Positions 1-64,000 of a DNA stretch of 64,000 nucleotides are shown here, in pieces. Source of the stretch: Sulfurovum sp. (GTDB lineage Bacteria; Campylobacterota; Campylobacteria; Campylobacterales; Sulfurovaceae). A program made the position numbers and the translations under genes. How positions within the stretch are numbered: position 1 is the first letter of the stretch; every line of letters begins with the position of its first letter. Location of the stretch: the NCBI GenBank assembly GCA_027082955.1, contig JALWTA010000010.1:9712-73711 (forward strand). Direction: 5' to 3'. Under the pieces are notes generated by a model. That model did no database searches. It was not told the DNA's origin and was given only the letters and a program-made list of their open reading frames with translations.

Positions 1-59
1 TCGATCATTAAGTCACCGATTACAAGAATACGGGGAGTATGGGATTTGAGTGTGATCAT
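1..59 (-). CDS. hldE: HldE (RfaE) heptose 7-phosphate kinase / heptose 1-phosphate adenylyltransferase, N-terminal fragment cut by the window edge
   Basis: Too short for the ORF track. A minus-strand ATG at 59-57 overlaps the hldD stop (TAATG). My hand translation is MITLKSHTPRILVIGDLMID, which matches the conserved ILVIGDxMxD start of the HldE kinase domain. The context is hldD-gmhB. Confidence 0.55.
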   Translation of the reverse strand, partial: MITLKSHTPRILVIGDLMI

Positions 60-1072
60 TAGACGGACTTAACCTCTTCTTCATAGAGGCGGATAATCTC
101 TGGAAGATAGTCGCGGATACCCTCTTCAAGTTCCCACTCCGGTTCATAACCCAGGGCTTCTTTTGTTGTAGATACCTCTGCCTGTGTATGCATTTGATAT
201 CCGGTATAGGGATTGGGGAAATATTCGGTTCCGTAATCGGTGCCAAGTTCTTTCTGCAGGATATCCGCAATATCCTGAAAACTTCTCGGTTTGCCTGTGC
301 CTACGTTAAAGACACCGTTGTGTTTGGCATCACACGCTTTGATGTTCGCCTGAATGACATCTTTGATATAGACAAAATCCCGTACGATCTTGTCACTTCC
401 TTCAAAGAGGCGTGGTGCCTTGCCTGAGAGGATCTGATGCCCGAACTGAATGACTGTCGAAGCAGTTTTGTCTTTGAAGAACTCACGTGCACCGTAGACG
501 TTAAAATATTTTAGCCCAACTATACGCATATCGGGATATTCTCGCATATATCGATAGGCAATCTGATCCATCGCATATTTACTGAAACCGTACGGATTTT
601 CAGGAGCCTCTTTGCCTACGGTCTGGGGAGAGGAAAGTGATCCGTAGGTTGCGGCAGATGAAGCGTATATGAGTGCAGCACCGCTTTTTTTAGCCATCTC
701 CAAAATAGGATAAAAACTGTTGACATTGGTACGCATAATGGTTTCCTGATCATATACCCGCGTATCGGAGATAGCCGCTTCATGAAAAATATAGTCAAAG
801 CGGTATGTTTCCCCAAGTGCTTTGAGGGAGGATATATCATTCAGGTCTCCGCATACGATATCACCGTGAAAACCGATAAGGTTTTTGTAATGCCCGAAGC
901 TGACAAGGTTGCCGTTTGAAAAGGTTTGTTCACTGCGGAACTTGTCAAAGACAACCACTGTGCTTTTAGGGAAATGCTCTTGAAAGTAAAATGCAAGATT
1001 GGAGCCTATAAATCCTGCACCACCGGTAATAAGTATGGTTTTGTTGTTAAAATCAATAGCGTTGTATCGCAT
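59..1072 (-). CDS. hldD: ADP-L-glycero-D-manno-heptose 6-epimerase
   Basis: 337 aa. It has the Rossmann motif GGAGFIGSN plus YASSAATYG, YFNVYGxRE, LFEGSxxxxRDFVY and NVGTGxxxSFQ blocks, as in E. coli HldD. It is flanked by gmhB and hldE. Confidence 0.85.
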   Translation of the reverse strand: MRYNAIDFNNKTILITGGAGFIGSNLAFYFQEHFPKSTVVVFDKFRSEQTFSNGNLVSFGHYKNLIGFHGDIVCGDLNDISSLKALGETYRFDYIFHEAAISDTRVYDQETIMRTNVNSFYPILEMAKKSGAALIYASSAATYGSLSSPQTVGKEAPENPYGFSKYAMDQIAYRYMREYPDMRIVGLKYFNVYGAREFFKDKTASTVIQFGHQILSGKAPRLFEGSDKIVRDFVYIKDVIQANIKACDAKHNGVFNVGTGKPRSFQDIADILQKELGTDYGTEYFPNPYTGYQMHTQAEVSTTKEALGYEPEWELEEGIRDYLPEIIRLYEEEVKSV

Positions 1073-1089
1073 AGTCTGCCTTCGATAAA

Positions 1090-1611
1090 TTAGGAATCAA
1101 TTATATCCATTGCCTCTTTAATCGTACCTAATACATAGCTGGCTTTGGATGTGATTTTTTCCTTTGTATTTGGAGCTGCCAACCGAATGGTCTGTGTAAT
1201 ACCGGCAGCATTGGCAGCTTCGATGTCACTCTCCTTGTCACCGATCATCCATGAATTTTTGAGATCGATATGGTGTTCTTTGTGTGCCTGAAGGAACATT
1301 CCCGGTAGTGGTTTTCGACAATCACACCCTGTATCAGGGGCATGAGGACAATGATAGACTGCATGGATATGTATATGCGCTTCTTGAAACTTTTCTAGCA
1401 TCCATGCCGTGAGTTTTTCAAAATCCGATTCTGTGTAATATCCACGTCCGATACCGGATTGGTTAGTGACAATAACAAGCAGATATCCTAGTGACTGGAA
1501 GTGTTGGCATGCCTCAAGGACATTGTCCAAAAATTCAAAATCCTCGATTTTGTACAGGTATGATTTGTCTATATTTACTACCCCGTCTCTATCCAGAAAG
1601 ACTGCTTTCAT
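1090..1611 (-). CDS. gmhB: D-glycero-D-manno-heptose 1,7-bisphosphate phosphatase (HAD family)
   Basis: 173 aa. HAD motif I is FLDRDGVVN. TNQSGIGRGY is present, as is the Zn-binding loop HCPHAPDTGCDCRKP and GDKESD. Confidence 0.9.
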   Translation of the reverse strand: MKAVFLDRDGVVNIDKSYLYKIEDFEFLDNVLEACQHFQSLGYLLVIVTNQSGIGRGYYTESDFEKLTAWMLEKFQEAHIHIHAVYHCPHAPDTGCDCRKPLPGMFLQAHKEHHIDLKNSWMIGDKESDIEAANAAGITQTIRLAAPNTKEKITSKASYVLGTIKEAMDIIDS

Positions 1612-1727
1612 TATCTACTCCCATTCTGTTATGAAAGTATAGCATATGGGCACCTCGAATAAGCCTAGAGACCATATAAGGTTCAAATGTTAAAATTGTA
1701 GCTCTGATATTTTAAAGGCTGTTATGG

Positions 1728-3434
1728 ATGAAAAAACTCTTTTTTTATTTTCTCCCTTATCTTTCCGAGTACAAACGGGAATTTTTCTTGGCTTTTCTCG
1801 GTATGGTTTCCGTAGCAGTTGGTACCGCTGGTTCAGCGCATTTGCTAAAACCGGTACTTGATGAGGTGTTTATTGCCAAAGACAGGGATATGCTTCGATT
1901 GATTCCTTTTGCTATTATTGGGGTTTTCTTTCTCAAATCTGCGGGTAAATATGTACAGACCTATTATACGATTTATATCGGCAACGATATTGTCAGAAAG
2001 ATACGCAACACGCTTTCGGAACATCTCATGTATCAGGATATGGCATATTTGAATCGGATGCGCAACGGTGAACTGCTTAGCCGTACGACAAATGATATTG
2101 CTCGTATCCAAAATGTCGTTTCATCGCTTCTTCCCAATACAATGATTAATGCGATGTTGATTGTTACATTGACCGGTTATGTGATATGGCAGAGTCCCAA
2201 GTTGGCATTTTATTTTTTAGTGGTCATGCCGTTAGCACTGCTGCCGCTGCAGATTTTGGCAAAGCGTATGAAAAAGTATTCGATACGATCACAGGAAAGC
2301 AATGCAGATTTAACGGCACGGCTGACAGAAATCTTCAACAATATTGAAATTATAAAGTCAAACTCCTCACAGCAGTATGAACAGAAAAAGTTTACGGATG
2401 AAAATATGAATTTTTTCAGACTTTCCATGAAGCAGAGCAAAACCAATGCCATGGTCAGTCCTGTATTAGAGTTTTTTGGTTCTATCGCCATTGCTGTTGC
2501 CATTTACATCGGCGCAAATGAAGTGATTGACGGGCAAATGACAGTAGGGAGCTTCTTTGCCTTCGTCACGGCCCTTTTTATGCTGTATGATCCAATCAAA
2601 AAACTCTCCAGTGTTCACAATCAGATGCAGGATGCGCTTGCCGCAACGGAGAGGATAGAAGAACTCTTTGCCCAAAAGCCTGTGATTGTCTCTGGGGCAA
2701 AAGTGCTGGATCATGTCGAAGCTATCAAGTTTGATGATGTATCACTCAGTTATGGCGATAAAACAGCACTTTCTCACATCAATATCGAAGCGCATAAAGG
2801 AAAAGTATATGCACTTGTAGGTGACAGCGGTGCAGGCAAGAGCAGTTTGGTCAACCTGTTGGTACGTTTTTACGATGCAACTTCAGGTACTATCTATGTC
2901 AATGAGCATGATATCCGGGATTACACATTGCCGTCACTGCACCGAAAGATCGCTTTTGTTACACAGCGTATTTTTATTTTTCAAGATACAATCGCCAAAA
3001 ATGTTGCCTATGGGGAGCAGGTTGATGCCAAAAAGGTGGAAATAGCATTGAAAAAGGCACATGCCTGGGAGTTCGTCTCTAAACTGCCTGAAGGAATAGA
3101 AACACCGCTTGATGAGTTCGGAGTCAATTTGAGCGGCGGACAGCGTCAGCGTATTGCTTTGGCAAGAGCACTTTACAAAGAACCTGATGTGCTCATTTTG
3201 GATGAAGCGACTTCAGCTCTTGACAATAAGAGTGAACAGGCTATTCAGAATGCATTGGAAGGGCTGAAATGCGATATGATCACCTTCATCGTCGCTCACC
3301 GTCTCAGTACCATAGAACATGCCGATGAGATACTGGTATTTCAAGAAGGTACCATAGAAAGCCGAGGCACCTACACTGAACTTTTAGAGACCTCCAAAGC
3401 CTTCCAAAAACTTGCAAAAAAGAAGCAGAATTAG
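1728..3434 (+). CDS. msbA: ABC exporter, fused permease/ATPase, MsbA-like lipid A / glycolipid flippase
   Basis: 568 aa. An N-terminal 6-TM domain is followed by an NBD with Walker A GDSGAGKSS, signature LSGGQRQRIALARAL and Walker B LILDEATSALD. It sits next to LPS-core genes. The substrate cannot be proven from sequence. Confidence 0.65.
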   Translation: MKKLFFYFLPYLSEYKREFFLAFLGMVSVAVGTAGSAHLLKPVLDEVFIAKDRDMLRLIPFAIIGVFFLKSAGKYVQTYYTIYIGNDIVRKIRNTLSEHLMYQDMAYLNRMRNGELLSRTTNDIARIQNVVSSLLPNTMINAMLIVTLTGYVIWQSPKLAFYFLVVMPLALLPLQILAKRMKKYSIRSQESNADLTARLTEIFNNIEIIKSNSSQQYEQKKFTDENMNFFRLSMKQSKTNAMVSPVLEFFGSIAIAVAIYIGANEVIDGQMTVGSFFAFVTALFMLYDPIKKLSSVHNQMQDALAATERIEELFAQKPVIVSGAKVLDHVEAIKFDDVSLSYGDKTALSHINIEAHKGKVYALVGDSGAGKSSLVNLLVRFYDATSGTIYVNEHDIRDYTLPSLHRKIAFVTQRIFIFQDTIAKNVAYGEQVDAKKVEIALKKAHAWEFVSKLPEGIETPLDEFGVNLSGGQRQRIALARALYKEPDVLILDEATSALDNKSEQAIQNALEGLKCDMITFIVAHRLSTIEHADEILVFQEGTIESRGTYTELLETSKAFQKLAKKKQN

Positions 3435-3469
3435 GTTACAGGAGAGGAATATGGAAAATCCAATTTCTA

Positions 3470-4786
3470 CTAGTACGCCCCATCTCGCTTCAATACAACT
3501 TTGATTGTTTTTATGAGGATGACAATATCCAGCCAAAGTGACCAGTTGGAGACATACCATTTATCTGTTTTGACGCGGTAGTCATAGTCGGTATCACTGC
3601 GTCCACTTACCTGCCAAAGACCTGTAATCCCGGGTTTGACCATGAAATAGTATTCGGCGTCTTCTTTATAATAACGGTCTATCTCTTCCTGAATGACAGG
3701 ACGTGGACCGACAAAGTGCATTTCCCCTTTCAGAACATTGAAGATTTGTGGCAGTTCATCAAGTGATGTTTTGCGTAGGAAAGCTCCGATTTTGGTAACC
3801 CTTGGATCACGTTTAAGTTTATACGAACTCTCCCATTCCGCTTTTGCTTCAGGATCTTCTTTTAGAAGTTGGTCAAGCCGTTCTTTTGCATCGGCATACA
3901 TACTGCGAAATTTATAGGTAGGAATGACTTTACCGCCCTGACCGATGCGGTTATGGGTAAAAAAGATCGGACCCTTGGATTCTGTTTTGATCAGCAAAGC
4001 AAAGATACCGATGGCTGGGAGTACCAAAGGAAGCATAAAAAGGGCAAGAAGATAGTTATAGGTTTGTTGAAAAATCTTTCTGTAGGTACTTTTTAAACGG
4101 TTCTGATAGACAATAAGGTTGGTGCGAGTATTGAAGAGTTCATAAATATGAGAATGAGTTAGATCGTAGTCGTCCATCAACGGTACAAAGATGACTTCAT
4201 GTTTTTGTTTAATCTGACAGGAGAGTACAGTTTTGAGTGCTTGTGGATTACTTCCCTGTGAATTGACAAAGATCGTTGCAGGCTCTTCCCCTTTTTTGGG
4301 ACGTACATATCCTAGATAGGGATTACCGTATATTTCATCGGTAAGAAAAGGGTCATTGCCGTAAATAGCTGCTTTTTTACGCCAAAGCCCCAGTTTGAAA
4401 AGCAGTTTTTTGGTTATGTTTTTGGCAATCGGTATAAACATAACCATGAAAATAAAAGTGAATCCAATGACAAGTCTGGAGTAGTCTTCTATGGACTTTG
4501 TCATCGCAAGATATGCGAAAACAAGTATTGCCGAAAAGGTGATCGCTTTGAATATCAATCGTATTTCATGCCAAAAATCATACCGGTAGGTGTAGATCCC
4601 TTCATAGGCAAGCAGTACAATGGGAATGATATAAATTGGATAAAAGTGCAAATAGGTACTGCATGGAATGGTATGAAGGTATTCGACAGGGATGATGTCT
4701 CTGAGTACATAGGCTGCGAAAAGGGAGAGGAAGATCATTGTCGCATCCAGCAGAATAAAAATGATCTTTGCGACAATATCTTTCAC
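3470..4786 (-). CDS. Polyprenyl-phosphate hexose-1-phosphate transferase, WbaP-like large phosphoglycosyltransferase
   Basis: 438 aa. N-terminal TM helices are followed by a C-terminal bacterial sugar transferase domain with KFRSM, DELPQ, GPRP and GITGLWQVSGRS. Confidence 0.85.
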   Translation of the reverse strand: MKDIVAKIIFILLDATMIFLSLFAAYVLRDIIPVEYLHTIPCSTYLHFYPIYIIPIVLLAYEGIYTYRYDFWHEIRLIFKAITFSAILVFAYLAMTKSIEDYSRLVIGFTFIFMVMFIPIAKNITKKLLFKLGLWRKKAAIYGNDPFLTDEIYGNPYLGYVRPKKGEEPATIFVNSQGSNPQALKTVLSCQIKQKHEVIFVPLMDDYDLTHSHIYELFNTRTNLIVYQNRLKSTYRKIFQQTYNYLLALFMLPLVLPAIGIFALLIKTESKGPIFFTHNRIGQGGKVIPTYKFRSMYADAKERLDQLLKEDPEAKAEWESSYKLKRDPRVTKIGAFLRKTSLDELPQIFNVLKGEMHFVGPRPVIQEEIDRYYKEDAEYYFMVKPGITGLWQVSGRSDTDYDYRVKTDKWYVSNWSLWLDIVILIKTIKVVLKRDGAY

Positions 4787-4832
4787 TCAAAACTCCAATC
4801 CATTGTTTCACCCAAAAGGGTGTATCTGCGTA

Positions 4833-4838
4833 ATTATA
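4833..4838 (-). promoter_or_regulatory. Candidate -10 box (TATAAT on the minus strand) for the WbaP-like gene
   Basis: Plus-strand attata equals minus-strand TATAAT. It lies 46 nt upstream of the ATG at 4786 in a 115-nt intergenic gap. No experimental support. Confidence 0.3.
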
Positions 4839-4901
4839 GAGCAGGTTGCATTTAAAAATCTATAAAATAGTACAGTTTCGCGATGGAAATGCTGCCACTG
4901 T

Positions 4902-5183
4902 TTATTTTCGGATAATTTGCGCCTCGCCTGCAATAAGGGTAACAGTGGATTCGTTATGTCCGTCGGTATGGCTAATGGTGATCTCTGCATTGTCAGTAGT
5001 CTTCACAACTTTGTCACCCGGATAGACCGTATAGGATTGATTTGGCTGCATATCGATCTGCGATGGTCCCAAGGAGCCAAGGGAGGAAGAACCGCTTCCG
5101 TCTGCAGATGTTCCTCCACCGCCACCACCGCATCCCTGCAGAAGCAGCAGTGCTGTTGTTGTGATTACCAAATAACGTATCAT
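4902..5183 (-). CDS. Small Gly/Ser-rich lipoprotein, function unknown
   Basis: 93 aa. The signal peptide ends in the lipobox-like LLQGC, followed by GGGGGGTSADGSGSSS. It starts 13 nt after the upstream SGNH gene, so it is probably co-transcribed. Confidence 0.5.
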   Translation of the reverse strand: MIRYLVITTTALLLLQGCGGGGGGTSADGSGSSSLGSLGPSQIDMQPNQSYTVYPGDKVVKTTDNAEITISHTDGHNESTVTLIAGEAQIIRK

Positions 5184-5195
5184 GCTTGTTCCTTT

Positions 5196-6062
5196 CTAAA
5201 ACTGGATACCGGTATCGGGTATCTCTGTGGTAAACGTGACGCTGCCGGCTGTATCGTCATAGCTTACATCGATAATGTATTGCCGTGCAACTAGTGATGT
5301 CGGGAAGGCACGAAGATTATCGTTAAAGGTGCTGTTTTGCATAATGGCATTGAACCACACATTTGCTATTTTATAGTATCCGTTATCATTAGGATGTGTA
5401 TTGTCTGCGTAATCGGAGGAGGTGAGTCCTGCATCATTATACATATCGACAATCACAATGTCATCCCCCTGGGCAATACGCTGCTGAAGCATATCGTTGA
5501 GGCGTCGGTTAAAGATAGGAATCCTTCCGTCAGGTTCTTTTCTGTCAATGATGAGTGCGACAAATACTTTGACATGTTTTGAATAGGTGACCTCATACTG
5601 GTCAATAGCATTTAAAATATCGGCTACACCCTGCGGGTTAGTGGTTGTTCGGTCATTGGTCCCTATGTGGAGCAGAACCATATCGGGTTGGCTGTTGACC
5701 ATGTAGTCGTAGGCATGTTCTGCAATGTCATATGTAGTCCAGCCCGGATGTCCCTCATTTTCCGGATCGAATGGCGGTGTGATATCTTGACCTGCAATCT
5801 GTGAGCCGACGAAATCGGCTGCAAATCCGGCATCCTGCAGTTTATACCAGAGATAATTCCGGTATCCGCTTCGCTGCCCAGCAGGACGTGGATGGTCGGA
5901 GTCGGCATAGGTGTCATCATAGGTAATGGAATCACCAAGCGGCATAATACGTACAACAGCATGTGCCGCTGCGGAAAGAAAAGCTAAAATCAAAAATATT
6001 TTTAAATAACGGAGACCTGACATACTGAAAAGCAACCTTTTTAATTTTAAATATAAGTGCAT
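5196..6062 (-). CDS. Secreted SGNH/GDSL-family hydrolase (candidate O-acetyl esterase)
   Basis: 288 aa with a signal-peptide-like N-terminus. The true start may be the internal Met at about 6023. SGNH blocks are GDSIT (I), GTND (III) and DNTHPND (V, DxxH). Confidence 0.75.
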   Translation of the reverse strand: MHLYLKLKRLLFSMSGLRYLKIFLILAFLSAAAHAVVRIMPLGDSITYDDTYADSDHPRPAGQRSGYRNYLWYKLQDAGFAADFVGSQIAGQDITPPFDPENEGHPGWTTYDIAEHAYDYMVNSQPDMVLLHIGTNDRTTTNPQGVADILNAIDQYEVTYSKHVKVFVALIIDRKEPDGRIPIFNRRLNDMLQQRIAQGDDIVIVDMYNDAGLTSSDYADNTHPNDNGYYKIANVWFNAIMQNSTFNDNLRAFPTSLVARQYIIDVSYDDTAGSVTFTTEIPDTGIQF

Positions 6063-6125
6063 AGAATAATATAGAAACCTTACTAAATTCCCCCTTATCC
6101 TAACCCTGTATTAAAAAAAAATGAC

Positions 6126-6131
6126 TATAAT
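6126..6131 (+). promoter_or_regulatory. Candidate -10 box TATAAT for MBOAT copy 1, preceded by an A9 tract
   Basis: A consensus TATAAT lies 26 nt upstream of the TTG start at 6158. An A9 run (6113-6121) lies immediately upstream. This is the only intergenic gap feeding the plus-strand block from 6158 to 14189. Confidence 0.4.
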
Positions 6132-6152
6132 TGCCTAAAAATAAACGGGATA

Positions 6153-7342
6153 CGCCCTTGCTGTTCAACTCCTACGCATTCATTTTTTTCTTTCTGCCGG
6201 TAGTTTTTGCTGTTTATTTTTATCTTAACCAGAGACGGCTGACAGAGGCAGGCAAAGCCTTTTTGGTCGTAGCGTCTCTTTTTTTCTACGCCTGGTGGAA
6301 TGTAAGCTACCTGCCGCTGATACTGGTGTCGATGGTGGTCAACTATGCAATAGGAAGAGAACTGGCACGGCACCAAAAGAACAGAAGAAGCTACTCTCCC
6401 AAAAAACTGCTTGCCGCAGGTGTCGTGTTCAACCTTGGACTGCTGGGATACTACAAATATATGGATTTTTTCCTCGAGAACGTCAACCGCATATTCCATA
6501 GCCATATCCCTCTGCTGCACCTGGCACTGCCGCTTGCGATCAGCTTCTATACCTTCCAGCAGATCTCCTACCTCGTAGACAGTTACAGAGAAGAGACCAA
6601 AGAGTATGACTTTCTTAACTATGCACTCTTTGTGACCTTCTTCCCCCAACTGATCGCAGGGCCTATTGTTCACCATGCAGAGATGATGCCGCAGTTTGCC
6701 AAGACAAGGAACAAAGTAAAGCACTATTACAATATCGCTCTGGGGCTCTTTGTCTTTTCTATGGGGCTGTTCAAAAAAGTGATCATTGCAGATACATTTG
6801 CACAGTGGGCGACCCAGGGGTTCGATGTGTCAAAAGAGCTTAATATGCTCGAAGGATGGGTCACTTCACTCTCCTATACCTTCCAGCTCTACTTTGACTT
6901 CAGCGGCTATACCGATATGGCGATCGGTGCCGCACTGCTGTTCAATATCAAACTGCCGATCAACTTCTTCTCTCCCTACAAGGCAGTCAGTATTCAGGAT
7001 TTCTGGAGGAGATGGCATATTACCCTTTCACGCTTTTTGAAAGATTACCTCTATATTCCGCTTGGCGGGAACAGAAAAGGCAAAATGCGTACCTATATAA
7101 ACCTCTTTGTCACCTTTTTGCTCGGGGGTATCTGGCATGGGGCAGGATGGACTTTTGTCTTTTGGGGCACACTGCACGGCGCGGCACTGGTGATACACCG
7201 TTTCTGGCAGCAGATGGGTATGAAGATGCCTAAGATCCTTGGATGGTTCATTACTTTTAACTTTATCAATATCGCATGGGTCTTTTTCCGGGCAAACAGC
7301 TTTCATGATGCCTTGAAGGTCTTGAAGGGAATGTTCTTGGGT
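6153..7342 (+). repeat. Direct repeat copy 1 (1,190 bp), identical to 11191-12380
   Basis: I compared the two stretches base by base and found no mismatch. All sense and antisense ORFs inside the two copies are identical in the supplied track. Confidence 0.9.
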
Positions 7343-7612
7343 ACGTTTGTCTACCCGGCGGGACTGCCTTTTGCAGACATGGTCAAGCATTGGGGCGCTA
7401 TTGTAGGGAAGTGGAGCTATCCGTTCCTGAAAGAACCGATGATAGGTTATTGGCTTCTTGCCGGTCTGGTTGTCGTACTCTTTTTCCCCAACTCAATGCA
7501 ACTCAAAGAACGCTTCAAAACGAACAGCTGGTACCTGATGTTAACGGTACTCTTTTTCCTTTCGGTCTTTTTTCTGTACAGAAAGAGCGAATTTATCTAT
7601 TTTAACTTTTAA
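6158..7612 (+). CDS. MBOAT-family membrane O-acyltransferase (AlgI/DltB/PatA-like), copy 1
   Basis: I chose TTG 6158, which gives MLFNSYAFIFFFLP. That is the typical family start and equals the start of copy 2. The ORF track extends to TTG 6131. The protein is polytopic, with the MBOAT His in GGIWHGAGW and a C-terminal SEFIYFNF. Confidence 0.85.
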   Translation: MLFNSYAFIFFFLPVVFAVYFYLNQRRLTEAGKAFLVVASLFFYAWWNVSYLPLILVSMVVNYAIGRELARHQKNRRSYSPKKLLAAGVVFNLGLLGYYKYMDFFLENVNRIFHSHIPLLHLALPLAISFYTFQQISYLVDSYREETKEYDFLNYALFVTFFPQLIAGPIVHHAEMMPQFAKTRNKVKHYYNIALGLFVFSMGLFKKVIIADTFAQWATQGFDVSKELNMLEGWVTSLSYTFQLYFDFSGYTDMAIGAALLFNIKLPINFFSPYKAVSIQDFWRRWHITLSRFLKDYLYIPLGGNRKGKMRTYINLFVTFLLGGIWHGAGWTFVFWGTLHGAALVIHRFWQQMGMKMPKILGWFITFNFINIAWVFFRANSFHDALKVLKGMFLGTFVYPAGLPFADMVKHWGAIVGKWSYPFLKEPMIGYWLLAGLVVVLFFPNSMQLKERFKTNSWYLMLTVLFFLSVFFLYRKSEFIYFNF

Positions 7613-7623
7613 GGAGACGTAGC

Positions 7624-8589
7624 GTGACACCTAAAACATACCTCAAACGTCTCTTTGGCGCTTTGGCACTTATCTTCTTTGTTGCTGTTGGATATGTTGC
7701 CTATTTTAATACCTATTACCCTGTTCCGATCACAGATCATATCTCATTTGATGCTAAGCTGAAGTTCGCTAGAGAGAAGATAGACCCCGACGGAGTGGAT
7801 ACACTCATTATAGGTTCATCGATCGGTTTGAACGATCTGCTTGGCACCGAACTGGAAAGGCACTCAAAGCATATTCACAAAGCATTGAACTTTTCTGTTT
7901 ATGGTGCGACCACCCTTCAGGCGGAACAGATTATGGCGCTTATGGATGCCTTTCCTCATTTGAAACGGATCATCTACTCCGTACAGTACTCGGATATGCC
8001 GCACCTATGGAAGTTTAAAGACTATCATCCCAAAACATTGGTAAAATATATTCGTCATGAGCTGAATCCTTTTGCCTATTTGAAACTGCTCTTTGATGCC
8101 TGCAATAACCTGGAATTCTGTTATGAACGTCAGAAAAAGTGGGTTCCCGACCATATGCGGACCAATACGTTCGAGTCGCTGATCTTTGATCCAAGCGGCA
8201 GTGTACCGCTGCATATTTACGGCAAAGATATTATTTGGCACCGGTGGCATCTGCCTCATCCGGGTATCATGCACAGCGAATCGTTCCGGGCGGTTGGGCG
8301 AATGGCAAAAAAGGCACAAGCGCACGGCATCCGTTTTTATGTTGTACATCAGCCCTATCGGAAACCGCTGTATGACACACATAAATCGGTAAGAGATGCC
8401 ATGGCATATTTTGATGCCAAGGTAAAGGCGGCAATGCAGCCGTATAACGGAAAACTCATCCGCATTCAACCGCTTCATCTGGGCGATGCCTATTTTGCAG
8501 ACCGGACGCACCTCAATGACAAAGGCAGTCCGGTGGTTTCGGCCTATGTTGCTAAACAGATAGACAGACTTGAAGATCAAGACCATTAA
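7624..8589 (+). CDS. Membrane-anchored periplasmic SGNH/DltD/AlgJ-like protein, putative acyl-transfer partner of MBOAT copy 1
   Basis: 321 aa. GTG start 7 nt after AAGGAG. It has one N-terminal TM helix, a candidate nucleophile in LIIGSSIG and a DxxH block (ADRTHLNDKG) near the C-terminus. Its position directly downstream of an MBOAT gene matches the algI-algJ, dltB-dltD and patA-patB arrangement. Confidence 0.5.
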   Translation: MTPKTYLKRLFGALALIFFVAVGYVAYFNTYYPVPITDHISFDAKLKFAREKIDPDGVDTLIIGSSIGLNDLLGTELERHSKHIHKALNFSVYGATTLQAEQIMALMDAFPHLKRIIYSVQYSDMPHLWKFKDYHPKTLVKYIRHELNPFAYLKLLFDACNNLEFCYERQKKWVPDHMRTNTFESLIFDPSGSVPLHIYGKDIIWHRWHLPHPGIMHSESFRAVGRMAKKAQAHGIRFYVVHQPYRKPLYDTHKSVRDAMAYFDAKVKAAMQPYNGKLIRIQPLHLGDAYFADRTHLNDKGSPVVSAYVAKQIDRLEDQDH

Positions 8590-8599
8590 GGAGAGAACT

Positions 8600-9172
8600 A
8601 TGCAATTTACACGAACGAAGATCGAAGATGTGATCATCATTGATCCTGTAGTACATGGAGATGAGAGAGGCTATTTTGTGGAAACGTTCCGTCAGGACAA
8701 ACTGGAAGATTTTCTTGGTTTTAAAGTCAATTTTTGTCAGGACAATGAGTCTAAAAGCAGCAAAGGTGTGTTGAGAGGGCTGCACTATCAGCTGACACCG
8801 GCAGCACAGACGAAACTTGTGCGGGTGATCAAAGGACGCGTTTTGGATGTGGCAGTCGATATTCGAAAGGGCAGTCCGACATTTGGAGAGTATGTTGCAG
8901 TTGAACTCAACGAAGAGAACAAACGGCAGCTTTTTGTACCAAGAGGCTTTGCCCACGGGTTTGTTGTGCTTGAGGATGATACGGTCTTTGCCTATAAAGT
9001 AGATAATTACTATTCTCCGGAAAATGACAAGGGGATCGCTTTTGATGACCCTGCCATAGGCATAGATTGGCAGATAGACAAAGCATTGCTGAAACTTTCG
9101 GACAAAGATACAAAACAGCCGCTTCTAAAAGATGCTGACCTCTTTAGCTATGGAGAGAATCTTTATGCGTAA
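8600..9172 (+). CDS. rfbC: dTDP-4-dehydrorhamnose 3,5-epimerase
   Basis: The ATG at 8600 gives MQFTRTKIEDVIIIDPVVHGDERGYFVETF. Cupin motifs RGLHYQ, KLVRVxxGxVxDVAVDxR and VPxGFAHGF are present. The ORF-track start at 8570 is probably a spurious extension. Confidence 0.9.
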   Translation: MQFTRTKIEDVIIIDPVVHGDERGYFVETFRQDKLEDFLGFKVNFCQDNESKSSKGVLRGLHYQLTPAAQTKLVRVIKGRVLDVAVDIRKGSPTFGEYVAVELNEENKRQLFVPRGFAHGFVVLEDDTVFAYKVDNYYSPENDKGIAFDDPAIGIDWQIDKALLKLSDKDTKQPLLKDADLFSYGENLYA

Positions 9173-11189
9173 ACATATTCTTATTACCGGTGCGAACGGA
9201 CAGCTTGGAGGTGAATTCCGTTCTCTGGTGGACAACCGGGAACGTTTTGATACCTCCGATCACTATTTTTTCACCGATAGAGAAACACTGGATATTACCG
9301 ACAAAGAGGCTGTTGAAAACTATGTGATGCAGCACAATATTGATACGATCATCAACTGTGCTGCCTATACGGCGGTCGATAAAGCTGAGGAGGAGGAAGC
9401 ACTTGCCTATCTTATTAATCGTGATGCGGTCAGAAACCTGGCAGAAATTGCCAAAAAATATGATATACATCTGATCCATATCTCTACAGATTATGTGTTT
9501 GACGGTACAAGCCATACCCCTTTGTGTGAAACAGACAGTGTTAACCCCCAAGGTGTCTATGCCAAATCAAAATATGAAGGTGAAGCGGCTATCAGAGAAA
9601 TTGCACCTAAAGGTGCAATGATCATACGTACCTCATGGATCTACAGCAGCATGGGGCACAACTTTGTCAAAACAATGCTGCGCGTGGGCAGTGAACGGGA
9701 TGAAATACGTGTTGTGTGTGACCAGATAGGGACGCCAACCTATGCAAGAGATCTTGCGAGGGCAATTCTTACGATCATTGCATCAGAGAGCCAGAGCGAT
9801 GAAGTCAAAACGTATCACTACAGCAATGAAGGGAACTGCTCCTGGTACGATTTCGCACAGGCGATCTTTGAGATCGCACAGGTTGACTGCCGTGTTACTC
9901 CCATCAGTACCCATGAGTATCCGACACCGGCAAAACGTCCTTCTTACAGTGTTCTCAACAAAGATAAGATCAAATATGAGTATGGTCTTGACATCCCCTA
10001 CTGGAGAGATTCACTCAGGTCCTGTATCTCGCTGCTGGACTTCAAAGAGGTCAAGCGTTACAAGATCGGTATTATTGGTTCAGGTTTTATTGCCAACGGA
10101 TTGGCAAAACTGCTGCTGCAGCATCCTGACTATGAATTGAAAGCGGTATTGACCCGAAGTGATTTAAGCAAGCGCAGTGATTTTGTCAAACCTGAGGTAT
10201 TGACCAATGACCTTGAGGTATTGCTTGATACGTGTGATTTGATCGTAGAATGCAGCGGAGATGCCATCTATGCAACCGAGACGATCGACAGAATCATCAA
10301 AGAGGACATACCGGTTGTGACGATGAACTCAGAGTTTCATGTGACTACAGGTTCTTACTTTGTGGACAAAGGGTTGGTTACGGAAGCCGAGGGGGATCAG
10401 CCCGGTGTCGAGGCTATTTTGTATGAAGAGGCGCTGGCAATGGGCTTTAGACCATTGGCATTTGTCAATATCAAAGGTTTTCTGAATGAAAATCCGACAA
10501 GAGAAGAGATGGAGTACTGGGGTGGACGCTCAAATCTCTCCCTGGAAATGGTAACTTCGTTTACGGACGGAACAAAGGTACAGATAGAACAGGCACTTGT
10601 TGCCAATGGTCTTGGCGGATGTATTGCACAGGAGGGGCTGCTTAAGCTGAAAGATGACGACATGCTTCATGGCGGTACTATTTTGGCGGACAAGGCTAAG
10701 GAACTGGGCTGTCCGGTCAGTGACTATGTGCTCTCTCCAAAACTGCCTGCCGGTGTTTTTTTGGTGGTAGAACATGATGAAGAGCAGGCAGGATCACTGC
10801 GTTACTACAAACTTGGGGAAGGTCCCTACTATGTTTTGGAGCGTACTTATCATCTTTGCCATCTTGAGATCATTAAAACGATCAAACGGGTACTGGGCGG
10901 TGGTGGTGTCCTGCTAAATAACGGCAGTGATCCGAAATTGAGTGTCGCAGCCATTGCAAAACATGACATTATGCCCGGTGATACGCTGAAAAAGGGCATC
11001 GGCAGTTTCGATGTACGCGGCGAAGCGGTATATATTGAGAAGCATCCTGACCATGTGCCCATAGGACTGCTTGCTGATGCGACGTTTGTGCGTGAGGTTA
11101 AAGAAGGGCAGATCGTAACCTTTGCAGATGTGGAACTTCCGGAGAGTCTGGCGCTGGATATCTGGAAGCGTATGCACATCAAAGGCTGA
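9165..11189 (+). CDS. Fusion protein: dTDP-4-dehydrorhamnose reductase (RmlD) N-terminal domain plus a homoserine-dehydrogenase-like NAD-binding domain ending in a SAF domain (COG4091-like)
   Basis: ATG 9165 overlaps the rfbC stop (ATGCGTAA). Residues 1 to about 295 are RmlD-like: ILITGANGQLG, STDYVFDG, YAKSKYEGE, PTPAKRPSYSVL. A second Rossmann motif KIGIIGSGFIANG then follows, with EGDQPG and a C-terminal beta-clip-like SAF segment (IMPGDTL...VKEGQIVTFADVE). Confidence 0.7.
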   Translation: MRKHILITGANGQLGGEFRSLVDNRERFDTSDHYFFTDRETLDITDKEAVENYVMQHNIDTIINCAAYTAVDKAEEEEALAYLINRDAVRNLAEIAKKYDIHLIHISTDYVFDGTSHTPLCETDSVNPQGVYAKSKYEGEAAIREIAPKGAMIIRTSWIYSSMGHNFVKTMLRVGSERDEIRVVCDQIGTPTYARDLARAILTIIASESQSDEVKTYHYSNEGNCSWYDFAQAIFEIAQVDCRVTPISTHEYPTPAKRPSYSVLNKDKIKYEYGLDIPYWRDSLRSCISLLDFKEVKRYKIGIIGSGFIANGLAKLLLQHPDYELKAVLTRSDLSKRSDFVKPEVLTNDLEVLLDTCDLIVECSGDAIYATETIDRIIKEDIPVVTMNSEFHVTTGSYFVDKGLVTEAEGDQPGVEAILYEEALAMGFRPLAFVNIKGFLNENPTREEMEYWGGRSNLSLEMVTSFTDGTKVQIEQALVANGLGGCIAQEGLLKLKDDDMLHGGTILADKAKELGCPVSDYVLSPKLPAGVFLVVEHDEEQAGSLRYYKLGEGPYYVLERTYHLCHLEIIKTIKRVLGGGGVLLNNGSDPKLSVAAIAKHDIMPGDTLKKGIGSFDVRGEAVYIEKHPDHVPIGLLADATFVREVKEGQIVTFADVELPESLALDIWKRMHIKG

Positions 11190-11190
11190 T

Positions 11191-12380
11191 CGCCCTTGCT
11201 GTTCAACTCCTACGCATTCATTTTTTTCTTTCTGCCGGTAGTTTTTGCTGTTTATTTTTATCTTAACCAGAGACGGCTGACAGAGGCAGGCAAAGCCTTT
11301 TTGGTCGTAGCGTCTCTTTTTTTCTACGCCTGGTGGAATGTAAGCTACCTGCCGCTGATACTGGTGTCGATGGTGGTCAACTATGCAATAGGAAGAGAAC
11401 TGGCACGGCACCAAAAGAACAGAAGAAGCTACTCTCCCAAAAAACTGCTTGCCGCAGGTGTCGTGTTCAACCTTGGACTGCTGGGATACTACAAATATAT
11501 GGATTTTTTCCTCGAGAACGTCAACCGCATATTCCATAGCCATATCCCTCTGCTGCACCTGGCACTGCCGCTTGCGATCAGCTTCTATACCTTCCAGCAG
11601 ATCTCCTACCTCGTAGACAGTTACAGAGAAGAGACCAAAGAGTATGACTTTCTTAACTATGCACTCTTTGTGACCTTCTTCCCCCAACTGATCGCAGGGC
11701 CTATTGTTCACCATGCAGAGATGATGCCGCAGTTTGCCAAGACAAGGAACAAAGTAAAGCACTATTACAATATCGCTCTGGGGCTCTTTGTCTTTTCTAT
11801 GGGGCTGTTCAAAAAAGTGATCATTGCAGATACATTTGCACAGTGGGCGACCCAGGGGTTCGATGTGTCAAAAGAGCTTAATATGCTCGAAGGATGGGTC
11901 ACTTCACTCTCCTATACCTTCCAGCTCTACTTTGACTTCAGCGGCTATACCGATATGGCGATCGGTGCCGCACTGCTGTTCAATATCAAACTGCCGATCA
12001 ACTTCTTCTCTCCCTACAAGGCAGTCAGTATTCAGGATTTCTGGAGGAGATGGCATATTACCCTTTCACGCTTTTTGAAAGATTACCTCTATATTCCGCT
12101 TGGCGGGAACAGAAAAGGCAAAATGCGTACCTATATAAACCTCTTTGTCACCTTTTTGCTCGGGGGTATCTGGCATGGGGCAGGATGGACTTTTGTCTTT
12201 TGGGGCACACTGCACGGCGCGGCACTGGTGATACACCGTTTCTGGCAGCAGATGGGTATGAAGATGCCTAAGATCCTTGGATGGTTCATTACTTTTAACT
12301 TTATCAATATCGCATGGGTCTTTTTCCGGGCAAACAGCTTTCATGATGCCTTGAAGGTCTTGAAGGGAATGTTCTTGGGT
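11191..12380 (+). repeat. Direct repeat copy 2 (1,190 bp), identical to 6153-7342
   Basis: Same evidence as copy 1. The offset is exactly 5,038 bp. The repeat begins 1 nt after the TGA of the rfbD-fusion gene. Confidence 0.9.
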
Positions 12381-12680
12381 GATACAGATATGAAAACATA
12401 TCTTCAAGGACTCTATGACCAAGCAAATCCAATTGCACAATGGTTCAATCTTAATAGTGGTGCCTACCATGCACCGTTCAATCTGTTCGCTTTGGCAATG
12501 GTAATGGTGGGATTGTTGATTGTCCTGTTCTTCCCAAACTCCAATGAGCTTGCCGGTATTTTTCATGCGAAGAAGCGTGTTTCTTGGCGATATTATCTGT
12601 TATCGGTACTGCTGTTTGGTACCGCATTGGCAATGATGAGTGTTTCGCATGGATCTGAATTTCTCTATTTTAATTTTTAG
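11196..12680 (+). CDS. MBOAT-family membrane O-acyltransferase, copy 2 (identical to copy 1 for 395 codons, divergent last ~100 codons)
   Basis: 494 aa with a TTG start. It equals copy 1 through VLKGMFLG, then diverges and ends SEFLYFNF. Confidence 0.85.
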   Translation: MLFNSYAFIFFFLPVVFAVYFYLNQRRLTEAGKAFLVVASLFFYAWWNVSYLPLILVSMVVNYAIGRELARHQKNRRSYSPKKLLAAGVVFNLGLLGYYKYMDFFLENVNRIFHSHIPLLHLALPLAISFYTFQQISYLVDSYREETKEYDFLNYALFVTFFPQLIAGPIVHHAEMMPQFAKTRNKVKHYYNIALGLFVFSMGLFKKVIIADTFAQWATQGFDVSKELNMLEGWVTSLSYTFQLYFDFSGYTDMAIGAALLFNIKLPINFFSPYKAVSIQDFWRRWHITLSRFLKDYLYIPLGGNRKGKMRTYINLFVTFLLGGIWHGAGWTFVFWGTLHGAALVIHRFWQQMGMKMPKILGWFITFNFINIAWVFFRANSFHDALKVLKGMFLGDTDMKTYLQGLYDQANPIAQWFNLNSGAYHAPFNLFALAMVMVGLLIVLFFPNSNELAGIFHAKKRVSWRYYLLSVLLFGTALAMMSVSHGSEFLYFNF

Positions 12681-12689
12681 GAGCATGGC

Positions 12690-14189
12690 GTGAGCAAGAA
12701 ACGGTATATCTTTATGATGCTGGCAGGAAGTCTGCTCTTTTTGCTGGTGCTGCCTGTGTTCAATTATCTCCATGACCAGTGGCGCGTACTCCATCGGGAT
12801 TTTGCCTATGCCTATGATGATATTGCGATCAACAAATCCTACTTGAAAACAGTCTATCTTTTGGCACATCCAAACCGGTATGATACACTGTTGTTTGGTT
12901 CTTCCAGAAATGCAGCTTTTGTAGAGACCGATATTGCACCGCATGCCTACAATGCCTATGCTGATTTTGGTGTAATAGGACAACACCTGCATACGCTTGA
13001 GATTTTGCTGGGACACGGCTTGGCTTTGAAAGAAGTGTGGATAGGGATCAATGATTTTGATATATGGAAAGATCCTAAAGATTTTGAAAAGGACTATTCC
13101 AAGCGGGTGTATCATGAAGATATAGAGGGGATATTTGACTTTTACAGACTTTATCTGTTTAAGCCTGTTGACAACAATGACCTTGCCATTATGAAAGGCA
13201 AATTCAAATTGGCTCCAAGTAACCGAATTTACCGTAAAGCGCTTGACAAACACAGACAAACATTGATAGACAAAGAGAAAAGTTTGCAAGAAAAAGGTAT
13301 GCGCTGGCGTAAAAAACTTACTTCGACTGCCGCGACACTGCTTGGCTACAAGGATGATCCCAAACAGTACAGAATCTCAAAAAGTATCGATGAGATCAGA
13401 AGGATCAAGCGTCTTTGTCAAAAACATCATGTTAAAACGGTTTTTTTCTTCTACCCGGCATTCTACAAAACCTATATGATGTACAACCAGTCCAGAATAG
13501 AAACTTTCAAACGTAAACTGGCAGAGGTGACAGATTTCTACGATTTTTATCGTCTTGATGCGACTGCAATGGATGAAACAAAATGGACAGATACCAGCCA
13601 CTTTGTCTATAGCGTCGCCTTTCAAATGGTTCAGGATATTAAACATGGGAAGCATCTTGTAACACACAGTAACTGTGAAAGCGTATTGAGACAAGAGCGT
13701 CAAATGGCTACAGAACAGTTACTGCGTAAACAACTTCCAATACCGTATGTAATGCGTTTTAACGGTACGATCCTGCCAAGTGGAACCGATGTACTATTTG
13801 ATATGAAAAAGGGTAGTTATGTCCCAAATGTACAGACCAGAGTGCAGACTGACACTGAGGGCATCAAGGTGAAAAGTCTTGGTACTGATCCAAATTTGTT
13901 GTTTGGTCCGGTGCTTTCAAAAACGCAGAATGTGGTGTTACATTGTGAGATGACAAGTCAATACAAGACACTTTTTCAGCTTTTTTACAAGGTTGGCAAG
14001 GATGCCCGTTTCAATGAACATGATGCGGTTAAATTCGGGTTACACAAAGGGCTGAACCGTTTTAACCTGCTGATCCCTTCTGCTTGGCTAAGGTATGGTT
14101 TCCGCATGGATCCGGGGCAGAAACCCGGTGATTATTTGATCAAGAAAATGGAGATATTTGGAGAGAAAAAATGTGCTTCAGGAGAGTGA
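12690..14189 (+). CDS. Membrane-anchored periplasmic SGNH/DltD/AlgJ-like protein with an extra C-terminal beta-rich module, putative partner of MBOAT copy 2
   Basis: 499 aa. GTG start after AGGAG, with the same junction layout as partner 1. It has an N-terminal TM helix, LLFGSSRN and a TDTSHF (DxxH) block. Residues from about 385 to 492 form a module also seen in the 695-aa and 615-aa proteins. Confidence 0.5.
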   Translation: MSKKRYIFMMLAGSLLFLLVLPVFNYLHDQWRVLHRDFAYAYDDIAINKSYLKTVYLLAHPNRYDTLLFGSSRNAAFVETDIAPHAYNAYADFGVIGQHLHTLEILLGHGLALKEVWIGINDFDIWKDPKDFEKDYSKRVYHEDIEGIFDFYRLYLFKPVDNNDLAIMKGKFKLAPSNRIYRKALDKHRQTLIDKEKSLQEKGMRWRKKLTSTAATLLGYKDDPKQYRISKSIDEIRRIKRLCQKHHVKTVFFFYPAFYKTYMMYNQSRIETFKRKLAEVTDFYDFYRLDATAMDETKWTDTSHFVYSVAFQMVQDIKHGKHLVTHSNCESVLRQERQMATEQLLRKQLPIPYVMRFNGTILPSGTDVLFDMKKGSYVPNVQTRVQTDTEGIKVKSLGTDPNLLFGPVLSKTQNVVLHCEMTSQYKTLFQLFYKVGKDARFNEHDAVKFGLHKGLNRFNLLIPSAWLRYGFRMDPGQKPGDYLIKKMEIFGEKKCASGE

Positions 14190-14225
14190 AGCTGTTTTAG
14201 TCTTATTACCCTTCAGCTTTACTAT

Positions 14226-15410
14226 TCATATATGGAATGACGCGTTGTTTTTGGCTTTTCTGAACCTGCCGCGTTTCCCAAAAGTGATTCCCGGACGTTC
14301 GATGAAGAGATAGGTCAGGGAAGCAGTCAGCACCACGAGCACAACGATAATAGGCATCATATAGGTGTGCTGTGTAGCGCTGATGAGTTTCAGGTCAACT
14401 ACCTCAAATACTGTAAAGAGAATGTAGATGATTGCACCGTGCAGGAGGTAGATGCTGTAGCTTATCTCTCCAAGCAGCAAAGAAGCTTTTTTATGCATCA
14501 GTCCGAAGAGGGAATTGCCCCAGGCAATGGCGATAAAAAAGAGTGCTACCAGCGAAATGGGCAGGGGATCGTATATTTTTTTGTAAAATACCGCATATAG
14601 CAGGGCGATGGTGATTGCTGCGGAGACAAATGCATTGTCAATATAGCGAATGGGAATGCGCTGAATATGCCCGGAGAGCACTGCGGCAACCCCTCCGATG
14701 ACAAAAAAGACAAGATGGATCGTCTCAAATGCGTAAAAGGCATGATTTTCATAAAAATAAACGGCACCGCCAATTGCCAGCAGCAGAGCGATCCATCGGT
14801 TAAGGGTAATGACAAGTGCGATTAGCGGCAAGGAGAGGTAAAAAAGCCATTCATATTTGAGCGTCCAGTCCACTCCGGCAATGATCAGAGGAGTATGGTC
14901 GTGCGTATGAAGATTACCGCCATGAAAAAAAAGCCAATGGGTATATTGTTCCACCAGAGAAGAGATGTCGATACCGTGACGGTATTGCGGTTGCATGAAA
15001 ACCACGACACTGATGACAAAAATGGCAAACAGATAGAGTGGATAGATCCTGAAAATACGGGATTTGTAGAGTTTGATCCAGTCTGTTTTGTGTCTGTCTT
15101 TCATGATCTTGGCAGTAAAGAGATAGCCTGTGATCATAAAGAAGATCATCACACCTATCAGTCCAATATTCTGGAAATAGACCTCATGCGGGCGCCACCA
15201 GTGGGTCGTGTTCTTCCAGTACCATGTCAGCATGAAGTGGTGGGCGAAGACCGAGAGGGCAAGGTAGCCTCGCAGTCCGTCTATTGCACCGTAACGGCCA
15301 GTACGTTCATGCAGAAAAGCAAAACGCGAATGTCTGACAACAAGGCTGCCAAGCAGGTAGCTGACTACCAGCATCGTCATAAAAAATCCGATCTTTACAA
15401 TATCATCCAA
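14226..15410 (-). CDS. Acyltransferase family 3 (OafA/WecH-like) membrane O-acyltransferase
   Basis: 394 aa, about 10 TM helices. AT3 hallmark IDGLRGYLALSVFAHH near the N-terminus. Confidence 0.8.
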   Translation of the reverse strand: MDDIVKIGFFMTMLVVSYLLGSLVVRHSRFAFLHERTGRYGAIDGLRGYLALSVFAHHFMLTWYWKNTTHWWRPHEVYFQNIGLIGVMIFFMITGYLFTAKIMKDRHKTDWIKLYKSRIFRIYPLYLFAIFVISVVVFMQPQYRHGIDISSLVEQYTHWLFFHGGNLHTHDHTPLIIAGVDWTLKYEWLFYLSLPLIALVITLNRWIALLLAIGGAVYFYENHAFYAFETIHLVFFVIGGVAAVLSGHIQRIPIRYIDNAFVSAAITIALLYAVFYKKIYDPLPISLVALFFIAIAWGNSLFGLMHKKASLLLGEISYSIYLLHGAIIYILFTVFEVVDLKLISATQHTYMMPIIVVLVVLTASLTYLFIERPGITFGKRGRFRKAKNNASFHI

Positions 15411-15459
15411 AGGGGCTCTTTCAGGTTTTGGAGAAGTATAGCGAAATTTGTTGAGAAAA

Positions 15460-15468
15460 TGGTATAAT
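15460..15468 (+). promoter_or_regulatory. Extended -10 promoter element TGgTATAAT for the 695-aa membrane protein gene
   Basis: An exact TGnTATAAT lies 26 nt upstream of ATG 15495 (SD GGGGAG) in the divergent intergenic region. Confidence 0.45.
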
Positions 15469-15494
15469 GGCGAAGCTTTAAGGCGGGGAGAGAC

Positions 15495-17582
15495 ATGTTG
15501 CTACGGGAACTTTGGAAACGTAAAAAAGAATTTTTTATTGTATTTGGCTACTTTTTTTTGCTTGTCTCTGGCATGATCATGACACATCATACCTTTTTGG
15601 GTATTCAGGACGAGGCTCAGCTTCAGGCCACACTTAAAGCAGCAGATGTCTACAACTATATGACCAGCTATCCTCTCGCTCTGTTTGGCGGATGGCTTTA
15701 TACCCATTTCCCCCATGGACAGTGGTACAGTGTCATCATGACCTTCTATACGCTCTTTATGACACTGGTTATGAGTGGCTATATCATATTGCTTGATATC
15801 GAAAACAGATGGGGAAGATGGTTTATTAAAGGGCTTTTGCTTGCGCTTTTTACTCTTCTGACGGTCTATACACTGCTGGAGGTCGATGTGACCTCTCCGA
15901 CACTCTTGCTTATCGCTTTGGCAGTGCCGTTGGTCAAACGTCATCAGGTATGGTTTTGGTTTATTTTTTGGGTAGCGAGCTTTTTACGCGAACAGATCAT
16001 CTTTTCGGTCATACCGCTGGTTGCACTGGCATATGTTATCGGCTTTGACAGAACCTATTTTACGAACAAGCGCAAGATTGTACTTTCATTGCTGTTCGTT
16101 GCGGGAATTCTGTTCAACCATTTTTCCTATAAACTTGACAAAGGATACGCACAATGGATGGAGTTTACTGAAGCACGTGCGTTTTTTACCGATTTTAACG
16201 GCGGATACAGTCCTGTTTTGACACCCGATGAATATCATCTTGCCAAAACATGGTGGCTGCTTGATCGGGAACTCTACCCTGTAGCCAAGATCCCGAAAGC
16301 CGCGGGAAGCAAGGTCGATCTTGTCAAAGAGCGTTTTTTGCAAAATCATCCGAAATGGCAAGTCAGAGCAGTACTGATCAGACATCCTGAGATCAAAATA
16401 CTCTTTGCGCTCTCTTTGCTCATTGCGTTGCTCTACAGGAGCTGGTTGCGTTTTGGGGCATACGCACTGTTCGGTATTGGACTTATTGTGCTGTTGATTG
16501 TCAAAGATGTCGAACGGGTGACATTTCCGGTGCTTATTATGTGGTGGGTACTGTTGGCAACGGATCTGTGGCGCATCAGGGGCAATGTGTGGCTGCGGCG
16601 ATCTGCGGTGGGTGCAGTGGTGCTTATTGTGGCATGGTTGTGCTACTTTACCTACCGGACACTTCCCTTGGACAGGATCACCCATTTTGCCCAGAGAGAA
16701 GCGCTGCATAAAGAGTTTAAGGATATTATCGCTCGTAACCACATGCAACTGGAGATCACATCCGGATACCCGGCATCATGGGGCTTGCTGGTGGAAGCGT
16801 TGATGGAAAATCACCTGTTCGACGAAGCCAACTGGGCAGATTTCTACCATGATCTGCTGCTCTCAGGGTGGTTTACACAAAGCCCTATCTGCTACCGGCA
16901 GCATCAGATCAGTGCAGATGGGGTCAAACGGAAATATGCCACCTACTATGACTGGCTGATGGATCCAAATACCGGTATCATCGGTTCAAAAGGGGAACGC
17001 AGGCATGTTCATCCGTTTTTGGCAACGAAACTTATGGCACTCTATGATAAAAAACATCCAAAAAAAGGATTCCGTCATATTCCTGAGGTGGTCGATGAGA
17101 GTAAACATTTCATTATTCACCGTATCGTACAGACAGATGCCTTTATTACACGTGTTTCCCCTGTAAAAGATATAAAGCAGTATACGCCGTTGTGGCGTAT
17201 ATCCTCTGCATCTTCACTCAGACCCCATCACATGGCATGGAAAGAGGGAATACTGCATGCTACAGACAAAGATCCGTGGTTTTTCGTGACACTGCCGCAT
17301 AGCAAAAGCCGTTTTGTGCTGCTGGATGTTGACATAGAGATTCCAAGGGCGCATGACGAGATGCAACTCTTCTATAAAACATCGGACAAACGTCCCTACA
17401 ACGAGATCGATTCTGTAAAAATAAGACTGAAAAAGGGCTGGAACCATTTCCAACTGAAGATCCCAAGAGAATACCTTCAAAGAACAGTCAGAATAGATCC
17501 TTCCAATTATGCGGGGGAATACCGTGTGCGTTCTATAGCACTCTATCCGTATGCGGAAGAGAATGCTTCTATGCAAAAGTGA
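15495..17582 (+). CDS. Polytopic membrane protein with a large C-terminal extracytoplasmic domain, function unknown (candidate GtrC/GT-C-like transferase)
   Basis: 695 aa. About 10 TM helices span residues 1-390, followed by a soluble region ending in the shared beta-rich module (residues about 578-686). I recognised no family motif. The functional guess rests on context only. Confidence 0.3.
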   Translation: MLLRELWKRKKEFFIVFGYFFLLVSGMIMTHHTFLGIQDEAQLQATLKAADVYNYMTSYPLALFGGWLYTHFPHGQWYSVIMTFYTLFMTLVMSGYIILLDIENRWGRWFIKGLLLALFTLLTVYTLLEVDVTSPTLLLIALAVPLVKRHQVWFWFIFWVASFLREQIIFSVIPLVALAYVIGFDRTYFTNKRKIVLSLLFVAGILFNHFSYKLDKGYAQWMEFTEARAFFTDFNGGYSPVLTPDEYHLAKTWWLLDRELYPVAKIPKAAGSKVDLVKERFLQNHPKWQVRAVLIRHPEIKILFALSLLIALLYRSWLRFGAYALFGIGLIVLLIVKDVERVTFPVLIMWWVLLATDLWRIRGNVWLRRSAVGAVVLIVAWLCYFTYRTLPLDRITHFAQREALHKEFKDIIARNHMQLEITSGYPASWGLLVEALMENHLFDEANWADFYHDLLLSGWFTQSPICYRQHQISADGVKRKYATYYDWLMDPNTGIIGSKGERRHVHPFLATKLMALYDKKHPKKGFRHIPEVVDESKHFIIHRIVQTDAFITRVSPVKDIKQYTPLWRISSASSLRPHHMAWKEGILHATDKDPWFFVTLPHSKSRFVLLDVDIEIPRAHDEMQLFYKTSDKRPYNEIDSVKIRLKKGWNHFQLKIPREYLQRTVRIDPSNYAGEYRVRSIALYPYAEENASMQK

Positions 17583-17952
17583 AGTAGCGGTTAAGCAGAT
17601 AGAAAAGTGTACTGTAAATGACCATCCCGGCAAAAAAAGCGATATCCGTTGCTATAAGATGGTGTTCAACGATAAAGTGCAGACCGGCATAGCTTGCACC
17701 ATAGGAGATGCCAAATGAGAGTAAAAAGAGCGTAAACTCTTTTAGCTTGTTTTTGTTGCTGAAAAAGACGAACTGCCGATTGAGAAAAAAGCTGATGATG
17801 ATGCCAATGACGTAGCTTAGGAAATAGGAGAGCGAGTAGCTTAGTCCTACCAGATGAAAAAAAATGAGGATGACGGCATATCCTATAATGGTATTGACCA
17901 CACCGACCGCTACAAAACGCAGAAAGGTTTTGTCGATAAGAGGGAGGTTCAT
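17569..17952 (-). CDS. GtrA-family small membrane protein (polyprenyl-phosphate-sugar translocation)
   Basis: 127 aa, 4 TM helices. GtrA-like N-terminus FLRFVAVGVVNTIIGY. ATGA overlap with the upstream ydjC-like gene. Confidence 0.8.
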   Translation of the reverse strand: MNLPLIDKTFLRFVAVGVVNTIIGYAVILIFFHLVGLSYSLSYFLSYVIGIIISFFLNRQFVFFSNKNKLKEFTLFLLSFGISYGASYAGLHFIVEHHLIATDIAFFAGMVIYSTLFYLLNRYFTFA

Positions 17953-18758
17953 GATCGTCCTATAGAGAGTACAGCATCCAGCTCCACACGTCTGTCTGAA
18001 GAAATACGGTAGTCTTTTTCCCCATCATCATAGAAGTGTACTTCTGCATCGAGTTCAGGATAGCTTGGATGCACCATGGCTTCAAACGGTATAGACATTG
18101 TTTGAAGCTTCTGGAGAATTTCTTTGCCGACCACTCCGGTATACAGGATAGAGTAGAACGCACGCTCACCGTAGCGGTCTTCGTAACGGCTGTCTATCAT
18201 ACTGAAAGTGCGCAGCAGCAGATATTTTATGATGCCGCCATTGAGGATAAAATTGAAACGTTTGGAGAGGCGGAAGGATTGCAGCGGATTCTCTTTGATA
18301 AGTCTGATCCGATCGATACCGTAACGTTCTGCGAGTTTCACTGCTATGGGGTAAAGATGAGGAATGAGATGGACATGGCGGTGACTGTCAATGTGGGTGA
18401 GGGGGCGTGTAAACCCTGAAAAGGAGAGTACACGCTGGATCTGTGCTTCCCACTCTTTCTCAACCGCTGCAAGAAAATCGGGGTCCTTTTGGGTCAGTAG
18501 TGTTTTGTAGCCGAGATTAAAACAGCCATTCTCATCACAATAGAGAGCATTAGGAAGAAGTGCTTTTCCATAAGTCAGATTCAAGTGCATACCCACACCG
18601 AGTTCAGGACGTTTCAATGCCCCTTGCATCGCCTCATCAAAATAGTCACAGTTTGCCATGATACTGGCATGCGTGATACCGCCTTTATCGTGTCCGTCAA
18701 ATATGGCACGGTTGGCACCAGGAGTCATCCCAAGGTCATCTGCATTGACAATGAGCAT
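17949..18758 (-). CDS. YdjC/ChbG-superfamily carbohydrate deacetylase (NaxD/LgmC-like)
   Basis: 269 aa. It has the YdjC motifs LIVNADDLGMTPGANRAI and THIDSHRHVH. Confidence 0.8.
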   Translation of the reverse strand: MLIVNADDLGMTPGANRAIFDGHDKGGITHASIMANCDYFDEAMQGALKRPELGVGMHLNLTYGKALLPNALYCDENGCFNLGYKTLLTQKDPDFLAAVEKEWEAQIQRVLSFSGFTRPLTHIDSHRHVHLIPHLYPIAVKLAERYGIDRIRLIKENPLQSFRLSKRFNFILNGGIIKYLLLRTFSMIDSRYEDRYGERAFYSILYTGVVGKEILQKLQTMSIPFEAMVHPSYPELDAEVHFYDDGEKDYRISSDRRVELDAVLSIGRS

Positions 18759-19715
18759 CTATGCGACCTCTTCTTCAATGAAGTAGTGTGGTCTGCCTTT
18801 TGTCTCTGCGTAAATCTTCCCGATATATTCTCCAATGACGCCCAGCGCCAGCAGTTGAATACCGCCGATAAAGTAAAGCGGCAGTACGGTAGATGCCCAC
18901 CCCGGTACGGCTTCATTTGTAAAATAGACCGTATAAAGCACATCGAGTGAAAGAACAATACTGCCAAGAAAGATAATGAATCCCGTGATGGTGATCAGTT
19001 TCAGGGGGAAGAGGCTGAAGGAGGTGATCCCTGACCATGCAAAACTTAGCATCTTCTTGAGTGTATATTTGGATTCGCCTGCAAACCGTTCGGTGGTTTT
19101 GAAGTAGACTTTGGTCGTTTTGAGCCCAATCAGTTTGATCATGCCTCGAATGAAAAGGTTCCGTTCCTTGAACTGAAGGAAAAAGCTCAGTGCTTTATAG
19201 GACATCAACCGGTAATCTGCATGGTTGAATTCTATATCCACACCCATGAAGTGCATCAATGTATAGTAACCTTCAGCGGTCATTTTTTTAAAAAACGAAT
19301 CTGATTCTCTGTCTTCTCTGATACCGAGTACGACCTCATAGCCTTCACGGTATTTTTCCACCATGACCTCTACGGCATCCGGGTCTTGCTGAAGATCTGC
19401 ATCGAGAGATACCATGCAGTCTGTATGTGTTCTGTGGGCATATGCCATACCGGCAAGAAGCGCATGCTGATGCCCCTCGTTTTTGGAAAGCTTGATACCT
19501 TTGATAAACGGATAGGTGTCGGCATAGGAGGAGATCATCTCCCATGTAGCATCCTGACTGCCGTCATCTACGAAGACAATATAGCTTTTGCCAAGGATCT
19601 TGTGGGTATTGACCAGTCGGGTGTAGAGCTCTCCCAGACGTTTAACGGTTTCGGGGAGTACCTCCTCTTCATTGTAACAGGGAATAACAATGGCTAATGT
19701 AGGCAAGGTCGACAT
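18759..19715 (-). CDS. GT2 polyprenyl-phosphate glycosyltransferase (GtrB/ArnC-like)
   Basis: 318 aa. Motifs LAIVIPCYNEEE, FVDDGSQD, SLDADLQ, ADYRLMS and GESKY, two C-terminal TM helices, and GEYIGKIYxExKGRPxY. Confidence 0.85.
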   Translation of the reverse strand: MSTLPTLAIVIPCYNEEEVLPETVKRLGELYTRLVNTHKILGKSYIVFVDDGSQDATWEMISSYADTYPFIKGIKLSKNEGHQHALLAGMAYAHRTHTDCMVSLDADLQQDPDAVEVMVEKYREGYEVVLGIREDRESDSFFKKMTAEGYYTLMHFMGVDIEFNHADYRLMSYKALSFFLQFKERNLFIRGMIKLIGLKTTKVYFKTTERFAGESKYTLKKMLSFAWSGITSFSLFPLKLITITGFIIFLGSIVLSLDVLYTVYFTNEAVPGWASTVLPLYFIGGIQLLALGVIGEYIGKIYAETKGRPHYFIEEEVA

Positions 19716-19744
19716 GAATTCTCTTTTTGGATAATTGTATGAAA

Positions 19745-20689
19745 TTATACTGCATTAGATGTTAAAGTGTCCAGATGTGCGTGTGTGTACCACCATGACG
19801 GATGCATACTCAGTTTTTCTATCAGAAATTGCGGCAGTTTTTTATGGTGCACTCCCAATGTATAGCCAAGATATTTGAGGGTATTCCGTATGACAAATTC
19901 CGGGATTTTCCCATAGGCATGCTGTGCGGCAATATAGCGAAGTTCGGAGAGGATATATCGTTTTCCCTCTCCGCCGGCTTTGCCAAATGTATCAATCAGC
20001 CAAGCTTCTCTGCTATGAAAGACACCGGTATCAAAATAGCGTTTAAAGTCTTCAATGACTGAATAGCTGTGGGCATGATATACAGCAGCTTCTGCCTGAT
20101 AGGCGACGCGGTAGCCATCTCTGAGGATTTTTGCTACAGTATGCATGTCTTCTCCAACGATCAAGCCCTTTTTGAACCAGCCGACCTCTGAGAGGACAGA
20201 TGTACGGTATGCCCCAAAACTGTCCGAGAAAAAAGCTGTTTTCAATCCGTAGCGCTCTCTGTCCTGGAGAATACGTACATAAGATTGCTCAGGGTAGTTA
20301 AAATAGCGAAGGTGGCGTCCAAACAGTGACGTTTTTTCATATGGTATTTGCCTCCCGTATGCTGCGGCAATGGAAGGGTCGTCAAAAGCACCAACAAGTC
20401 TCTCTAGTGTTTTGTTGTTACACGGCATTGCGTCCTGCGTCATGAAAACAAGGATGTCTCCGTTTGCTGCCTGTGCGGCGATGGTACGTGTATGTCCATG
20501 ATCAAATGTCTCCTTGGGGATGGAGAGAAAGATATCGGCAGTTTCTCTTGCAATCTGTGGAGTGCGATCCGATGAAGAAGAATCTATGACGATCAGTTCG
20601 CTTTCAATACTTTGTGCCCGCAGCCGTGACAGCAGTGCCGGCAGCAGCTTTTCAGCCTGATAGGTAGGGATGATGACACTCAGTCTCAT
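19745..20689 (-). CDS. GT2-family glycosyltransferase (rhamnosyltransferase-like)
   Basis: 314 aa. LSVIIPTYQAEKLL and VIDSSSSD are present, and it is soluble. Acceptor and donor are unknown. Confidence 0.7.
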   Translation of the reverse strand: MRLSVIIPTYQAEKLLPALLSRLRAQSIESELIVIDSSSSDRTPQIARETADIFLSIPKETFDHGHTRTIAAQAANGDILVFMTQDAMPCNNKTLERLVGAFDDPSIAAAYGRQIPYEKTSLFGRHLRYFNYPEQSYVRILQDRERYGLKTAFFSDSFGAYRTSVLSEVGWFKKGLIVGEDMHTVAKILRDGYRVAYQAEAAVYHAHSYSVIEDFKRYFDTGVFHSREAWLIDTFGKAGGEGKRYILSELRYIAAQHAYGKIPEFVIRNTLKYLGYTLGVHHKKLPQFLIEKLSMHPSWWYTHAHLDTLTSNAV

Positions 20690-20710
20690 AGATAATGTAT
20701 CTCCAAAAGA

Positions 20711-21916
20711 TTAGAGCGGCAGTCGGCTGAGATATGCTTCAAAGCCTCTAAAGGAACCTGATATAGAAGCTTTTCCTCCCTGCTCTTCCAATTCATACTG
20801 TATGGCAATGAGTGTGACCTCCCAGTCTTCCGGATTGAGTCCGAAGTTCTGCCCAGCAACTTCAGGCGGAGGGTTGTCCTGAAGAGCAGCGAGGACTGCA
20901 CGAATATTTTGGTAAGCGATATTAACACGGTAAAAGTCATTCCATTGCCCATCATCGGCAGTTGACTTGTTTGGTGTGTTCGTTACTTCCTGGATCGAAC
21001 GTGATTTTGGCGATTTGGTACACCACCACGAATCATCTTTGGCAACTGTTGCGACATGGACGATACCGGTAGTAGGGTCAAATCGGATACCGGCACGCTC
21101 TTCCTGCCATGCCGAACCGTACGCATAGATGCCGATTACAAAATTCAAATGTTTATTGATCTTTGGGTTGTACAGGAAAACATTAAATGAAACCCCACCA
21201 CCGATATTGGATTCGTAATTGTGGTAGATAGGCAGGTCGAAACTGCCTTGAAGCATCAGGTTGCCCGTACCGTCACTTTTCCATGGCATAATGTGGGTAC
21301 TAGGACGTATCTGGTAGGTGAATGTGCTGCCGATACCTGAGTAGGTCAATGCCTGTTCCGGGGCATCATAAAGGTTGAGGGTGGTGCCTGCTGCAAGTGC
21401 ACCATTAACACATTTGGATTCGCCTACCACGCCACTTGGGTCTATTTGCGAAAAATCACTGCCTATGATAGTATTGCGGTTACCGGTTCTGGCATCGATA
21501 CCGGTCAGTACGGAGTGGTTGGCAAAATGTGTACCATCACCGTTATAGAGATAGCGTGAAACAGGATTGGTATAGCGGAAATCCCAAAATGGTTTGAGTA
21601 CTTCTGAAAAAGGATAGGAATAGAGATTGGCTGTGGCAGAGAAATACCGACCTGCTGCCTCTGTTTGTGTCATAAAGTGGACAAACCCGACATCAGCATT
21701 GCTACTGCACTGGGAAGTGATAATAGGTGTTTTGTCGGCTTCATTTTGCTGGAAGGTTACAGTAAAAGGACGCGAACCTCTTGTATCGGCAGTACCTTTG
21801 TACTCTTCATATTTGTGTTTTACACGTTCAAGTTCTTTTTTGGCTTTATCGATAAGCTGGCATCCGGAGAAGATGAGAAGAAAAGGGAAAAGCAATAGAA
21901 TGATTCTGTGTTTCAT
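20711..21916 (-). CDS. Lipoprotein of unknown function
   Basis: 401 aa. The signal peptide has the lipobox LIFSGC. The mature part looks beta-rich and carries no motif I recognise. It is embedded between two glycan genes in the same operon-like run. Confidence 0.5.
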   Translation of the reverse strand: MKHRIILLLFPFLLIFSGCQLIDKAKKELERVKHKYEEYKGTADTRGSRPFTVTFQQNEADKTPIITSQCSSNADVGFVHFMTQTEAAGRYFSATANLYSYPFSEVLKPFWDFRYTNPVSRYLYNGDGTHFANHSVLTGIDARTGNRNTIIGSDFSQIDPSGVVGESKCVNGALAAGTTLNLYDAPEQALTYSGIGSTFTYQIRPSTHIMPWKSDGTGNLMLQGSFDLPIYHNYESNIGGGVSFNVFLYNPKINKHLNFVIGIYAYGSAWQEERAGIRFDPTTGIVHVATVAKDDSWWCTKSPKSRSIQEVTNTPNKSTADDGQWNDFYRVNIAYQNIRAVLAALQDNPPPEVAGQNFGLNPEDWEVTLIAIQYELEEQGGKASISGSFRGFEAYLSRLPL

Positions 21917-21951
21917 GCTGAAAATACCTTAATATGGGTTTGCTTGGAAGA

Positions 21952-23031
21952 TTATAGCGAATTTTCTACTTGTTTTCGCCATTTGAATCCACGTTCCTCT
22001 ATCTGATAGTAGCTTAGGGACGATATACCTAAAAGTGAAACAACGAAGATCGTGATGATCATAGGCATAGAAGGGTGGTGCGGAAGCAGATAGTGGTCGA
22101 TCAGAAAGAGAATGGGCATATGCCAAAGATAGACAGAGTAGGAGATTTTGCCTATCCATTCTATAAATCCTACACCTTTTGGATCACTGTTGAACAGAAG
22201 TATGAAAAGAGCACTGACGATCAGCAGCATAGCGATGTTTCTAAACAGAAAGCTCTCTTGCATGAAAGAGTATGTCGAAAGGTAGACAAAAAAAACACCC
22301 AGTGCTATAGCAAGTATGTATCGGATAGAAAAACCGATACGGGGTGTGTAGACGACATAGCGGTAGATCAGAATGCCACTGATGAAATAGATGATCTGAC
22401 CAGGAAGCTGAAATGAAAGATAGTATGCAATAAGCATATAGTTGCTTGCAGATCTGTCAAGGTGGAGAAGGGTATCATACCATCCCCGGTCGATACCGAA
22501 GAGATAGAGCATCCCTGCAAAAAAAAGTATCATAAGATAACGGCTTTTGTGTACATAAAGGAAAAGCAGCGGTGCAATGAAATACCAAAGCATTTCTACA
22601 TTGAGAGTCCAGTATGCACCATTGATACCATAACCGGCATCTTTGTAGATAAAGTACGAAGTAAATGTCAAGTGACTTAACAGTGATTTTAAAAATCCGA
22701 ATGAAATCGGATGTGAAATACCAAAGAAAGCACCGTAGAGCATAATGACAAAAAGAAGATTGGCATAGTAGGCAGGAAGGATCCGAAAGAGCCTGTGAAG
22801 CGCATAGCGAACAAGTCCGCGTTTAGGATTCTCCTGGGAGAGATAAAAACTGACAGAACGGTAGATGAGGTAGCCGCTGATGATAAAAAAGAGTGCCACT
22901 CCGAACTGACCGAAAAAGTGAATATAGCCAAATACCGGCTCTCCCATCAGGTGCAGTAGTACATAAAAATGATAGATAACAACACTGATGACTGCAATTC
23001 CCCGAAGAAGGTCTATTCCTTTCAATCTCAT
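21952..23031 (-). CDS. Acyltransferase family 3 membrane O-acyltransferase
   Basis: 359 aa. It has IDLLRGIAVISVVIYHF and about 10 TM helices. ATGA overlap with the upstream gene. Confidence 0.8.
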   Translation of the reverse strand: MRLKGIDLLRGIAVISVVIYHFYVLLHLMGEPVFGYIHFFGQFGVALFFIISGYLIYRSVSFYLSQENPKRGLVRYALHRLFRILPAYYANLLFVIMLYGAFFGISHPISFGFLKSLLSHLTFTSYFIYKDAGYGINGAYWTLNVEMLWYFIAPLLFLYVHKSRYLMILFFAGMLYLFGIDRGWYDTLLHLDRSASNYMLIAYYLSFQLPGQIIYFISGILIYRYVVYTPRIGFSIRYILAIALGVFFVYLSTYSFMQESFLFRNIAMLLIVSALFILLFNSDPKGVGFIEWIGKISYSVYLWHMPILFLIDHYLLPHHPSMPMIITIFVVSLLGISSLSYYQIEERGFKWRKQVENSL

Positions 23032-26000
23032 ACGACAGTATTGTCCTGTTGTGCTTTTGTGACCGTTCTCAGCACAGCATCTGCCGAAACTTCATCGATA
23101 ATATATCCTTTGTCATACATCTTTACCCGTTCGGCAGGGGCACCAAGGTCAAAGACCATAAGCGGAAGTTCCATCTGCATGATCTCTTCTGCTGTGTAGG
23201 AGAAGGTCTCCGGCCAGATTGACGGAATAAAGAAAAGATCGACGTGGTAATGCTGTATGATCTCAGGAAGTATATTTCGTTGGTATTTTCCTGTTAAACT
23301 GTAATGCGGACTTTCTATCGGTTCTGTGATTTCACCAATGACTACTACGTTAATATTGAGATCTTCCGCATCGATACGTGAGACCAAATCTTTAACCATT
23401 GCAGCCCCTTTGGCGTAGTTGATCGCTCCAAGAACACCAACTGTAAAAGGCGCATCTTTCTCTTTTGGTGGAAGTGAAAGAGGTGTCATATCCGTGACTT
23501 TGTGCGGCAATACTTCAATATTGGCACTTTCAAGACCAGGGTATGCTTTTAGCAAGATCTCTTTTGAGCTCTGGCTAAAGCAGAGAATAGAGCTGCTAAG
23601 ATGCAGTAGACGGTCCCAGAGCAGACGCCATGTATCAATATCGGCAGGCTCCGGATGATAAGTTTTCCATTCAAGCCGATTGCGTCCCATGCAGTCACGA
23701 CATGTCTGGATATCAGGGATATCACAATATGTGCCGGTATCATTGAGGAGTGTATAGCTTGGGCAGACTGCATAGAAATCATGCAAAGGTATGATGAGGT
23801 CAATATTACGACGATTGATAAAGTGTTCAAGGTATTCCAGTATCTCTTTACTGTTTGTATAGGAGACAAGACTGTTTAGAAATACCGTATCGACACGTAG
23901 TTGCTCCAAAAGTATCTCTACGCCATTAAGTGTATCGATGGAGAAGAGGGATTCGTATGATTTGTATCGATGATGGATCGAGAACTTGTTTGTATAGAAA
24001 TCAAATCTGATCATAAGGGTATTTTCCCCTTCTGCATGTTTGTTCTCTACCAGAGCATCTGCATAATGATTCGCACCTCCTCCAAGAGCATGATCGAACA
24101 TGATCCACATCGGTTTTTTCAGGGAAGATGCAGTAAGTACCAACAGTTTCCGAAGTGTATGATGCGGATCTTGCTGAATATAACGTTGTACTTGTTTGTC
24201 ATAATCAGGATGGCGGGTAAGGAGTTTGCTGTAATTTTCTTCCAGAAGCTTCTGTTTAAGCACCGAAGGGAAAGATCCGCCATGTTTGTGATATACAAAG
24301 AGGTTAGGTACGAGTATGTTGGTATAGCCGTGTTCTATCGCGCGTTGGCACCAGTCATTCTCCTCTCCGTAACCTTTTCCGAATGTTTCGATATCGAAAA
24401 ATCCTATTTCCTGAACAACATCATAATTGACGCCCATACAGAAACCGACCCCTGTCGGCAGATGTGCATAATAGGGTATGGGATTGATTTTTTGGAACAT
24501 ACTGTCAAGCTGTGTAACGGACAATGCTTCAAAAATGGGGTTATCTTCAAGGAATTTCGGGAAACTTGCGATAGTACCGGAGTTTGTAAACGGAGTGGTC
24601 GAAGCGACCTTTGGCATGTGAAAAACAGGATACATCAGACGTTCAAGCCAGAAAGGTGGCAGTTCTGTATCGGTATTGAGAATAACGAAATGACCCTCTG
24701 CTTTTTCTACGGCACGATTGACACTGCGTACGAAACCAAGGTTCTCTTCATTATCAAGTAGTGTAGCATGGTCGAATTCTGAAAGTCTTCTTTGTAAGTA
24801 AGGCAGTACACGTTCATCAGGGCTGGCATCATTGACTACAATCAATCTATACGGATGGGATGTGTTTTCTTTGAGGGTGTTGAAGAGAATCTCAAGAAAA
24901 TCATATCCATTATAGACAGGTATAATAATATTGATCCTTGTATGTTCAGGCAAAGCATACTGCTTGGGGTCGAAAGAGATGAAATCACGCTTTGGATCAA
25001 TAGAGAGTGCATTGCCCGACTGACGAAGATTGGTTTGCATCTTTTCTTTTAGCTTTTCCCACATATAACGGAACTCTCCGCGTTTAAGATAGTAGAAAAG
25101 TTTTCTTGCCGCAGCCGGGTTGGCTTTGAAGAGTGAAGCTGCTGTTGAGAATTTCTCTGCCGCAGAAGGTTTCGGCAGGGCAGGGGTCTCTTTGCCGAGT
25201 TTGGTACGTACATGTTTTATAACTTCGGATGGAAGATTTTTAAGACGGTTTTTCAGGCGCATTGATTCTGCAAGTGTTTCCATCTCTTTGGCATACTGCT
25301 TCAGTGCCTGCATCTCATCGATCAGTTCATTGACCTTTTCAAAGATATCCTGCCCTGCATATTGCTGGGAAAGTACCAGCGATGCAGTCTCTTCAGTCAG
25401 TGATACAGGTAGTGCAGCATAGTCAGCAGGGCTGGGTGCAATATACATGCCCTGTTGTTGCACAAGGATACCCAAAAAACGTTCGATCGCATGTGCAACG
25501 GTATGATCTTTTTGTCCACGCTCCTCTTCAAAATCAAGTTCACCGTTTTGAAAGAGTGTCAGCAATGGTGCGAGAAGTTTACTGCGTGTCCAGAACATTG
25601 TGCCACCGGCAAATGTATAGTCTGCAGAAAAAGGTATGTTCGCTGCTTCACACAGCTGTTTGATCTTTGTATTGTTCCCGTAGGCATAACGTTGTGAATC
25701 AAGAATGGTATGTCTGCCCGTGATCTGCCCGATATTAGGATCTTCTGCAAAAAGATTCATTGTTTTCGTTACAGTCTCCGGCGAACCAATCAGATCAAAA
25801 TAGAGCATTTTTCGCCAAACACTGCCAAGCGGGCTTTCACCCGTTTTTTTAGTATGTAGTTTGCATAGATAAGTATAGGTATCGATACCGATATGGTTCA
25901 TAACAAGCAGGAAAGGCAATACATCTCTTCCGCGATTTTCGACTGTGTAGAGGGTTGCTTGCGGGCATGCCTGCAGGATGCGCATGGCATCCGATTCATC

Positions 26001-26201
26001 AATGTGCTTTGGTAGTGTAACATAGAGATCATACGGCATATCCAGAGCAGATAGGTAGCGGTATATCTCTTCCCATATGTCAGGATAGAAAAGGTGGATG
26101 ATAATAGCAGTTCTGGCATGTGTGCCACGGATAGGTTCCGGCTCTTTCCTGAAAATGCGGTCGGATGCAAAAACGATTTGTTCAAAAAGATAGGATTTCA
26201 T
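23028..26201 (-). CDS. Three-domain glycosyltransferase: RgpF-like (rhamnan synthesis F) N-domain, coiled-coil/Pro-Lys linker, GT2 domain, GT-B (GT4-like) C-domain
   Basis: 1,057 aa. Residues about 30-255 are RgpF-like (IIHLFYPDIW, VENRGRDVLPF, KLHTKK). Residues about 283-395 are heptad-rich and contain SMRLKNRLK. Residues about 422-650 form a GT2 domain (INIIIPVYNG, VVNDASPD, NTDTE). Residues about 695-1050 are GT-B-like. Confidence 0.7.
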   Translation of the reverse strand: MKSYLFEQIVFASDRIFRKEPEPIRGTHARTAIIIHLFYPDIWEEIYRYLSALDMPYDLYVTLPKHIDESDAMRILQACPQATLYTVENRGRDVLPFLLVMNHIGIDTYTYLCKLHTKKTGESPLGSVWRKMLYFDLIGSPETVTKTMNLFAEDPNIGQITGRHTILDSQRYAYGNNTKIKQLCEAANIPFSADYTFAGGTMFWTRSKLLAPLLTLFQNGELDFEEERGQKDHTVAHAIERFLGILVQQQGMYIAPSPADYAALPVSLTEETASLVLSQQYAGQDIFEKVNELIDEMQALKQYAKEMETLAESMRLKNRLKNLPSEVIKHVRTKLGKETPALPKPSAAEKFSTAASLFKANPAAARKLFYYLKRGEFRYMWEKLKEKMQTNLRQSGNALSIDPKRDFISFDPKQYALPEHTRINIIIPVYNGYDFLEILFNTLKENTSHPYRLIVVNDASPDERVLPYLQRRLSEFDHATLLDNEENLGFVRSVNRAVEKAEGHFVILNTDTELPPFWLERLMYPVFHMPKVASTTPFTNSGTIASFPKFLEDNPIFEALSVTQLDSMFQKINPIPYYAHLPTGVGFCMGVNYDVVQEIGFFDIETFGKGYGEENDWCQRAIEHGYTNILVPNLFVYHKHGGSFPSVLKQKLLEENYSKLLTRHPDYDKQVQRYIQQDPHHTLRKLLVLTASSLKKPMWIMFDHALGGGANHYADALVENKHAEGENTLMIRFDFYTNKFSIHHRYKSYESLFSIDTLNGVEILLEQLRVDTVFLNSLVSYTNSKEILEYLEHFINRRNIDLIIPLHDFYAVCPSYTLLNDTGTYCDIPDIQTCRDCMGRNRLEWKTYHPEPADIDTWRLLWDRLLHLSSSILCFSQSSKEILLKAYPGLESANIEVLPHKVTDMTPLSLPPKEKDAPFTVGVLGAINYAKGAAMVKDLVSRIDAEDLNINVVVIGEITEPIESPHYSLTGKYQRNILPEIIQHYHVDLFFIPSIWPETFSYTAEEIMQMELPLMVFDLGAPAERVKMYDKGYIIDEVSADAVLRTVTKAQQDNTVV

Positions 26202-26242
26202 GGATATCGCCTTGTGATATGTACATTACGACAGACATATGC

Positions 26243-27568
26243 CTACTGCGCACCGATTTGAAAATATTCAAAGCCCATATCCTGCATATGTGCCTTGTCA
26301 AACTGGTTACGCCCATCGAAGAAGATAGGTGTATTGAGCCGTTTTTTCATTTCATCAAAATCCGGGCTTCTAAACTCCTGCCACTCGGTAATCAGGATTA
26401 GAGCGTCAGCACCATTGAGTGCATCGTATTTGTTATCGGCATAATCGACATGGGTGTTTCCCTTCAGATAGAAACTTTCTGCTTCATGGCGGGCTTTTGG
26501 GTCATAGGCGACAATATGTGCGCCACGGGAGGTAAGCTCATTGATAATAGTGATGGATGAAGCCTCTCTCATATCATCGGTTTCTGGTTTGAATGCCAAT
26601 CCCCATACGGCAAATGTTTTACCTGAAAGATCATCTCCGAAACGTCTGATGACTTTGTCACTGATGACTTTTTTTTGTGCATAGTTGACCGCTTCGACCG
26701 CATCGAGAATACGCGGTGTATAGCCAACGTCTTTAGCGGTTTTTGCCAATGCCTGCACATCTTTGGGGAAACAGCTTCCGCCATAACCGCAGCCGGGGTA
26801 GATAAAGCTGTAGCCGATGCGGCTGTCCGATCCGATGCCGTTTCGGACTTTGTTGACATCGGCACCGACACGCTCACAGATATTGGCAATCTCATTCATA
26901 AAGGAGATTTTGGTGGCCAACATGGCATTGGCGGCATATTTTGTCATTTCTGCACTCTTGACATCCATACCGATAAAGCGGTCTCTGGTTTTCATAAAAG
27001 GTGCGTAAAGATCGTGCATGATCTTCATGGCACGTTCACTGTCTGCACCTACCACTACACGGTCAGGGTGCATGAAATCCTGAATAGCTGCGCCTTCTTT
27101 TAGGAATTCCGGGTTGCTGACCACATCGAAATCGATCGATACACCACGTTTGTCCAATTCTGCCTGAATGGTTGCTTTTACTTTGTCGGCTGTACCTACC
27201 GGAACAGTGGACTTGTCGACCACCACCATATAGTGCTGCATATGTTCTCCAATGCTTTTGGCAACAGCAAGAACATATTGTAGATCGGCACTGCCGTCTT
27301 CGCCCATCGGCGTGCCCACCGCAATGAAACTGATGGCGGTATTTGCAATGGCATCGGCAATATCGGTAGTGAAGTGCAGTGTCCCCTTCGCATGGTTTTC
27401 CAAGACCATTTTCTCCAGCCCGGGTTCATAAATTGGGATTTTCCCTTGTCTGAGTGCATCGATTTTGTCTGCATCGATATCCACACAGGTGACGGTATTG
27501 CCCATTTGGGCGAAACAGGTACCGCTTACAAGTCCGACATAGCCTGTTCCAATGACCGATATTTTCAT
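26243..27568 (-). CDS. ugd: UDP-glucose 6-dehydrogenase
   Basis: 441 aa. It has [16 protein letters not shown], the catalytic GGSCFPKD and a typical length for the family. Confidence 0.9.
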
Positions 27569-28482
27569 GTTTCCAATCCTTTTATATTTGTTTTGACTGC
27601 TAATGTCGAGAGATACATCATGATATCAACAATAATATTGACAAGCCGTATCAGCAGCACGGAGAAGACGATCACTTCGGATGCAATGTTGACATGCAAA
27701 AATGATGCAACAGCAATGAACGCTCCTTCCCTTACGCCCAGTCCCCCTGAAGCTCCCGGTGTAACAAAGCCGATGAGCCAGCTGATGATATAGATGCTCA
27801 TGCTCTCAAAAAAAAGCCCGGCAGTCATATTTGGATGTTGTACGGTAACGACAATCCCCATCATAACTCCCTGCAGCATCACCGACATGGAGAGCATCAG
27901 ATTCATCCTGATTTTTGCAGCAAACGGGAAAGAGGGATAGGTATAGTACACAACAATGGCTGTAATCATACACGATACACCCATCAAAGTCAAGATATAG
28001 AGCGGTATCGTAGTTGAAAAAAAGGCAAACAGTGTACTGGAAAAGAGTGTCGCCGCTATCAGTAGAAATGCGAAGAAGACTGAAATTTTTGCCATGGCTT
28101 TTTGAGTGATACCGATGCTGGAGGCTAGGGCCTGTCTTCCTACAAAATGGAAGAGGTTGCCGGGAAGGTATTTGGCTATCTCCGTCTTTGCAAAGTAGTA
28201 GTAGGATGTTTTGTACGAAAACGCGGCTGCCGCATAGTTAAGCAGCATGATATGCCAAGCGTAGATACCAAGCAGGGTCGAGATGATGTTGACAACAAAA
28301 AGTACGGGGAGGATAGGCAAAATCTGGGTAAAGTGTGCAGCAAAGGTTTCAAGTGTATAGTGCTGAAAGAGGGTATAGAAGACGAAAAACAGTCCGGCAG
28401 CACCCAGAAGTTTCCCCGCAGCAGAAAGTACCTGTTTATTGTGCATGCGGTACCTTCTGGATGTTCTTTTGAAGGGGGGCAA
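27565..28482 (-). CDS. UPF0104 / lysyl-phosphatidylglycerol-synthase TM-region (MprF flippase-domain-like) membrane protein
   Basis: 305 aa, about 8 TM helices. Family signature [14 protein letters not shown] near the C-terminus. The start is uncertain, with an alternative ATG at 28446. Confidence 0.65.
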
Positions 28483-29524
28483 AAATACGTGTTGCCATTA
28501 TGTTTCTTGCGCAGGCATTGCTGAGTTTTTGATCGTAGGATATGAGCGCATTGGCACCGACCTGCGTAAGCAGCGCCGGATTTTGTTTGATCTCAACGAT
28601 ACGTGCTGCCAGTGTTTCAGGATGATTGTCTTTAGTAAAAAAGATATCTTCGTTGTCTGTAAAAGCTTCCTGCATAGCATCTGTTTTCAGTGTCAGGTGC
28701 GGTTTCCCGACACGGAATGCATCGTTCGTTTTATTGAGTACCACACTGTTGGCACGTTCACCGACGCTGAAGAGCCCAAGGTTGATATCGGTAGCATTGT
28801 AGTAGTAGTTGAGATCTTCAAGGCTCATGAAGCCTTTGAACTCAATGTTGCGCAGTCCGTATGACTCTGCAAGCGTCTGGCATTTCTCCAGATCCGGTCC
28901 TTTGCCTATCATAAGGAAAAAGGTATCGTCCCCTTGCTCCTGAAGGATACGTGCCGCTTCGATGATGACTTCTGTCCCGTGCAGAGGGATGTAGCTGCCG
29001 ACATAAAGTACGGTAAACTGCGGTTTGTAGCGTTCTGTTTGTAGTGGTTTGACATTCTCTTCATTGATCGTCAGCGGTACTCTGACAAATTTCTCTTTGG
29101 GAATATTGTAGTTTTGAGAGAGTGTTTCGATAAGTTTATGGGTATCGACAATAATATAGTCGGCAAGCTGAAGTGATTTTTGTTCGATCCAGTAGGTAAG
29201 TTTGCCAAGCAGGCTGTCAGGTTTGTAGATTTTTCTGTCATTGCACATCATGTCGTAGATGGAGAGGTAAAAGTCAAATACAATGGGTTTTTTGGTAAAC
29301 AAACGTAGATAAAGTACGAGAAAATGACCCATATAACTGACAAAAAAGAAATCTTGTCCAATCATCTTGAACGGAAGGCGAACAAGAATACTTGGAATCC
29401 TGGAGGCATAACTTTTCCCTTTGGAGACGCACTCACTATAGTCAAAATAGTTCTGGAGCGTTTCTCTGTGAAACTTGTTACGGGAGATGGTCGGTTTGTC
29501 AGAACAGGTAAAGAGTGCTTTCAT
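28436..29524 (-). CDS. GT4-family (GT-B) glycosyltransferase
   Basis: 362 aa. The C-terminal half has a typical glycos_transf_1 layout (VGSYIPLHG...KG...NxGLF...ND). It abuts the downstream GT2 gene. Confidence 0.6.
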   Translation of the reverse strand: MKALFTCSDKPTISRNKFHRETLQNYFDYSECVSKGKSYASRIPSILVRLPFKMIGQDFFFVSYMGHFLVLYLRLFTKKPIVFDFYLSIYDMMCNDRKIYKPDSLLGKLTYWIEQKSLQLADYIIVDTHKLIETLSQNYNIPKEKFVRVPLTINEENVKPLQTERYKPQFTVLYVGSYIPLHGTEVIIEAARILQEQGDDTFFLMIGKGPDLEKCQTLAESYGLRNIEFKGFMSLEDLNYYYNATDINLGLFSVGERANSVVLNKTNDAFRVGKPHLTLKTDAMQEAFTDNEDIFFTKDNHPETLAARIVEIKQNPALLTQVGANALISYDQKLSNACARNIMATRIFAPLQKNIQKVPHAQ

Positions 29525-30481
29525 CTATTTGCCGATTTGCTCCAGATCACGTTTTATCTGTTCGACACGAAGCTCTTCAAGCAGTTTTCGGTTGACAGAG
29601 AGCAGGTCTGCTATAAAGGCGATCAGCCCTGTCTGAAAGCCCATTCCCATCAGTACACCGGCAAGAATGACCGACTGTATATGTCCTGCACCGTCCCCGG
29701 TAAAATAGAAGTATAGGTAGCGCAGTCCCAGCAGCAGTCCCAGGCCAAAAAGAACTGCAGCTATGCTCATAAAGAACTGGAATGACTTGTACACCACAGA
29801 GATACGTACAATGGTCACAACTGATTTTTTGATGTAGTTGGGAATGCTTGAAAGCAGTCTGGAGGGTCTGAGGTCTTCATTGGTGCGGATGGGAACTGAG
29901 GTGATCGCCATGTTCTTCTGACCCGCCTGAATGATGGTTTCCAGCGTATAGGTGTAGTTGTTGTAGACATTGAGCTGCATGGCACACTCGCGGCTCATTG
30001 CCCGAAACCCGCTTGGCGCATCAGGAATGTCAGTACGGCTGGCTTTTCGAACCACCCATGAACCGAGTTTTTGCAGAAATTTTTTGGCTGGGGAGAAGTG
30101 TTCTGTTTTGTCAATAGGACGTGCGCCTATGACATATTCTGCCTTATGCTCTAAAATCGGTTTGACGAGTTTAGGGATGTCCTTTGCCTCATACTGGTTG
30201 TCTGCATCGGTGTTGACTATGACATCAGCACCTTGCCTGAGACACTCTTTGATACCAGCCATAAAGCCCTTGGCAAGCCCTTGGTTGTGTTTGAAGTCAA
30301 CAATGTGGTCGACACCGCACTCTTTCGCTACCTTTACGGTGTCATCGGTACTGCCGTCATTGATAATGAGCCATTCGACGGTATCAAATCCCTCAACCTC
30401 TCTTGGCAGTGCTCCCAGTGCGATGGCAAGGGTTTCGGCTTCATTATAGCAGGGTATCTGGATGATGAGTTTCATGAACAA
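29525..30481 (-). CDS. GT2 polyprenyl-phosphate glycosyltransferase (DPM1/RgtE-like) with C-terminal TM helices
   Basis: 318 aa. Motifs IQIPCYNEAETL, IINDGSTDDT, TDADNQY and PSGFRA, plus two C-terminal TM helices. Confidence 0.8.
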   Translation of the reverse strand: MFMKLIIQIPCYNEAETLAIALGALPREVEGFDTVEWLIINDGSTDDTVKVAKECGVDHIVDFKHNQGLAKGFMAGIKECLRQGADVIVNTDADNQYEAKDIPKLVKPILEHKAEYVIGARPIDKTEHFSPAKKFLQKLGSWVVRKASRTDIPDAPSGFRAMSRECAMQLNVYNNYTYTLETIIQAGQKNMAITSVPIRTNEDLRPSRLLSSIPNYIKKSVVTIVRISVVYKSFQFFMSIAAVLFGLGLLLGLRYLYFYFTGDGAGHIQSVILAGVLMGMGFQTGLIAFIADLLSVNRKLLEELRVEQIKRDLEQIGK

Positions 30482-30486
30482 GGCTC

Positions 30487-32334
30487 CTATCGGTAGTATT
30501 GCAAAAAGTAAAAGAAATCAGAATAGATCGCCTGAATACAGATCAGTATAACGGCACCTGTAAAGAGAAAGCTCTTTTGAAAACGTTCCGCAAAAATAGA
30601 TGCCATTATAGCAAAACCAAACATAAAGGGCAATAAGTAGCGCGGCTGAAGACCGCCAAGGTAGCCGCTGTGCAGATGGGCTCTGTAAGAGAAAAGGTAC
30701 TGAATCACCAGCACGGCAAAGAGTGAAAGCAAAACGATCTTTCCAAGCAGGCAGTAGCTGTGCTGTTTCTCTGTTCTGGCGCACGGCATAAAGAGTGCGG
30801 CAAGGGCAAAGAGATGAAGGAACAGCAGACCACTGTAGCCTACCCAGCTTTCTTTTGTAAAGGAGTGGTGGGAGTGGATGCCGAACCAGCCTCCCTCAAT
30901 ATAGTGCAGCATACGTTCACCCCATTGCAGAGGACTCAAATGCTGTCTAAACTGTTCAGGTACGAAAAAAGGAGAATCCAGATACTGTTTGGGATGGGTC
31001 ACATTGAACGTCGGTACGAGTGTATGGTAATGAAGCGTAATGGCAAGTTGATAGTAGACAACAGGGACAAGTACGAATGCAAAGAGTAAAATGTGCCATC
31101 GGTTGAGCATAGGCTTTTGCCGTGTTGCGAGCAGATAGGCAAGATAAAAGAGCAGGGCGAAGAAGATGAGTATGGCAGCTGTCAGTTTGCTGAAATAGGC
31201 GACCAGTATGCCCAAGGCAAGGAGCAGGTAGGTAGCGGCAGTGTACCGCTTTTCCAAAAGCCGCACGAATCCAAAGGCGAAGACGGCAGCACCGAGAATG
31301 GCAAGGGTGTCGTTTGAGATGCTTGCTCCGATATAGGCATACATCGGCACTGAAGTAAGCAGAGAGAGAAAGACAAAATCCCCAAGTATGCCCAGTTCAG
31401 CACGGAAGCCTATCGCAACTATAAGCACAAACGCCAGCAGAAAGAGCATCATACTGAGTGTTCGAAAGTTGTCAACATTCTCTCTTGGCGAAAGGTGGTC
31501 GTCATAGGCAAGGTTCATCAGCTCATAATAGAACGGAGGGTGGCTGAGATAGTTGCCACGGTGTTTGTTGTTGAGCATCACCATATGTTCGTAGTCCGGT
31601 ATGAAGTGGTGGTGTTCGTGTACCGAGACAATGTAGGAAAGGTGTGCCAGTTCGTCAGGCGGATAGCTGAAGCGCACATGCTCTTTGTAGTAGAGTGTCT
31701 TGAAAAGGGTCAGTGACAAAAAGAGCGCATAAAGGATGAGTTTTGCTGTAGGTACAGGTTCATGGCGATAGTGCATATAGAGGTGTACGGTAAAGGCAAG
31801 AAGCAGATAGAGCAGTGCTGCTTCCATTAAAAGTGTGATATGTGTTTCGGTCATGACTGCAACGGTGTTCGCATGCAGGTTCATAGCAAGATGGGGGTCT
31901 GCACCTGTTGTGTTGAATGAAACCTCTTTGCTGTTACGTGTAAAGTGTGTGACCTGTGCATCTGGTGCAAGTGATGTCAGAGGAACCGTACTGTAGAGAG
32001 TATGAAACCACTTTCTCTGTACAAGTGCGATATGGGTAATGTGTACAGTGGTTTTACGCATAGCAGGGTCAAAACGTATATGCGCAAGATATTGTGCTTT
32101 GGGCAGTACAAATGCGTAGCGGTTATTCTCGACATGAACAGGTTTCACAGAATGCTGTTCACTATAAGGCTGATGCATTTTGGCATAATAGATCTGCGGA
32201 TGAAGCGGATGGCTGTCAGAGCTGTACATCTGAATAGTCAGTGTCGTTGTATTGTGCCAATAGAGCAGCAGAGCAAAGAGTATGCCAATGCCAATGATCG
32301 GGAAAAACAGGTATCGGATTAATGTTTTAGACAT
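30487..32334 (-). CDS. GT-C fold glycosyltransferase (ArnT/PMT_2-like) with an N-terminal inserted beta-rich module
   Basis: 615 aa, more than 10 TM helices. An acidic loop motif YPPDELAHLSY sits after the early TM helices, as in the ArnT/PMT families. Residues about 30-106 resemble the shared module. It lies immediately downstream of a polyprenyl-P GT2 gene. Confidence 0.6.
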   Translation of the reverse strand: MSKTLIRYLFFPIIGIGILFALLLYWHNTTTLTIQMYSSDSHPLHPQIYYAKMHQPYSEQHSVKPVHVENNRYAFVLPKAQYLAHIRFDPAMRKTTVHITHIALVQRKWFHTLYSTVPLTSLAPDAQVTHFTRNSKEVSFNTTGADPHLAMNLHANTVAVMTETHITLLMEAALLYLLLAFTVHLYMHYRHEPVPTAKLILYALFLSLTLFKTLYYKEHVRFSYPPDELAHLSYIVSVHEHHHFIPDYEHMVMLNNKHRGNYLSHPPFYYELMNLAYDDHLSPRENVDNFRTLSMMLFLLAFVLIVAIGFRAELGILGDFVFLSLLTSVPMYAYIGASISNDTLAILGAAVFAFGFVRLLEKRYTAATYLLLALGILVAYFSKLTAAILIFFALLFYLAYLLATRQKPMLNRWHILLFAFVLVPVVYYQLAITLHYHTLVPTFNVTHPKQYLDSPFFVPEQFRQHLSPLQWGERMLHYIEGGWFGIHSHHSFTKESWVGYSGLLFLHLFALAALFMPCARTEKQHSYCLLGKIVLLSLFAVLVIQYLFSYRAHLHSGYLGGLQPRYLLPFMFGFAIMASIFAERFQKSFLFTGAVILICIQAIYSDFFYFLQYYR

Positions 32335-32431
32335 GGAAGAAAACTTTCATTTGTAAAAGTCCAACTTGAATGATGCGCTCATAACACTTCTTTATTGATC
32401 CGCTTTAGTCGGACCGCTCTTTTTGAATGCT

Positions 32432-32437
32432 ATTATA
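32432..32437 (-). promoter_or_regulatory. Candidate -10 box (TATAAT on the minus strand) in the 188-nt gap upstream of the GT-C gene
   Basis: Plus-strand attata equals minus-strand TATAAT, about 95 nt upstream of the ATG at 32334. It sits in the largest non-coding gap of the window. Confidence 0.25.
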
Positions 32438-32522
32438 CTCACTATTGCATGAAGTTCCATTGAGCTGCAAGCTTGAAGTAGAAACATAAAATCAGAGCTT
32501 TTTATCCAGTAGTGTTTTAGCA

Positions 32523-34211
32523 TTACCGAAAGAGAAAGGATCGTATCATGTTTTTTATACGGGAAGGGATCAGCCGTTTTATCCCTTTTGAAGCCTCTGT
32601 GCCCGATAACGGTTTGGTGGATGAATGGGCGCGAAGTACCAGTATCCAGTCTTCATAGGTAGGAAGCGGTGGGATATCCCATACGCCATTTCCATTGGCA
32701 GTTACCATTCCGATCTGTTCTTGTTGTCCTGTACGGGGATCCCAAAAATATGCTTCATAGGCAACATAGGATTCAAGTGCAAGCAGACGGTAGCGCTGTG
32801 ACCACGGATAGACTGGACCGTAGAAGTAGACAATACGCAATACCTCATCTATACCGGAGATATGCGGTGTTTCACGCTCTGAATGACTGCCTGTCGTATC
32901 GATCCAGTCGGGTCTGGGCTGCATCTGTTCCCATGGCAGTGTTTCAAGAAAGGTTTTGGCAAGTCCAAGCTGCCGAGAGCCCGGCAGATTCATTGCCTCC
33001 TGCCAAGGGGTATTCCCCCAGCATCCGCCATGCGGCGAGGGACCGAAAGGTGTTTTGGGTGTATTGACCTGCCAAATGCCGTTGGCACCATAGGTAAATC
33101 CGGCTGCACCGCCAAGAAGCGTGCTCCAGAAAGCAAACCGCTGCATCTCCGCCCCTGTATCGTGGATGATCCCCTCATAGTTTATTTCACCCATGACAAC
33201 GGGCATGTGGGGGGTTCTTTGTACTGCCTGATGCAACAGCTTGCTACCCCAGAAGATACTTTTATATCCGTTGTGCCCCGCCTGAAGCAGTTCAAAGTCA
33301 AGCAGTTCGGGCTGGGTGATCTGGTCACGTCCCACCTCGGTAGGATGAATAGTGATCAGTCGTTTGAAAGGGTCCCGTTCACGGATGAAATGTACGATCT
33401 CTGTCCAGCCTTTGATCTGTTTTGCTTTGTCCTGTTCAGGTGTTTCGCTGAGGTAGTAGGGCATAGCAGCCTCGCCTGCTGCACACCAGACAACAGGGTA
33501 GGCTCCCCAGCGGGCGATGAGGTACTCCCAGTGCCGGCGCATGTTTTCATTGCCCATTTTAAGCAGGTAGTATCCCCATGCACCGACGATGCAGGGGGTT
33601 AATCCTTCAGAGACAAGGTGGGCAATGCGCATATCTGCTTCATCGAAAAAGGCAGGGTTGATACGGCTAAATCCCTCTTCCCAGACAAACCCGCTTTGGT
33701 TGGCAGCACGTGCATCGAAAGCATCCATATCGGGGTAAAGTCCAGCTACAATGAGGATGACATTGAAGCCTTTCTCTTTTCTGTCCTGTGCCAGCGTATG
33801 AAACTCCTCAGGGTAGCGCAGCCGCTCACTCAGACCCATCCACCAGGTATCCCCAAGCCAGAGAAAAGGATCGCCATTATCATACTGAAGTATGTTTTTA
33901 TCTGAACTGATTGTAAGCACTTTGTGTGTGCCTGTCTCGGAGGGTTCGATATGCAGTGTATGTGTGATGTCATGGAGTGAGGTATTGTCTTTGTCAGAAC
34001 ATTGGCTGCGTACGTTATAGACCCCTGGCGCTGGTGCACTAAACCTGACACTCCACCGCTCTTTGCCTCTCCAGAATGCAGGCACTTTCCATGTCTGTTT
34101 GTCATTACTGATAATGATGTCAAGTCTTACATGGTTGAAGGGATCGGCATAGGATATGTCGGAGAGGTAGTCCCATTCAGCAATTTGTCCGGTATAGGCA
34201 GTGATTGTCAT
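32523..34211 (-). CDS. DUF5060 + DUF4038 (GH140-like TIM-barrel) putative glycoside hydrolase
   Basis: 562 aa. An Ig-like N-domain is followed by PFLWLGDTWW, which is characteristic of DUF4038/GH140 proteins. SD AAGGAG lies before ATG 34211. I see no signal peptide. Confidence 0.6.
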   Translation of the reverse strand: MTITAYTGQIAEWDYLSDISYADPFNHVRLDIIISNDKQTWKVPAFWRGKERWSVRFSAPAPGVYNVRSQCSDKDNTSLHDITHTLHIEPSETGTHKVLTISSDKNILQYDNGDPFLWLGDTWWMGLSERLRYPEEFHTLAQDRKEKGFNVILIVAGLYPDMDAFDARAANQSGFVWEEGFSRINPAFFDEADMRIAHLVSEGLTPCIVGAWGYYLLKMGNENMRRHWEYLIARWGAYPVVWCAAGEAAMPYYLSETPEQDKAKQIKGWTEIVHFIRERDPFKRLITIHPTEVGRDQITQPELLDFELLQAGHNGYKSIFWGSKLLHQAVQRTPHMPVVMGEINYEGIIHDTGAEMQRFAFWSTLLGGAAGFTYGANGIWQVNTPKTPFGPSPHGGCWGNTPWQEAMNLPGSRQLGLAKTFLETLPWEQMQPRPDWIDTTGSHSERETPHISGIDEVLRIVYFYGPVYPWSQRYRLLALESYVAYEAYFWDPRTGQQEQIGMVTANGNGVWDIPPLPTYEDWILVLRAHSSTKPLSGTEASKGIKRLIPSRIKNMIRSFLFR

Positions 34212-34321
34212 GGAGACTCCTTGATTGCAAGCTGGTTTACTGTCAACTGTTCAATGATCGGTTACTACTTATCCCAATCTTCAAAGTATAATAGAAAAGC
34301 ATTTCTTTTATTCCCTTCGGT

Positions 34322-37057
34322 TCATGACAGTTTAGGACGTAAGCTAAAATCTTCTCTGTCATGATTTAGGTTTGGATTATAGTATGGATCACCGTTCTCT
34401 AAAATATGATTATGTCTGGCATAAAGTGCATCTTTTTCTGTCTGGAAACGTGCGATTTTCTCCGGTGTTGTCTCGTATCCTCTCGAGACAGACTCATGGT
34501 GGTACATCTGTGCATAAGGTGTGAAAAGATTATAGTACCCTTCTTCCAGAACACGCAGACAGAAGTCTACATCATTATAGGCAACTTTGAAATTGACCTC
34601 ATCCATGCCTCCTACTTCCTGATAGATGCGTTTTTTGATCATCAAACAGGCAGCGGTTACAGCACTGACATCTTGTATGACATTAAGACGGTTGAAATAA
34701 CCAGGGTTTTCCCGAGGGTAATGTTTGTGCGAATGACCTGCATATCCACCAAGACCGATGATGATCCCTGCATGCTGGATGGTGTCGTCAGGATAGTAGA
34801 GTTTCGCCCCTACACATCCTATCTCTTTTCTTTGAGAATGTTCGAGCATCGCCTCGATCCAATCAGGGCTGATGACCTCTATGTCATTGTTCAAAAGCAG
34901 TACATGCTCACCTTTTGCATAGGTTTCAACAGCATGATTGTTGATCTGTGCATAGTTGAACGGTACATTGTACTCGTAAAATTTCACCCTTTCATCTTTG
35001 CTTTCCAATTTTGTCATGCATGCAAATGTTGACTCCTCTTCTGAATTGTTGCTGATACCGATGATCTCGTAGTTCGCATAGGTCGATTTTTCCAGAATGG
35101 AGTCGATGCACATCTCAAGCAGTTCGGGTTTGTCTTTGAATGGAATGATGATGCTGACAAGGGGATGGTTTTGAATAGTGTAACGCACTCGGAAATAGTG
35201 GTGTATGTTGCCGTACTCAACCTTGCCGTCAATTTCTCTGCGCTTTAGAGTCTCTTCCAGCAGCAGTCTTCCGCGTTCCAGCGCTTCCGGTTTTGCTCCA
35301 CTGTTGAGGCTGGTGGAGTTCTCCAGCATTCTCCAGTGGTACAGTACTTTGGGAATATGACGAATGTTGTCTGCCTTTTCAGTCAGTCTCAAAAAGAGTT
35401 CATAATCCTGTGCGCCGTCATAGGCAGGATTGAAGTGACCTACCTCATCAAGGAGTGTACGTTTGAAGCAGCTAAGATGAGTAATGTAGTTGTGGGAAAG
35501 CAGCAGATCAGGGGAAAAGTCCGGTTTGAAGTGAGGGTTGATATAATCCCCCTCCGGAGAGATAAAGTCTTCATCACTGTAAATGAAGTCGGCTCCTGTT
35601 TCATTGATGCACTTGACCACCTCATAAAGTGCATCCGGCGTAATTTCGTCATCATTGTCCATCAAAACGATGTACTCACCTTCTGCAGACTGAAGTGCCG
35701 CGTTTGAAGCCCCTGAAATATTAAGATTCTCCTGTAAACGGGTGATTTTTATTTTGGGATTGGAGAGAGCATCAAGATAGGCAATGGTTGCTTCGTTTGT
35801 GCTTTTATCATCTGCAATGCAAAGTTCCCAATTGTTATACCATTGTGCTTCTACGGACTTTAGTGCTTTATCAAGCCATTTGGGATCGACATTGTAAACA
35901 GGCATTACCAAAGAGATCAATGGCTGTTTTTTAAATGATTTTATCTCTTCATCTATTTCTGTGGTCTGTTCAGGTATTTCATAACGATATACGTAAGGGG
36001 CAGTACTCTCCTTTTCTGAAGGTTTTTGGGGTGGAGTTGGTATCTTTATTTTATTTTTTGAAAAAGGATTGAGCTTTTGCAACAGTTGTTTCAATCGGTT
36101 TTTTAAGCGCATAGAGTCAAGTATTTGATCTTTGTATGCGATCACTTCTCTGGCATAACTGAGTTCCTCTCCTATATTGTTAAGCTTTTTGTTAATGTCA
36201 CTTAGTTCTCCCATCATCTCTGTCAGTCTTTGATGAAGCTCTTTGATCTCTTCATCTTTGTTCTGTAATTGGGTATGCGCTTTTTTTATCTCTTCAGTTT
36301 TACTATTGATCAATTGCTGTCTATTGTACAACGCTTCAAAAAGTACACGGATGTTGTCCAGATAGAGTTTCTTATGGTTATGGAATATCTGCTGATAGGT
36401 ATCTATTACCGCATTATCATTAGACTGCAATTTTATAGTACGCGATGTTTTTTTGATACGGTAGCTAAAGAGGATTTCAGGAATCTGATAGACCTCTCTT
36501 CCTAACTCAATAAGAGAAAGCCAAAAATCATAATCTTCATTTCCCTGCCGCATATTTTCACGGTATCCACCTACCTCTTCCCAGTCATTTTTTCTGTACA
36601 TCCCCGTTGCAAAGATCATATTGGCGGCGAGTATTTGAGGGAACGCATAAGGTGGAAGCTCCCATTTCCCCTGTTTCTCTCCAAAGAGTTCCGCTTCACA
36701 GTAGACAATACCTATTTTCTCATTGGTATCCAGTATTGTTTTAGCCTTTTCGAGGTAGGTTGGGGCAATCTTGTCATCTGCATCAAGAGGAAGTATATAT
36801 TCCCCTAGTGCGTTTTCAATTCCTTTGTTTCTTGCAACAGAAGGGCCTGAATTTTTTTGAAGGTAGATAATTTTATAACCTTTTGTTTCAAGCTCTTTTA
36901 GCACAGTAAGGCTTTTGGGATCATTTGAAGCATCATCGATAATAATTGTTTCAAAATTTTTAAATGTCTGGTTTTCTAAAGAGGCTATCGTTTCAAGCAG
37001 ATACTCACCATCATTATAAGTAGGGATAACCACACTTAACTTTATTGTGTTTTGCAT
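34322..37057 (-). CDS. Triple-GT2 glycosyltransferase with an internal coiled coil (ABC-pathway O-antigen/glycan polymerising enzyme type)
   Basis: 911 aa. GT2-1 spans residues 6-215 (VVIPTYND, IIDDASND, LDADD). The coiled coil spans about 235-330 and ends in SMRLKNRLK plus a P/K linker. GT2-2 spans 380-580 (LVMPVYNV, IADDKS, MDNDD). GT2-3 spans 633-860 (IIIPFKDK, LLNNDIEV). Confidence 0.75.
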   Translation of the reverse strand: MQNTIKLSVVIPTYNDGEYLLETIASLENQTFKNFETIIIDDASNDPKSLTVLKELETKGYKIIYLQKNSGPSVARNKGIENALGEYILPLDADDKIAPTYLEKAKTILDTNEKIGIVYCEAELFGEKQGKWELPPYAFPQILAANMIFATGMYRKNDWEEVGGYRENMRQGNEDYDFWLSLIELGREVYQIPEILFSYRIKKTSRTIKLQSNDNAVIDTYQQIFHNHKKLYLDNIRVLFEALYNRQQLINSKTEEIKKAHTQLQNKDEEIKELHQRLTEMMGELSDINKKLNNIGEELSYAREVIAYKDQILDSMRLKNRLKQLLQKLNPFSKNKIKIPTPPQKPSEKESTAPYVYRYEIPEQTTEIDEEIKSFKKQPLISLVMPVYNVDPKWLDKALKSVEAQWYNNWELCIADDKSTNEATIAYLDALSNPKIKITRLQENLNISGASNAALQSAEGEYIVLMDNDDEITPDALYEVVKCINETGADFIYSDEDFISPEGDYINPHFKPDFSPDLLLSHNYITHLSCFKRTLLDEVGHFNPAYDGAQDYELFLRLTEKADNIRHIPKVLYHWRMLENSTSLNSGAKPEALERGRLLLEETLKRREIDGKVEYGNIHHYFRVRYTIQNHPLVSIIIPFKDKPELLEMCIDSILEKSTYANYEIIGISNNSEEESTFACMTKLESKDERVKFYEYNVPFNYAQINNHAVETYAKGEHVLLLNNDIEVISPDWIEAMLEHSQRKEIGCVGAKLYYPDDTIQHAGIIIGLGGYAGHSHKHYPRENPGYFNRLNVIQDVSAVTAACLMIKKRIYQEVGGMDEVNFKVAYNDVDFCLRVLEEGYYNLFTPYAQMYHHESVSRGYETTPEKIARFQTEKDALYARHNHILENGDPYYNPNLNHDREDFSLRPKLS

Positions 37058-37060
37058 ACA

Positions 37061-38392
37061 CTAATCCTCTTTCGTAACTTTTTTCAATAGATATTCACCC
37101 TTGCTGTAGAAGACAGAGTGGAATGGTTTAGTAGGACTTTCAAAATTGACATTAATCACTTCGATCCCTTTTATCATATCTAGAAATCTATGCTGGATCA
37201 AAGGAATTGTTGGGTATTCAATTGAAGCGCCAAGTTTGTAGATATTTTGTCGCAGAGGCAGGTTTATTTTGATTGTGATAACCACAATGTCTCCCTTGGA
37301 AACTGCGGGGAAATCAACTCCATCCTGCGTATTGATCCATGCTAAGAGTTGCTCTCCATCCAGACTGAAGAGTGTTGTTGTCGCAACGAATGTCGGCAAG
37401 TCTTCATGGAAAAGTGCAGAGAATTGTATATAATAGTTCTCTTTTGAAATCAATTGATCTGTGCGGTTAAAGGCAAGATCAAATACCCCGAAATCTAAAA
37501 TTTCAGCTCCTTTGTCACCATGACGTACCATCCCTTCTTTATCTCCGATGGACGGTTCCAGCCGCACCATAGTTGGTATATTTTCCTGGTTGAACTCAAT
37601 AATTTCACCATCTGTATGTTTATGGGTATGTCCCATTGCCTTAAGTTGCTCATTGACCGCCTTTTGATCATCATTGATATACCTATCGACAACTTCGCCA
37701 GCATCTGCGACAAGGACACTTTTCCCATTGACGAGATAGACCCCTCTTGTACATAAAGAACGTACTGCATGGATATCGTGGCTGACAAAGAGAATAGTCA
37801 TGCCCTCTTCCATCAATGCACTCATTTTAGAGATGCACTTTGCCTGAAAGAGCATATCTCCGACACTGAGTGCTTCATCCACGATCAAAATATCTGCATC
37901 GACATTGATCGCTACAGAAAAGGCAAGCCGTGCGAACATGCCGCTGCTGTACATTTTTACTGGCTGATAGATAAACTCTCCTATATTGGCGAATTCAACA
38001 ATTGCATCCACTTTTTTAGCCATCTCCTCTTGACTAAATCCCATAAGTGTACCGTTGAGATAGATGTTCTCAATACCTGTCATCTCAGGATTAAAGCCCG
38101 CGCCGAGTTCTAAAAGTGATGCTACTTTGCCATTCACTTCAATAGTTCCTGAGGTAGGTGTTAAAACTCCCGTTATCATCTTAAGAAGTGTTGATTTTCC
38201 TGCACCGTTTTTCCCGATAATCCCTACCGTCTCACCACGTTTTACTTCAAAGCTTACATCATCTATAGCGTGAAAATCGTGATGATAGTTCTTTTTGAAA
38301 GGATGCAGCGCTTCTTTAAGGCGATCCTGTGGCTTGTCATAGAGATGGTAGATTTTTGTTAGATTCTTTACTTTTATCGCTATATCATTCAT
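37061..38392 (-). CDS. wzt: Polysaccharide ABC transporter ATP-binding protein with a C-terminal glycan-binding domain
   Basis: 443 aa. Walker A is GKNGAGKSTL, with SSGMFARLAF and Walker B ILIVDEALSVGD. An additional beta-rich C-terminal domain of about 170 aa has the Wzt_C layout. Confidence 0.85.
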   Translation of the reverse strand: MNDIAIKVKNLTKIYHLYDKPQDRLKEALHPFKKNYHHDFHAIDDVSFEVKRGETVGIIGKNGAGKSTLLKMITGVLTPTSGTIEVNGKVASLLELGAGFNPEMTGIENIYLNGTLMGFSQEEMAKKVDAIVEFANIGEFIYQPVKMYSSGMFARLAFSVAINVDADILIVDEALSVGDMLFQAKCISKMSALMEEGMTILFVSHDIHAVRSLCTRGVYLVNGKSVLVADAGEVVDRYINDDQKAVNEQLKAMGHTHKHTDGEIIEFNQENIPTMVRLEPSIGDKEGMVRHGDKGAEILDFGVFDLAFNRTDQLISKENYYIQFSALFHEDLPTFVATTTLFSLDGEQLLAWINTQDGVDFPAVSKGDIVVITIKINLPLRQNIYKLGASIEYPTIPLIQHRFLDMIKGIEVINVNFESPTKPFHSVFYSKGEYLLKKVTKED

Positions 38393-39183
38393 TAAAGTAC
38401 ATCCGAAAAATGAGGTCGTAGACGTTTAAATGTTTTCATACCTAGTAGGAAGACGATTATTGTAACGGACCAATAATAGAGTGTCATTTCACCTTTTTGC
38501 CAAAACCATTGGTGATAAATCATGCTATCCCTATATCCTTCAATGAGATAAACCATAGGATTGAGTTTGATAATCCAGTGGTATTTTTCCGGTATCATGT
38601 GAATCGACCAAAAGATAGGAGTGAGCCAAAAACCAAATTGTATCAGCATTGCTATGATCTGCCCCATATCTCTAAAAAATACTACTACAGACGAAGTAAT
38701 CCATGAAAGCCCTAGCAGTAAAACAATCATCGCAAACAGATAGTAAAAAACCTGTAACCAGTAGATATTTGGCATATACCCATAATAAAGAAACATACCG
38801 AACATAAAAAGAATAAAAAAAAGATGCACTATCAAAGAGGAAAAAATCGGAATGATTGGAAGTAAACTCACGCGGAATACGATCTTTTTTACAAGATAGC
38901 TATTGGCAATAATCGCATTTGTCGCATTTGTGAGTGCATCGGCAAAGAAAAACCAAGGCAGTATTCCGGTGATCAGCCATAAAATGAAAGGAAAGTTATC
39001 AACAGGTCTCGATTTGAAACCAACTTGAAAAACGAACCAAAAAATCAAAATAGTAGCCAATGGTTGGATAAATGCCCAGAGAATTCCTAAAAAATTTCCT
39101 ACATATTTCTGTTTTATATCATTTTTGATTAATGACCATAAAAGACGCCTATTCTCTGTAATAGAGATGAAATAACTATACAC
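38392..39183 (-). CDS. wzm: Polysaccharide ABC transporter permease (ABC-2 type)
   Basis: 263 aa, 6 TM helices. N-terminus LIKNDIKQKYVGNFLGILWAFIQP is typical of Wzm/KpsM/TagG. Confidence 0.85.
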   Translation of the reverse strand: MYSYFISITENRRLLWSLIKNDIKQKYVGNFLGILWAFIQPLATILIFWFVFQVGFKSRPVDNFPFILWLITGILPWFFFADALTNATNAIIANSYLVKKIVFRVSLLPIIPIFSSLIVHLFFILFMFGMFLYYGYMPNIYWLQVFYYLFAMIVLLLGLSWITSSVVVFFRDMGQIIAMLIQFGFWLTPIFWSIHMIPEKYHWIIKLNPMVYLIEGYRDSMIYHQWFWQKGEMTLYYWSVTIIVFLLGMKTFKRLRPHFSDVL

Positions 39184-39293
39184 TATTAAAGCTCCAGCCC
39201 ATAAATTATATAATTATAGCTTAAATAGATTTATAGACGCTAAGCTCTTCTCTGTTTCTAGCTATACGTTGTTACAATAAAAGTAAAAGGTGT

Positions 39294-40664
39294 ATGCTCA
39301 ATCTTACATTTAAGATACATAGCTATAATCTGAAAAGTGTTTTAAATACTAATAGTAACTATCGAAATTACATAGAATATGACACCAGTTTGCAATACGG
39401 AAATGAAATGATGAACATCCCTCAACAACAGAAAGTTTCTAATCATACCCATATACTTTTTGTTACGCTGATTCTAGCAATTTTGGGGACTCACCTCCTG
39501 GGAGACAATATATACGTATTGGTTATTGCTTCCCTGTTCTTCATTGATTGGGAAAAGATAGTTTCCAAGGAAACTATTTTGGTTGCACTCTTTCTGTTAA
39601 CAGTGTATATCATTTGGTTTCTTGTTGATCATGATGTACTTTTTAAAATGCATATAGCCATAAAAGTTGTCTCCGAACTTTTACTGATATTGTGCTTCTA
39701 TCTCTTGGGCAATAGCATACACTATGATCCTCACGACCAGTCATCACAATCTATTCGGTATATTTTTTATCTTTTATTTGGTTTTTTTATTGCGTACACC
39801 TCTATGATTATATACAGCTATATTGCCATCAAGCAGGATCATCCTTTGACAAGCTACGGTTTGTATGTGAATTTCCCCAATGAATATAAACGGTTACATG
39901 TGAATGGCGGGAGGCTCATCTCTACTATCATTGCTTATTATCTTACAATCAGTTCTTTCCTTTTTTCTTATTTCATCATTTTTTTTGACCGCTTCAAAAA
40001 AAAGAAAATATTTTCAATATGGGAAATGATCATATTTATAACCATAGCACTGTTTTCCCTTTACGTTGCTGTGCTTATGGGCAGAAGAACAACCTTAATG
40101 CTCTTTTTTACGGTTTTCACTTTGCTTCTTTTTGTCCGGTTTCTGTTTGATTCAACGTACAAGGAAAAAGGTATAATCATTCTGCTTCTGGTGCTTCTCT
40201 CTATTGTAACCTATCACTTTTTTGAAGATTTTATACAGAGGCATTTTATGTATATTTATAATAAATTGATGGTAAAGGGTATACATGATGTTAGGTTCTC
40301 TTTTTGGATACCCGGACTGGAAGCAATGTTAGCGTACCCCTTCGGTGGTGGTCACGGAGTATTTGTGGCTCATGGTATCAGGTTGGCACATAATACATGG
40401 ATTGATATCGGCAAAGATTTTGGTGTGATCCCGTTTACCCTTTTTGTAATGATTTGCGTTCTTCATCTCTACTATTTTATCAGGATTCTTTTTTCCCCAT
40501 CTGTAAATATCTTTCTTAAGTATCAATTGTTGATTATTCTATGTGGTATGATACCGATATTGATGATTGAACCTGTATTTACATCTGATAAACTATATAT
40601 TGCCTATCTCTTTTTTGTTTTTGGCTTCATCACACATCTTTACAAGCACAATAAAAATGTTTAA
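39294..40664 (+). CDS. O-antigen ligase family (Wzy_C / WaaL-like) membrane protein
   Basis: 456 aa, polytopic. The periplasmic loop motif RLAHNTWIDIGKDFGVIPF is typical of the ligase family. It is the only plus-strand gene between 17.6 and 64 kb. The start is uncertain, with an alternative ATG at 39408. Confidence 0.6.
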   Translation: MLNLTFKIHSYNLKSVLNTNSNYRNYIEYDTSLQYGNEMMNIPQQQKVSNHTHILFVTLILAILGTHLLGDNIYVLVIASLFFIDWEKIVSKETILVALFLLTVYIIWFLVDHDVLFKMHIAIKVVSELLLILCFYLLGNSIHYDPHDQSSQSIRYIFYLLFGFFIAYTSMIIYSYIAIKQDHPLTSYGLYVNFPNEYKRLHVNGGRLISTIIAYYLTISSFLFSYFIIFFDRFKKKKIFSIWEMIIFITIALFSLYVAVLMGRRTTLMLFFTVFTLLLFVRFLFDSTYKEKGIIILLLVLLSIVTYHFFEDFIQRHFMYIYNKLMVKGIHDVRFSFWIPGLEAMLAYPFGGGHGVFVAHGIRLAHNTWIDIGKDFGVIPFTLFVMICVLHLYYFIRILFSPSVNIFLKYQLLIILCGMIPILMIEPVFTSDKLYIAYLFFVFGFITHLYKHNKNV

Positions 40665-40671
40665 AGATATA

Positions 40672-41529
40672 TCAAACGCTCCTTTTTGTATTTAAGTTAC
40701 CTATGAACTCCAAAAAGAATGCCAAAAATATTGACAGCATCAACCCTGTTATGAACGCAACGATAACAATGAGTTTTTTTCGTGGTTTAACAGGGTGTGT
40801 CGAGGTTTCTATCTCTCCAATAATGTGCGTAGGTTGTACTTTTAGCGGAGTGATAGAAAGTTTTAGGTCATGTTCTTTTTCTCTTAGTGTAGAAATATAG
40901 TTTTTTAGTTTTTGAAGTTCTGTCTGTTTTTGGCCTATCTGAAGGGCGTATATTCCGGCGAGGGCGGCATCTTCACTTTTGAGAGAAACAATGCGCCGGC
41001 TATACTCTTCCAGCTCTTTTTCCATCTTTTCAAGATTTTTTATACTGTCTTTAATGTCCTCCTGTGTCAATGCCATCAATTCTTTTTGGCTATCTACGTA
41101 AGCATCGGTCTTCACTTGATACTGCTTTTCTATTTTTTTAATCACCTGTTGAATATACGCGATACCTTCTTCGTTGGTATTGCTGTGAATCGTAAGAGCA
41201 AGTATGGTCTTGCTGCCTTTTGGAACAGAAATAGCTTTTACCCTGGGAAGCGGTATTTTTTTTCCTTTCACATTTACCTGATATTCGTATGACAATTTCT
41301 GTTTGATAGCATTAACGTCATCTGTTGGTTTTTCATTGATCTGTCCGACCTCTATCATTGTTTTCACTTCATAGACAGGCTTGGCAATAAATAAAGCATA
41401 TATGACGGCAGCTATCGTTATAATACCAGTGATTGCCACAATGGTTTTTTTTCTCTTTTTGAGTATGAGAAAAAGCTCTTTTAGATCTATAGTATCATCT
41501 TCTATACATTGTTGTGTATTGTTTTGCAA
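40672..41529 (-). CDS. Wzz-like polysaccharide co-polymerase (chain-length determinant)
   Basis: 285 aa. It has the N-terminal motif IDLKELFLILKKRKKTI followed by a TM helix, a coiled-coil periplasmic region and a C-terminal TM helix. Confidence 0.65.
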   Translation of the reverse strand: MQNNTQQCIEDDTIDLKELFLILKKRKKTIVAITGIITIAAVIYALFIAKPVYEVKTMIEVGQINEKPTDDVNAIKQKLSYEYQVNVKGKKIPLPRVKAISVPKGSKTILALTIHSNTNEEGIAYIQQVIKKIEKQYQVKTDAYVDSQKELMALTQEDIKDSIKNLEKMEKELEEYSRRIVSLKSEDAALAGIYALQIGQKQTELQKLKNYISTLREKEHDLKLSITPLKVQPTHIIGEIETSTHPVKPRKKLIVIVAFITGLMLSIFLAFFLEFIGNLNTKRSV

Positions 41530-41587
41530 ATGTGATCCTTTCAGTTACAGTAAAGTCTTGTTATTATCTCACAATAGCCCTTAGCCC

Positions 41588-43333
41588 TTAGCTATCACTT
41601 TTATTCATTTGATGGTTGAACTCCGGTACTATCTTTTTAAGCCGGCTGAGCTTATCCTCTGCAAGGATAAGCTCTTCAATATCTTTCCGAAGTGCATCGA
41701 TATCATACCGTGTCGGTGCCGCAACAGTGATGGAGTCATACTCGGTATGCATATCGCTCTCATCGATAAGCAATTCCTCGTAGAGTTTCTCGCCAGGGCG
41801 TAGCCCGGTAAAGACGATTTCAATATCATCTCTGCCGCTGAGCTCTATCATTTTTTGGGCCAGATCGACGATCTTCACCGGTTCTCCCATATCGAGGATA
41901 AATATCTCACCCCCCTTACCGATAGCACCTGCCTGAAGTACCAGTTCACACGCCTCAGGGATCAGCATAAAGTACCGGGTAATATCAGGATGTGTCACGG
42001 TGATCGGTCCGCCTGCTTCGATCTGTTGTCTGAACTTGGGAATGACCGATCCGCTGGAGCCAAGTACATTCCCAAAACGTACCGCTACGATTTCCGTTTT
42101 TTCGGAAGGGACATTCTGTGCATAGAGCTCACAAATGCGTTTGGTCGTACCCATGACATTGGTGGGACGTACCGCTTTGTCTGTAGAGATGAGTATAAAC
42201 TTCTCAACACCGTTTTCTATGGATACATCGATGCAGTTTTTGGTGCCCACAACATTATTGAGTATTGCCTCTTCTACATTGGCTTCGACCAGCGGTACAT
42301 GTTTGTAGGCTGCCGCATGAATGACAATTTGGGGTTTGTACTGTTCAAATGTGTTTTTCAACTGCTCTTTATGTACCACAGACTGCATCACACAGGCGAT
42401 CTTCGCTTTGGATGCAAGCTCCTGTTCTATGCGGTATAGGTTGTATTCACTATGGTCAAGCAGTATAAGCTCTCTGGCACCATATTTGACACACTGTCTT
42501 GCAATTTCACTGCCTATGCTTCCACCGGCACCGGTAATAAGCACGGACTTGTTTTGAATAAATGCTGAAATGGTCGCCTTGTCCAGATCTTGCGGGTGTC
42601 TTGCCAAAAGATCGGCAACCGAGATCTTTTGAAGCTGTTGGCTAAAGGGTTCGTCTCTGAGGATTGCATCAAGCGATGGCAACACTTGTATGGTGTCAAA
42701 ATAGTCATGCAGCCGCTCGTAGATCTCCTTGATGCGGTGTGCAGGGGCAGAGGGCATGGCGATCACCAGCAGATCAAACGTTTGTGTGCCTATTTTCTCT
42801 TTGAGTTTCTCTTTGGAGATAATGGGGATGCCGTCAATGCTGCGTCCGTGCAGTATGCTGTTGTCATCAACAAAGTAGCGCAGCCTGTAAGGGGTGTCCC
42901 TGAATTCCTCTTCAAGTTTCAAGCCCGCTTTTCCCGCACCGTAAATGACGATATTTTTGGTTTTGACTACACGGCTTTTGTTGATGAAGTAGTAGTAGGC
43001 ATACATCAGAAAGTTGATACTGAAAAGGTAGGCAAACAGTTCGCTGACAAAGAAGTAGACATATATCTTGCCATAAAACAGCGGCATGTAAAATACAAAA
43101 GCAGTAAAATAGACGACACTCTTTATGAGAAAGGTTTTTGGGGTTGCCTTGCTCCATGAAAGAGAGTAGTCTTTGTAGATCAGGGTAGAAGCGATGAGTC
43201 TAGCAACGATCACTGTAGTGACGACCTTTGGCATGAAAGGCTGGTGAAATACCCATGATGTCCACGCAAATGTTGTCAAAGAGAGGAGTATGATAACCAG
43301 ATAGTTTAAAATACGTTTGTCAATAGTGAACAT
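41588..43333 (-). CDS. Membrane-associated UDP-GlcNAc 4,6-dehydratase (PglF/WbpM/CapD family)
   Basis: 581 aa. Four N-terminal TM helices and two Rossmann motifs (IYGAGKAG, ITGAGGSIGSE), plus YKHVPLVE and GNVLGSSGSVIP. Confidence 0.85.
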   Translation of the reverse strand: MFTIDKRILNYLVIILLSLTTFAWTSWVFHQPFMPKVVTTVIVARLIASTLIYKDYSLSWSKATPKTFLIKSVVYFTAFVFYMPLFYGKIYVYFFVSELFAYLFSINFLMYAYYYFINKSRVVKTKNIVIYGAGKAGLKLEEEFRDTPYRLRYFVDDNSILHGRSIDGIPIISKEKLKEKIGTQTFDLLVIAMPSAPAHRIKEIYERLHDYFDTIQVLPSLDAILRDEPFSQQLQKISVADLLARHPQDLDKATISAFIQNKSVLITGAGGSIGSEIARQCVKYGARELILLDHSEYNLYRIEQELASKAKIACVMQSVVHKEQLKNTFEQYKPQIVIHAAAYKHVPLVEANVEEAILNNVVGTKNCIDVSIENGVEKFILISTDKAVRPTNVMGTTKRICELYAQNVPSEKTEIVAVRFGNVLGSSGSVIPKFRQQIEAGGPITVTHPDITRYFMLIPEACELVLQAGAIGKGGEIFILDMGEPVKIVDLAQKMIELSGRDDIEIVFTGLRPGEKLYEELLIDESDMHTEYDSITVAAPTRYDIDALRKDIEELILAEDKLSRLKKIVPEFNHQMNKSDS

Positions 43334-43335
43334 GG

Positions 43336-44445
43336 CTACTCTTTAATTGTCTGTTTGATAGTATCACATATCATCTGCACATCATCTCTGGTCATGGTTG
43401 TACTGCTTGCAACACATAGACCCTTTTCAAAAAGCCGTTCACTTGTTCCATCCGCAATGGCTTTGGCATCTTTGAAGAGCGGCTGCAGGTGCATCGGCTT
43501 CCAAAGTGGACGAGATTCGACATTGATCTTCTCAAGCGCGTTGACAACATCCATATAGTTCGTCTTTTCAAATGTCAACGCTGTCAGCCAGCGGTTTCCT
43601 CGGCTATTTGGGAGTTCTGGCATAAAGCTGATCTCGTCAATTCCGTCAAGACACTCTCTATACCATTCAAAGATCTGCCGTTTCTTGGCAACACGCTCCT
43701 CGATCACCTCCATCTGTCCCACACCGATGGCTGCAAGCACGTTGCTCATGCGGTAGTTGTAGCCGTATTCGGTATGTTCATAATGCAAAAACGGCTCTTT
43801 TGCCTGTGTGGCATAGAAGAGTGCTTTGTCTCTCCAAGCTTGGTTTGGGGTCACAAGCATGCCGCCGCCGGAAGTGGTCAGGATCTTGTTTCCATTAAAA
43901 GAGTAGATGCCAAAGTCGCCAAAGGTACCGGTATGTTTCCCGTTAAAAGTCGCTCCCAAGGATTCTGCGGCATCCTCAATAAGATAGATACCATGTGTTT
44001 TGCATATTTTGGCTATCTCTTCTATATCTGCGCTCATGCCATACAAATGTGTCACGATGAGTGCCTTGGGCTTTTTGTCACAACTTTCCAGATATTCTTG
44101 GAGAAGTTTGGGTGAAAGGTTCCATGAAGTTTCATTGCTGTCTATGAAAACGGGGTTTGCACCCTGATACAAAATGGCATTGACAGATCCTATGAAAGTA
44201 AATGTTGATGCGAGGACATCATCACCTTGACCAATACCGAGTATCCTCAGTGCCAGATGCAGTGCCGCTGTCCCAGAAGAGACGGCCAGTGCATTGGATG
44301 TACCGGTGTAGGACTTGATGTTCTCCTCGAACTTATTGACATACTCGCCAAGCGGCGCGATGTAGTTGCTTTCAAATACTTTTTCAATGTACTTCAGTTC
44401 ATTGCCGCTCATATGAGGGGCGCTTAAAAAGAGTCTTTTTTTCAA
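43336..44445 (-). CDS. DegT/DnrJ/EryC1-family PLP aminotransferase (PglE-like sugar 4-aminotransferase)
   Basis: 369 aa. It has the family layout with SFNGNKILTTSGGGM (PLP lysine) and lies between PglF-like and PglD-like genes. Confidence 0.85.
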   Translation of the reverse strand: MKKRLFLSAPHMSGNELKYIEKVFESNYIAPLGEYVNKFEENIKSYTGTSNALAVSSGTAALHLALRILGIGQGDDVLASTFTFIGSVNAILYQGANPVFIDSNETSWNLSPKLLQEYLESCDKKPKALIVTHLYGMSADIEEIAKICKTHGIYLIEDAAESLGATFNGKHTGTFGDFGIYSFNGNKILTTSGGGMLVTPNQAWRDKALFYATQAKEPFLHYEHTEYGYNYRMSNVLAAIGVGQMEVIEERVAKKRQIFEWYRECLDGIDEISFMPELPNSRGNRWLTALTFEKTNYMDVVNALEKINVESRPLWKPMHLQPLFKDAKAIADGTSERLFEKGLCVASSTTMTRDDVQMICDTIKQTIKE

Positions 44446-45038
44446 TCTAGTTCCTTTATGACTTTACATGGGTTTCCGTAACATAGTTTATTGTCCTCGA
44501 TGGAACGTATGACGACAGATCCTGCGCCTATCAGGCAAGCACTTCCTACGGTGACTCCCTGAATGATGCTGCTGCCTATGCCGATATGCGTCAGATCTCC
44601 AATGCTCACATTGCCTGCCAAAGCGACACCCGGAGAGATATGTGCAAAATCTCCTATTGTGTTTTCATGTTCAATGACCGAAGCGGTGTTGATAATGGCA
44701 CCTTTGCCGACAGTGCTGTGCGTGTTGATAACAACACCGGGCATCACGACACTTCCTTTGCCTATCATTACGTTGTCGGAGACGATAGCAGAGGGGTGGA
44801 TCAGTGTGGCAATTGCAAAGCCTGCCTCTTCTATCTTTTTAAAAAGTTTTTTTCGAACGGCATTGACTCCTACACCGAGTGCAATGGGAATCTCTGTGTT
44901 GTTTTTTATCTCTTCAAAAGAGGGATGCTTATTTTCTCCATCATCTATGAATATAATCTCATCATATCCACAAGCCTTTGCAATATCTGCAACAACCAGT
45001 CCATGTCCACTGGCACCGTAGATGTATAGAGATTTCAT
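44442..45038 (-). CDS. NeuD/PglD-family hexapeptide N-acetyltransferase
   Basis: 198 aa. An N-terminal Rossmann-like IYGASGHG is followed by left-handed beta-helix repeats. ATGA overlap with the aminotransferase gene. Confidence 0.85.
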   Translation of the reverse strand: MKSLYIYGASGHGLVVADIAKACGYDEIIFIDDGENKHPSFEEIKNNTEIPIALGVGVNAVRKKLFKKIEEAGFAIATLIHPSAIVSDNVMIGKGSVVMPGVVINTHSTVGKGAIINTASVIEHENTIGDFAHISPGVALAGNVSIGDLTHIGIGSSIIQGVTVGSACLIGAGSVVIRSIEDNKLCYGNPCKVIKELD

Positions 45039-45039
45039 A

Positions 45040-45357
45040 CTATTGACTACACCCTATCTTCTGACAAAACATTTCAAAAATAAACTTTTGTTTTGTTGTA
45101 TTTAATGTTGCCAAATATTTAAATAAAATTGATTTGTGTAGTGTAAAGTTTTTAGGTACAACCACTAAAGAATCTTTTTTTAAATTTCCATCTACAAGGT
45201 CATTATTGGAAATTATGAGTTTCTTATCATGGTATTGAGATGTTAATTGTAAACAGATACAGTCATCACCAAGTTCTTTTATAATGAGGACAGGTCGTAT
45301 CTTGTATTCACTCAAATCTGTAAAGTATATTTTTGCAAGATAGATTTTTCCTACCAT
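45040..45357 (-). CDS. PemK/MazF-like type II toxin
   Basis: 105 aa. GKIYLAKIYFTDLSEYKIRPVLII matches the MazF/PemK N-terminal strand plus the K-x-RP motif. It overlaps the upstream antitoxin by 7 nt (ATGGTAG). Confidence 0.6.
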   Translation of the reverse strand: MVGKIYLAKIYFTDLSEYKIRPVLIIKELGDDCICLQLTSQYHDKKLIISNNDLVDGNLKKDSLVVVPKNFTLHKSILFKYLATLNTTKQKFIFEMFCQKIGCSQ

Positions 45358-45614
45358 TGTGTATAGTCCTCACTATCTTCAACAAAACTTTTTGAATGAA
45401 ATCCAATTTTACCTATATTTTCTAACTCTTTTTTATGCCAATGCATATAATCATAAGAAAATGCTTTTTTAAGGATATCGTACTCTTCAAATGATATAAC
45501 AACAACATTTTCACGACCCTTTCGGTGTATGATTACCTCTTCATTATCTAAGTACACACTATCAAACACTGCTTTGAGATTATTTCTTGCTTCTGTTAAA
45601 CTTACTACCTGCAT
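45351..45614 (-). CDS. Phd/YefM-family type II antitoxin
   Basis: 87 aa. MQVVSLTEARNNLKAVFDSVYLDNEEVIIHRKGRENVVVISFEEYD is a textbook Phd/YefM N-domain. Confidence 0.8.
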   Translation of the reverse strand: MQVVSLTEARNNLKAVFDSVYLDNEEVIIHRKGRENVVVISFEEYDILKKAFSYDYMHWHKKELENIGKIGFHSKSFVEDSEDYTQW

Positions 45615-45643
45615 AGAATATCCTTTACATTTTTCTGTACATT

Positions 45644-45652
45644 ATTATAGCA
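45644..45652 (-). promoter_or_regulatory. Extended -10 promoter element TGcTATAAT for TA pair 1
   Basis: Plus-strand attatagca equals minus-strand TGCTATAAT, 29 nt upstream of the antitoxin ATG (SD AAAGGA). It sits in the 44-nt gap after the PglC-like gene. Confidence 0.5.
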
Positions 45653-45658
45653 TACTTT

Positions 45659-46249
45659 TCAGTTTCCAGTAAACTTCTCCATAGTAACACTACCACTCGA
45701 ACTTATATCACTTCTTTTGACAACCTTTAAAAACGTAAGCCATAATATCTTCATATCGAGCAAAAAAGATTGATTCTCAACATACCATACATCATACTCG
45801 AACTTCTGCTCCCAACTGATGGCATTGCGCCCGTTGACCTGTGCCCATCCAGTTATCCCTGGTTTGACATCGTGGCGTTTCTTCTGCCGTTCGTTGTAAA
45901 GCGGCAGGTACTCTACAAGCAAAGGTCTTGGCCCCACGAAACTCATATCCCCTTTCAAGACATTAAAAAGTTGTGGGAGTTCATCCAAACTAGTGCTTCG
46001 TATGAACTTTCCTATCCCAACAAGTCGTTTCTCATCAGGCAACAGCTTGCCATTTTGATCTGTCTCATTTGTCATAGTTCGAAACTTGTATATCTTGAAA
46101 ATTTTTCCATCTTTTCCGGGGCGTTCCTGTGTAAAGAGTATTGGTCTTCCCATCTTCCGCCAAATCAACAACGAAACTATTAAATATACAGGAAAAAATA
46201 AAATAATCAATATCAATGACAGAATCGTATCAAATATTCTTTTTATCAT
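45659..46249 (-). CDS. Small monotopic phosphoglycosyltransferase (PglC-like)
   Basis: 196 aa. One re-entrant helix followed by [33 protein letters not shown] and [12 protein letters not shown]. Confidence 0.85.
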
Positions 46250-47396
46250 TTTCCAAAACCTCTTGATATTCTTTTAATAAACTTTGAAAAAACGCTTTTC
46301 TATCATATTTTTCAATTACACTTTTTCTTGTATTGGAACTTAAAACTTTTGATAAGGTTACATCTTCTAAAAATTTTCTCATAGCATTGTATAACATCTC
46401 TATGTTTTTAGGTTCGACAATCAAACCATTGACATTGTGCTCGATGATCTCATCGCATCCATTAATGTTGGTAACGATACAAGGCAGTTGCATGCTGCAT
46501 GCCTGAAGTACAACATTGGGAAATCCCTCCCTGTAGGTAGGCAGTACAAAACAGTCACTGGCCGCCAAATATGGTCTTATATCATTCTGAAATCCTACAT
46601 GAAAAATCTGTTTATTGGTTTTCAAAATACTATGTGCCTGTGTGGAGATGGGATCAAGTGTTTCTTCAAAACTTCCAACTATTAGCAATCTAATATGGTC
46701 ATACTCTTCGGAGAGCTTTTGAAAAGCACCTAAAAGTTCATTGACCCCTTTGTCTTTTACAACCCTGCCCACAAAACAGAAAACAAATGTATTGTGAAGA
46801 TTGTATTTGTTTTTGATCTTGTCTGCTTGCTCTACTACCTCATTGGTTTTGTCAAAATAGACTGTATCGATACCATTACTGCTGCCATGACCAATCACCT
46901 TTAGCTTCTCTTTCTTGGCAAGTCTTTGCTCCAGTATATAGCTTTGTAACCCAAGTGAATTCGGGTAGACTCTGGTTGCAAAGAAGTAGGTGAGTTTTTC
47001 GACAAGCAGCAGCAACTGCTTCTTCTTTCCAGTTGCTTCCATAACGGGAAGCCCCGCAACGGTATGAAGTCTATGAGGCACACGACAAATCCATGCAGCC
47101 ATCATACCCACAATGCCAGCTTTGGGTGTATGTGTATGCACAATGTCAGGCTTTTCTTTTAGGAGCAAAAAGACCATTTTGACTAAAGAGATGACATCAC
47201 GCATGGGTGTGATCTCTCTGCTCATCTCAAGTGAAACGGTTCTGATACCCTCCCTTTTCTCTACCTCTGTAAGTTCTTCTCCCGCGCTGGACACCCCTAC
47301 AACTTCAAAGTATTGGTTCATAAATTTGAGTTGATCTGTCAATAGTACTTTGAGAGATATAGGTACAGTTGTGATGCGGATTAGTTTAGGTTTCAT
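46230..47396 (-). CDS. GT4-family glycosyltransferase
   Basis: 388 aa. GT-B layout with HTHTPKAG and C-terminal [20 protein letters not shown] (the E-x7-E region). Confidence 0.75.
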
Positions 47397-48513
47397 ACGT
47401 ATCTCTCCCGCTTAACTTGGTATGCAGTGATTTTGATATCTGTCTACCTTTGTTTCTTAGGGGCTCTTCTATAAATCTATAGGAAAATTCTGTAAAAAGG
47501 ATGACTACGATGATATATGGAATTAAAAACATTAAATGATGCTCTGTATGGGAGGGTGAAAGTCCGGCATATCTGAAAAACAGTTCGCGGATAAAATAGA
47601 TTCCTAACATATGGGTTAAATATAAAGAATAGGATCTTGAACCTAGTACCGAAAGTGTTTTGCGCCATATGCCATCTTGCATTATCACCCCATTGTTAAA
47701 AGATGCCAATAGCACTAAAATACCTGAAACGATAACAACCAGTCCATGATAAAACCAAACAACTTCCTCTTTGGCTACCAGTACTAATAGAGCGAAGAGC
47801 ATTATCATGATAAAAGGTTTATATTTACTGGTTTTCAAAAATGTAAGTTGCATATGTGCAAAAAAATTGATATGGTGCAAATATGCAATGAGGATACCAA
47901 GAGCAATAGCATCTGTTCTAAAGAACCAAAGAGGTGATGGCCAAGGTCTATGTAAAAAAATCTGAGACAAAACCAAAATTAAAGAAATTAAAGCAATCTT
48001 CCGTTTGCCAAAAAAGAATAAAAGCAGAGGAAAGAGGAAATAAAACTGCTCTTCAAGTGAAAGACTCCAATATACACGAAGCCCTGTAGGTTCACAATGG
48101 GTAAAATGAAAATATTGACAAGAAACAAGATTGAAATTAACGACTTGAAAGAGACCTGCTATCGCAGTATTTACATTTCCCTGTATAGTACCGAAATAAT
48201 GGCTTTCATTAAAGAATATACTACACACAATAGCAAAAAGAGACCAAAAGATTGCTGCAGGCCATAATCTATAGATACGTTTGATAAAAAAAGGTATATA
48301 AAACGCACTAAAAGAGTCTTCTCGATCGTAAGCTTTCAATAGTATACCGGCGATTAGATAACCGGATATGCAAAAAAATAAATCTACTCCTCCGCCTAGC
48401 CAATAATAAGCTGTATAGGTACTTATTTCCGGGAACAAGTTTGGCAAATGGTCAAAGACTACAAGAGTAATTGCGTATGCTCTAAGTACTTCTATTTCGA
48501 AATTTTTTTTCAT
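47386..48513 (-). CDS. Acyltransferase family 3 membrane O-acyltransferase
   Basis: 375 aa. It has EVLRAYAITLVVFDH and about 10 TM helices. Confidence 0.75.
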   Translation of the reverse strand: MKKNFEIEVLRAYAITLVVFDHLPNLFPEISTYTAYYWLGGGVDLFFCISGYLIAGILLKAYDREDSFSAFYIPFFIKRIYRLWPAAIFWSLFAIVCSIFFNESHYFGTIQGNVNTAIAGLFQVVNFNLVSCQYFHFTHCEPTGLRVYWSLSLEEQFYFLFPLLLFFFGKRKIALISLILVLSQIFLHRPWPSPLWFFRTDAIALGILIAYLHHINFFAHMQLTFLKTSKYKPFIMIMLFALLVLVAKEEVVWFYHGLVVIVSGILVLLASFNNGVIMQDGIWRKTLSVLGSRSYSLYLTHMLGIYFIRELFFRYAGLSPSHTEHHLMFLIPYIIVVILFTEFSYRFIEEPLRNKGRQISKSLHTKLSGRDTYET

Positions 48514-50045
48514 ATGAACCTGCGCTTGATTTTTTCAATCATCATTACTTTAAAGATGCTCACTTCTTCATTCTTCAGAAGCAATAAAAGCAAGAAAAAG
48601 CATATTATACCCAATAACGCTCCTGTAAAAAAGTCCAAATACAAATTATGAAAATAACTGTATTTTTGGTAATTGTGCATGGCATATAGAGCTATCGAAA
48701 CTGCAAAAATATTTTTTGCTAAAAATACAGATATGCCATCATAGAAATCTTTACCGATTTTCTTGTGTAAAATAACAACTTGCATGAAAACATAAACAAT
48801 TAAAGAAATAGAAGATGCCAATGCCAATCCTTCAACACCTAAATATCGGACAAACATGATGCTAAGTAAAATGTTAACACTGACTGCAACAGTGCTGATA
48901 AGCAAAGGGGTTTTGGTATTTTTTTGAGCATAAAAGACCTTGTTGAACAGTTCTCGCAATCCTAAAAAAACAATACCTATGCTGTAAAAGAAAAAGACAG
49001 AAGAGGTTAATGTTGCTGCTGATGTATCAAATTTTCCGCGTTGAAATACAATGGAAACAATTTCGTGATTGTAAACGAGTGTTATGGCAGTAACAGGTAG
49101 CATGATCAGCAAGAGTAAACGTATGCTTTTTTGTATTGATAGATTTAGTTTGTCATTTTCGCCATTAACAATATGTTTTGAAAACATAGGATATACAATA
49201 CTCATAATAGCCATCACAAATATACCGCTTGCAAAACTGATCAGTCTGTTTGAATAGTTGAGTGCAGAAACACTTCCCTCCTGTAGCCCTGATGCCAGGA
49301 TCGTATCTACCATGATGTTGGTTTGGTCGATAAAAACACCCAAAAATGCAGGGAAGAAAAGTAACCCCATTTTTTTAATATTTTTATCTTTTAGATTTAA
49401 ATAAAAAGAGTATGCAAAATGTTTCCTTACAATCCATTTGTGTAAAGGAACTTGTAATGCCCATGCAACAACACCTGCAACGGCAGGTACATAGATACCA
49501 TAATTTGAAGCAAAGAGTGTAATTGCGATAACTACAATAGAATTATTGATTATGGGTACTAAATGTGGTGTTATGTATTGTTCATTGCTTAGTTGTATGG
49601 ATGTCATAAAACTGATAAAAATAGAAAAAACAAATGAGAGAGTCATAATACGTAAAAGAGAAATAGTTAAGCCAATATTTTGAGAATCAGTGGATGAATT
49701 GATTATGTGAACAATTTTTGGTGCAAAATAGACCCCAAGAATCATAATCAGTAAGGAAATAAGCAGATATAGATTGATGATATTGCTGCTAAATAGACTA
49801 CTGTTTTGCAAACCATGCTTGATTTTTTCTTCGTTATAGAGAGGTAAAAAAACCAAAGAGACTGTAGCGTAAAAAGCCGTAAATAGTATGCCTGTGATGT
49901 TGAGGGCTATGAAAAAAGCATCTGTATCGGAACCTGCACCAAAATAGGAGGAGATAACTACATCTTTTCCAAAAGCGATCGCTTTACCAATGATGATCAT
50001 CAGTATAATAAAAAGTCCTGTCGTAAATAGTGTTCTTTTTTTCAT
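48510..50045 (-). CDS. MOP-superfamily flippase, MurJ/MviN-like (probable O-unit flippase in this context)
   Basis: 511 aa, about 14 TM helices. The N-terminus GKAIAFGKDVVISSYFGAGSDTDAFFIA is MurJ-like. It sits in a glycan cassette next to a Wzy candidate. Confidence 0.65.
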   Translation of the reverse strand: MKKRTLFTTGLFIILMIIIGKAIAFGKDVVISSYFGAGSDTDAFFIALNITGILFTAFYATVSLVFLPLYNEEKIKHGLQNSSLFSSNIINLYLLISLLIMILGVYFAPKIVHIINSSTDSQNIGLTISLLRIMTLSFVFSIFISFMTSIQLSNEQYITPHLVPIINNSIVVIAITLFASNYGIYVPAVAGVVAWALQVPLHKWIVRKHFAYSFYLNLKDKNIKKMGLLFFPAFLGVFIDQTNIMVDTILASGLQEGSVSALNYSNRLISFASGIFVMAIMSIVYPMFSKHIVNGENDKLNLSIQKSIRLLLLIMLPVTAITLVYNHEIVSIVFQRGKFDTSAATLTSSVFFFYSIGIVFLGLRELFNKVFYAQKNTKTPLLISTVAVSVNILLSIMFVRYLGVEGLALASSISLIVYVFMQVVILHKKIGKDFYDGISVFLAKNIFAVSIALYAMHNYQKYSYFHNLYLDFFTGALLGIICFFLLLLLLKNEEVSIFKVMMIEKIKRRFI

Positions 50046-50047
50046 GA

Positions 50048-51361
50048 TTAAACTGTTTTGTAAAAGTTGAATTTTCTATGAGTAAAGAGCCATACAAAGA
50101 AGAAAAAGAACATTGCAATGACACTTCCGGGAGTATGAAGCAGCTGGTTATTGGCAGGAATATATAGCAGTCCGATTGTCAGATTGGCAAACAAGATGAT
50201 TGAGACAGGGTTATGATAACGGTAGGCTTCTTTCCATACTTTTGCATAAAAAAATGCTATGAGAGCAAATACAAACAGAGTGCCGATAAATGTAAAATCT
50301 CCCGCAAACCAGGAAAAAACAGTAGACCATTTGCTGTCATCCCATGCTGTGTGCAGTCCTGTTCTGTAAGGATAGGTATCGTGAAAATCGACAGGCACGC
50401 CTAAAAACCTGTTCATAAAGACTGTTACCGAATAGGAGTTCCCCATAAAATAGGTCCACTCGAAAGGTTCTTGCATACAAAGTGACAATCCGTAGTATCC
50501 TTGGGAAAGGTAGCCGCTAAAGGCAGCAAGTGCGAAACCAAATTTGTCTCCAAAAATAGAAAATATGATACTGTCTGTATCGTACTTCATGAGAGGATGC
50601 ACTACATCATTAATGTTGGATCTGTCAATGTTTAAAGCAGAATATCTAAAGTAGAGTACGGTAACAAGAAGGGCAATGCCGAGAATGCCAAAGAGAAAAA
50701 GTTTTTTAAGCAACTTTTTCCTTTTTACAGGATCGGTAAGGTCACTTCTTAGCAAAAAAACGATGCTTAGAAAAACAAGAATGTCTCCCAACTGTTTTTG
50801 CTTCCCATGTCCAATGGTTTCGAGTAAAATGATCGAGACATATGAAAATATTACCATATATCTATATGCTTTTGGTAGTTTCTTAAAATAGAAAGCGCCT
50901 AAAATCAATGTTGCAAGATAAGGAACATAGGTTAGTGTCTGTATAAGGAAAGCAACTCTTACATTTCCTTTGCCTCTTTCATAGTCTTTGTATAAATTAA
51001 TATATGCTTCTCCCATTTTGGATATTGAGAGATTTAGTGTTCCATCGTAAAGGGAGAGTATCAAGTTGACAAGTTGAACGATAGCAATAATGACAATACT
51101 GATTTTGACCCAAAAGATGATCGTTTGAAGCTTTGAACGTTGATCTTGCCGATGTATATTTATGGCACGGTTGTTTAATTCAACAAGTCCTAGAGTATAA
51201 CCAATGGAAAAGAGCAAAAGAAAGGCCAGCATATATGCTGCAACCGGTAATTTTTCATAATCTGTATAGGTAATAGGTCCCCAAAAACTCAATACTACAC
51301 CGATAAGAATATATAGCATTACAGCTATTAAAGGTAAAAAGTCTGTTGTAGTTGCTTTCAA
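50048..51361 (-). CDS. Putative O-antigen/oligosaccharide repeat-unit polymerase (Wzy-like)
   Basis: 437 aa, about 11 TM helices. I recognise no conserved motif. The call comes from topology and its position between a flippase and glycosyl/acetyl transferases. Confidence 0.45.
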   Translation of the reverse strand: MKATTTDFLPLIAVMLYILIGVVLSFWGPITYTDYEKLPVAAYMLAFLLLFSIGYTLGLVELNNRAINIHRQDQRSKLQTIIFWVKISIVIIAIVQLVNLILSLYDGTLNLSISKMGEAYINLYKDYERGKGNVRVAFLIQTLTYVPYLATLILGAFYFKKLPKAYRYMVIFSYVSIILLETIGHGKQKQLGDILVFLSIVFLLRSDLTDPVKRKKLLKKLFLFGILGIALLVTVLYFRYSALNIDRSNINDVVHPLMKYDTDSIIFSIFGDKFGFALAAFSGYLSQGYYGLSLCMQEPFEWTYFMGNSYSVTVFMNRFLGVPVDFHDTYPYRTGLHTAWDDSKWSTVFSWFAGDFTFIGTLFVFALIAFFYAKVWKEAYRYHNPVSIILFANLTIGLLYIPANNQLLHTPGSVIAMFFFFFVWLFTHRKFNFYKTV

Positions 51362-51900
51362 TGTGTATTGACCCCAAATATCTCTTTGTATTTTTTGACT
51401 TTTGCTTGACCGGTTAAATGCCCTATGTGTATGGATTCTTGTTGGGCTTTTTCAAGATAGTCACTGATTGTTTTTACAATTTTCGCAGGATTCCCGGCAA
51501 CAATACTTCCATCCGGTACATCCTTGGTAACAACGGAATAAGCACCTACTACACAATTATTTCCAATAGTAACTCCTGGCAAAATCAAGGCGCCAAGTCC
51601 GATAAAAACATTATTTCCGACAGTAATTCTCTTGGTAATATCAAGATCGGGTATATCTTTTCGAAAAGGCAAAACTGCTCCATCATGACAAATAAATTTT
51701 GCATCTAAACTTATATAAACATTGTCTCCAAGCGTTACAAGATACGGTTCGGCACTGAACATTTTATAGCTGCTTCCGTAGATGGTAACGTGACCTTTCA
51801 TTACCACACCCAAAGATTTCGCATATTTTACCGGATATAACTCTGCCATAAGTCGTTTATATGGAACAGTAAAGATTTTTAATAATCTAAATATTTTCAT
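51358..51900 (-). CDS. Hexapeptide-repeat (LbH) O-acetyltransferase, WbbJ/MAT-like
   Basis: 180 aa. Hexapeptide repeats GNNVFIGLGALILPGVTIGNNCVVGAYSVV followed by GNPAKIV. Confidence 0.8.
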   Translation of the reverse strand: MKIFRLLKIFTVPYKRLMAELYPVKYAKSLGVVMKGHVTIYGSSYKMFSAEPYLVTLGDNVYISLDAKFICHDGAVLPFRKDIPDLDITKRITVGNNVFIGLGALILPGVTIGNNCVVGAYSVVTKDVPDGSIVAGNPAKIVKTISDYLEKAQQESIHIGHLTGQAKVKKYKEIFGVNTH

Positions 51901-53117
51901 AATCTTTTCTCCATTTTGTGTAAAAAACCATCTACTTCCTTAATATATCGTCTATAATCAAAGATTTTGTTTTGTAGGCAATAACGCTTCATTGCAACCC
52001 TTTCTTCCCTGCTGAGGTTTAATATTTTAACCATTTTATTTACTTGTTCCGCTTCATCATCAAGACTGATAATGAAACTGTTTTTACCTTCAACTGCATA
52101 TTTTTCTATATTGCTTATCATATTTGATATGACAGGTGTTCCATAGGAAATAGATTCTGAAAATTTGCTGGGGAACCCTGCTTCGATAACTCTTTCAATG
52201 TTTCTTAGAAAAATAGTAAAGTCACTTTTTTGTATATTTTCAATGATAACTGAATGAGGCTGTCTCCCATGAAAGGTGACTAGATGGGCGAGCTTTTGAA
52301 GGATATTTGAATGTTCCGGAAAAACAGATAGATAATTCTCTTTGGTCAGACCGAAAACGTCAAATGTAAAGTTTGTTTTTTGTTGATGCACATTATGTAA
52401 CATCACAATGATCTTGTCCAGTCTGTCTTTGATGGTTGTCCTCTTCTTGTCAATCCGATTTAGATTGAACGCGCTGCCTGCATACATTAGCTTGACTGTC
52501 TCTGTTTGTTCTTCTTGTGAAGGAAGGAGGTCTAAGGTATCAACATCATAGAGGGTTGGCAGTTCGACAATGGCGCGGTGATGTTTTGAATAAAACTCGG
52601 TTAAAAATCTGCTTGTGGTAATAATTCCATCGGCTTTAAGATGTATATAGCGCATGCGCAGGCTTGTATCAAGCCATTTTACAGTATTGAAAAGCAATCC
52701 TCCTCCGTTGCTTTCATACCATTCTGTTGCATCCGGAATATATAAAGCATTGTAGCGATGGCATAGTTTTCTTATGTTATATTGGGCAAGTGCAGGGTAG
52801 TTGTAGCAGATGATGCTATGGAGGTCTTTATTGTAAAATTTGGAAACGACATACTCTAAAGGTTTGGCGGTAGTGATATAGCGAAACCATGCTTTGTGGC
52901 TGCCCGGGTAGGGAACAGACCATGTCTCAAAATCCCTAACAGTTGATTTAGTCTGTTTAATGTGTGTATTTTCAGACAAAGTTTTATCAATGCCTATCAG
53001 TACGACATGATAGCCAAGATCTCTCAAAATCTTTGCATTTGCCAAAACCCTTTGTGCGGCAGCATTTTTATCGGGCAGCTCAAATCCTCCCATGTAGATT
53101 ATGGTTTTCCTTTGCAT
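51897..53117 (-). CDS. Glycosyltransferase (GT-B/GT4-like)
   Basis: 406 aa and soluble. An N-terminal Rossmann-like IIYMGGFELPDKNAAAQRV and a C-terminal GFPSKFSESISYGTPVI (E-x7-E-like). Confidence 0.6.
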   Translation of the reverse strand: MQRKTIIYMGGFELPDKNAAAQRVLANAKILRDLGYHVVLIGIDKTLSENTHIKQTKSTVRDFETWSVPYPGSHKAWFRYITTAKPLEYVVSKFYNKDLHSIICYNYPALAQYNIRKLCHRYNALYIPDATEWYESNGGGLLFNTVKWLDTSLRMRYIHLKADGIITTSRFLTEFYSKHHRAIVELPTLYDVDTLDLLPSQEEQTETVKLMYAGSAFNLNRIDKKRTTIKDRLDKIIVMLHNVHQQKTNFTFDVFGLTKENYLSVFPEHSNILQKLAHLVTFHGRQPHSVIIENIQKSDFTIFLRNIERVIEAGFPSKFSESISYGTPVISNMISNIEKYAVEGKNSFIISLDDEAEQVNKMVKILNLSREERVAMKRYCLQNKIFDYRRYIKEVDGFLHKMEKRL

Positions 53118-53978
53118 TTAGTTGTTCCCATAATGGTCATAATACTCAGGATGTTTGTCCATCCATTCTTTCAGTTCGACTAACATCTGTTCGTAATCGG
53201 GAACAAGATAGTTTAACTCCTTGCGTGTACAAATAAGACTTTTGTCTACTTTGTAATCATCATAAGGTACTACGGTGATCTGTTTCCCCCATACTTTTGC
53301 AAAGAGTTTTAGAAGTTCAAATTTGGAAATCTTTTCATGTGGGCATAAATGATATAGTCCGACAATATCCTGTTTAATGAATTCTACAGTGGCTTTTGCT
53401 AGTTCTAGTGTCGTAACTCCGGACCAATAGGCTTGCGTATAGCCATTAACTGTATCTTTTTGTTTTAAAAACCAATCAAGCAAACCTGTACCATTGTTTT
53501 TGAGCTCTGGACCGATGATGGAAGTTCTAATAGTCAGGTCTTTATCATTGACAATTTCGCCTAGTGCTTTTGTTCTTGCATAATTGTCATCTCCATCCCT
53601 ATAGGATGTTTCTGTATATTGTCCTTTTTGACCCGAGAAGACACAATCTGTACTGATATGGATTAGCTTATAGTCAAGTTCATTGCCTAATCCGGATAAA
53701 AAGTTGGGCAAATAACTGTTAAGCAAAATTGCTGAAGAAAGATCCTCTTTTGACTGGGAGACCAAAGCACCTACACAGTTAACAACATAATGGGGGTTAA
53801 GATTTTCAAGATACTTTTCAAGTGCATTAAAGTCAGTTACATCCAAAACAGTATCAACATACTTTCCTTTTTTACGTGCTACACCAAATATGTCATACGT
53901 ATTTGTGTTATCAAGTATTTCTGCCATAATGTGTCCAGCCATACCTTGTGAGCCTAGAATGACAATTTTTTTCTTCAT
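53118..53978 (-). CDS. RmlD-like SDR 4-reductase (WbvR-type; UDP-2-acetamido-2,6-dideoxy-L-hexos-4-ulose reductase candidate)
   Basis: I chose ATG 53978, which gives an ATGA overlap with the upstream epimerase stop. The 286-aa product has ILGSQGMAGH and YARTKALGE (YxxxK). The size and layout match RmlD rather than the ~370-aa FnlB/Cap5F. Confidence 0.6.
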   Translation of the reverse strand: MKKKIVILGSQGMAGHIMAEILDNTNTYDIFGVARKKGKYVDTVLDVTDFNALEKYLENLNPHYVVNCVGALVSQSKEDLSSAILLNSYLPNFLSGLGNELDYKLIHISTDCVFSGQKGQYTETSYRDGDDNYARTKALGEIVNDKDLTIRTSIIGPELKNNGTGLLDWFLKQKDTVNGYTQAYWSGVTTLELAKATVEFIKQDIVGLYHLCPHEKISKFELLKLFAKVWGKQITVVPYDDYKVDKSLICTRKELNYLVPDYEQMLVELKEWMDKHPEYYDHYGNN

Positions 53979-55105
53979 TGGTACTGTCTCCAAACCGTGC
54001 GATTGATATAGTCAATGTAGCTGACAATAATTCTGACAACTTTTTTTGATACATTGTCACTTTTGTAATCTTCTACTATATGTACCGCATTTTTATTTTC
54101 TTCCCACTGTTGTGTGACAATATCAATCGCATTCAAGATATCATTACTTTTGAGACCGGACATGATCAACGTCCCTTCGTCCATGCCTTCAGGGCGTTCG
54201 TGTGCCTGACGAATAGTAATGGCTGGAAAATTCAATATGGAAGACTCTTCTGTGATAGTCCCGCTGTCTGAGATGGCACAATAGGCATTTTTTTGCAGAG
54301 CAATATAATCAAAAAAGCCAAGTGGTTTCATAAATTCTATTAACGGATTGAACTCTTTTATACCTATGGTTTCAAGTTTTTTTCGTGTTCTGGGATGTGT
54401 TGAAACTATGATGCGTTTGCCGTACTTCTCTGCAATTTTGTTGAGTGATTCCAGCAGATCATTGAAATTTTGTTCTGAGTCAACATTTTCTTCTCGGTGA
54501 GTACTGACGATGAAAAAATCTTTGGGTGACAGACCAAGGCGTTCCAATACGTCTGAATTATTGATATCCTCCCTATGATAGTTCAAGACTTCAAGCATGG
54601 ATGAACCTGTTTTGATGATTGTTTCAGGTCTGATCCCTTCGGCAATGAGGTATCGGCGCGCATGTTCGGTTAGGGTCATGTTAATATCACTGAGTTGATC
54701 AACAATTTTACGATTGATCTCCTCCGGTACTCGTTGATCAAAGCATCTGTTCCCTGCTTCCATGTGAAAGACAGGGATCTTACGACGTTTCGCAGAGATA
54801 ACAGAAAGACAGGAGTTTGTATCACCATAAAGCAGTACGGCATCAGGTTTGAGTTCATCAAAAAGTCTGTCTGACGTGCTGATAACGTTAGCAATGGTTT
54901 CAGCAGCATTTTCCGCTGCTGCATTTAAGAAGTAGTCAGGCTTTTTGATGCCCATATCGTTAAAAAAAACTTCATTTAACTCATAATCGTAATTTTGTCC
55001 TGTATGTACCAAAATGTGTTCTGTAAACTTCTCTAGCTCAGAGATTACACGGCTAAGTTTAATGATCTCGGGTCGCGTTCCGACTATTGTCATGACCCTT
55101 TTCAC
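53975..55105 (-). CDS. UDP-2-acetamido-2,6-dideoxy-L-hexose / UDP-GlcNAc 2-epimerase (non-hydrolysing; FnlC/WbvD/Cap5G family)
   Basis: 376 aa. It has IVGTRPEIIKL and HTGQNYD, the typical epimerase_2 layout. Confidence 0.85.
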   Translation of the reverse strand: MKRVMTIVGTRPEIIKLSRVISELEKFTEHILVHTGQNYDYELNEVFFNDMGIKKPDYFLNAAAENAAETIANVISTSDRLFDELKPDAVLLYGDTNSCLSVISAKRRKIPVFHMEAGNRCFDQRVPEEINRKIVDQLSDINMTLTEHARRYLIAEGIRPETIIKTGSSMLEVLNYHREDINNSDVLERLGLSPKDFFIVSTHREENVDSEQNFNDLLESLNKIAEKYGKRIIVSTHPRTRKKLETIGIKEFNPLIEFMKPLGFFDYIALQKNAYCAISDSGTITEESSILNFPAITIRQAHERPEGMDEGTLIMSGLKSNDILNAIDIVTQQWEENKNAVHIVEDYKSDNVSKKVVRIIVSYIDYINRTVWRQYQ

Positions 55106-56130
55106 GAGATCACTCCAAATTCTCTTAGATCATCTTGTATCTCTAAAAGATTTAAAAGCATTTCTTTGAGTTCATCTTCATTTAGTTGATATGTATTATG
55201 CGAGTGGTACTCGTCCGCCTGTGTAACAACCTCTTCGCCCTCTTCAAAGAATTTTGCATAATTTAAATCTCTAGTATCCGCAGGAATACGGTAATAATCT
55301 CCCATATCCTCTGCATGAACCATCTCTTCTCGAGTCAAAAGTGCTTCATATAGTTTTTCTCCATGCCGTGTCCCTATAATTTTGATTGGGTGTTCAGGTT
55401 TACCTAGCATCTTTGTCAAGGTATTTGCCAGTAACTCTATAGTTGCAGCTGGAGCTTTTTGAACAAATATATCTCCATTTCTACCGTTTTCAAAGGCAAA
55501 GAGAACCAATTCTACTGCTTGGTCAAGACTCATCATAAAGCGTGTCATGGCAGGATCGGTAATGGTGATTGCTTTACCTTGTCGGATCTGATCAATGAAG
55601 AGAGGAATCACCGAACCACGGGATGCCATAACATTGCCATAGCGGGTTACAGCGATCATGGTTTCATCATCATTCAGATTACGTGATTTTGCTACAGCTA
55701 CACGCTCCATCATAGCTTTACTGATCCCCATAGCATTTATTGGATAGACCGCTTTGTCTGTGCTGAGAACTATGATTTTCTTTACACCGGCATCTATAGC
55801 TTCATAAAGCACATTTTCAGTTCCCACGACATTGGTTTTGACAGCCTGCATAGGATAAAATTCGCATGATGGCACCTGCTTGAGTGCTGCAGCATGAAAA
55901 ACAAAGTCCACGCCACGCATAGCATCTTTGATAGAGTTTGGATCACGTACATCACCCAGGTAAAATTTAAGCTTAGGATTGTTGTACTGTTTACGCATAT
56001 CATCCTGTTTCTTTTCATCGCGTGAAAAGATGCGAATCTCTTTAATATCTGTATTTAAAAAACGTCGCAGAACAGCGTTTCCGAATGAACCTGTTCCCCC
56101 AGTAATTAGTAGTGTTTTATTTTTGAACAT
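55102..56130 (-). CDS. UDP-GlcNAc 4,6-dehydratase/5-epimerase (FnlA/WbvB/CapE family)
   Basis: ATG 56130 is preceded by GGAG and gives MFKNKTLLITGGTGSFGNAVLRRF. The catalytic MGISKAMMER is typical of the CapE family. Confidence 0.85.
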   Translation of the reverse strand: MFKNKTLLITGGTGSFGNAVLRRFLNTDIKEIRIFSRDEKKQDDMRKQYNNPKLKFYLGDVRDPNSIKDAMRGVDFVFHAAALKQVPSCEFYPMQAVKTNVVGTENVLYEAIDAGVKKIIVLSTDKAVYPINAMGISKAMMERVAVAKSRNLNDDETMIAVTRYGNVMASRGSVIPLFIDQIRQGKAITITDPAMTRFMMSLDQAVELVLFAFENGRNGDIFVQKAPAATIELLANTLTKMLGKPEHPIKIIGTRHGEKLYEALLTREEMVHAEDMGDYYRIPADTRDLNYAKFFEEGEEVVTQADEYHSHNTYQLNEDELKEMLLNLLEIQDDLREFGVIS

Positions 56131-57175
56131 TGTTTTCTCCAATATTTTCAATATACCACTCTATCGCTTCTTCCATCCCCTGATAGATATCATGTGTCGG
56201 TTCATAGCCAACTATCTTCTTGGCTTTGGAGATGTCGGCATTTGAGTGGCGAATATCGCCCGGGCGGAAGTCTCTGTAGATTGGTTGTTGGTTGATAGTT
56301 GATAGTTGATGCTTCTGTGCTGATTTATTCAGTTGATCCTTAATAAGATTGAATAGTTCATTAAGGGTATTTCTGCCACCAACTGCTACATTGAAGGCTT
56401 CCCCGAATGCTTCAGGGTTCTCTGTCAGTCCGGCAAGGACATTCATTTGGATAACGTTGTCTATATAAGTGAAGTCACGACTGGTTTCTCCATCGCCGTT
56501 GATGAAAACATCTTCACCTTTGAGCATGGATGCCACCCATTTTGGGATGACCGCTGCATAAGCACCGTTAGGGTCTTGTCGTCTTCCAAATACATTGAAG
56601 TAACGCAGTCCAAGTGTCTCCATACCGTAGACTTTGTGAAAGACGGAACCATAAAGTTCGTTGGTCGCTTTCATCGCGGCATAGGGAGAGAGTACGTTTC
56701 CTGTACGTTCCTCGACTTTGGGAAGCTCTTTTGAATCCCCATATACAGAACTTGAACTGGCATAGACAAACCGTTTGATACCGGCATCTTTGGCGGCAGT
56801 GATCATGTTGAGAAATCCTGTGATGTTGGAACGGTTTGAAGTAATAGGATCATCGATGGAACGGGGAACCGAGCCGAGTGCAGCCTGATGCAACACTATA
56901 TCTACACTTTCACAAGCTCGCTTGCAAGTTTCAAAGTCTGCTATATCTCCCTCTATGAAAGTAAAGTTCTTTGCATTCTTTTCGCCAACACTTGCCAGAA
57001 CATCATCGATGTTGTGCTGATAGCCGGTAGAAAAGTTATCCAGACCAACCACTTTTTGGTTGTGGTTGAGTAGAAACTCTGTAAGGTTGGATCCGATGAA
57101 ACCGGCATTGCCGGTAATCAGCCATGTTTTTTGTTCTGTATCGAATTTTTCTAATAGTCGTTCAAATGTTGTCAT
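56117..57175 (-). CDS. UDP-GlcNAc / UDP-GlcNAcA C4-epimerase (WbpP/TviC family)
   Basis: ATG 57175 (SD AAGGA) gives MTTFERLLEKFDTEQKTWLITGNAGFIGSNL. It also has GLDNFSTGYQHNIDDV and YAAMKATNE. The longer ORF-track start at 57277 runs into the toxin gene. Confidence 0.8.
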   Translation of the reverse strand: MTTFERLLEKFDTEQKTWLITGNAGFIGSNLTEFLLNHNQKVVGLDNFSTGYQHNIDDVLASVGEKNAKNFTFIEGDIADFETCKRACESVDIVLHQAALGSVPRSIDDPITSNRSNITGFLNMITAAKDAGIKRFVYASSSSVYGDSKELPKVEERTGNVLSPYAAMKATNELYGSVFHKVYGMETLGLRYFNVFGRRQDPNGAYAAVIPKWVASMLKGEDVFINGDGETSRDFTYIDNVIQMNVLAGLTENPEAFGEAFNVAVGGRNTLNELFNLIKDQLNKSAQKHQLSTINQQPIYRDFRPGDIRHSNADISKAKKIVGYEPTHDIYQGMEEAIEWYIENIGENNVQK

Positions 57176-57188
57176 GATTTTCCTTGTT

Positions 57189-57524
57189 TTAGCATATTTT
57201 ATGTATGAGATTTTCCAGGTTTTTCTGATCAACCTCAGATAAGCTTCCCACTTTTGTAAGTACATGACTTTTTTCAATGGTTGCTATGGCAGCCTTGAAA
57301 ATAGAAGGTTTCAATAAACCGCAAGTCTGCCATTCACTTACTTCCAATTCGAACTCCAGTTTATTGTCTACATTGCTTGATATAGCCAAAATCAACAAGG
57401 TATCTCTGCCATCTTCATTGTATGTAGGAGAAGAAATGACTACAGCAGGACGTGCTTTGTATTTTAGACTACTGGCAAATGGAAATTTGACAATGACAAT
57501 ATCATACTTGAAGATATCGGTCAT
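57189..57524 (-). CDS. PemK/MazF-like type II toxin
   Basis: ATG 57524 gives a 111-aa protein. YDIVIVKFPFASSLKYKARPAVVIS and LLKPSIFKAAIATIEKSHVLTKVGSL fit the MazF/PemK pattern. The ORF-track N-terminal extension is probably not translated. Confidence 0.65.
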   Translation of the reverse strand: MTDIFKYDIVIVKFPFASSLKYKARPAVVISSPTYNEDGRDTLLILAISSNVDNKLEFELEVSEWQTCGLLKPSIFKAAIATIEKSHVLTKVGSLSEVDQKNLENLIHKIC

Positions 57525-57711
57525 ATACGCTATCCTCTTGGTTGTCCCATATTTTCTTGAATGATTTTTGAGAAATTTCAATAAAATCTTTTTGATCTTT
57601 ATCTTCATTGATGACTTCATACTTTTTGACTACATCATCTTTTAGATTTTGGATAATATTTAATACAATATCCAATTTAGAATCTTCGATTTCCAGCTTT
57701 ATGGTTCTCAT
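57502..57711 (-). CDS. Putative antitoxin of unassigned family, partner of the MazF-like toxin
   Basis: 69 aa, acidic C-terminus (WDNQEDSVYDRY). It overlaps the toxin start by 23 nt and has its own SD and promoter. Confidence 0.5.
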   Translation of the reverse strand: MRTIKLEIEDSKLDIVLNIIQNLKDDVVKKYEVINEDKDQKDFIEISQKSFKKIWDNQEDSVYDRYLQV

Positions 57712-57730
57712 ATATCATCCTTTTTTAGCC

Positions 57731-57739
57731 ATTATAGCA
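57731..57739 (-). promoter_or_regulatory. Extended -10 promoter element TGcTATAAT for TA pair 2
   Basis: Plus-strand attatagca equals minus-strand TGCTATAAT, 19 nt upstream of the antitoxin ATG (SD AAGGA). It is the same 9-mer as upstream of TA pair 1. Confidence 0.5.
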
Positions 57740-57763
57740 AAATTTGCAATGGTGTCTACGGCA

Positions 57764-59020
57764 CTACAATTTTCCGTCGCTCTTTTTCAATTTGGACTTG
57801 ATATCGTAAGCAACCGCTTTTTCGTCAGCTTTCAGATTATCAATATCCAAATCGCTAAACGCATCATGTGCGACTGCCAAAACGATAGCATCATACTGCC
57901 TGTTCAATGACCCCAATAAGTCGATATTGTATTCTCTTTTTACCTCTTCTTTATCCGCCCATGGATCATAGACGCTGACATTGGTACCAAACTCTTGAAG
58001 CTCTCTTATGACATCGATCACTCTTGAATTGCGAATATCCGGGCAGTTCTCTTTAAAAGTAATTCCAAGCACCAGCACATTGGCACCCTCAATTTTATGC
58101 CCTTTTTTGATCATCAGTTTCACAACCTGATTGGCGACATAGATACCCATATTGTCATTGAGTCTTCTTCCCGCTAAAATGATCTCGGGATTGTGACCTA
58201 CTTCTTGGGCTTTATGAGTGAGATAATAGGGATCCACACCTATACAGTGTCCACCCACAAGACCCGGTCGGAAAGGGAGGAAGTTCCATTTGGTACCGGC
58301 AGCTTGGAGTACCGCTTCGGTGTCGATGCCGAGTTTGTTGAAGATGATGGCAAGTTCATTGACAAAAGCAATGTTAATGTCACGCTGTGAATTTTCAATT
58401 ACCTTTGCCGCCTCGGCAACCTTGATGGAAGGTGCCAGGTGGGTACCTGCAGTAATAATGGAGGCATACAGATCATTAACGATCTTCCCGATTTCAGGTG
58501 TAGAACCAGAAGTGACTTTCAAAATTTTGGTAACGGTGTGCTCTTTGTCCCCGGGGTTGATGCGCTCAGGAGAGTAGCCGCAGAAAAAGTCTTTGTTGAA
58601 TGTCAGTCCACTTGTTTTTTCGAGGATAGGAACACAGTCCTCTTCTGTCGCTCCCGGATAAACGGTAGACTCGTAAATGACAATGTCCCCTTTTTTCAGT
58701 ACTTTCCCAATAGACTCACTTGCTTTGAGCAGAGGGGTGAGATCAGGACGTTTATGCTCATCGATGGGTGTTGGAACGGTTACGATGTAAGTATTGCAAT
58801 CAGCTATATCTTCGAGTTGATTAGTGAACTCCATACCGTTGGCAATCGCTTCGTTAACCTGTTCGTCATTCAGTTCCAAGGTACGGTCATGACCGCTTCT
58901 AAGCTCGTCTATACGCCATTGTGCAATATCGAATCCGACTACTTTGTACTTTGTGCTAAAAGCATGCGCGAGTGGTAGTCCGACATACCCTAACCCTATG
59001 ACAGCGATTTTGTGATCCAT
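57764..59020 (-). CDS. UDP-N-acetyl-hexosamine 6-dehydrogenase (TviB/WbpO/CapL family)
   Basis: 418 aa. [18 protein letters not shown] and [22 protein letters not shown] are family-typical, and the catalytic Cys is in [11 protein letters not shown]. Confidence 0.85.
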
Positions 59021-59031
59021 AACAATCCTTC

Positions 59032-59916
59032 CTAAATGATTTTCTGTTCAGCGCGTCTGAGCAGGTATTGGCCGTACTGGTTCTTCTTTAGTGGTTGAGC
59101 CAGTTCTATGAGCTTCTCTTTGTTGATGTAACCCATTTCGTAAGCGATCTCTTCGATACAGGCGACTTTGAGCCCCTGACGGTTTTCGATGGTCTGGATG
59201 AAGTTGGAGGCTTCAAGCAGGCTTTCGTGGGTGCCGGTATCGAGCCACGCGTAGCCTCTGCCCATCAGCTTGACCTTCAGACGTTTTTCTTCAAGATACA
59301 TCTGGTTGAGGGTGGTGATCTCCAGTTCACCACGGTCGCTTGGCTTGACCTCTTTGGCTTTTTTGACCACATCGTTGGGGTAGAAGTAGAGCCCCACCAC
59401 AGCATAGTTGCTTTTTGGGTTTTCCGGCTTCTCTTCAATGGAGATGACGTTACCTTCCTCATCGAACTCGGCAACCCCGTAGCGCTCCGGATCTTTGACA
59501 TAGTAGCCAAAGACGGTAGCAGCATTGTGTTCTGTGGCGTTGCTAACAGAAGTTGCAAGCATCTGTGTCAGACCGTGTCCGTAGAAAATGTTGTCACCCA
59601 GTACCAGTGCTACATCGTCATCACCGATGAACTCTTCACCAAGAATGAACGCCTGTGCCAGCCCGTCCGGGCTTGGCTGTACGACGTAGCTGAACTGCAT
59701 ACCGATATCACTTCCGTCTCCTAGCAGCTGCTCAAAACGCGGCAGGTCTGTCGGTGTGGAGATGATGAGCACTTCCGTAATGCCTGCAAGCATCAGGACC
59801 GAAAGCGGATAGTAGATCATCGGTTTGTCATAGATGGGAACCAGCTGTTTGCTGACCCCTTTGGTGATAGGGTAGAGCCGTGTGCCTGACCCGCCTGCTA
59901 AAATGATGCCTTTCAT
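59032..59916 (-). CDS. rfbA: Glucose-1-phosphate thymidylyltransferase
   Basis: ATG 59916 gives [18 protein letters not shown]. It also has [11 protein letters not shown] and LGDNIF. ATGA overlap with the rfbB stop. Confidence 0.9.
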
Positions 59917-61001
59917 ACACTGTCTCCTAATCGTTCTCTTTGGTAGCTGCCGTCCTGTACGGCTCTCCACCATGCCTCATTGTCGAGGTACCACTGTACG
60001 GTCTTTTCCAGACCGGTTTCGAAGGTCTCCTGCGGTTTCCATCCAAGCTCCCGTTCGATCTTCGATGCATCGATAGCGTAGCGTACATCGTGTCCCGGGC
60101 GGTCTTTGACAAATGTGATAAGCTCCGAATAGCTGCGCAATGTTGAATTTTGAGTGTTGAATTTTGAATTGGCAGAAATGGGGATCTTTTTGTCAAGGAT
60201 CTGGCAGATGGTCTTGACCACTTCGATATTCTGTTTTTCGTTGTGCCCGCCGATGTTGTAGGTTTCGCCTATCTCTCCGGTTGTGGCGACGAGTACGAGT
60301 GCTCTGGCATGATCCTCAACGTAGAGCCAGTCGCGGATCTGGTCTCCTTTGCCGTAAATAGGCAGGGGTTTGCCTTCAAGGGCATTGAGAATAACAAGCG
60401 GGATGAGCTTTTCTGGGAAATGGTACGGCCCGTAGTTGTTGGAGCAGTTGGTTACCAGTGTGGGGAAACCGTAGGTACGCTGCCATGCGCGTACAAGGTG
60501 GTCTGAACTTGCTTTTGAGGCAGAGTATGGGGAACTTGGTGCGTAAGGGGTTGTTTCGGTAAAAAGATCGTCTGTACCTTCAAGGTCGCCATAGACCTCA
60601 TCGGTTGAGATGTGGTGAAAACGGAATCTCTTCTGTTTTGCCTCATCGAGGGTGTTGTAATATTTGCGTCCCTCATCCAGCAGGGTGTAGGTACCGAAAA
60701 TATTGGTCTTGATGAACTCTCCTGGGCCGTCGATGGAACGGTCTACATGGGACTCTGCCGCAAGGTGCATGACAATGTCAGGCTGATGTTCTCTGTAGAC
60801 ACGTGCGATCTCTGAAGCATCACAGATATCGACCTGCTCAAAACTGTATCGTGGAGAATCGCTGACAGACTCAAGTGATTGGAGATTTCCTGCATAGGTG
60901 AGTTTGTCCACATTGACCACTTCGTGATCGGTATTCTCGATGAGGTGGCGAATGACAGCCGATCCGATAAATCCGGCACCGCCGGTTACTAAAAACTTCA
61001 T
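59913..61001 (-). CDS. rfbB: dTDP-glucose 4,6-dehydratase (with a repeat-encoded loop insertion)
   Basis: 362 aa. Motifs [33 protein letters not shown] and [12 protein letters not shown]. Confidence 0.9.
60141..60168. repeat. Tandem 14-bp duplication inside rfbB (tgttgaattttgag / tgttgaattttgaa)
   Basis: Read directly from the sequence. There are two adjacent 14-nt units that differ at one base. Confidence 0.85.
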
Positions 61002-61832
61002 TTACTTGTCCCCCTTGTTAAAAAAATAGTTGGTTGCTTTGACAAAACCTTCGACAGAACCGCAGTCAAAACGTCTGCCTTTGAATTTGTATGCAATGAC
61101 CTTACCCTCTTTTGCCTGTTGCAGCAAGGCATCGGTAATCTGGATCTCTCCGCCTTTCCCCGGTGCTGTGCGTTTGAGGATCTCGAAGATATCCGGTGTC
61201 AGGATATAGCGTCCAATGATCGCCATATTGGTAGGCGCTTCATTGGGGGCAGGTTTTTCAATCATGTCAGTGACACGGTACGTATCGTCACTGTTGTCAA
61301 TGAGATGTCCTGCAATGATACCGTAGCGGTCTGTCTGTGCTGGTGGTACCTCTTCTATGGCGACGATGGAACACTCGTACTTCTCATACACCTTGACCAT
61401 CTGTTTCAGTATAGGGTCATGGGGAGCGTTGTCGCACAGGTCGTCTGCCAGCAGTACAGCAAAAGGTTCATTGCCAATGAGGGTTTCTCCGGTCAGGATG
61501 GCATGCCCGAGTCCTTTCATTTCGGTCTGTCTAGTGTAGGAGAAGGTGCATTGGCTGATCAGTGCACGGATCTCGTCAAGCAGCGGTTCTTTACTGGTGC
61601 CTTTGATCTGGTGTTCGAGCTCGTAAGAGATATCGAAATGATCCTCAATGGCACGCTTGCCGCGTCCTGTGACGATAGCCATGGTTGTGATACCGGCATC
61701 GAGTGCCTCTTCGACACCGTATTGGATGAGCGGTTTGGTCAGTACAGGCAGCATCTCTTTTGGGGTCGCTTTGGTAGCGGGAAGGAAGCGCGTACCGTAT
61801 CCGGCAGCGGGAAATAGACACTTTTTGATCAA
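61002..61832 (-). CDS. galU: UTP-glucose-1-phosphate uridylyltransferase
   Basis: 276 aa. It has CLFPAAGYGTRFLPATKATPKEMLPV and LLADDL. Confidence 0.9.
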   Translation of the reverse strand: MIKKCLFPAAGYGTRFLPATKATPKEMLPVLTKPLIQYGVEEALDAGITTMAIVTGRGKRAIEDHFDISYELEHQIKGTSKEPLLDEIRALISQCTFSYTRQTEMKGLGHAILTGETLIGNEPFAVLLADDLCDNAPHDPILKQMVKVYEKYECSIVAIEEVPPAQTDRYGIIAGHLIDNSDDTYRVTDMIEKPAPNEAPTNMAIIGRYILTPDIFEILKRTAPGKGGEIQITDALLQQAKEGKVIAYKFKGRRFDCGSVEGFVKATNYFFNKGDK

Positions 61833-61888
61833 GAAACATCCTTTAAAGATAATCCTGATATTTTAGCGTATTTGTTATTAGGGTTGCG

Positions 61889-63112
61889 TTAGCCCTTTTG
61901 TGCAGCGAGCTTCTCTTTTAAAATGATCTTCCCTGCTTCCACACCGGGTTGGTCATAGGTGTTGACATCAATGAGTTCCCCTACGAGAGAGGTGAGCAGT
62001 TCATAGTAGAATATCAGTGCGCCGGCAGTATATTCGCCGGTATTGGGAATGGTGATCACATCAACAGGGATGTCCTTTTCATTCAGCAGTGCTTCCATGA
62101 CAGAATCGCACTGCATATTGATGAGTGTTTCGAAAGGGAGACCGTTGAGAGCATCGAGTATTTCAAGGTTGGGAAGGCTGATATCGGAGATCATGGTATG
62201 GTCATTGAAATCTTCGATTTTGATGAATGTGACCGACTTGTCTCTGGTACCTTCCATGATAAGCTGCAGGAAAGAGTGCTGATCTTTGGGACCGATCAGC
62301 CCGATAGGGGTCAAACCGACATGGAATGCTGAATGGCGCTGGTGCTTGCCGAGACTTTCCCCCCAAAGCTGTACGTACCATTCACAGAAATATTTGAGTG
62401 ACTCGGAATAGGCAAAGAGGCAATTAATGTGATATTGTGCATGATGTTTGGCATAGTAAGCGGCTTTGTTGAGCAGTGTTTCCTGCATATAACCGGCATT
62501 GAAGAAGCTCTCTTTAATGCTCTGTGCACCTTTGAGCAGCGTATGGATATCGATACCGCATAATGCGAGCGGCAGTAATCCTACAGTAGAAAGAACCGAG
62601 AAGCGTCCACCTACATTCGCAGGCAGGTGGAGGACATCGGCACGAATCGTGTGTGCATACCGTTCAAGTGGTGAACCGGGATCGGTAATAAACGTATAGG
62701 ATTGCGGATCATTATGGAGTGAGTAGATGTACTTGTAGATGGCAAATGTCTCGACAGTGGTACCTGATTTGGAGATGACCAGGAAATGAGTTTTATCCAG
62801 CACAATATCATGAAGCAGTGCAGTTAAATTGACCGGGTCGGTACTTTCAAAGAAAAAGAGTCTGCGTGTAAGTGTTCTGACAGGGCGAATGAACTCATAG
62901 ACCGCTTTTGCTCCCAAAGAGCTTCCTCCAATACCTATAACGACAATGTTCTCTACGGTTTCTGGTATTTTTTGACAATAGTTCGTAATGGCAGAGGTAT
63001 CTTGCTCAGGTAAACCATAATAGCCTATGTGCTTTTGCTCTGCTTTGATCGCTTCGAATGCATGCTGTTTGGTTTTGTTGTCAGAGCAGGGGAAATAGAG
63101 TTTGTTTATCAT
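61889..63112 (-). CDS. pgi: Glucose-6-phosphate isomerase (short form)
   Basis: 407 aa. It has IGIGGSSLGAKA and ISKSGTTVET. Confidence 0.85.
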   Translation of the reverse strand: MINKLYFPCSDNKTKQHAFEAIKAEQKHIGYYGLPEQDTSAITNYCQKIPETVENIVVIGIGGSSLGAKAVYEFIRPVRTLTRRLFFFESTDPVNLTALLHDIVLDKTHFLVISKSGTTVETFAIYKYIYSLHNDPQSYTFITDPGSPLERYAHTIRADVLHLPANVGGRFSVLSTVGLLPLALCGIDIHTLLKGAQSIKESFFNAGYMQETLLNKAAYYAKHHAQYHINCLFAYSESLKYFCEWYVQLWGESLGKHQRHSAFHVGLTPIGLIGPKDQHSFLQLIMEGTRDKSVTFIKIEDFNDHTMISDISLPNLEILDALNGLPFETLINMQCDSVMEALLNEKDIPVDVITIPNTGEYTAGALIFYYELLTSLVGELIDVNTYDQPGVEAGKIILKEKLAAQKG

Positions 63113-63135
63113 GAATAGACTCCTTTGGGAGTTAG

Positions 63136-63163
63136 TGGGTAGCGGGTAGTGGGTAGTGGGTAG
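63136..63163. repeat. Tandem heptamer array (T/C)GGGTAG x4
   Basis: tgggtag cgggtag tgggtag tgggtag, read directly from the sequence. It lies between the four-helix-bundle ORF stop and the pgi start. Confidence 0.85.
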
Positions 63164-63173
63164 AAATTTGACA

Positions 63174-63527
63174 TTATGGGTTTGCCTTTGTAATAAGGTT
63201 TCTTTTTAAACCGTTAAGCATTTTGAGAAGTTCGTTGGCTTCTTTAATCCATAGAAAGCCTATATCTTTTTCAATATAATAAATTTCAATGCCAATATAG
63301 ATCTGGGTGATCAGTTCTGCTGTGGAACCTTTTGAGATTTCAAGAAAACGGATATTTTCTTTAAAAGATTCTTTTTCCATTCCTTCGGCAATATTACTTG
63401 CAATAGACAAAGAACTGCGTGTAATTTGATCTTTAAATGAAAAATCCTTGTTCTCTTTAAAGTAGGTATATATTTCTACACTTAAACGGCAAGCTCTTTC
63501 CCAGACATCGAGTTTTTCACATTTCAT
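63174..63527 (-). CDS. Four-helix-bundle protein (23S rRNA intervening-sequence protein / Avd-like family)
   Basis: 117 aa. LDVWERACRLSVEIYTYF, DQITRSSLSIASNIAEG and GSTAELITQ are hallmark motifs of this family. Confidence 0.85.
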   Translation of the reverse strand: MKCEKLDVWERACRLSVEIYTYFKENKDFSFKDQITRSSLSIASNIAEGMEKESFKENIRFLEISKGSTAELITQIYIGIEIYYIEKDIGFLWIKEANELLKMLNGLKRNLITKANP

Positions 63528-63559
63528 AGATATATTTGACCTTTCTACCTATCTACTCG

Positions 63560-64000
63560 CTACATACTTAGCACTAACTGCTTTGCAGTTTCAATAAGCT
63601 TATTGACCTTCTCTTCATACATTTTTGCCAAGGTAGCATCGGTTGATTCAAACCGTGTGACCAGTACCGGGGTGGTGTTGGATGCACGTACCAGTCCCCA
63701 GCCCTTTTCAAAGTTGATGCGAACACCGTCTACATCGATGATACTTTTGATAACAGGGAAATCTGCCGGAGGGGTTTCAAGCAGCTCTTTGACCTTGTCG
63801 ATGATGGCGAACTTCTCCTCTTCAGTTGTCTCAACCTTGATCTCTTCGGTTGAAAAGACTTGAGGAAGGGCATCGAGTTCTTTGTCAAGGTCGATGCCCT
63901 GTGCCACCAGTTCCAGCATACGCAGGGTGGCATAGATGGCATCATCGTAACCGAAGTAGCGGTGTTTGAAGAAGATGTGACCGCTCACTTCACAGGCGAG
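63560..64000 (-). CDS. Phosphomannomutase/phosphoglucomutase, C-terminal part (the gene continues beyond the window)
   Basis: The reading frame stays open to the window edge, where it reads ...LACEVSGHIFF. The SGHIFFKHRYFGYDDAIYA sugar-binding loop and the C-terminal domain 4 are typical of ManB/AlgC/PGM. Confidence 0.8.
   Translation of the reverse strand, partial: LACEVSGHIFFKHRYFGYDDAIYATLRMLELVAQGIDLDKELDALPQVFSTEEIKVETTEEEKFAIIDKVKELLETPPADFPVIKSIIDVDGVRINFEKGWGLVRASNTTPVLVTRFESTDATLAKMYEEKVNKLIETAKQLVLSM

Follow-up and report, generated by a model that had tools for sequence, protein, structure and literature searches.

Three proteins encoded in the window analysed here (64,000 nt of a Sulfurovum sp. 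contig), designated A, B and C, bear copies of a common module (Table 1). Protein A, with one predicted transmembrane (TM) segment, is paired with an MBOAT acyltransferase, whose gene lies directly upstream of the A homologue in seven of eight related loci. The SGNH-like domain of A presents the motifs LLFGSSR and D-T-S-H-F, with G70-S71-S72 and H304 invariant in eight homologues and Asp301 mostly kept; no match for this domain was returned from Pfam, NCBIfam or PDB sequences.

Protein B had been listed as an unknown membrane protein in a preliminary description of this DNA. This stands insofar as neither Pfam nor PDB provided a match, but the protein has a preserved genomic context, with the GtrA, YdjC and GT2 genes adjoining both B and its 49 %-identical orthologue P0084 (two genomes). 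B also shows a weak resemblance, below the family cutoff, to the NCBIfam AZOBR_p60025 glycopolymer-formation family (E 5e-5), and a QDE motif can be read in its first outward loop. B is a putative GT-C-like transferase.

Protein C itself yielded no Pfam match at E<=1. About 100 clusters of C orthologues were found, several of which carry PF13231 (PMT_2) or PF09913, and sequence reading located the motif YPPDELAH in the next outward loop of the GT-C-like core, after TM3. C is a putative PMT_2-like GT-C enzyme with a predicted catalytic role. The gene order around C (Wzm, Wzt, methyltransferase, multi-GT2, C, GT2, GT4) is kept, and the GT2 encoded directly downstream is a candidate polyprenyl-phosphate-sugar synthase supplying C. 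Wzm and Wzt form the ABC exporter of the polysaccharide presumably modified by the A, B and C enzymes.

Table 1. Genes and module copies in the window.
Feature	Position (nt)	Strand	Description
MBOAT acyltransferase paired with A	11196..12680	+	Pfam MBOAT, E 1.1e-40
Protein A, 499 aa	12690..14189	+	N-in membrane anchor, SGNH-like putative acyltransferase domain, then module
Module copy 1	13845..14165	+	C-terminal domain of A, aa 386-492; linear strand order; HMM positions 2-109
Protein B, 695 aa	15495..17582	+	Polytopic (about 11 TM by reading), soluble part of ~190 aa, then module
Module copy 2	17238..17549	+	C-terminal domain of B, aa 582-685; linear strand order; HMM positions 5-108
GtrA-like gene beside B	17569-17952	-	
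YdjC-like deacetylase gene near B	17949-18758	-	
GT2 gene near B	18759-19715	-	
GT2 directly downstream of C	29525..30481	-	Pfam Glycos_transf_2, E 5e-22; position kept in L011, L012
Protein C, 615 aa	30487..32334	-	TM1, permuted module, TM2, GT-C-like polytopic core
Module copy 3, permuted first strands	31873..31938	-	C aa 133-154, 'EVSFNTTGADPHLAMNL'; between core and TM2
Module copy 3, core	32017..32247	-	C aa 30-106; strands 3 to last; directly after TM1; family HMM positions 32-108
Wzt (with Wzt_C binding module) and Wzm	37061..39183	-	ABC exporter

A module common to three otherwise unrelated proteins

The preliminary description had reported, by eye, one recurrent module in three proteins that were otherwise unrelated. 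The translated segments of A, B and C match exactly the sequences quoted there, and the comparative analysis confirmed that the same module is present in all three. The C-terminal ~105 aa of A and B share 32 % identity over 102 aa (blastp E 4.8e-11), and their Smith-Waterman score (z = 23) was reached by 0 of 2000 shuffled controls. Pairwise evidence for the copy in C is weak. The blastp comparisons of C returned E-values of 0.087 with A and 0.03 with B, with both pairs in register, and the Smith-Waterman z-scores were 4.5 (A-C) and 5.0 (B-C), each observed score being reached by 4 of 2000 shuffles.

Profile evidence for the copy in C, which we consider decisive, was obtained with several models. 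An HMM built from A and B alone placed C at rank 3 of 682 six-frame ORFs (E 4.6e-4, the following ORF scoring 0.65), and a 63-sequence family HMM (profile A3) returned E-values of 8.6e-36 for A, 7.3e-32 for B and 2.7e-10 for C, with the following window ORF at 0.69. Alignment with hhalign of the family profile against C gave a probability of 96 % (E 3.9e-9), and against a 100-sequence profile of C orthologues a probability of 97.8 % (E 6.9e-13).

Alternatively, C could resemble A and B in this segment through chance or composition, with the module common to A and B only. Pairwise blastp E-values of 0.03-0.09 for C would fit this reading, as would the loss in C of two near-invariant glycines, replaced by Glu in K-G-x-N and by Thr in G-x-Y (alignment A1). 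Against it stand the wide gap between C and the following ORF in the family HMM search, the profile-profile match, the rarity with which shuffled sequences equalled the pairwise scores, the hhalign probability of 1.9 % returned for the C-terminus of the window's own Wzt as a negative control and the independent recovery of a permuted first strand, described below. An origin by chance or composition is hence refuted by the profile statistics and retains a negligible probability; on sequence evidence, C contains a third, divergent copy of the A/B module.

Neither the A+B HMM nor the family HMM detected a fourth copy among the 682 six-frame ORFs, leaving exactly three in the window. An hhalign comparison of the B and C families aligned the module alone and revealed no similarity between their membrane domains, in agreement with the view that the rest of these proteins is unrelated; the permuted first strands of C constituted the second match in this comparison.

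Circular permutation of the module in protein C

The C copy had been placed at nt 32017-32247. This interval holds as the core of the domain but not as the full module, since the first strands lie downstream (aa 133-154) and the full module spans approximately nt 31873-32247 in circularly permuted order. The first strand, bearing the G-x-DP motif, comes after the core, and the entire domain is located between two transmembrane helices. Residues 106-165 of the C-orthologue profile match columns 3-25 of the family profile (hhalign probability 93.9 %, E 1.5e-7), and the pattern F-x-TTG-x-DP is kept in 100 C orthologues. The permuted order recurs in module units of P0056, P0075, P0107 and P0147, and the C-type form, clamped between two TM helices, is repeated two to three times in some proteins. 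Such a form would represent an unusual mounting of a binding module on a GT-C enzyme. The circular permutation is absent from the preliminary description.

Module family, signature and predicted fold

The module constitutes an autonomous domain, some 105-115 residues long. A three-sequence profile search retrieved 826 cluster representatives at E<=1e-3, with 110 of them at E<=1e-10. Among the best 150 of these 826 representatives, 98 proteins contain one copy, 36 two, 15 three and a single one four, and the last copy reaches the C-terminus in 130. The family signature reads G-x-DP ... Q-x-F-Y ... Y-x-E-x-x-S ... K-G-x-N ... P ... R-x-D-P-G-x-x-x-G-x-Y. Over 196 copies, and whatever the partner enzyme, its D, P, G, R, D and G residues are conserved in at least 93 %, and Q, N and Y in ~84 %. 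A and B present the complete set (G-x-DP, Q-x-F-Y, E-x-x-S, G-x-N, R-x-D-P and G-x-Y); C retains G-x-DP (aa 144-147), Y-Y, E-x-x-S, N and R-x-DP, but is without both glycines and the final Tyr.

With a threshold of E<=1, none of the three window segments had a match in Pfam, in keeping with the earlier failure to name a family for them. No Pfam family covered the module in 74 full-length relatives, and none was recurrent at E<=1 among 63 excised modules. In NCBIfam nothing was found over the module in the window proteins, and searches of PDB sequences with the module yielded no significant match. The family is without any current database model, and no public name was found for it in Pfam, NCBIfam or PDB sequences. 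The analysis delimits a large domain family, comprising at least 826 sequence clusters and unmodelled in current domain databases.

A beta-sandwich had been proposed for the module. The AlphaFold2 model, computed for the A copy with the 63-sequence family alignment, bears this out, being all-beta with nine strands (pLDDT 94.3, pTM 0.83), and a Foldseek search with it identified carbohydrate-binding modules (CBMs) as the nearest structural neighbours. The best matches comprise jelly-roll CBMs (BiXyn10A CBM1, CBM16, CBM4, CBM6), the jelly-roll of a CE2 esterase and CenC-like modules of phage receptor-binding proteins. These similarities are distant (for CBM4/9/16/22/6, E 1.7e-3 to 2e-2, TM 0.43-0.59, rmsd 4-7 Å; for the best matches, E down to 1.7e-3, TM 0.57-0.59, identity 7-12 %), and the Foldseek list also holds Eph receptor ligand-binding domains and viral capsid proteins. 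A jelly-roll fold alone does not imply sugar binding. The module is confidently predicted to be a beta-jelly-roll, distantly akin in structure to CBM4/16/22-type modules, and this confident fold, together with the clear signature, is usable for mutagenesis.

Partner enzymes and distribution

The Pfam partners of the module among the 74 relatives include AlgX-type SGNH (23), DHHW (7), GT2/GT4 (4), sulfatase-like (3), YfhO (2) and GtrII (2), both of GT-C type, and PIG-L (2) domains. Further carriers are GT4-GT2 enzymes, a sulfotransferase and a surface protein of Gram-positive type combining SLH and FN3 domains. The family was also found in Campylobacterota and Methylococcales. All of these partner domains act on glycopolymers. 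The module is thus a shuffled accessory domain, repeatedly recruited by enzymes that build or decorate cell-surface glycopolymers. Its periplasmic placement, noted previously for the three window proteins, does not extend to the family as a whole, since the module is also found on GT2 and GT4-GT2 enzymes of cytoplasmic type and on a sulfotransferase. Its presence on both cytoplasmic-type and extracytoplasmic enzymes fits a ligand available on both membrane faces, such as the polysaccharide chain of an ABC pathway.

Hundreds of proteins annotated as hypothetical are now marked as glycopolymer-associated by this module. A family profile would improve the annotation of O-antigen, capsule and teichoic-acid-type clusters, notably in the poorly studied Campylobacterota.

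Comparison with known systems

The SGNH-like alginate O-acetyltransferase AlgX, the partner of the MBOAT protein AlgI, has a C-terminal CBM that has been described as substrate-tethering. Protein A resembles AlgX in being a periplasmic SGNH-like MBOAT partner that ends in a beta-sandwich module, and the Pfam ALGX SGNH domain precedes the module in the aforementioned 23 of 74 relatives. No Pfam model, however, matches the module itself, the AlgX-derived ones included, and AlgX is missing from the 50 best PDB matches that Foldseek gave for the A module. Protein A does not match the ALGX model either, and the module often occurs in two to four tandem copies. Equivalence to the AlgX-type C-terminal CBM was consequently rejected, the Pfam searches and the 50 best Foldseek matches showing no sequence or structural similarity and only an analogous position after an SGNH-like domain being shared.

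Accessory binding modules have been described for a few envelope-glycan tailoring enzymes, including AlgX, EmbC, AftD and the GT136 enzyme ORF12, and such modules can affect the efficiency of surface polysaccharide decoration. In ORF12, a GT-C enzyme from Citrobacter youngae O1, a C-terminal CBM binds the unmodified O-polysaccharide, and acceptor binding is likewise known for the CBMs of EmbC and AftD (PMC11127046). The ORF12 CBM is dispensable in vivo (PMC11127046), so the contribution of such a module may be slight even where it is a true CBM. Compared by description, ORF12 follows the same logic as B and C: a periplasmic GT-C enzyme, a Wzm/Wzt O-polysaccharide cluster, a polyprenyl-phosphate sugar made by a GT2 and a beta-rich module (PMC11127046). 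Its module differs in spanning ~150 aa (residues 503-652) and in being described as Ig-like (PMC11127046); furthermore, it is C-terminal, whereas that of C lies towards the N-terminus, in permuted order and with a TM helix on either side.

CBM families 4, 9, 16 and 22 (CenC-like; BiXyn10A CBM1 4mgs, CBM16 2zez, CBM4 1gu3) are the best structural neighbours (TM 0.5-0.59). They belong to the same beta-jelly-roll topology class and are likewise appended modules, and their substrate binding may, by analogy, extend to the module analysed here. They differ from it in sequence (6-12 % identity, Foldseek E at best 1.7e-3, no profile match), in length (140-150 aa versus ~110 aa) and in lacking its signature. 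Wzt_C (PF14524), encoded in the same window, is also a beta-sandwich and binds the same polymer class in the same pathway (PMC11127046), but it resides in the cytoplasm and reads the terminus of the chain. A relationship of the module to Wzt_C was rejected on the hhalign probability given above.

Location and proposed role of the module

The periplasmic location previously proposed for all three modules is in line with hydropathy and the positive-inside rule, as judged by a crude analysis and by sequence reading, and the topology of the three proteins is predicted on this basis. We favour the interpretation, with a probability of roughly 0.6, that the module is a substrate-tethering, carbohydrate-binding-like domain. 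It would bind the polysaccharide chain and hold the catalytic domain near its polymeric acceptor, and such tethering, which has been described for the C-terminal CBM of AlgX and for the CBM of ORF12, would raise local substrate concentration or processivity. A, B and C, encoded in a polysaccharide cluster of Wzm/Wzt type, would act at the inner membrane on its outer face, with A as the SGNH-like partner of the MBOAT acyltransferase, B as a GT-C-like enzyme fed by the GT2, the YdjC deacetylase and the GtrA protein, and C as a PMT_2-like GT-C enzyme supplied by the GT2 next to it. The module of A and of B is a C-terminal appendage in linear order, and in C two extra N-terminal TM helices may hold the permuted module at the membrane surface, beside the GT-C active site.

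The sequences lend no support to the additional suggestion of a single polymer or site to which the module would bind all three enzymes. The modules of A and B each have closer relatives than the other (ranks 92 of 190 and 42 of 188), and in related genomes each enzyme family bears its module alone, with one module-bearing gene per locus, which leaves a common polymer specificity unsupported.

The polar residues of the module are near-invariant regardless of partner, which is unusual for CBMs facing different glycans, and they could form a structural metal site or serve a common non-glycan ligand. Their near-invariance across partner enzymes, suggestive of a conserved ligand, would be compatible with a protein-protein docking or assembly domain which, instead of binding glycan, would gather tailoring enzymes of different activity on a shared partner, for instance the export machinery or each other; the occurrence of the module on three tailoring enzymes of one cluster and of protein-binding jelly-rolls (the Eph ligand-binding domain) among the Foldseek matches points in the same direction. 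We nevertheless regard docking as unlikely, since a single partner is implausible for contexts as diverse as cytoplasmic GT4-GT2 enzymes, an SLH surface protein, YfhO, PIG-L and a sulfotransferase, in Campylobacterota as well as Methylococcales. Moreover, tandem arrays of two to four copies are typical of avidity-based polymer binding, and related loci contain only one module-bearing gene.

A low probability likewise attaches to the module reading a shared substrate feature, be it the undecaprenyl-(pyro)phosphate end or the membrane surface, or acting as a metal-stabilised spacer that sets the distance between catalytic domain and membrane. The signature is kept whatever the catalytic partner, predicted strand alternation would gather the G-x-DP, S-P-x-x-T, K-G-x-N and R-x-DPG loops at one end of the sandwich, and the C-type form, repeated in some proteins, is set between two TM helices at the membrane surface. 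Most copies, however, come at the C-terminal extremity of soluble domains, form part of long tandem arrays or belong to the SLH/FN3 protein, positions that are not obviously membrane-proximal, and no lipid-binding fold is present among the Foldseek neighbours. We consider it quite improbable that the module is a universal recognition domain, in which one conserved apical site (the near-invariant D-P, K-G-x-N and R-x-D-P-G loops, possibly metal-assisted) would bind either the export conduit itself or a feature shared by all nascent lipid-linked glycans. Such a site would bring chemically unrelated tailoring enzymes (acyl-, glycosyl- and sulfo-transferases as well as deacetylases) to one and the same chain at either membrane face, the permuted, TM-clamped version being a dedicated membrane-surface form. 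If the module binds glycans, as in the substrate-tethering interpretation, it would probably constitute a new CBM family.

Homology of the module in three envelope proteins

The preliminary description held that three envelope proteins of the window, the MBOAT partner (protein A), a 695-aa membrane protein (protein B) and a 615-aa GT-C-like enzyme (protein C), carry one periplasmic module. Translation recovered the three peptides quoted for it exactly where they had been placed, and shuffle controls and profile statistics agree on a single homologous module in A, B and C. The A and B copies align by blastp with 32 % identity over 102 residues (E 4.8e-11), and their Smith-Waterman score lies 23 SD above 2000 shuffles. 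The protein C copy is far more divergent, with pairwise blastp E-values of 0.087 and 0.03 in alignments that are in register, and the observed scores of its pairings with A and with B were each reached by 4 of 2000 shuffles.

The membership of C in the module family was settled by profile comparisons. An HMM built from A and B only ranked C third among the 682 six-frame ORFs of the window (E 4.6e-4; following ORF, 0.65), and an HMM built from a 63-sequence alignment of the family recovered A, B and C at 8.6e-36, 7.3e-32 and 2.7e-10, with the following ORF at 0.69. Furthermore, hhalign matched the family profile to C alone at 96 % (E 3.9e-9) and to a profile of 100 C orthologues at 97.8 % (E 6.9e-13). 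The Wzt_C domain of the window, included as a negative control, reached 1.9 %, ruling out a relationship between the module and this binding domain of the same cluster. Neither HMM identified a fourth copy among the six-frame ORFs, and the window holds exactly three. No similarity was detected between the membrane domains of B and C when the profiles of their families were compared.

Coordinates, within the window, of the genes discussed
Feature	Position	Strand	Product or remark
First MBOAT gene	6131-7612
SGNH-like partner of the first MBOAT	7624-8589		without module
RmlD-DRL fusion gene	9132-11189	plus	685 aa
Second MBOAT gene	11196-12680
Protein A	12690-14189	plus	499 aa
AT3-family acyltransferase	14226-15410
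Protein B	15495-17582	plus	695 aa
GtrA-like, YdjC-like and GT2 genes beside protein B	17569-19715	minus	same set at the orthologue's locus L010 (another metagenome)
AT3-family acyltransferase	21952-23031	minus
Protein C	30487-32334	minus	615 aa
Apiosidase-like glycoside hydrolase	32523-34211	minus	N-terminal DUF5060

Permuted arrangement in protein C

The family profile covers protein C only from about column 32 on, immediately after TM1. The first strands of its module, which include G-x-DP, map to aa 133-154 (EVSFNTTGADPHLAMNL), ~28 residues past the core, and several comparisons converge on this site. A sub-HMM of the first 30 columns returned it as the best non-self match in the window, albeit weak on its own (E 0.88), and F-x-TTG-x-DPQL is kept there in 100 orthologues. 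In addition, a profile-profile comparison matched residues 106-165 of the C orthologues to columns 3-25 of the family profile (93.9 %, E 1.5e-7), and the second match of an independent comparison of the B and C families aligned B 589-609 with C 143-163 in the same strand pairing. The recovery of these displaced strands indicates that C holds the whole module (~nt 31873-32247) as a circular permutation, with a TM helix clamping it on either side in the N-terminal part of the protein, upstream of the GT-C-like core.

In four metagenomic proteins from the searches (P0056, P0075, P0107 and P0147) the C-type design recurs as two or three tandem units, each consisting of a TM helix, the core, a ~35-residue linker, the G-x-DP strand and a further TM helix. 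These tandem cassettes suggest that the TM-bracketed permuted form, which is unusual, is itself a mobile unit. In all four proteins the cassettes precede catalytic domains.

Extent of the family and predicted fold

The module family was brought to light by exhaustive HMMER search and not by word-indexed search. When 1.84 billion cluster representatives were scanned with a profile built from the three segments of the window, 826 proteins matched at E<=1e-3, 110 of them at E<=1e-10; word-indexed homologue searches returned no relatives for the B module alone and one protein only for the 63-sequence alignment. Among the best 150 of the 826 proteins, the module forms a unit of ~105-115 residues that is present once in 98 proteins, twice in 36, three times in 15 and four times in one, and the last copy reaches the C-terminus in 130. 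Its signature reads G-x-DP ... Q-x-F-Y ... Y-x-E-x-x-S ... K-G-x-N ... P ... R-x-D-P-G-x-x-x-G-x-Y, with the D, P, G, R, D and G each conserved in at least 93 % of 196 module copies.

No Pfam family could be named for the module from the sequence at first sight, and this holds throughout: no model matched the module in the window proteins at E<=1, none covers it in 74 full-length relatives, and no family recurred among 63 excised modules (E<=1). NCBIfam returned nothing over the module, members of its clusters are named 'hypothetical protein', and no usable match was obtained for the A family, B or C when PDB sequences were searched. With module profiles, the latter searches produced only a sub-threshold motif match to 4jx0_A (residues 225-261 against columns 72-107, E 0.27), a PDB entry annotated 'hypothetical protein'. 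Its motif, N-x-L-x-I-x-L-P ... F-R-L-D ... G-S-Y-x-L-K, is strikingly like that of the module, and 4jx0_A may be a remote relative of solved structure. Binding modules appended to glycan-tailoring enzymes are already familiar as a concept; this family is large and appears to be undescribed and without a database model.

AlphaFold2 prediction from three sequences only gave a poor model (pLDDT 60.8) and was replaced by a run on the deeper 63-sequence alignment. The resulting model of the A module (pLDDT 94.3, pTM 0.83) has nine strands, arranged as an all-beta sandwich, and one short helix, bearing out the beta-sandwich originally guessed. Foldseek searches of the PDB with this model identified no close relative, and none at E<=1e-3. 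The top matches include jelly-roll CBMs (BiXyn10A CBM1, CBM16, CBM4, CBM6 and a hyaluronan-binding module), together with a CE2 esterase jelly-roll, Cry toxin domain III and Eph receptor ligand-binding domains, at TM 0.43-0.59 and identities of mostly 6-13 %, with the Eph domains reaching 18 %. Among viral models, phage receptor-binding and CenC-like modules were the neighbours. Since all neighbours are distant, the predicted fold is assigned to a class, 'CBM-like jelly-roll', outside every solved family. We regard the homology, fold and family of the module as near certain.

Possible role of the module

Judged by hydropathy, the positive-inside rule and reading of the sequence, the modules of all three proteins would face outward from the membrane. 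Partner domains in the 74 full-length relatives include AlgX-type SGNH (23), DHHW (7), GT2/GT4 (4), sulfatase-like (3), YfhO (2), GtrII (2) and PIG-L (2) domains, and further carriers comprise GT4-GT2 enzymes that end in a pair of modules, a three-copy GT2, a sulfotransferase and a surface protein combining SLH and FN3. Glycopolymer chemistry is the common denominator of these partners, and the module occurs on cytoplasmic-type and extracytoplasmic enzymes alike. To our knowledge, the polysaccharide chain is the sole ligand found on both membrane faces in ABC-transporter pathways. Tandem module arrays fit avidity-based polymer binding. Moreover, the position of the module after the SGNH-like domain mirrors AlgX, and its position on GT-C mirrors EmbC, AftD and the GT136 enzyme ORF12, whose CBM binds unmodified O-polysaccharide (PMC11127046).

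The near-invariant polar signature is the same whatever the partner enzyme, which is atypical for CBMs of differing specificity, and by simple strand alternation the loops carrying it would all lie at one end of the modelled sandwich. The conserved loops could form a structural metal site or a site for a common ligand, be it a protein partner, a lipid carrier or the membrane. The glycopolymer partners, the occurrence on both faces, the tandem arrays and the parallels with AlgX, ORF12, EmbC and AftD lead us to favour, with a probability of roughly 0.6, a CBM-like role in which the module would tether its enzyme to the polysaccharide substrate, a binding that we infer.

The further proposal that the module ties A, B and C to one polymer finds no sequence support, because the A and B modules each have many closer relatives than the other (ranks 92 of 190 and 42 of 188) and because in other genomes each enzyme family bears its module singly. 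There, no other module-bearing genes were detected within ±8-10 kb of the A, B and C homologues, and several modules per cluster are therefore not a general rule. The same distance between the A and B copies led us to reject a recent intragenomic duplication of the module.

Genomic context of the three proteins

Protein C has ~100 orthologue clusters, a few of them flagged PMT_2 or DUF2142, and is embedded in a conserved gene order (Wzm, Wzt, methyltransferase, multi-GT2, C, GT2, GT4). In the window, C is separated from the 911-aa multi-GT2 gene by one for the apiosidase-like hydrolase. As the hydrolase gene is missing at two orthologous loci, L011, where C directly follows the multi-GT2 gene, and L012, where other genes intervene, it looks like an insertion into the conserved order.

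Protein B has no match in Pfam and a weak, sub-cutoff NCBIfam match to a 'cell surface glycopolymer formation' family. B and its 49 %-identical orthologue P0084 both adjoin genes for a GtrA-like protein, a YdjC-like deacetylase and a GT2. Together the four genes recall the route by which a GT2, a YdjC-type deacetylase and a GT-C add galactosamine to lipid A. By this likeness of the conserved set, B is probably the membrane transferase of such a GT2/YdjC pathway. The set was also likened to a NaxD-type route for a de-N-acetylated amino sugar on lipid A or polysaccharide, the NaxD step being that of lipid A galactosamine addition (PMC11279074).

Protein A has a single N-terminal anchor by hydropathy. 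Its G-S-S and His304 are invariant and its Asp301 is mostly conserved, a combination reminiscent of an SGNH-like catalytic set. The gene immediately 5' of A or its homologue encodes an MBOAT in the window and in seven of eight related loci, retrieved with the full-length A family, from Sulfurovum, Nitratifractor, Arcobacter and other Campylobacterota. These motifs and the gene context point to a putative SGNH-like acyltransferase; the catalytic domain has no sequence match in Pfam, NCBIfam or the PDB.

Over 1194 nt, the two MBOAT genes of the window are 99.9 % identical in DNA (6149-7342 and 11188-12380), and the 5' 80 % of the gene looks recently duplicated or gene-converted. Owing to divergence at the 3' ends, the encoded proteins are 87 % identical overall. 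The SGNH-like partner encoded next differs between the two genes, being protein A in the second case, and no similarity was detected between the two partners. Between the two MBOAT pairs sits a gene fusing an RmlD-type dTDP-4-dehydrorhamnose reductase to a DRL-type oxidoreductase (NAD_binding_3 + DRL_cat). The cluster also encodes two AT3-family acyltransferases, 24 % identical to each other, and with the two MBOAT systems it therefore contains four separate membrane acyltransferase systems.

Follow-up and report, generated by a model that had tools for sequence, protein, structure and literature searches.

Three-component systems are documented to modify O-antigens that are exported by ABC transporters (PMC11127046). 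In the GtrA/GtrB/GtrC systems of Shigella, Salmonella and E. coli phages, and in the Klebsiella O2 galactose equivalent, a GtrB-type synthase and a small GtrA protein are accompanied by an adjacent multi-transmembrane (TM) partner of variable sequence, the genes lie in or next to O-antigen genes, and decoration takes place in the periplasm after polymerisation; the Klebsiella O2 system acts on an ABC-transporter-exported O-antigen. The mycobacterial PpgS/Rv3632/Rv3779 system, which places GalN on arabinogalactan, and the streptococcal GacI/GacJ/GacL system, which places GlcNAc on a rhamnan that RgpF-type enzymes make, each combine a polyprenyl-P-HexNAc synthase with a GtrA-like helper and use a GT-C to decorate the cell-wall polysaccharide; the GT-Cs of both belong to recognised families. 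To our knowledge, no YdjC gene of the cluster has been named as the deacetylase of the mycobacterial GalN pathway.

The pairing of a GtrB-like protein with a YdjC protein is known from Francisella, Bordetella and Acinetobacter, where it serves the hexosamine modification of lipid A (PMC4993483; PMC12330716). In these systems (Francisella FlmF2-NaxD-FlmK, Bordetella LgmA-LgmC-LgmB(-LgmD) and Acinetobacter NaxD) an ArnC/GtrB-like synthase is combined with a YdjC-family deacetylase that acts on Und-P-linked HexNAc, the outcome is a surface sugar with a free amine, and an ArnT-like (PMT_2/GT83) transferase has lipid A phosphates as its target. The Arn system of E. coli and Salmonella (ArnC-ArnD-ArnE/F-ArnT) uses a GT2 enzyme to load an amino sugar in blocked form onto Und-P; the ArnD deformylase, a de-acylase that works on the carrier, frees the amine, small membrane proteins flip the product and a periplasm-facing multi-TM enzyme transfers it. 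In the branching glucosylation of the Paenibacillus alvei S-layer glycan, the GtrB-like lipid-carrier glucosyltransferase WsfH has a dedicated membrane transferase, WsfD, as its partner, and the target is a Wzm/Wzt-exported glycan (PMC2943079).

The locus described here lies in a 64,000-nucleotide stretch of DNA from Sulfurovum sp., a deep-sea member of the Campylobacterota, which was analysed as a whole and is called the window below. It resembles all of these systems in part. It departs from the Gtr systems in that ydjC sits between gtrB and gtrA, in that the third component is convergent rather than co-directional, and in that this component, a 695-aa protein which we call X695, adds large periplasmic alpha/beta and carbohydrate-binding-module (CBM)-like domains. 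Unlike the lipid A hexosamine systems, it has a partner that matches no Pfam family, and its context and the CBM-like domain suggest that the acceptor is a polysaccharide. The Arn system differs from it in the family of the deacylase (ArnD is not of the YdjC family), in an SMR-like ArnE/F flippase in place of GtrA, in the sugar (Ara4N) and in the lipid A acceptor, while WsfH/WsfD operates without a deacetylase or GtrA in a Gram-positive host and is linked to X695 only weakly, through 1 of 85 superfamily members. RgpF, as in the streptococcal case, is present at this locus also. We propose, with a probability of roughly 0.5, that GtrB, an on-carrier deacetylase YdjC, GtrA and an orphan transferase family represented by X695 form a four-part periplasmic glycosylation system, each function being predicted.

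Organization of the locus

The four genes and the domains of X695 are as follows.

18759-19715, minus strand: gtrB-like polyprenyl-phosphate glycosyltransferase, GT2 domain plus two C-terminal TM helices; predicted Und-P-HexNAc synthase
17949-18758, minus strand: YdjC-family deacetylase (Pfam YdjC); predicted to convert Und-P-HexNAc to Und-P-HexN
17569-17952, minus strand: GtrA-family small 4-TM protein; putative Und-P-sugar flippase or synthase helper
15495-17582, plus strand: X695, whole ORF, 695 aa
15495-16739, plus strand: X695 membrane domain, residues 1-415, 11 TM, N-in; candidate transferase catalytic domain
16740-17243, plus strand: X695 periplasmic alpha/beta domain, approximately residues 416-583 (from DSSP of the model), with a GGW..SP motif
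17244-17546, plus strand: X695 C-terminal beta-sandwich, residues 584-684, CBM-like, ending in an R-I-D-P motif

All four ORFs lie at the coordinates that the initial annotation gave. The genes gtrB, ydjC and gtrA are translationally coupled, as it had stated, and the junctions can be read directly from the DNA: gtrB stops (18759) immediately before ydjC starts (18758), the ydjC stop and the gtrA start share an ATGA at 17949-17952, and the X695 stop codon TGA (17580-17582) and the gtrA stop (17569-17571) create a 14-nt convergent overlap.

The family assignments of the three coupled genes hold. GtrB matches Pfam Glycos_transf_2 (GT2) at E 9.6e-28 and is similar to E. coli YfdH/GtrB (37% identity, E 6e-68) and to ArnC (32% identity, E 7e-48); its NCBIfam matches, PgfS (1.5e-66) and ArnC (1.7e-45), are both under the cutoff, and its C-terminal TM segments span residues 241-259 and 277-295. 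GtrA matches Pfam GtrA_DPMS_TM (E 1.3e-20) and, over 64 aa, E. coli YfdG (27% identity, E 4e-8). YdjC matches Pfam YdjC (E 8.7e-48), and its Asp/His motifs NADD (5-8), GMH (56-58) and HIDSHRHVH (122-130) are kept and align with those of the chitooligosaccharide deacetylase 7vi8, which argues against the inactive homologue that had been considered at the outset. YdjC is predicted to be cytoplasmic, because a scan of its sequence found no signal peptide and no TM or hydrophobic segment. Its substrate would be a lipid-linked HexNAc, judging from gene position, the intact motifs and the precedents of NaxD, LgmC and ArnD.

The surrounding genes place the module at the distal end of the operon in a complete ABC-transporter-dependent O-polysaccharide locus, which the window contains.

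11196-12680: MBOAT
12690-14189, plus strand: 499-aa MBOAT partner, 10 nt downstream of MBOAT, with a C-terminal beta-sandwich as in X695
19745-20689, minus strand: soluble GT2 (GT2b), upstream of gtrB in the same operon
20711-21916, minus strand: 401-aa lipoprotein-like protein, upstream of gtrB in the same operon
29525-30481, minus strand: GtrB-like GT2 with two C-terminal TM helices, adjoining p615
30487-32334, minus strand: p615, a 615-aa PMT_2/DUF2142-like GT-C candidate
37061-38392, minus strand: Wzt with a Wzt_C domain
38392-39183, minus strand: Wzm
39294-40664, plus strand: WaaL-like ligase

The 499-aa protein probably serves in the periplasm as the partner of a system for the O-acylation of the same polymer, and the Wzm/Wzt and WaaL-like genes likely supply the acceptor.

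Conservation of the module

Of the 10 Sulfurovaceae lineages sampled, 8 have X695 convergent with gtrA; 7 of these 8 also have ydjC, and in those 7 the ydjC gene lies between gtrB and gtrA. Since the arrangement recurs in distinct lineages, at 44-52% protein identity and often with overlapping 3' ends, it is not a product of chance. A distant member of the superfamily (L030) is encoded in one operon with a full-length GtrB-like GT2, and one of the 8 lineages (L001) has a bare X695-gtrA-gtrB island without ydjC, flanked by hemE on one side and a DNA methylase gene on the other. In the other two lineages (L007/L012/L013 and L023) no gtr-like gene was found within 6-7 kb of the X695 homologue, whose neighbours are GT2b, an apiosidase-like gene and sugar-nucleotide genes. 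GT2b and the 401-aa lipoprotein-like protein are frequent companions of X695.

Structure and relationships of X695

X695 has 11 TM helices with its N-terminus inside and a periplasmic C-terminus of about 306 aa, so that the large periplasmic region of the initial annotation stands and its count of about ten helices is corrected. In the membrane domain (AF2 pLDDT 84-87) every invariant charged residue sits in a periplasmic loop (D39/E40, R165, R228, D233, E246, D257, K265, D275, D338 and R341), and the distant superfamily, at about 15% identity, keeps equivalents of DD/DE, R165, D233 and R341. Lipid-linked-sugar transferases typically carry an acidic pair on the periplasmic side after TM1, while Wzy and WaaL use Arg/His. 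In the model, TM1, two short helices and TM2 match the EL1 architecture of GT-C enzymes.

The alpha/beta domain, with invariant residues E420, E444, W447, G458, W459, R479, D518, H528 and D534, is conserved superfamily-wide, and the A3 consensus retains GGW...SP. The modelled C-terminal beta-sandwich appears to be CBM-like (Foldseek matches to CBM4/6/16/22/29, probability 1.0, TMt ~0.5). It shares 32% identity over 102 aa (E 1e-13) with residues 390-490 of the MBOAT partner, a match found again in all X695 homologues; short family members of about 540 aa lack the beta-sandwich.

X695 matched no Pfam family, in keeping with the initial annotation, which recognised no motif in it. Pfam GT-C models matched 0 of 111 members of the family and superfamily, and profile searches found no PDB sequence; low-sensitivity tests detected no sequence relationship to ArnT and no similarity to E. 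coli YfdI. X695 falls in an unnamed superfamily of about 183 clusters, whose distant members weakly match "LA_3751/LA_3752 putative glycosyltransferase" (12/85) and, in the single case mentioned above, NCBIfam WsfD (E 8e-5). Structural comparison returned only GT-C enzymes at a TM-score above 0.2 (ALG3 0.35-0.37, EmbA/B 0.27-0.34, AftA 0.21). The full-length model matches EmbC at E 2e-3, which may be driven by the beta-sandwich, and the membrane domain alone remains below significance against GT-C enzymes (best E 0.22, TM-score <=0.37), so that the modelled likeness to GT-C glycosyltransferases is only suggestive. The initial annotation had made the transferase role depend on an acidic periplasmic site and on the absence of a transporter fold; the invariant acidic and basic residues do face the periplasm, and X695 does not resemble transporters (TM-score 0.10-0.18). 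The conserved linkage and these residues speak for a transferase, and the two lineages without gtr genes speak against it, as does the weakness of the GT-C likeness; the initial interpretation as a whole is partly supported.

Discussion

The alternative that fares best is that the module makes Und-P-HexN but that a conventional GT-C, either p615 or an unlinked ArnT-like enzyme, transfers it. We consider this unlikely. The part of X695 in assembly would then be a different one, for instance polymerase-like, ligase-like or chain-handling, or the transfer of a non-sugar group, together with GT2b and the apiosidase-like hydrolase; X695 could indeed serve another step of polysaccharide assembly, because the GT2b and apiosidase-like pair and the gtr genes accompany it with about equal frequency, and GT2b is found with it in 7 lineages, including those that lack gtr genes. 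The initial annotation held that an ArnT-like GT-C was missing from the operon, but p615, the only conventional GT-C at the locus, shares a strand and a long operon with the module, and its relatives carry PMT_2 (5/39) and DUF2142 (4/39, best E 1.6e-13). This reading also draws on the two gtr-less lineages and on the lack of statistical significance of the GT-C fold. Against it, p615 was not found within 6-10 kb of any other X695/gtr locus, and it has its own GtrB-like GT2, a pair which is kept in another lineage (L032) without gtrA or ydjC; p615 and this GT2 appear to be a second, separate pair of donor synthase and GT-C, and a rival user of lipid-linked sugars. Moreover, the L001 island contains no further candidate transferase, and the acidic pair of X695 fits a lipid-linked-sugar transferase rather than Wzy or WaaL.

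The analogy with the NaxD and Lgm systems that the initial annotation drew implies lipid A as the acceptor, with X695 as an analogue of FlmK, LgmB or ArnT that would add GlcN or GalN to the phosphates of lipid A or to the inner core and so reduce negative surface charge and the binding of cationic peptides. Elsewhere the pairing of GtrB-like and YdjC proteins is on record solely for the modification of lipid A with hexosamine, a non-ArnT transferase is plausible given that the A. baumannii transferase is described as "an unknown enzyme" (PMC12330716), and the L001 island lies outside any polysaccharide locus. We nevertheless hold this reading to be distinctly improbable, because the module ends a Wzm/Wzt-dependent rhamnan-type operon and lies in or beside O-polysaccharide genes (rml, RgpF, AT3, MBOAT, Wzm/Wzt) both in the window and in five or more further lineages, and because the homology of the CBM-like beta-sandwich to that of the O-acylation partner indicates a polysaccharide acceptor; the failure to relate X695 to ArnT, in a test of low sensitivity, points the same way.

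It is very unlikely that YdjC instead removes acetyl groups from a soluble or polymeric substrate, for example an intermediate nucleotide sugar or an oligosaccharide in the cytoplasm, while the Gtr proteins transfer an ordinary hexose or HexNAc. The soluble chitobiose deacetylase ChbG, one of the characterised YdjC enzymes, is the best NCBIfam match of YdjC (E 1.9e-35, below cutoff), and the L001 module does without ydjC, but the score is far below the ChbG and HpnK equivalog cutoffs, in 7 lineages the gene sits precisely between gtrB and gtrA with translational coupling, and on-carrier editing has precedent.

According to the four-part reading, which we prefer, the products of the gene set probably assemble an amino sugar, its amine free, on a lipid carrier and join it in the periplasm to a polysaccharide of the cell surface. 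GtrB, by its family, would move N-acetylhexosamine from a UDP donor to undecaprenyl phosphate at the cytoplasmic face, YdjC would deacetylate it on the carrier to give Und-P-HexN, and the lipid-linked sugar would reach the periplasmic face with the help of GtrA. Conserved synteny, topology and the weak fold similarity suggest that X695 would then pass the hexosamine to the acceptor, through a periplasm-facing site made up of the invariant D39/E40 pair after TM1 with R165, D233 and R341, while the acceptor would be held by the C-terminal beta-sandwich. This acceptor would most likely be the Wzm/Wzt-exported rhamnan-type polysaccharide before its WaaL ligation to lipid A-core, and the product would be an amino sugar in a side branch, its amine free and positively charged; lineages without ydjC would add the acetylated sugar instead. 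If this is true, X695 would be a conserved membrane transferase from an unnamed and unstudied family.

Genes and junctions of the gtrB-ydjC-gtrA module

The four open reading frames of the module occupy the positions that were assigned to them in the initial annotation, and three of the four belong to recognized Pfam families.

Genes of the module
15495-17582, plus strand: X695, a 695-aa membrane protein and candidate transferase; no Pfam family
17569-17952, minus strand: gtrA; GtrA_DPMS_TM, PF04138, E 1.3e-20
17949-18758, minus strand: ydjC; YdjC, PF04794, E 8.7e-48
18759-19715, minus strand: gtrB, a GT2; Glycos_transf_2, E 9.6e-28

The tight junctions described for these genes are likewise confirmed by the sequence: the convergent X695 and gtrA overlap by 14 nt, gtrB and ydjC abut, and the ydjC stop and gtrA start share an ATGA, so that gtrA is coupled to the upstream ydjC.

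GtrB has the architecture of the GtrB/ArnC type, which consists of a GT2 domain and two C-terminal TM segments (241-259 and 277-295), and it shares 37% identity over 317 aa with YfdH, the GtrB homologue of an E. coli prophage (E 6e-68). Its identity to ArnC is 32% (E 7e-48). Two of the parts that make up a Gtr-type system are present, since the GT2 at 18759-19715 is a polyprenyl-phosphate glycosyltransferase of the GtrB type and a small multi-TM protein of the GtrA family (PF04138) is encoded alongside it. YdjC matches PF04794 over its full length, with 163.9 bits against a gathering threshold of 29.7; it fails to qualify as an equivalog of either ChbG (122.6, cutoff 227) or HpnK (97.2, cutoff 232.6), and it has neither a signal peptide nor a hydrophobic segment. 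The deacetylase role proposed for it is upheld by its catalytic Asp and His residues, which are intact: the motifs NADD, GMH and HIDSHRHVH align with the chitooligosaccharide deacetylase structure 7vi8. A YdjC with intact catalytic residues is thus encoded directly beside an ArnC/GtrB-like synthase, as in the NaxD and Lgm systems.

The X695 family and its predicted topology

The relatives of X695 found by homologue search are confined to Sulfurovum, Nitratifractor and “Campylobacteraceae/Epsilonproteobacteria” MAGs, and they form 36 clusters, none of which carries a name or a Pfam label. The window is accordingly assigned to a Gram-negative bacterium of the Sulfurovaceae type, within the Campylobacterota. 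A profile search of 1.84 billion representatives returned 183 proteins at E <= 1e-3, mostly of 520-600 aa, and profile-profile comparison joins the close family to distant members with a probability of 100% (E 5e-39). An alignment-based homologue search from the distant superfamily produced 5 proteins, none of them named. The sequences come from uncultured sources, and the contexts of the distant members are mostly short or uninformative contigs.

When 26 family members were scanned with Pfam and NCBIfam at E values up to 10, nothing consistent emerged, the sole match being a weak one, in 2 members, to AZOBR_p60025 (“glycopolymer formation”), and PMT_2 was found in none of the 26 family and 85 superfamily members at a permissive threshold. 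The distant superfamily members match weakly to “LA_3751/LA_3752 putative glycosyltransferase” (12/85), DUF6056 (8/85), DUF6057 (3/85) and WsfD (1/85), the last of which, a transferase partnered by the GtrB-like WsfH, attaches a branching glucose to a glycan exported by Wzm/Wzt (PMC2943079). A literature search yielded nothing relevant on DUF6056, DUF6057, LA_3751 or AZOBR_p60025, and comparison of the X695 sequence and family profile with PDB sequences gave only noise, such as LptG and EmrE.

AlphaFold2 models of the full-length protein (pLDDT 87, pTM 0.82) and of residues 1-425 (pLDDT 84, pTM 0.85), taken together with hydropathy and charge counts, predict an N-in topology with 11 TM helices, in which the last 306 residues are periplasmic and the invariant charged residues of the membrane domain all lie in periplasmic loops. 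The positions that are near-invariant across the superfamily, at an overall identity of about 15%, are an acidic pair after TM1, a W-Y pair, R165, D233 and R341; within the X695 family D39 of the acidic pair is invariant and E40 near-invariant, and distant members have “DD” at the same place. GT-C enzymes have two short helices between TM1 and TM2 in the first periplasmic loop, and two short helices (38-48 and 59-71) are found there in the X695 model. The predicted topology also displays the GT-C trait of a cytoplasmic N-terminus combined with conserved acidic residues in the first periplasmic loop.

Structural comparison of X695 with GT-C enzymes

When the full-length model is compared with the PDB using Foldseek, EmbC, a GT-C arabinosyltransferase, is the best match (E 2e-3, probability 0.96, TMq 0.24), and the others are carbohydrate-binding modules of the CBM4/6/16/22/29 families, which align with the C-terminal beta-sandwich at a TMt of about 0.5. 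The membrane domain alone matches ALG3 (TM-score 0.35/0.37, probability 0.75, E 0.36), EmbA/B (0.27-0.34) and AftA (0.21), and no match of this domain reaches E 0.001. The possibility that X695 is a transporter, which the initial annotation had named as fatal to a transferase role, is rejected, since MFS, POT, SLC and ABC structures align with the membrane domain at TM-scores of only 0.10-0.18, and GT-C enzymes alone exceed 0.2.

Among the viral predicted structures of BFVD, which were searched with Foldseek for phage GtrC proteins, the membrane domain had no significant match. Alignment of the X695 profile with single sequences using hhalign was negative for both E. coli ArnT (probability 0.1%) and E. 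coli YfdI, but these results are discounted because the positive control, in which the profile of the PMT_2-like protein p615 was aligned with ArnT in the same low-sensitivity setup, failed as well. Direct comparison of X695 with the p615 family gave a probability of 9%. Because the top matches of the membrane domain are GT-C enzymes but do not reach significance, the structural models are regarded as only suggestive of a GT-C glycosyltransferase.

A predicted second donor-synthase/transferase pair

The initial annotation held that an ArnT-like GT-C was absent from the operon, but it overlooked p615, a PMT_2/DUF2142-like protein encoded in the same locus.

The p615 pair
30487-32334, minus strand: p615, 615 aa; no Pfam match of its own
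29525-30481, minus strand: GT2 with two C-terminal TM helices, 5 nt downstream of p615

An N-terminal TM helix in p615 is followed by a periplasmic beta domain and then by a multi-TM domain, and the motif YPPDELAHLSY occurs after a TM helix. At least 107 clusters from Sulfurovum and Nitratifractor, none of them annotated, make up its family. Among its relatives, 5 of 39 match PMT_2 and 4 of 39 match DUF2142 (best E 1.6e-13), and p615 is therefore taken to be an ArnT-like GT-C, which together with the adjacent GT2 gives a locus with two donor-synthase/transferase pairs. The same pair is adjacent in another genome (L032), where it lies beside Wzm/Wzt without gtrA or ydjC.

It might be supposed that p615, as the ArnT-like enzyme of the locus, is the true partner of gtrB-ydjC-gtrA. 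This is judged unlikely, because p615 has its own adjacent GtrB-like synthase and was found near no other X695/gtr locus. By the same reasoning on pairs, X695 is the more likely dedicated partner of the three genes.

Conservation of the gene neighbourhood

The proteins of the window were mapped onto 27 fetched loci; these amount to 10 distinct lineages in which the sequence extends far enough downstream. In 8 of the 10, X695 and gtrA converge, often with overlapping 3' ends, and the order gtrB-ydjC-gtrA is found in 7 of these 8; in one locus (L010) an MBOAT insertion displaces gtrB. With this linkage and its 11 predicted TM helices, X695 is a candidate for the linked, sequence-variable multi-TM transferase of a Gtr-type system, although its GT-C fold is only suggestive. 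One lineage (L001/L002) lacks ydjC; its X695, gtrA and gtrB stand alone between hemE and a DNA methylase gene, as an island away from any polysaccharide locus.

Island without ydjC
L001 10001-13381 (and L002): X695-gtrA-gtrB

The GtrB of L001 is 66% identical to that of the window, and the island is possibly a mobile cassette. The gene of one distant superfamily member (L030) lies in an operon together with that of a full-length GtrB-like GT2 (27% identity over 322 aa, E 3e-26).

In the two remaining lineages (L007/L012/L013 and L023), X695 has no gtr-like gene in its vicinity and adjoins a sugar nucleotidyltransferase, an epimerase, an apiosidase-like hydrolase and GT2b, a soluble GT2 whose counterpart in the window lies upstream of gtrB. 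X695 is accompanied by GT2b and the apiosidase-like gene in 7 lineages, including ones that lack the gtr genes. These companions, which are encoded at 19745-21916 (minus strand) and 32523-34211 (minus strand) in the window and also occur in L003, L006, L007, L011, L012 and L018, are GT2b, an apiosidase-like/DUF5060 (GH140-like) protein and often a lipoprotein-like protein of 401 aa. Their association hints that they are part of a larger conserved unit with X695.

The O-polysaccharide locus and the probable acceptor

A long minus-strand operon ends distally with the module and lies within a complete ABC-transporter-dependent O-polysaccharide locus, which encodes Wzm, Wzt with a Wzt_C domain, a WaaL-like ligase, a Wzz-like protein, PglF/E/D-like proteins, a Bac_transf initiating transferase, UDP-glucose dehydrogenase, several GTs, an RmlD fusion, a 1057-aa RgpF-GT2-GT1 protein, two MBOAT-plus-partner pairs and AT3 acyltransferases. 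The window has no Rfam match, and cluster look-up put no names on its proteins.

Two fusion proteins are unusual: a 685-aa fusion of an RmlD-type reductase with a DRL-type oxidoreductase domain (9132-11189, plus strand), also found in L011, and the triple-domain 1057-aa glycosyltransferase (23028-26201, minus strand). Each of the two MBOAT (AlgI/DltB-like) genes has an unannotated partner gene no more than about 10 nt downstream, encoding 321 aa and 499 aa respectively; the two pairs span 6131-8589 and 11196-14189 (both plus strand). This arrangement suggests two separate periplasmic O-acylation systems for the polysaccharide. It is an MBOAT with the 321-aa partner that interrupts the gtr module in L010, and that partner has a faint DltD match. 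An AT3 acyltransferase gene (14226-15410, minus strand) is divergent from X695 and lies 84 nt upstream, a position that is kept in L011/L017, L016 and L018 (58-64% identity); its product may O-acetylate the same decoration or polymer. A block of lower GC content (34-40%, against about 45% elsewhere in the window) at about 45600-57300 (minus strand) encodes a MurJ/Wzx-like flippase (48510-50045), a weakly Wzy-like polymerase (50048-51361), GT1s, an AT3 and a UDP-GlcNAc 2-epimerase. This block looks like a second glycan cluster, of the Wzx/Wzy type, beside the ABC-type one, and was possibly acquired horizontally.

A beta-sandwich of about 100 aa, which ends in an R-x-D-P motif and structurally resembles CBM4/6/16/22/29, is shared by three proteins of the locus.

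Shared beta-sandwich
17244-17546: C-terminus of X695
13857-14159: C-terminus of the 499-aa protein
about 32020-32190: N-terminal domain of p615

Between residues 584-684 of X695 and the C-terminus of the 499-aa protein, which is encoded 10 nt downstream of its MBOAT, identity is 32% over 102 aa (E 1e-13), and every X695 homologue gives this match as well; in p615 it is the periplasmic domain at the N-terminus that resembles the module, weakly (hhalign probability 43%, E 2.5e-4). The module may be a locus-specific glycan-recognition domain, and the simplest reading of its presence in all three proteins would be that they bind the same polymer. The analogy with NaxD and Lgm had implied lipid A as the acceptor, but because the CBM-like module is common to three modifying enzymes and the genes lie in an O-polysaccharide context, lipid A is judged unlikely and the O-polysaccharide the more likely acceptor.

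Proposed mechanism and relation to known systems

In the proposed mechanism, GtrB would make Und-P-HexNAc, which the cytoplasmic YdjC would deacetylate on the carrier, as NaxD and LgmC do; GtrA would then aid flipping, and X695 would move HexN onto the Wzm/Wzt-exported polysaccharide prior to WaaL ligation. In the lineage without ydjC the acetylated sugar would be added instead. The module would work like a three-component Gtr system, a type of system documented to modify ABC-transporter-exported O-antigens in the periplasm (PMC11127046), with the addition of the on-carrier de-acylation of the Arn, NaxD and Lgm pathways; the YdjC step follows the same logic as the ArnD deformylase. The third component of the NaxD and Lgm systems is ArnT-like (PMT_2/GT83), whereas the X695 family has no PMT_2 match. 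Since the transferase is not ArnT-like and lipid A is an unlikely acceptor, the module falls outside the NaxD/Lgm set in its present definition. A literature search found no paper that names YdjC together with GtrA or GtrB.

The reading in which the X695 family (about 183 clusters at 50% identity, undescribed in Pfam, in CAZy-type classification or in the literature) consists of periplasm-facing transferases that use undecaprenyl-phosphate sugars, and here transfer a deacetylated hexosamine to the O-polysaccharide, is tentatively given about one chance in three.

Biological implications

Deacetylation on the lipid carrier, as a route to free-amine sugars at the surface, has so far been documented only for lipid A, with ArnT-like transferases. 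If the proposed reading is true, this would be the first case in which NaxD-type deacetylation serves the decoration of a polysaccharide, the chemistry would be extended to O-polysaccharide side chains, and a function would be assigned to a conserved and wholly unannotated membrane-protein superfamily. Enzymes of the X695 type could then be the kind that is missing where the hexosamine transferase is unknown, as in Acinetobacter baumannii. A single O-antigen locus can hold two independent predicted donor-synthase/transferase pairs, as well as a predicted glycan-binding module common to three different periplasmic modifying enzymes. The side chain would be a free-amine sugar where ydjC is naturally present and an acetylated sugar where it is absent, and loci of the L001 type and those that bear ydjC offer a natural comparison of the two decorations. 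Free-amine sugars at the cell surface alter its charge, the way in which phages and antibodies recognize it, and the resistance of the cell to cationic peptides.

Follow-up and report, generated by a model that had tools for sequence, protein, structure and literature searches.

How does a lipid-linked sugar reach the periplasm when its predicted synthase and a GT-C-fold transferase are encoded side by side and no GtrA- or ArnE/F-type flippase gene lies among them? The question is raised by a locus of Sulfurovum sp. (assembly GCA_027082955.1, contig JALWTA010000010.1), which we analysed within a stretch of 64,000 nt, referred to as the window. An initial annotation of this DNA had proposed that a UPF0104 membrane protein fills the place of the flippase.

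The gene run and its polysaccharide context

Positions 26243-32334 carry five abutting open reading frames on the minus strand. All frames, coordinates and identities of the run described earlier could be confirmed:

30487..32334, minus strand: GT-C-fold membrane glycosyltransferase, 615 aa (predicted structure)
29525..30475, minus strand: DPM1/GtrB/ArnC-like GT2, 316 aa (Pfam, NCBIfam, solved structures)
28436..29524, minus strand: soluble GT4 glycosyltransferase, 362 aa, between the GT2 and the UPF0104-like gene (PF00534)
27565..28446, minus strand: UPF0104-like, MprF-flippase-fold membrane protein, 293 aa, about 8 TM helices (predicted structure)
26243..27568, minus strand: UDP-glucose 6-dehydrogenase (Ugd, TuaD type), 441 aa (Pfam, NCBIfam)

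The GT2 frame spans 29525-30481; read from the conserved ATG at 30475, it has the N-terminus MKLIIQIPC common to all orthologues. The UPF0104-like frame spans 27565-28482 (305-aa translation), the called 293-aa protein starting at 28446. GT-C and GT2 are separated by an 11-nt gap and GT2 and GT4 by 0 nt, while the GT4 and UPF0104-like genes overlap by 11 nt and the latter overlaps ugd by 4 nt. With such spacing the run cannot hide a gtrA or arnE/F gene, in agreement with the initial annotation, with the caveat that a genuine gtrA (PF04138, 1.3e-20) is located 10 kb away at 17569-17952. It belongs to the second, GtrA-based module that had been described in the window and is borne out here; this gtrA could serve both modules, a point against the reading that we favour below. 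The window also encodes a MurJ/Wzx-type flippase at 48510-50045.

The five genes lie within a long O-polysaccharide operon with all genes in one orientation. It is of the ABC-transporter (Wzm/Wzt) type, and its further members were assigned by Pfam:

38392-39183, minus strand: Wzm, of the ABC-transporter-dependent polysaccharide machinery
37061-38392, minus strand: Wzt with a C-terminal glycan-binding domain
34322-37057, minus strand: 911-aa triple-GT2 enzyme
23028..26201, minus strand: 1057-aa RgpF-GT2-GT4 multidomain glycosyltransferase, directly downstream of the module

The Wzm, Wzt and triple-GT2 genes are syntenic with the module genes in L011, L014, L015 and L033, and relatives occur in the Clostridia loci L035 and L037. 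The RgpF-GT2-GT4 giant directly follows UPF0104 or ugd in 11 loci (L010, L011, L013, L015, L016, L017, L019, L025, L030, L031 and L033). That the module is syntenic with Wzm/Wzt and with two polymerase-type giant glycosyltransferases points to an O-polysaccharide as acceptor, rather than lipid A or core, and it is probably the Wzm/Wzt/triple-GT2 machinery that makes it.

Folds and conserved residues of the module proteins

The GT2 matches PF00535 (5e-22), carries two C-terminal TM helices and an invariant DAD motif, and is predicted to be a polyprenyl-phosphate sugar synthase. Its best NCBIfam matches are AglJ (1e-26), PpgS (1.4e-18) and ArnC (2e-8), and the solved structures nearest to it are without exception polyprenyl-P glycosyltransferases (DPMS 5mlz, 7.5e-11; ArnC, 1e-5; GtrB, 1.8e-4). 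Identity amounts to 84-96% among Campylobacterota and to 50-61% with the Clostridia and Actinomycetota proteins.

For the GT-C protein of the window no Pfam or NCBIfam match was obtained even at E 10; some orthologues carry precomputed PF13231 or PF09913 assignments. The AF2 model (pLDDT 90.5) comprises an N-terminal TM helix, a periplasmic β-sandwich (residues ~29-162) and a GT-C core (~190-615). Pmt4, Emb, ArnT and ALG9/12 rank highest in Foldseek, and VIA-align of residues 190-615 yields Z-scores of 25.0 (ALG12), 23.6 (Pmt4) and 22.4 (ArnT). The PPDELAH motif noted earlier was found at residues 225-231, a stretch of the core's first periplasmic loop. Alignment of 34 homologues, a check that had been proposed for the acidic loop residues, shows that D227 and H231 of this motif are invariant, as are D342, K383 and R565; Glu228 is kept in at least 90% of the homologues.

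The UPF0104-like protein contains the expected GGLGVRE motif (residues 246-252 of the 305-aa translation, 234-240 of the 293-aa protein). The window protein gives zero Pfam or NCBIfam matches even at E 10, including the PF03706 model, which is matched by 6/36 of its orthologues and 20/33 more distant relatives. With the AF2 model (pLDDT 83) the top six Foldseek matches are all MprF. Comparison with the MprF flippase domain, as had been suggested, demonstrates the same fold: VIA-align returns Z-scores of 17.3-20.0 (next best 6.1), with 247-264 residues aligned at an rmsd of 3.4-3.8 Å over MprF residues ~41-340, at a sequence identity of 11-12%. The 8-TM translocation domain of MprF is kept as a whole, and the two motifs that are most highly conserved, [11 protein letters not shown] and [12 protein letters not shown], are intact. 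The genome (95.6% complete) harbours a single gene of this type.

Ugd comprises three UDPG_MGDP_dh Pfam domains and is matched by the TuaD model (3.8e-166) and by TIGR03026 (469 bits, cut-off 190).

Linkage across loci and the roles of the individual genes

We then compared 32 loci anchored on UPF0104 with 80 metagenome loci fetched via the GT2 alone. In every UPF0104-anchored locus with both sides visible the GT2 adjoins UPF0104 or sits one gene off, and this proximity persists in either gene order and despite gene insertions. Three Clostridia MAGs show UPF0104 followed by GT2 (59-61% identical) and no GT4, and in two Actinomycetota loci UPF0104 adjoins the GT2 with no GT4 between them. Viewed from the GT2, UPF0104-like proteins form the top neighbour cluster of the subfamily (23/80 loci). 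They are encoded within 3 kb of the GT2 in at least 10 of the 22 loci with 3 kb or more on both flanks, a lower bound because the model missed canonical PF03706 genes (L099, L100) until a second search; a large polytopic protein is encoded within this distance in 18 of the 22. The postulated co-occurrence of UPF0104 and DPM1-like GT2 genes hence holds from both anchors and in several phyla, and the two genes form a conserved cassette in Campylobacterota, Clostridia and Actinomycetota. The GT-C gene beside it varies (window type, YfhO/DUF7657/PTPS-related, PMT_2) and is the exchangeable specificity component, as in gtrAB + gtr*. Other flippase types can fill the UPF0104 slot: in L114 a GtrA (PF04138, 1.2e-12) is encoded directly 3' of the same GT2 subfamily. 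In L075 two proteins (112 and 116 aa, 3-4 TM helices) are encoded in tandem.

The identity of the GT4 is confirmed (PF00534, 7.7e-18), with the WcaI family as best NCBIfam match (1.6e-10) and no equivalog match; its role had been left without explanation. Given the 11-nt overlap with the UPF0104-like gene and the 4-nt overlap of the latter with ugd, the GT4 and the UPF0104-like protein could be a functional pair. The GT4 would make a membrane glycolipid, e.g. a glucuronosyl lipid with UDP-GlcA from the adjacent Ugd, and UPF0104 would move it to the outer leaflet, as envisaged for GpgS/GpgF and HexS/HexF, leaving GT2 and GT-C as a separate two-gene decoration pair that uses another flippase. 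This is consistent with the precedents of a GT4 or MGDG-synthase-type enzyme together with a stand-alone UPF0104 (PMC12713373, PMC10128005), with a weak similarity of the GT4 to monoglucosyl-DAG synthase (NCBIfam, 3.6e-6) and with a non-orthologous GT4 cluster within 3 kb of the GT2 in 7/80 other loci. We nevertheless regard such a pair as quite improbable. GT4 orthologues are confined to Campylobacterota loci and are absent from L013, L016, L017 and L030, where UPF0104 directly adjoins the GT2, as it does in Clostridia and Actinomycetota. Elsewhere the GT4 slot is taken by methyl-, pyruvyl- or acyl-transferases, the module has no deacetylase, and ugd accompanies the cassette without GT4 in L013, L034 and L114. 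The GT4 is an accessory, clade-specific and optional component.

Of the GT2-anchored loci whose flanks are complete, about half lack a UPF0104-like gene nearby, and most of these also lack any other flippase candidate, indicating that the GT2/GT-C pair can work without a linked flippase gene. This bears on another explanation, in which the UPF0104-like protein is a membrane partner of glycan synthesis, anchoring or activating the GT2 (like GacJ for GacI) or the RgpF-type polymerase, or else returns free undecaprenyl phosphate (Und-P) to the cytoplasm. The Und-P-sugar would then be flipped by GtrA, which the window contains, by another protein or without a dedicated one. A natural UPF0104-RgpF fusion (P0294; PF03706-like residues 18-270, RgpF 379-602) and the constant RgpF-type neighbour in 11 loci allow for a role tied to the polymerase instead. 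DedA-family proteins recycle Und-P. Their predicted structures share the double inverted hairpin motif, according to the MprF study (PMC11980842). Still, we consider a partner function unlikely: an anchor would not need a full 8-TM translocation domain with both motifs intact, the activator subunits known so far are small, and the linkage across phyla tracks the GT2, not RgpF. A recycling role would moreover be compatible with flipping, since a scramblase would mediate both donor export and Und-P return.

The initial annotation had further read the ugd linkage as a sign of uronic-acid decoration, by analogy with Rhizobium RgtE/RgtA-D. On this view the GT2 would use the Ugd product to make polyprenyl-P-linked GlcA or GalA, and an anionic residue would be added to LPS by the GT-C. 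In an own-genome search the module Ugd proved to be the sole UDP-Glc dehydrogenase (one other paralogue is of the TviB type). Genes for two Ugd types that are not orthologous, TuaD and E. coli PRK15057, adjoin the GT2 subfamily or the cassette, altogether in 13 fetched loci and the window (113 places in total) and independently of GT4, with ugd immediately beside GT2 or cassette in L071, L089, L091 and L092. However, ugd follows the cassette in only 7/19 Campylobacterota loci with a visible downstream side (window counted) and is missing in 12/19. Adjacent to the cassette, GDP-mannose 4,6-dehydratase (6 loci) and ManC (L020; possibly also L024, which has an ORF of equal size) are found about as often. 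The link is thus facultative, and ugd does not identify the transferred sugar. The UDP-GlcA 4-epimerase required for GalA is absent from the module, the best GT2 family matches are AglJ and PpgS, synteny favours an O-polysaccharide acceptor, and the GT4 or the giant glycosyltransferases could equally consume UDP-GlcA. The GT2 is conserved across phyla (50-61% identity), often with no ugd in the vicinity, which suggests that its donor is a common one, e.g. UDP-Glc, UDP-GlcNAc or GDP-Man. The Rgt analogy finds no specific support in the locus, and a uronic-acid donor appears possible though doubtful.

Proposed mechanism and comparison with known systems

On balance we lean towards a three-component extracytoplasmic glycosylation system, in which GT2 loads, the UPF0104-like protein flips and GT-C attaches the sugar, with GT4 and Ugd as optional additions. 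The GT2 would transfer a sugar from a nucleotide sugar to polyprenyl (undecaprenyl) phosphate at the cytoplasmic face. The UPF0104-like protein, most likely an energy-independent scramblase, would allow passage to the periplasmic leaflet, net flux being driven by synthesis inside and consumption outside, and free Und-P would return by the same route. The GT-C would then transfer the sugar to the exported polysaccharide, probably via Asp227 and Glu228 in the first periplasmic loop, the N-terminal β-sandwich probably holding the polymer. The GT4 may modify the lipid-linked sugar ahead of its flipping or act on the polymer, and Ugd may supply UDP-GlcA to the GT2, the GT4 or neighbouring polymerases.

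The MprF fold and the linkage to the GT2 across phyla make the UPF0104-like protein the natural candidate for the translocation step, as had been proposed; flipping itself we infer. In vitro, MprF of P. aeruginosa scrambles lipids promiscuously and without energy input (PMC11980842). No UPF0104 member is known to translocate a polyprenyl-phosphate sugar; for HexF (PMC10128005) and GpgF (PMC12713373) the gene is dispensable for lipid synthesis and flipping is unverified. Neither is the idea new: UPF0104 was predicted as a glycosylation flippase in 2015 for archaeal neighbourhoods of UPF0104, AglD-like GT2 and PMT/STT3-like genes, alongside the AglD fusion (Makarova et al. 2015, PMC5898192), COG0392 is named "predicted membrane flippase", and UPF0104 fusions to GT-A and GT-B domains exist (bioRxiv 10.1101/2022.03.11.483950). 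An MprF-type protein in the usual place of GtrA is a widespread arrangement.

The archaeal systems (arCOG00899 / COG0392 'predicted membrane flippase AglD2/YbhN') resemble the window module, with the same family trio and the same predicted UPF0104 role (PMC5898192); AglD is a natural GT2-UPF0104 fusion, and AglJ is the best NCBIfam match of the window GT2. They differ in using dolichol phosphate for N-glycosylation of S-layer and flagellin, whereas the window genes are bacterial, separate and part of Wzm/Wzt-type polysaccharide loci; both cases are still predictions.

With Gtr-type systems (GtrB/GtrA/Gtr*, CsbB/GtcA/YfhO, GacI/J/K/L, ArnC/ArnE-F/ArnT and the C. youngae pentofuranose system with its MATE flippase) the module shares a membrane-anchored DPM1-like GT2, a GT-C-fold transferase whose first periplasmic loop is acidic, and a conserved synthase/translocase pair with exchangeable GT-C genes. 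It likewise sits inside a polysaccharide locus, here of the ABC-transporter type (cf. streptococcal rhamnan side chains). In contrast, its translocase slot, for which only GtrA, Wzx/MATE or SMR-type proteins are named in reviews (PMC8035078, PMC11127046), holds an 8-TM UPF0104/MprF-fold protein, a soluble GT4 stands between synthase and translocase, and the GT-C has a TM helix and β-sandwich before its core.

The window protein has the N-terminal translocation-domain fold of MprF and the GxGxRE-type motif of PF03706, but lacks the synthase domain and the further TM helices, is only 11-12% identical and escapes the PF03706 model; instead of a glycerophospholipid it presumably translocates a polyprenyl-phosphate sugar. 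The glycolipid operons GpgSDF of P. aeruginosa and HexSDF of C. difficile likewise pair a stand-alone UPF0104 gene with an adjacent glycosyltransferase gene (for a GT4 in the case of Gpg) and also encode a cytoplasmic modifying enzyme. They glycosylate phosphatidylglycerol or diradylglycerol, possess a deacetylase and lack GT-C and DPM1-like GT2, whereas in the loci studied here linkage tracks the GT2 and the GT4 is dispensable. Rhizobium RgtE/RgtA-D, which transfers polyprenyl-P-GalA to lipid A and core, shares the DPM1-like GT2, the ArnT-like GT-C and the need for a Ugd product; the window module differs by its missing UDP-GlcA 4-epimerase, its O-polysaccharide context and its facultative ugd link.

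Gene order and surroundings of the module

The five genes that the initial annotation had read as a second decoration module lie on the minus strand between 26243 and 32334, and their presence and identities are borne out by the coordinates of the open reading frames, by Pfam and NCBIfam matches and by predicted structures. They are listed with two features of the surrounding DNA.

Genes of the module and neighbouring features
30487-32334, minus strand, GT-C membrane protein, 615 aa (from the ORF)
29525-30475, minus strand, GT2, 316 aa (from the ORF; conserved start at 30475)
28436-29524, minus strand, GT4, 362 aa (Pfam and NCBIfam)
27565-28446, minus strand, UPF0104-like membrane protein, 293 aa in the called form
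26243-27568, minus strand, UDP-glucose 6-dehydrogenase (ugd), 441 aa (Pfam and NCBIfam)
37061-39183, same direction as the five genes, Wzm/Wzt
17569-19715, same co-directional block, gtrB-ydjC-gtrA module

There is no usable intergenic space among the five ORFs; GT4 and the UPF0104-like gene overlap by 11 nt, the latter and ugd by 4 nt. A TTG at 30481, upstream of the GT2 start, is not conserved, and the orthologues covering the start in the GT2 alignment begin with MKLIIQIPC. Scanning 25900-32800 for promoter and terminator consensus sequences gave the same result as shuffled sequence and no boundary within the run. The run is embedded in a far longer co-directional block, in which Wzm/Wzt are followed by a 911-aa triple-GT2 enzyme, an apiosidase-like GH and the five genes, and then by a 1057-aa RgpF-GT2-GT4 enzyme, an AT3 acyltransferase, further GT2s and the gtrB-ydjC-gtrA module. 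As had been claimed, the module has no GtrA of its own: no gene for a GtrA-, Wzx/MATE- or SMR-type flippase lies inside 26243-32334, and gtrA (17569-17952) is part of the neighbouring module. The slot is held by the UPF0104-like gene, and we therefore call the system a variant. As a practical annotation, the genome is assigned a single O-polysaccharide of the ABC type, with two mutually independent modules for its periplasmic decoration.

Families and predicted folds of the module proteins

The 293-aa membrane protein gave no match to Pfam, PF03706 (LPG_synthase_TM, the MprF flippase domain) included, or to NCBIfam up to E 10 and is therefore filed as a divergent branch of UPF0104 rather than as a model-defined member of PF03706. 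The Pfam model is matched by 6 of its 36 orthologues (best 8e-7), two of the orthologues carry a precomputed PF03706 assignment, and 20 of 33 distant relatives, found with the profile of the orthologues at about 1e-22 to 1e-30, match it as well (best 2.7e-12). These intermediate sequences link the protein to PF03706 as a homologue. A jackhmmer search seeded with a canonical PF03706 member (from L100, a locus fetched via GT2) did not reach the window clade in a small local ORF set.

The orthologue profile found no match among PDB sequences. We then compared the predicted structure of the protein (pLDDT 83) with solved structures, a check that the initial annotation had proposed for the MprF flippase domain. 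MprF accounts for all six top Foldseek matches, at query-normalised TM-scores of 0.62-0.65, and every other match is below 0.25. This is further supported by VIA-align, which superimposes 247-264 residues on MprF with Z 17.3-20.0 and an rmsd of 3.4-3.8 Å, the next best match reaching Z 6.1. The aligned part of MprF, residues about 41-340, is its translocation domain. Thus the UPF0104 assignment stands as regards fold and intermediate sequences, and the PF03706 model itself remains unmatched. The model has low confidence in two segments, residues 90-99 and 230-234, and the two most conserved motifs of the protein, of 11 and 12 residues, fall on just these segments; we infer that the motifs correspond to the paired hairpin motif of MprF (PMC11980842).

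In the window's own genome (2.10 Mb assembly, 48 contigs, 95.6% complete), which has no PF03706 match anywhere, the module's gene is the only UPF0104-like one, and neither an MprF nor a YbhN-type gene is present. In a sample of 151 genomes from the order (this one and 150 others) a close orthologue turned up in only 2, and both other sampled genomes of the genus lack it. Such a patchy spread is typical of serotype-variable surface-glycan genes.

The GT2 matches PF00535, has two C-terminal transmembrane (TM) helices in its sequence and contains an invariant DAD motif. Its nearest solved relatives, Pyrococcus DPMS (7.5e-11), ArnC (1e-5) and GtrB (1.8e-4), are all polyprenyl-phosphate glycosyltransferases, and from its sequence the protein is predicted to be a membrane-anchored, DPM1/GtrB-like enzyme of this kind.

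For the 615-aa protein, searches against Pfam (including PMT_2, PF13231, and DUF2142, PF09913) and NCBIfam gave no match up to E 10, and a profile of its homologues found only chance-level matches among PDB sequences (E 0.12 or worse). Precomputed Pfam assignments on 107 homologues include PF13231 on six and PF09913 on six. The predicted structure (pLDDT 90.5) starts with a TM helix at the N-terminus, followed by a periplasmic beta-sandwich (29-162); residues 190-615 form a core that VIA-align matches to ALG12 (Z 25.0), Pmt4 (23.6) and ArnT (22.4), and also to AglB and STT3. Based on this model the protein is filed under a predicted GT-C fold, outside the PF13231 and PF09913 models and with no family assigned. 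Among 34 aligned homologues D227 of the PPDELAH sequence is invariant, as are D342, K383 and R565, and E228 is kept in at least 90%. The proposed GT-C enzyme with a conserved acidic first-loop residue thus agrees with both fold and alignment. In PMTs the DE motif is located after the first TM helix and faces the periplasm. By the helix order of the model, D227/E228 would likewise come after TM helix 193-219, the first of the core, and face the periplasm. From the offset between the starts of the alignment ranges and from the Pmt2 numbering they are predicted to correspond to this motif; they are candidate catalytic residues.

The beta-sandwich (window 31840-32256, residues 27-165) has weak tblastn matches elsewhere in the window (E 0.1-0.9), at 14010-14168, 17391-17543 and 20927-21127. 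Two of them map to the C-termini of other envelope proteins, the third to a 401-aa lipoprotein. It also occurs as a separate fragment in a locus fetched via the UPF0104-like protein (L033:544-996, 38% identity, 2e-30).

Conserved linkage and exchangeable parts

Loci were fetched in two independent ways, via the UPF0104-like protein (the loci named here between L010 and L037) and via the GT2 (those between L043 and L118). The UPF0104-anchored scan, with one genome per species, yielded 32 loci. The Campylobacterota loci are arranged as [Wzm-Wzt-tripleGT2]-GT-C-GT2-GT4-UPF0104-[ugd]-RgpF giant, with identities to the window proteins of 84-96% for GT2, 65-80% for GT4, 45-63% for UPF0104 and 43-54% for GT-C. 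Seven UPF0104-anchored loci have a different large polytopic protein in place of the window-type GT-C, either a YfhO/DUF7657/PTPS-related type or a 14-TM protein of about 775 aa without family assignment; a PMT_2 type also stands beside the kept GT2 and UPF0104 pair. Three Clostridia MAGs have UPF0104 followed by GT2, the GT2 being 59-61% and the UPF0104 only 25-29% identical. Two of these (L035, L037) carry a GT-C downstream and relatives of Wzm, Wzt and the triple GT2 upstream, and two (L034, L037) an Ugd beside the cassette. In two Actinomycetota loci UPF0104 comes after GT2, and YfhO or PMT_2 proteins are neighbours. Thus a pair of synthase and putative translocase genes is conserved, accompanied by variable GT-C genes.

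GT4 is missing from four Campylobacterota loci (L013, L016, L017, L030), in which GT2 abuts UPF0104. This bears on an alternative in which GT4 and UPF0104 form a glycolipid pair like that of the Gpg system. In HexSDF and GpgSDF, the two operons of this kind that have been studied, the stand-alone UPF0104 gene is dispensable for lipid synthesis and its flippase role is putative (PMC10128005, PMC12713373). The run contains no deacetylase, and GT4 is lacking in these four and in every locus from other phyla, with UPF0104 still beside GT2 there; both points argue against such a pair.

The GT2-anchored scan of metagenome contigs with the GT2 alignment found at least 555 relatives, of which 80 loci were kept (59-92% identity). 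Where at least 3 kb was available on both sides, a UPF0104-like gene lies within 3 kb of the GT2 in 10 of 22 loci, a lower bound in which canonical PF03706 genes in L099 and L100 are already counted, and a large polytopic protein does so in 18 of 22. All same-strand genes within 3 kb of the GT2 in the 80 loci were also clustered with no prior. The largest cluster is UPF0104-like (23 loci), followed by methyltransferases (16), generic GT2 (8), GT4 (7), GDP-mannose 4,6-dehydratase (6) and Ugd (5). The co-occurrence of UPF0104 with DPM1-like GT2 genes, proposed as a phylogenomic check, is thus seen from the GT2 side as well. Genomes typically carry only few UPF0104 genes, and we estimate that finding one within about six genes of the GT2 in nearly half of the cases is far above chance.

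The translocase slot can be filled differently. In L114 a GtrA (PF04138, 1.2e-12) directly follows the same GT2 subfamily. L075 has no UPF0104; directly upstream of its GT2, two genes in tandem (5256-5941) encode small membrane proteins (116 and 112 aa, 3-4 TM helices), in a layout reminiscent of ArnE/ArnF. Two loci without UPF0104 have small-TM candidates and seven have no candidate, and we dropped the idea that GtrA and UPF0104 are mutually exclusive because these numbers are too small.

Large polytopic proteins beside the GT2, of about 600-830 aa and with roughly 13-14 TM helices where counted, gave no Pfam match among those scanned; they are probably unclassified GT-C families.

Large polytopic proteins beside the GT2 (locus and position)
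L020:5668-8001
L023:2819-5146
L024:5674-7983
L086:3460-5955
L115:3896-5944
L043:1147-2997
L081:1834-4065

Of 54 loci with both genes visible, 16 have no gene between GT2 and UPF0104. The intervening gene is the Campylobacterota GT4 in 15 loci, a SAM methyltransferase of about 200 aa in eight (among them L052, L053, L056, L067, L082, L083 and L108), a polysaccharide pyruvyl transferase in L045, L046 and L118, two of which also have an FrhB-like protein, and an AT3 acyltransferase in L087; L064 has a different GT4 and a methyltransferase. This modifier slot has parallels in ArnC-ArnD-ArnE/F, in GpgS-GpgD-GpgF and in the gtrB-ydjC-gtrA module of the window itself, where a cytoplasmic enzyme alters the lipid-linked sugar before it crosses the membrane. 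By analogy, the recurrence of a sugar-tailoring enzyme in the slot suggests that the lipid-linked sugar may be tailored before flipping; the slot enzymes could act on the polymer instead.

Sugar donor, proposed translocation and relation to known systems

The Ugd matches all three UDPG_MGDP_dh domains, PF03721 (5e-69), PF00984 (1.9e-40) and PF03720 (1.3e-33), and scores 469.5 bits against TIGR03026, a subfamily model for nucleotide-sugar dehydrogenases (cut-off 189.8), and 553.6 bits against the TuaD equivalog, below its cut-off of 700. The genome encodes no other UDP-Glc dehydrogenase. A paralogue at 57764-59020 on the minus strand is a TviB-type UDP-GlcNAc C-6 dehydrogenase (600.5 bits, cut-off 592); with it the Wzx/Wzy region of the window would have a uronic-acid route of its own (UDP-GlcNAcA), in addition to that through Ugd. 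Two non-orthologous types, the E. coli PRK15057 type and the TuaD type, abut the GT2 subfamily or the cassette in 13 fetched loci and the window (out of 113 places in all), several directly abutting GT2 and in different taxa, and the adjacency is also seen where GT4 is absent.

Ugd genes beside the GT2 or the cassette
One type: L071:2439-3614; L091:209-1450; L114:7463-8632; L034:12034-13284; L037:15029-16267
Other type: L089:4673-5986; L092:2087-3406; window 26243-27568

In a Sulfurovum MAG (L014:10849-12170) either a frameshift or an assembly error has divided the ugd that follows the cassette into two overlapping ORFs of 207 and 233 aa.

The adjacency of ugd hints at UDP-GlcA, and its instance in the window underlies the initial reading of the module as one for uronic-acid decoration. 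We rejected it as a decisive sign because GDP-mannose dehydratase and ManC occupy the same positions; most loci have none of the three beside the cassette. An obligate link to ugd is not upheld: of 19 Campylobacterota loci whose downstream side can be seen, the window among them, 7 have the gene after the cassette, and in the GT2-anchored set 5-6 of 80 loci have Ugd near the GT2, a share similar to that of GDP-mannose dehydratase (6). Kept at 50-61% identity across phyla, the GT2 more probably uses a common donor, and a uronic-acid donor appears rather unlikely. The proposed analogy with RgtE/RgtA-D found no supporting evidence, as the five-gene run has no gene for the UDP-GlcA 4-epimerase that a UDP-GalA donor would require and the context is that of an O-polysaccharide, not of lipid A or core.

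In the mechanism that we propose, the GT2 would make Und-P-sugar on the inside, the UPF0104-like protein would let this donor equilibrate across the bilayer, and the GT-C would use it outside, on polysaccharide exported by Wzm/Wzt; the same scramblase could return Und-P. P. aeruginosa MprF is the only member of the family for which scrambling has been demonstrated in vitro; it needs no energy source and accepts many lipids, among them a reporter of about 3 kDa (PMC11980842), and a bulky or tailored head group should therefore be no obstacle in principle. UPF0104 might alternatively be a partner of the GT2 or of the RgpF-type polymerase. This reading was prompted by P0294, a 628-aa protein of the representative library, in which a UPF0104-like domain (18-270, PF03706 3.3e-5) is fused to an RgpF rhamnan-synthesis domain (379-602, 1.7e-31), and which may point to a link with the polymerase rather than with GT2. 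In Campylobacterota loci an RgpF-containing giant GT comes after the UPF0104 gene.

The modifier slot could be extended to a general 'tailor, then flip' cassette, GT2-[modifier]-UPF0104. In the window, GT4 would lengthen the polyprenyl-phosphate sugar to a lipid-linked disaccharide at the cytoplasmic side of the membrane, with UDP-GlcA supplied by the co-transcribed Ugd; elsewhere the tailoring enzyme would be a methyl-, pyruvyl- or acyltransferase. The scramblase, tolerant of large head groups, would export the tailored donor and the GT-C would transfer it in one step. We regard this as improbable. If true, UPF0104 would be a fourth bacterial flippase class for monophosphate-linked donors, and such donors would not always be plain monosaccharides.

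The central idea of UPF0104 as a glycosylation flippase is already published. Makarova, Galperin and Koonin (2015) described it as a flippase family involved in glycosylation, with AglD as a GT2-UPF0104 fusion and an archaeal neighbourhood of UPF0104, an AglD-like GT2 and a PMT/STT3-like protein (PMC5898192). COG0392 is named in line with this prediction, and the PplT preprint lists fusions of the UPF0104 domain to GT-A and GT-B domains. A text search of one literature library found no paper that mentions MprF-like proteins together with at least two key terms for polyprenyl-phosphate GT2/GT-C systems, and reviews of bacterial systems name only GtrA, Wzx/MATE and SMR types as translocases (PMC8035078, PMC11127046). 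The present analysis adds reciprocal GT2-anchored evidence, the swappable GT-C, the substitution by GtrA and the recurrent modifier slot.

Translocation of polyprenyl-phosphate sugars is the least understood step of extracytoplasmic glycosylation, and the flippase roles of GtrA, ArnE/F and MATE/Wzx rest mostly on genetic context. In a very conserved and very widespread GT2 subfamily (at least 555 relatives in one metagenome scan) an MprF-type protein is the commonest neighbour, and MprF-type, GtrA or tandem small TM proteins occupy the same place across loci, which offers a clean flippase test bed. If translocation proves true, the cargo range of MprF/UPF0104 would widen from glycerophospholipids to isoprenoid carriers and thousands of 'hypothetical' proteins would gain a function. 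The proposed system would work like the three-component Gtr, Csb, Gac and Arn systems and differ from them in the family that fills the translocase slot.
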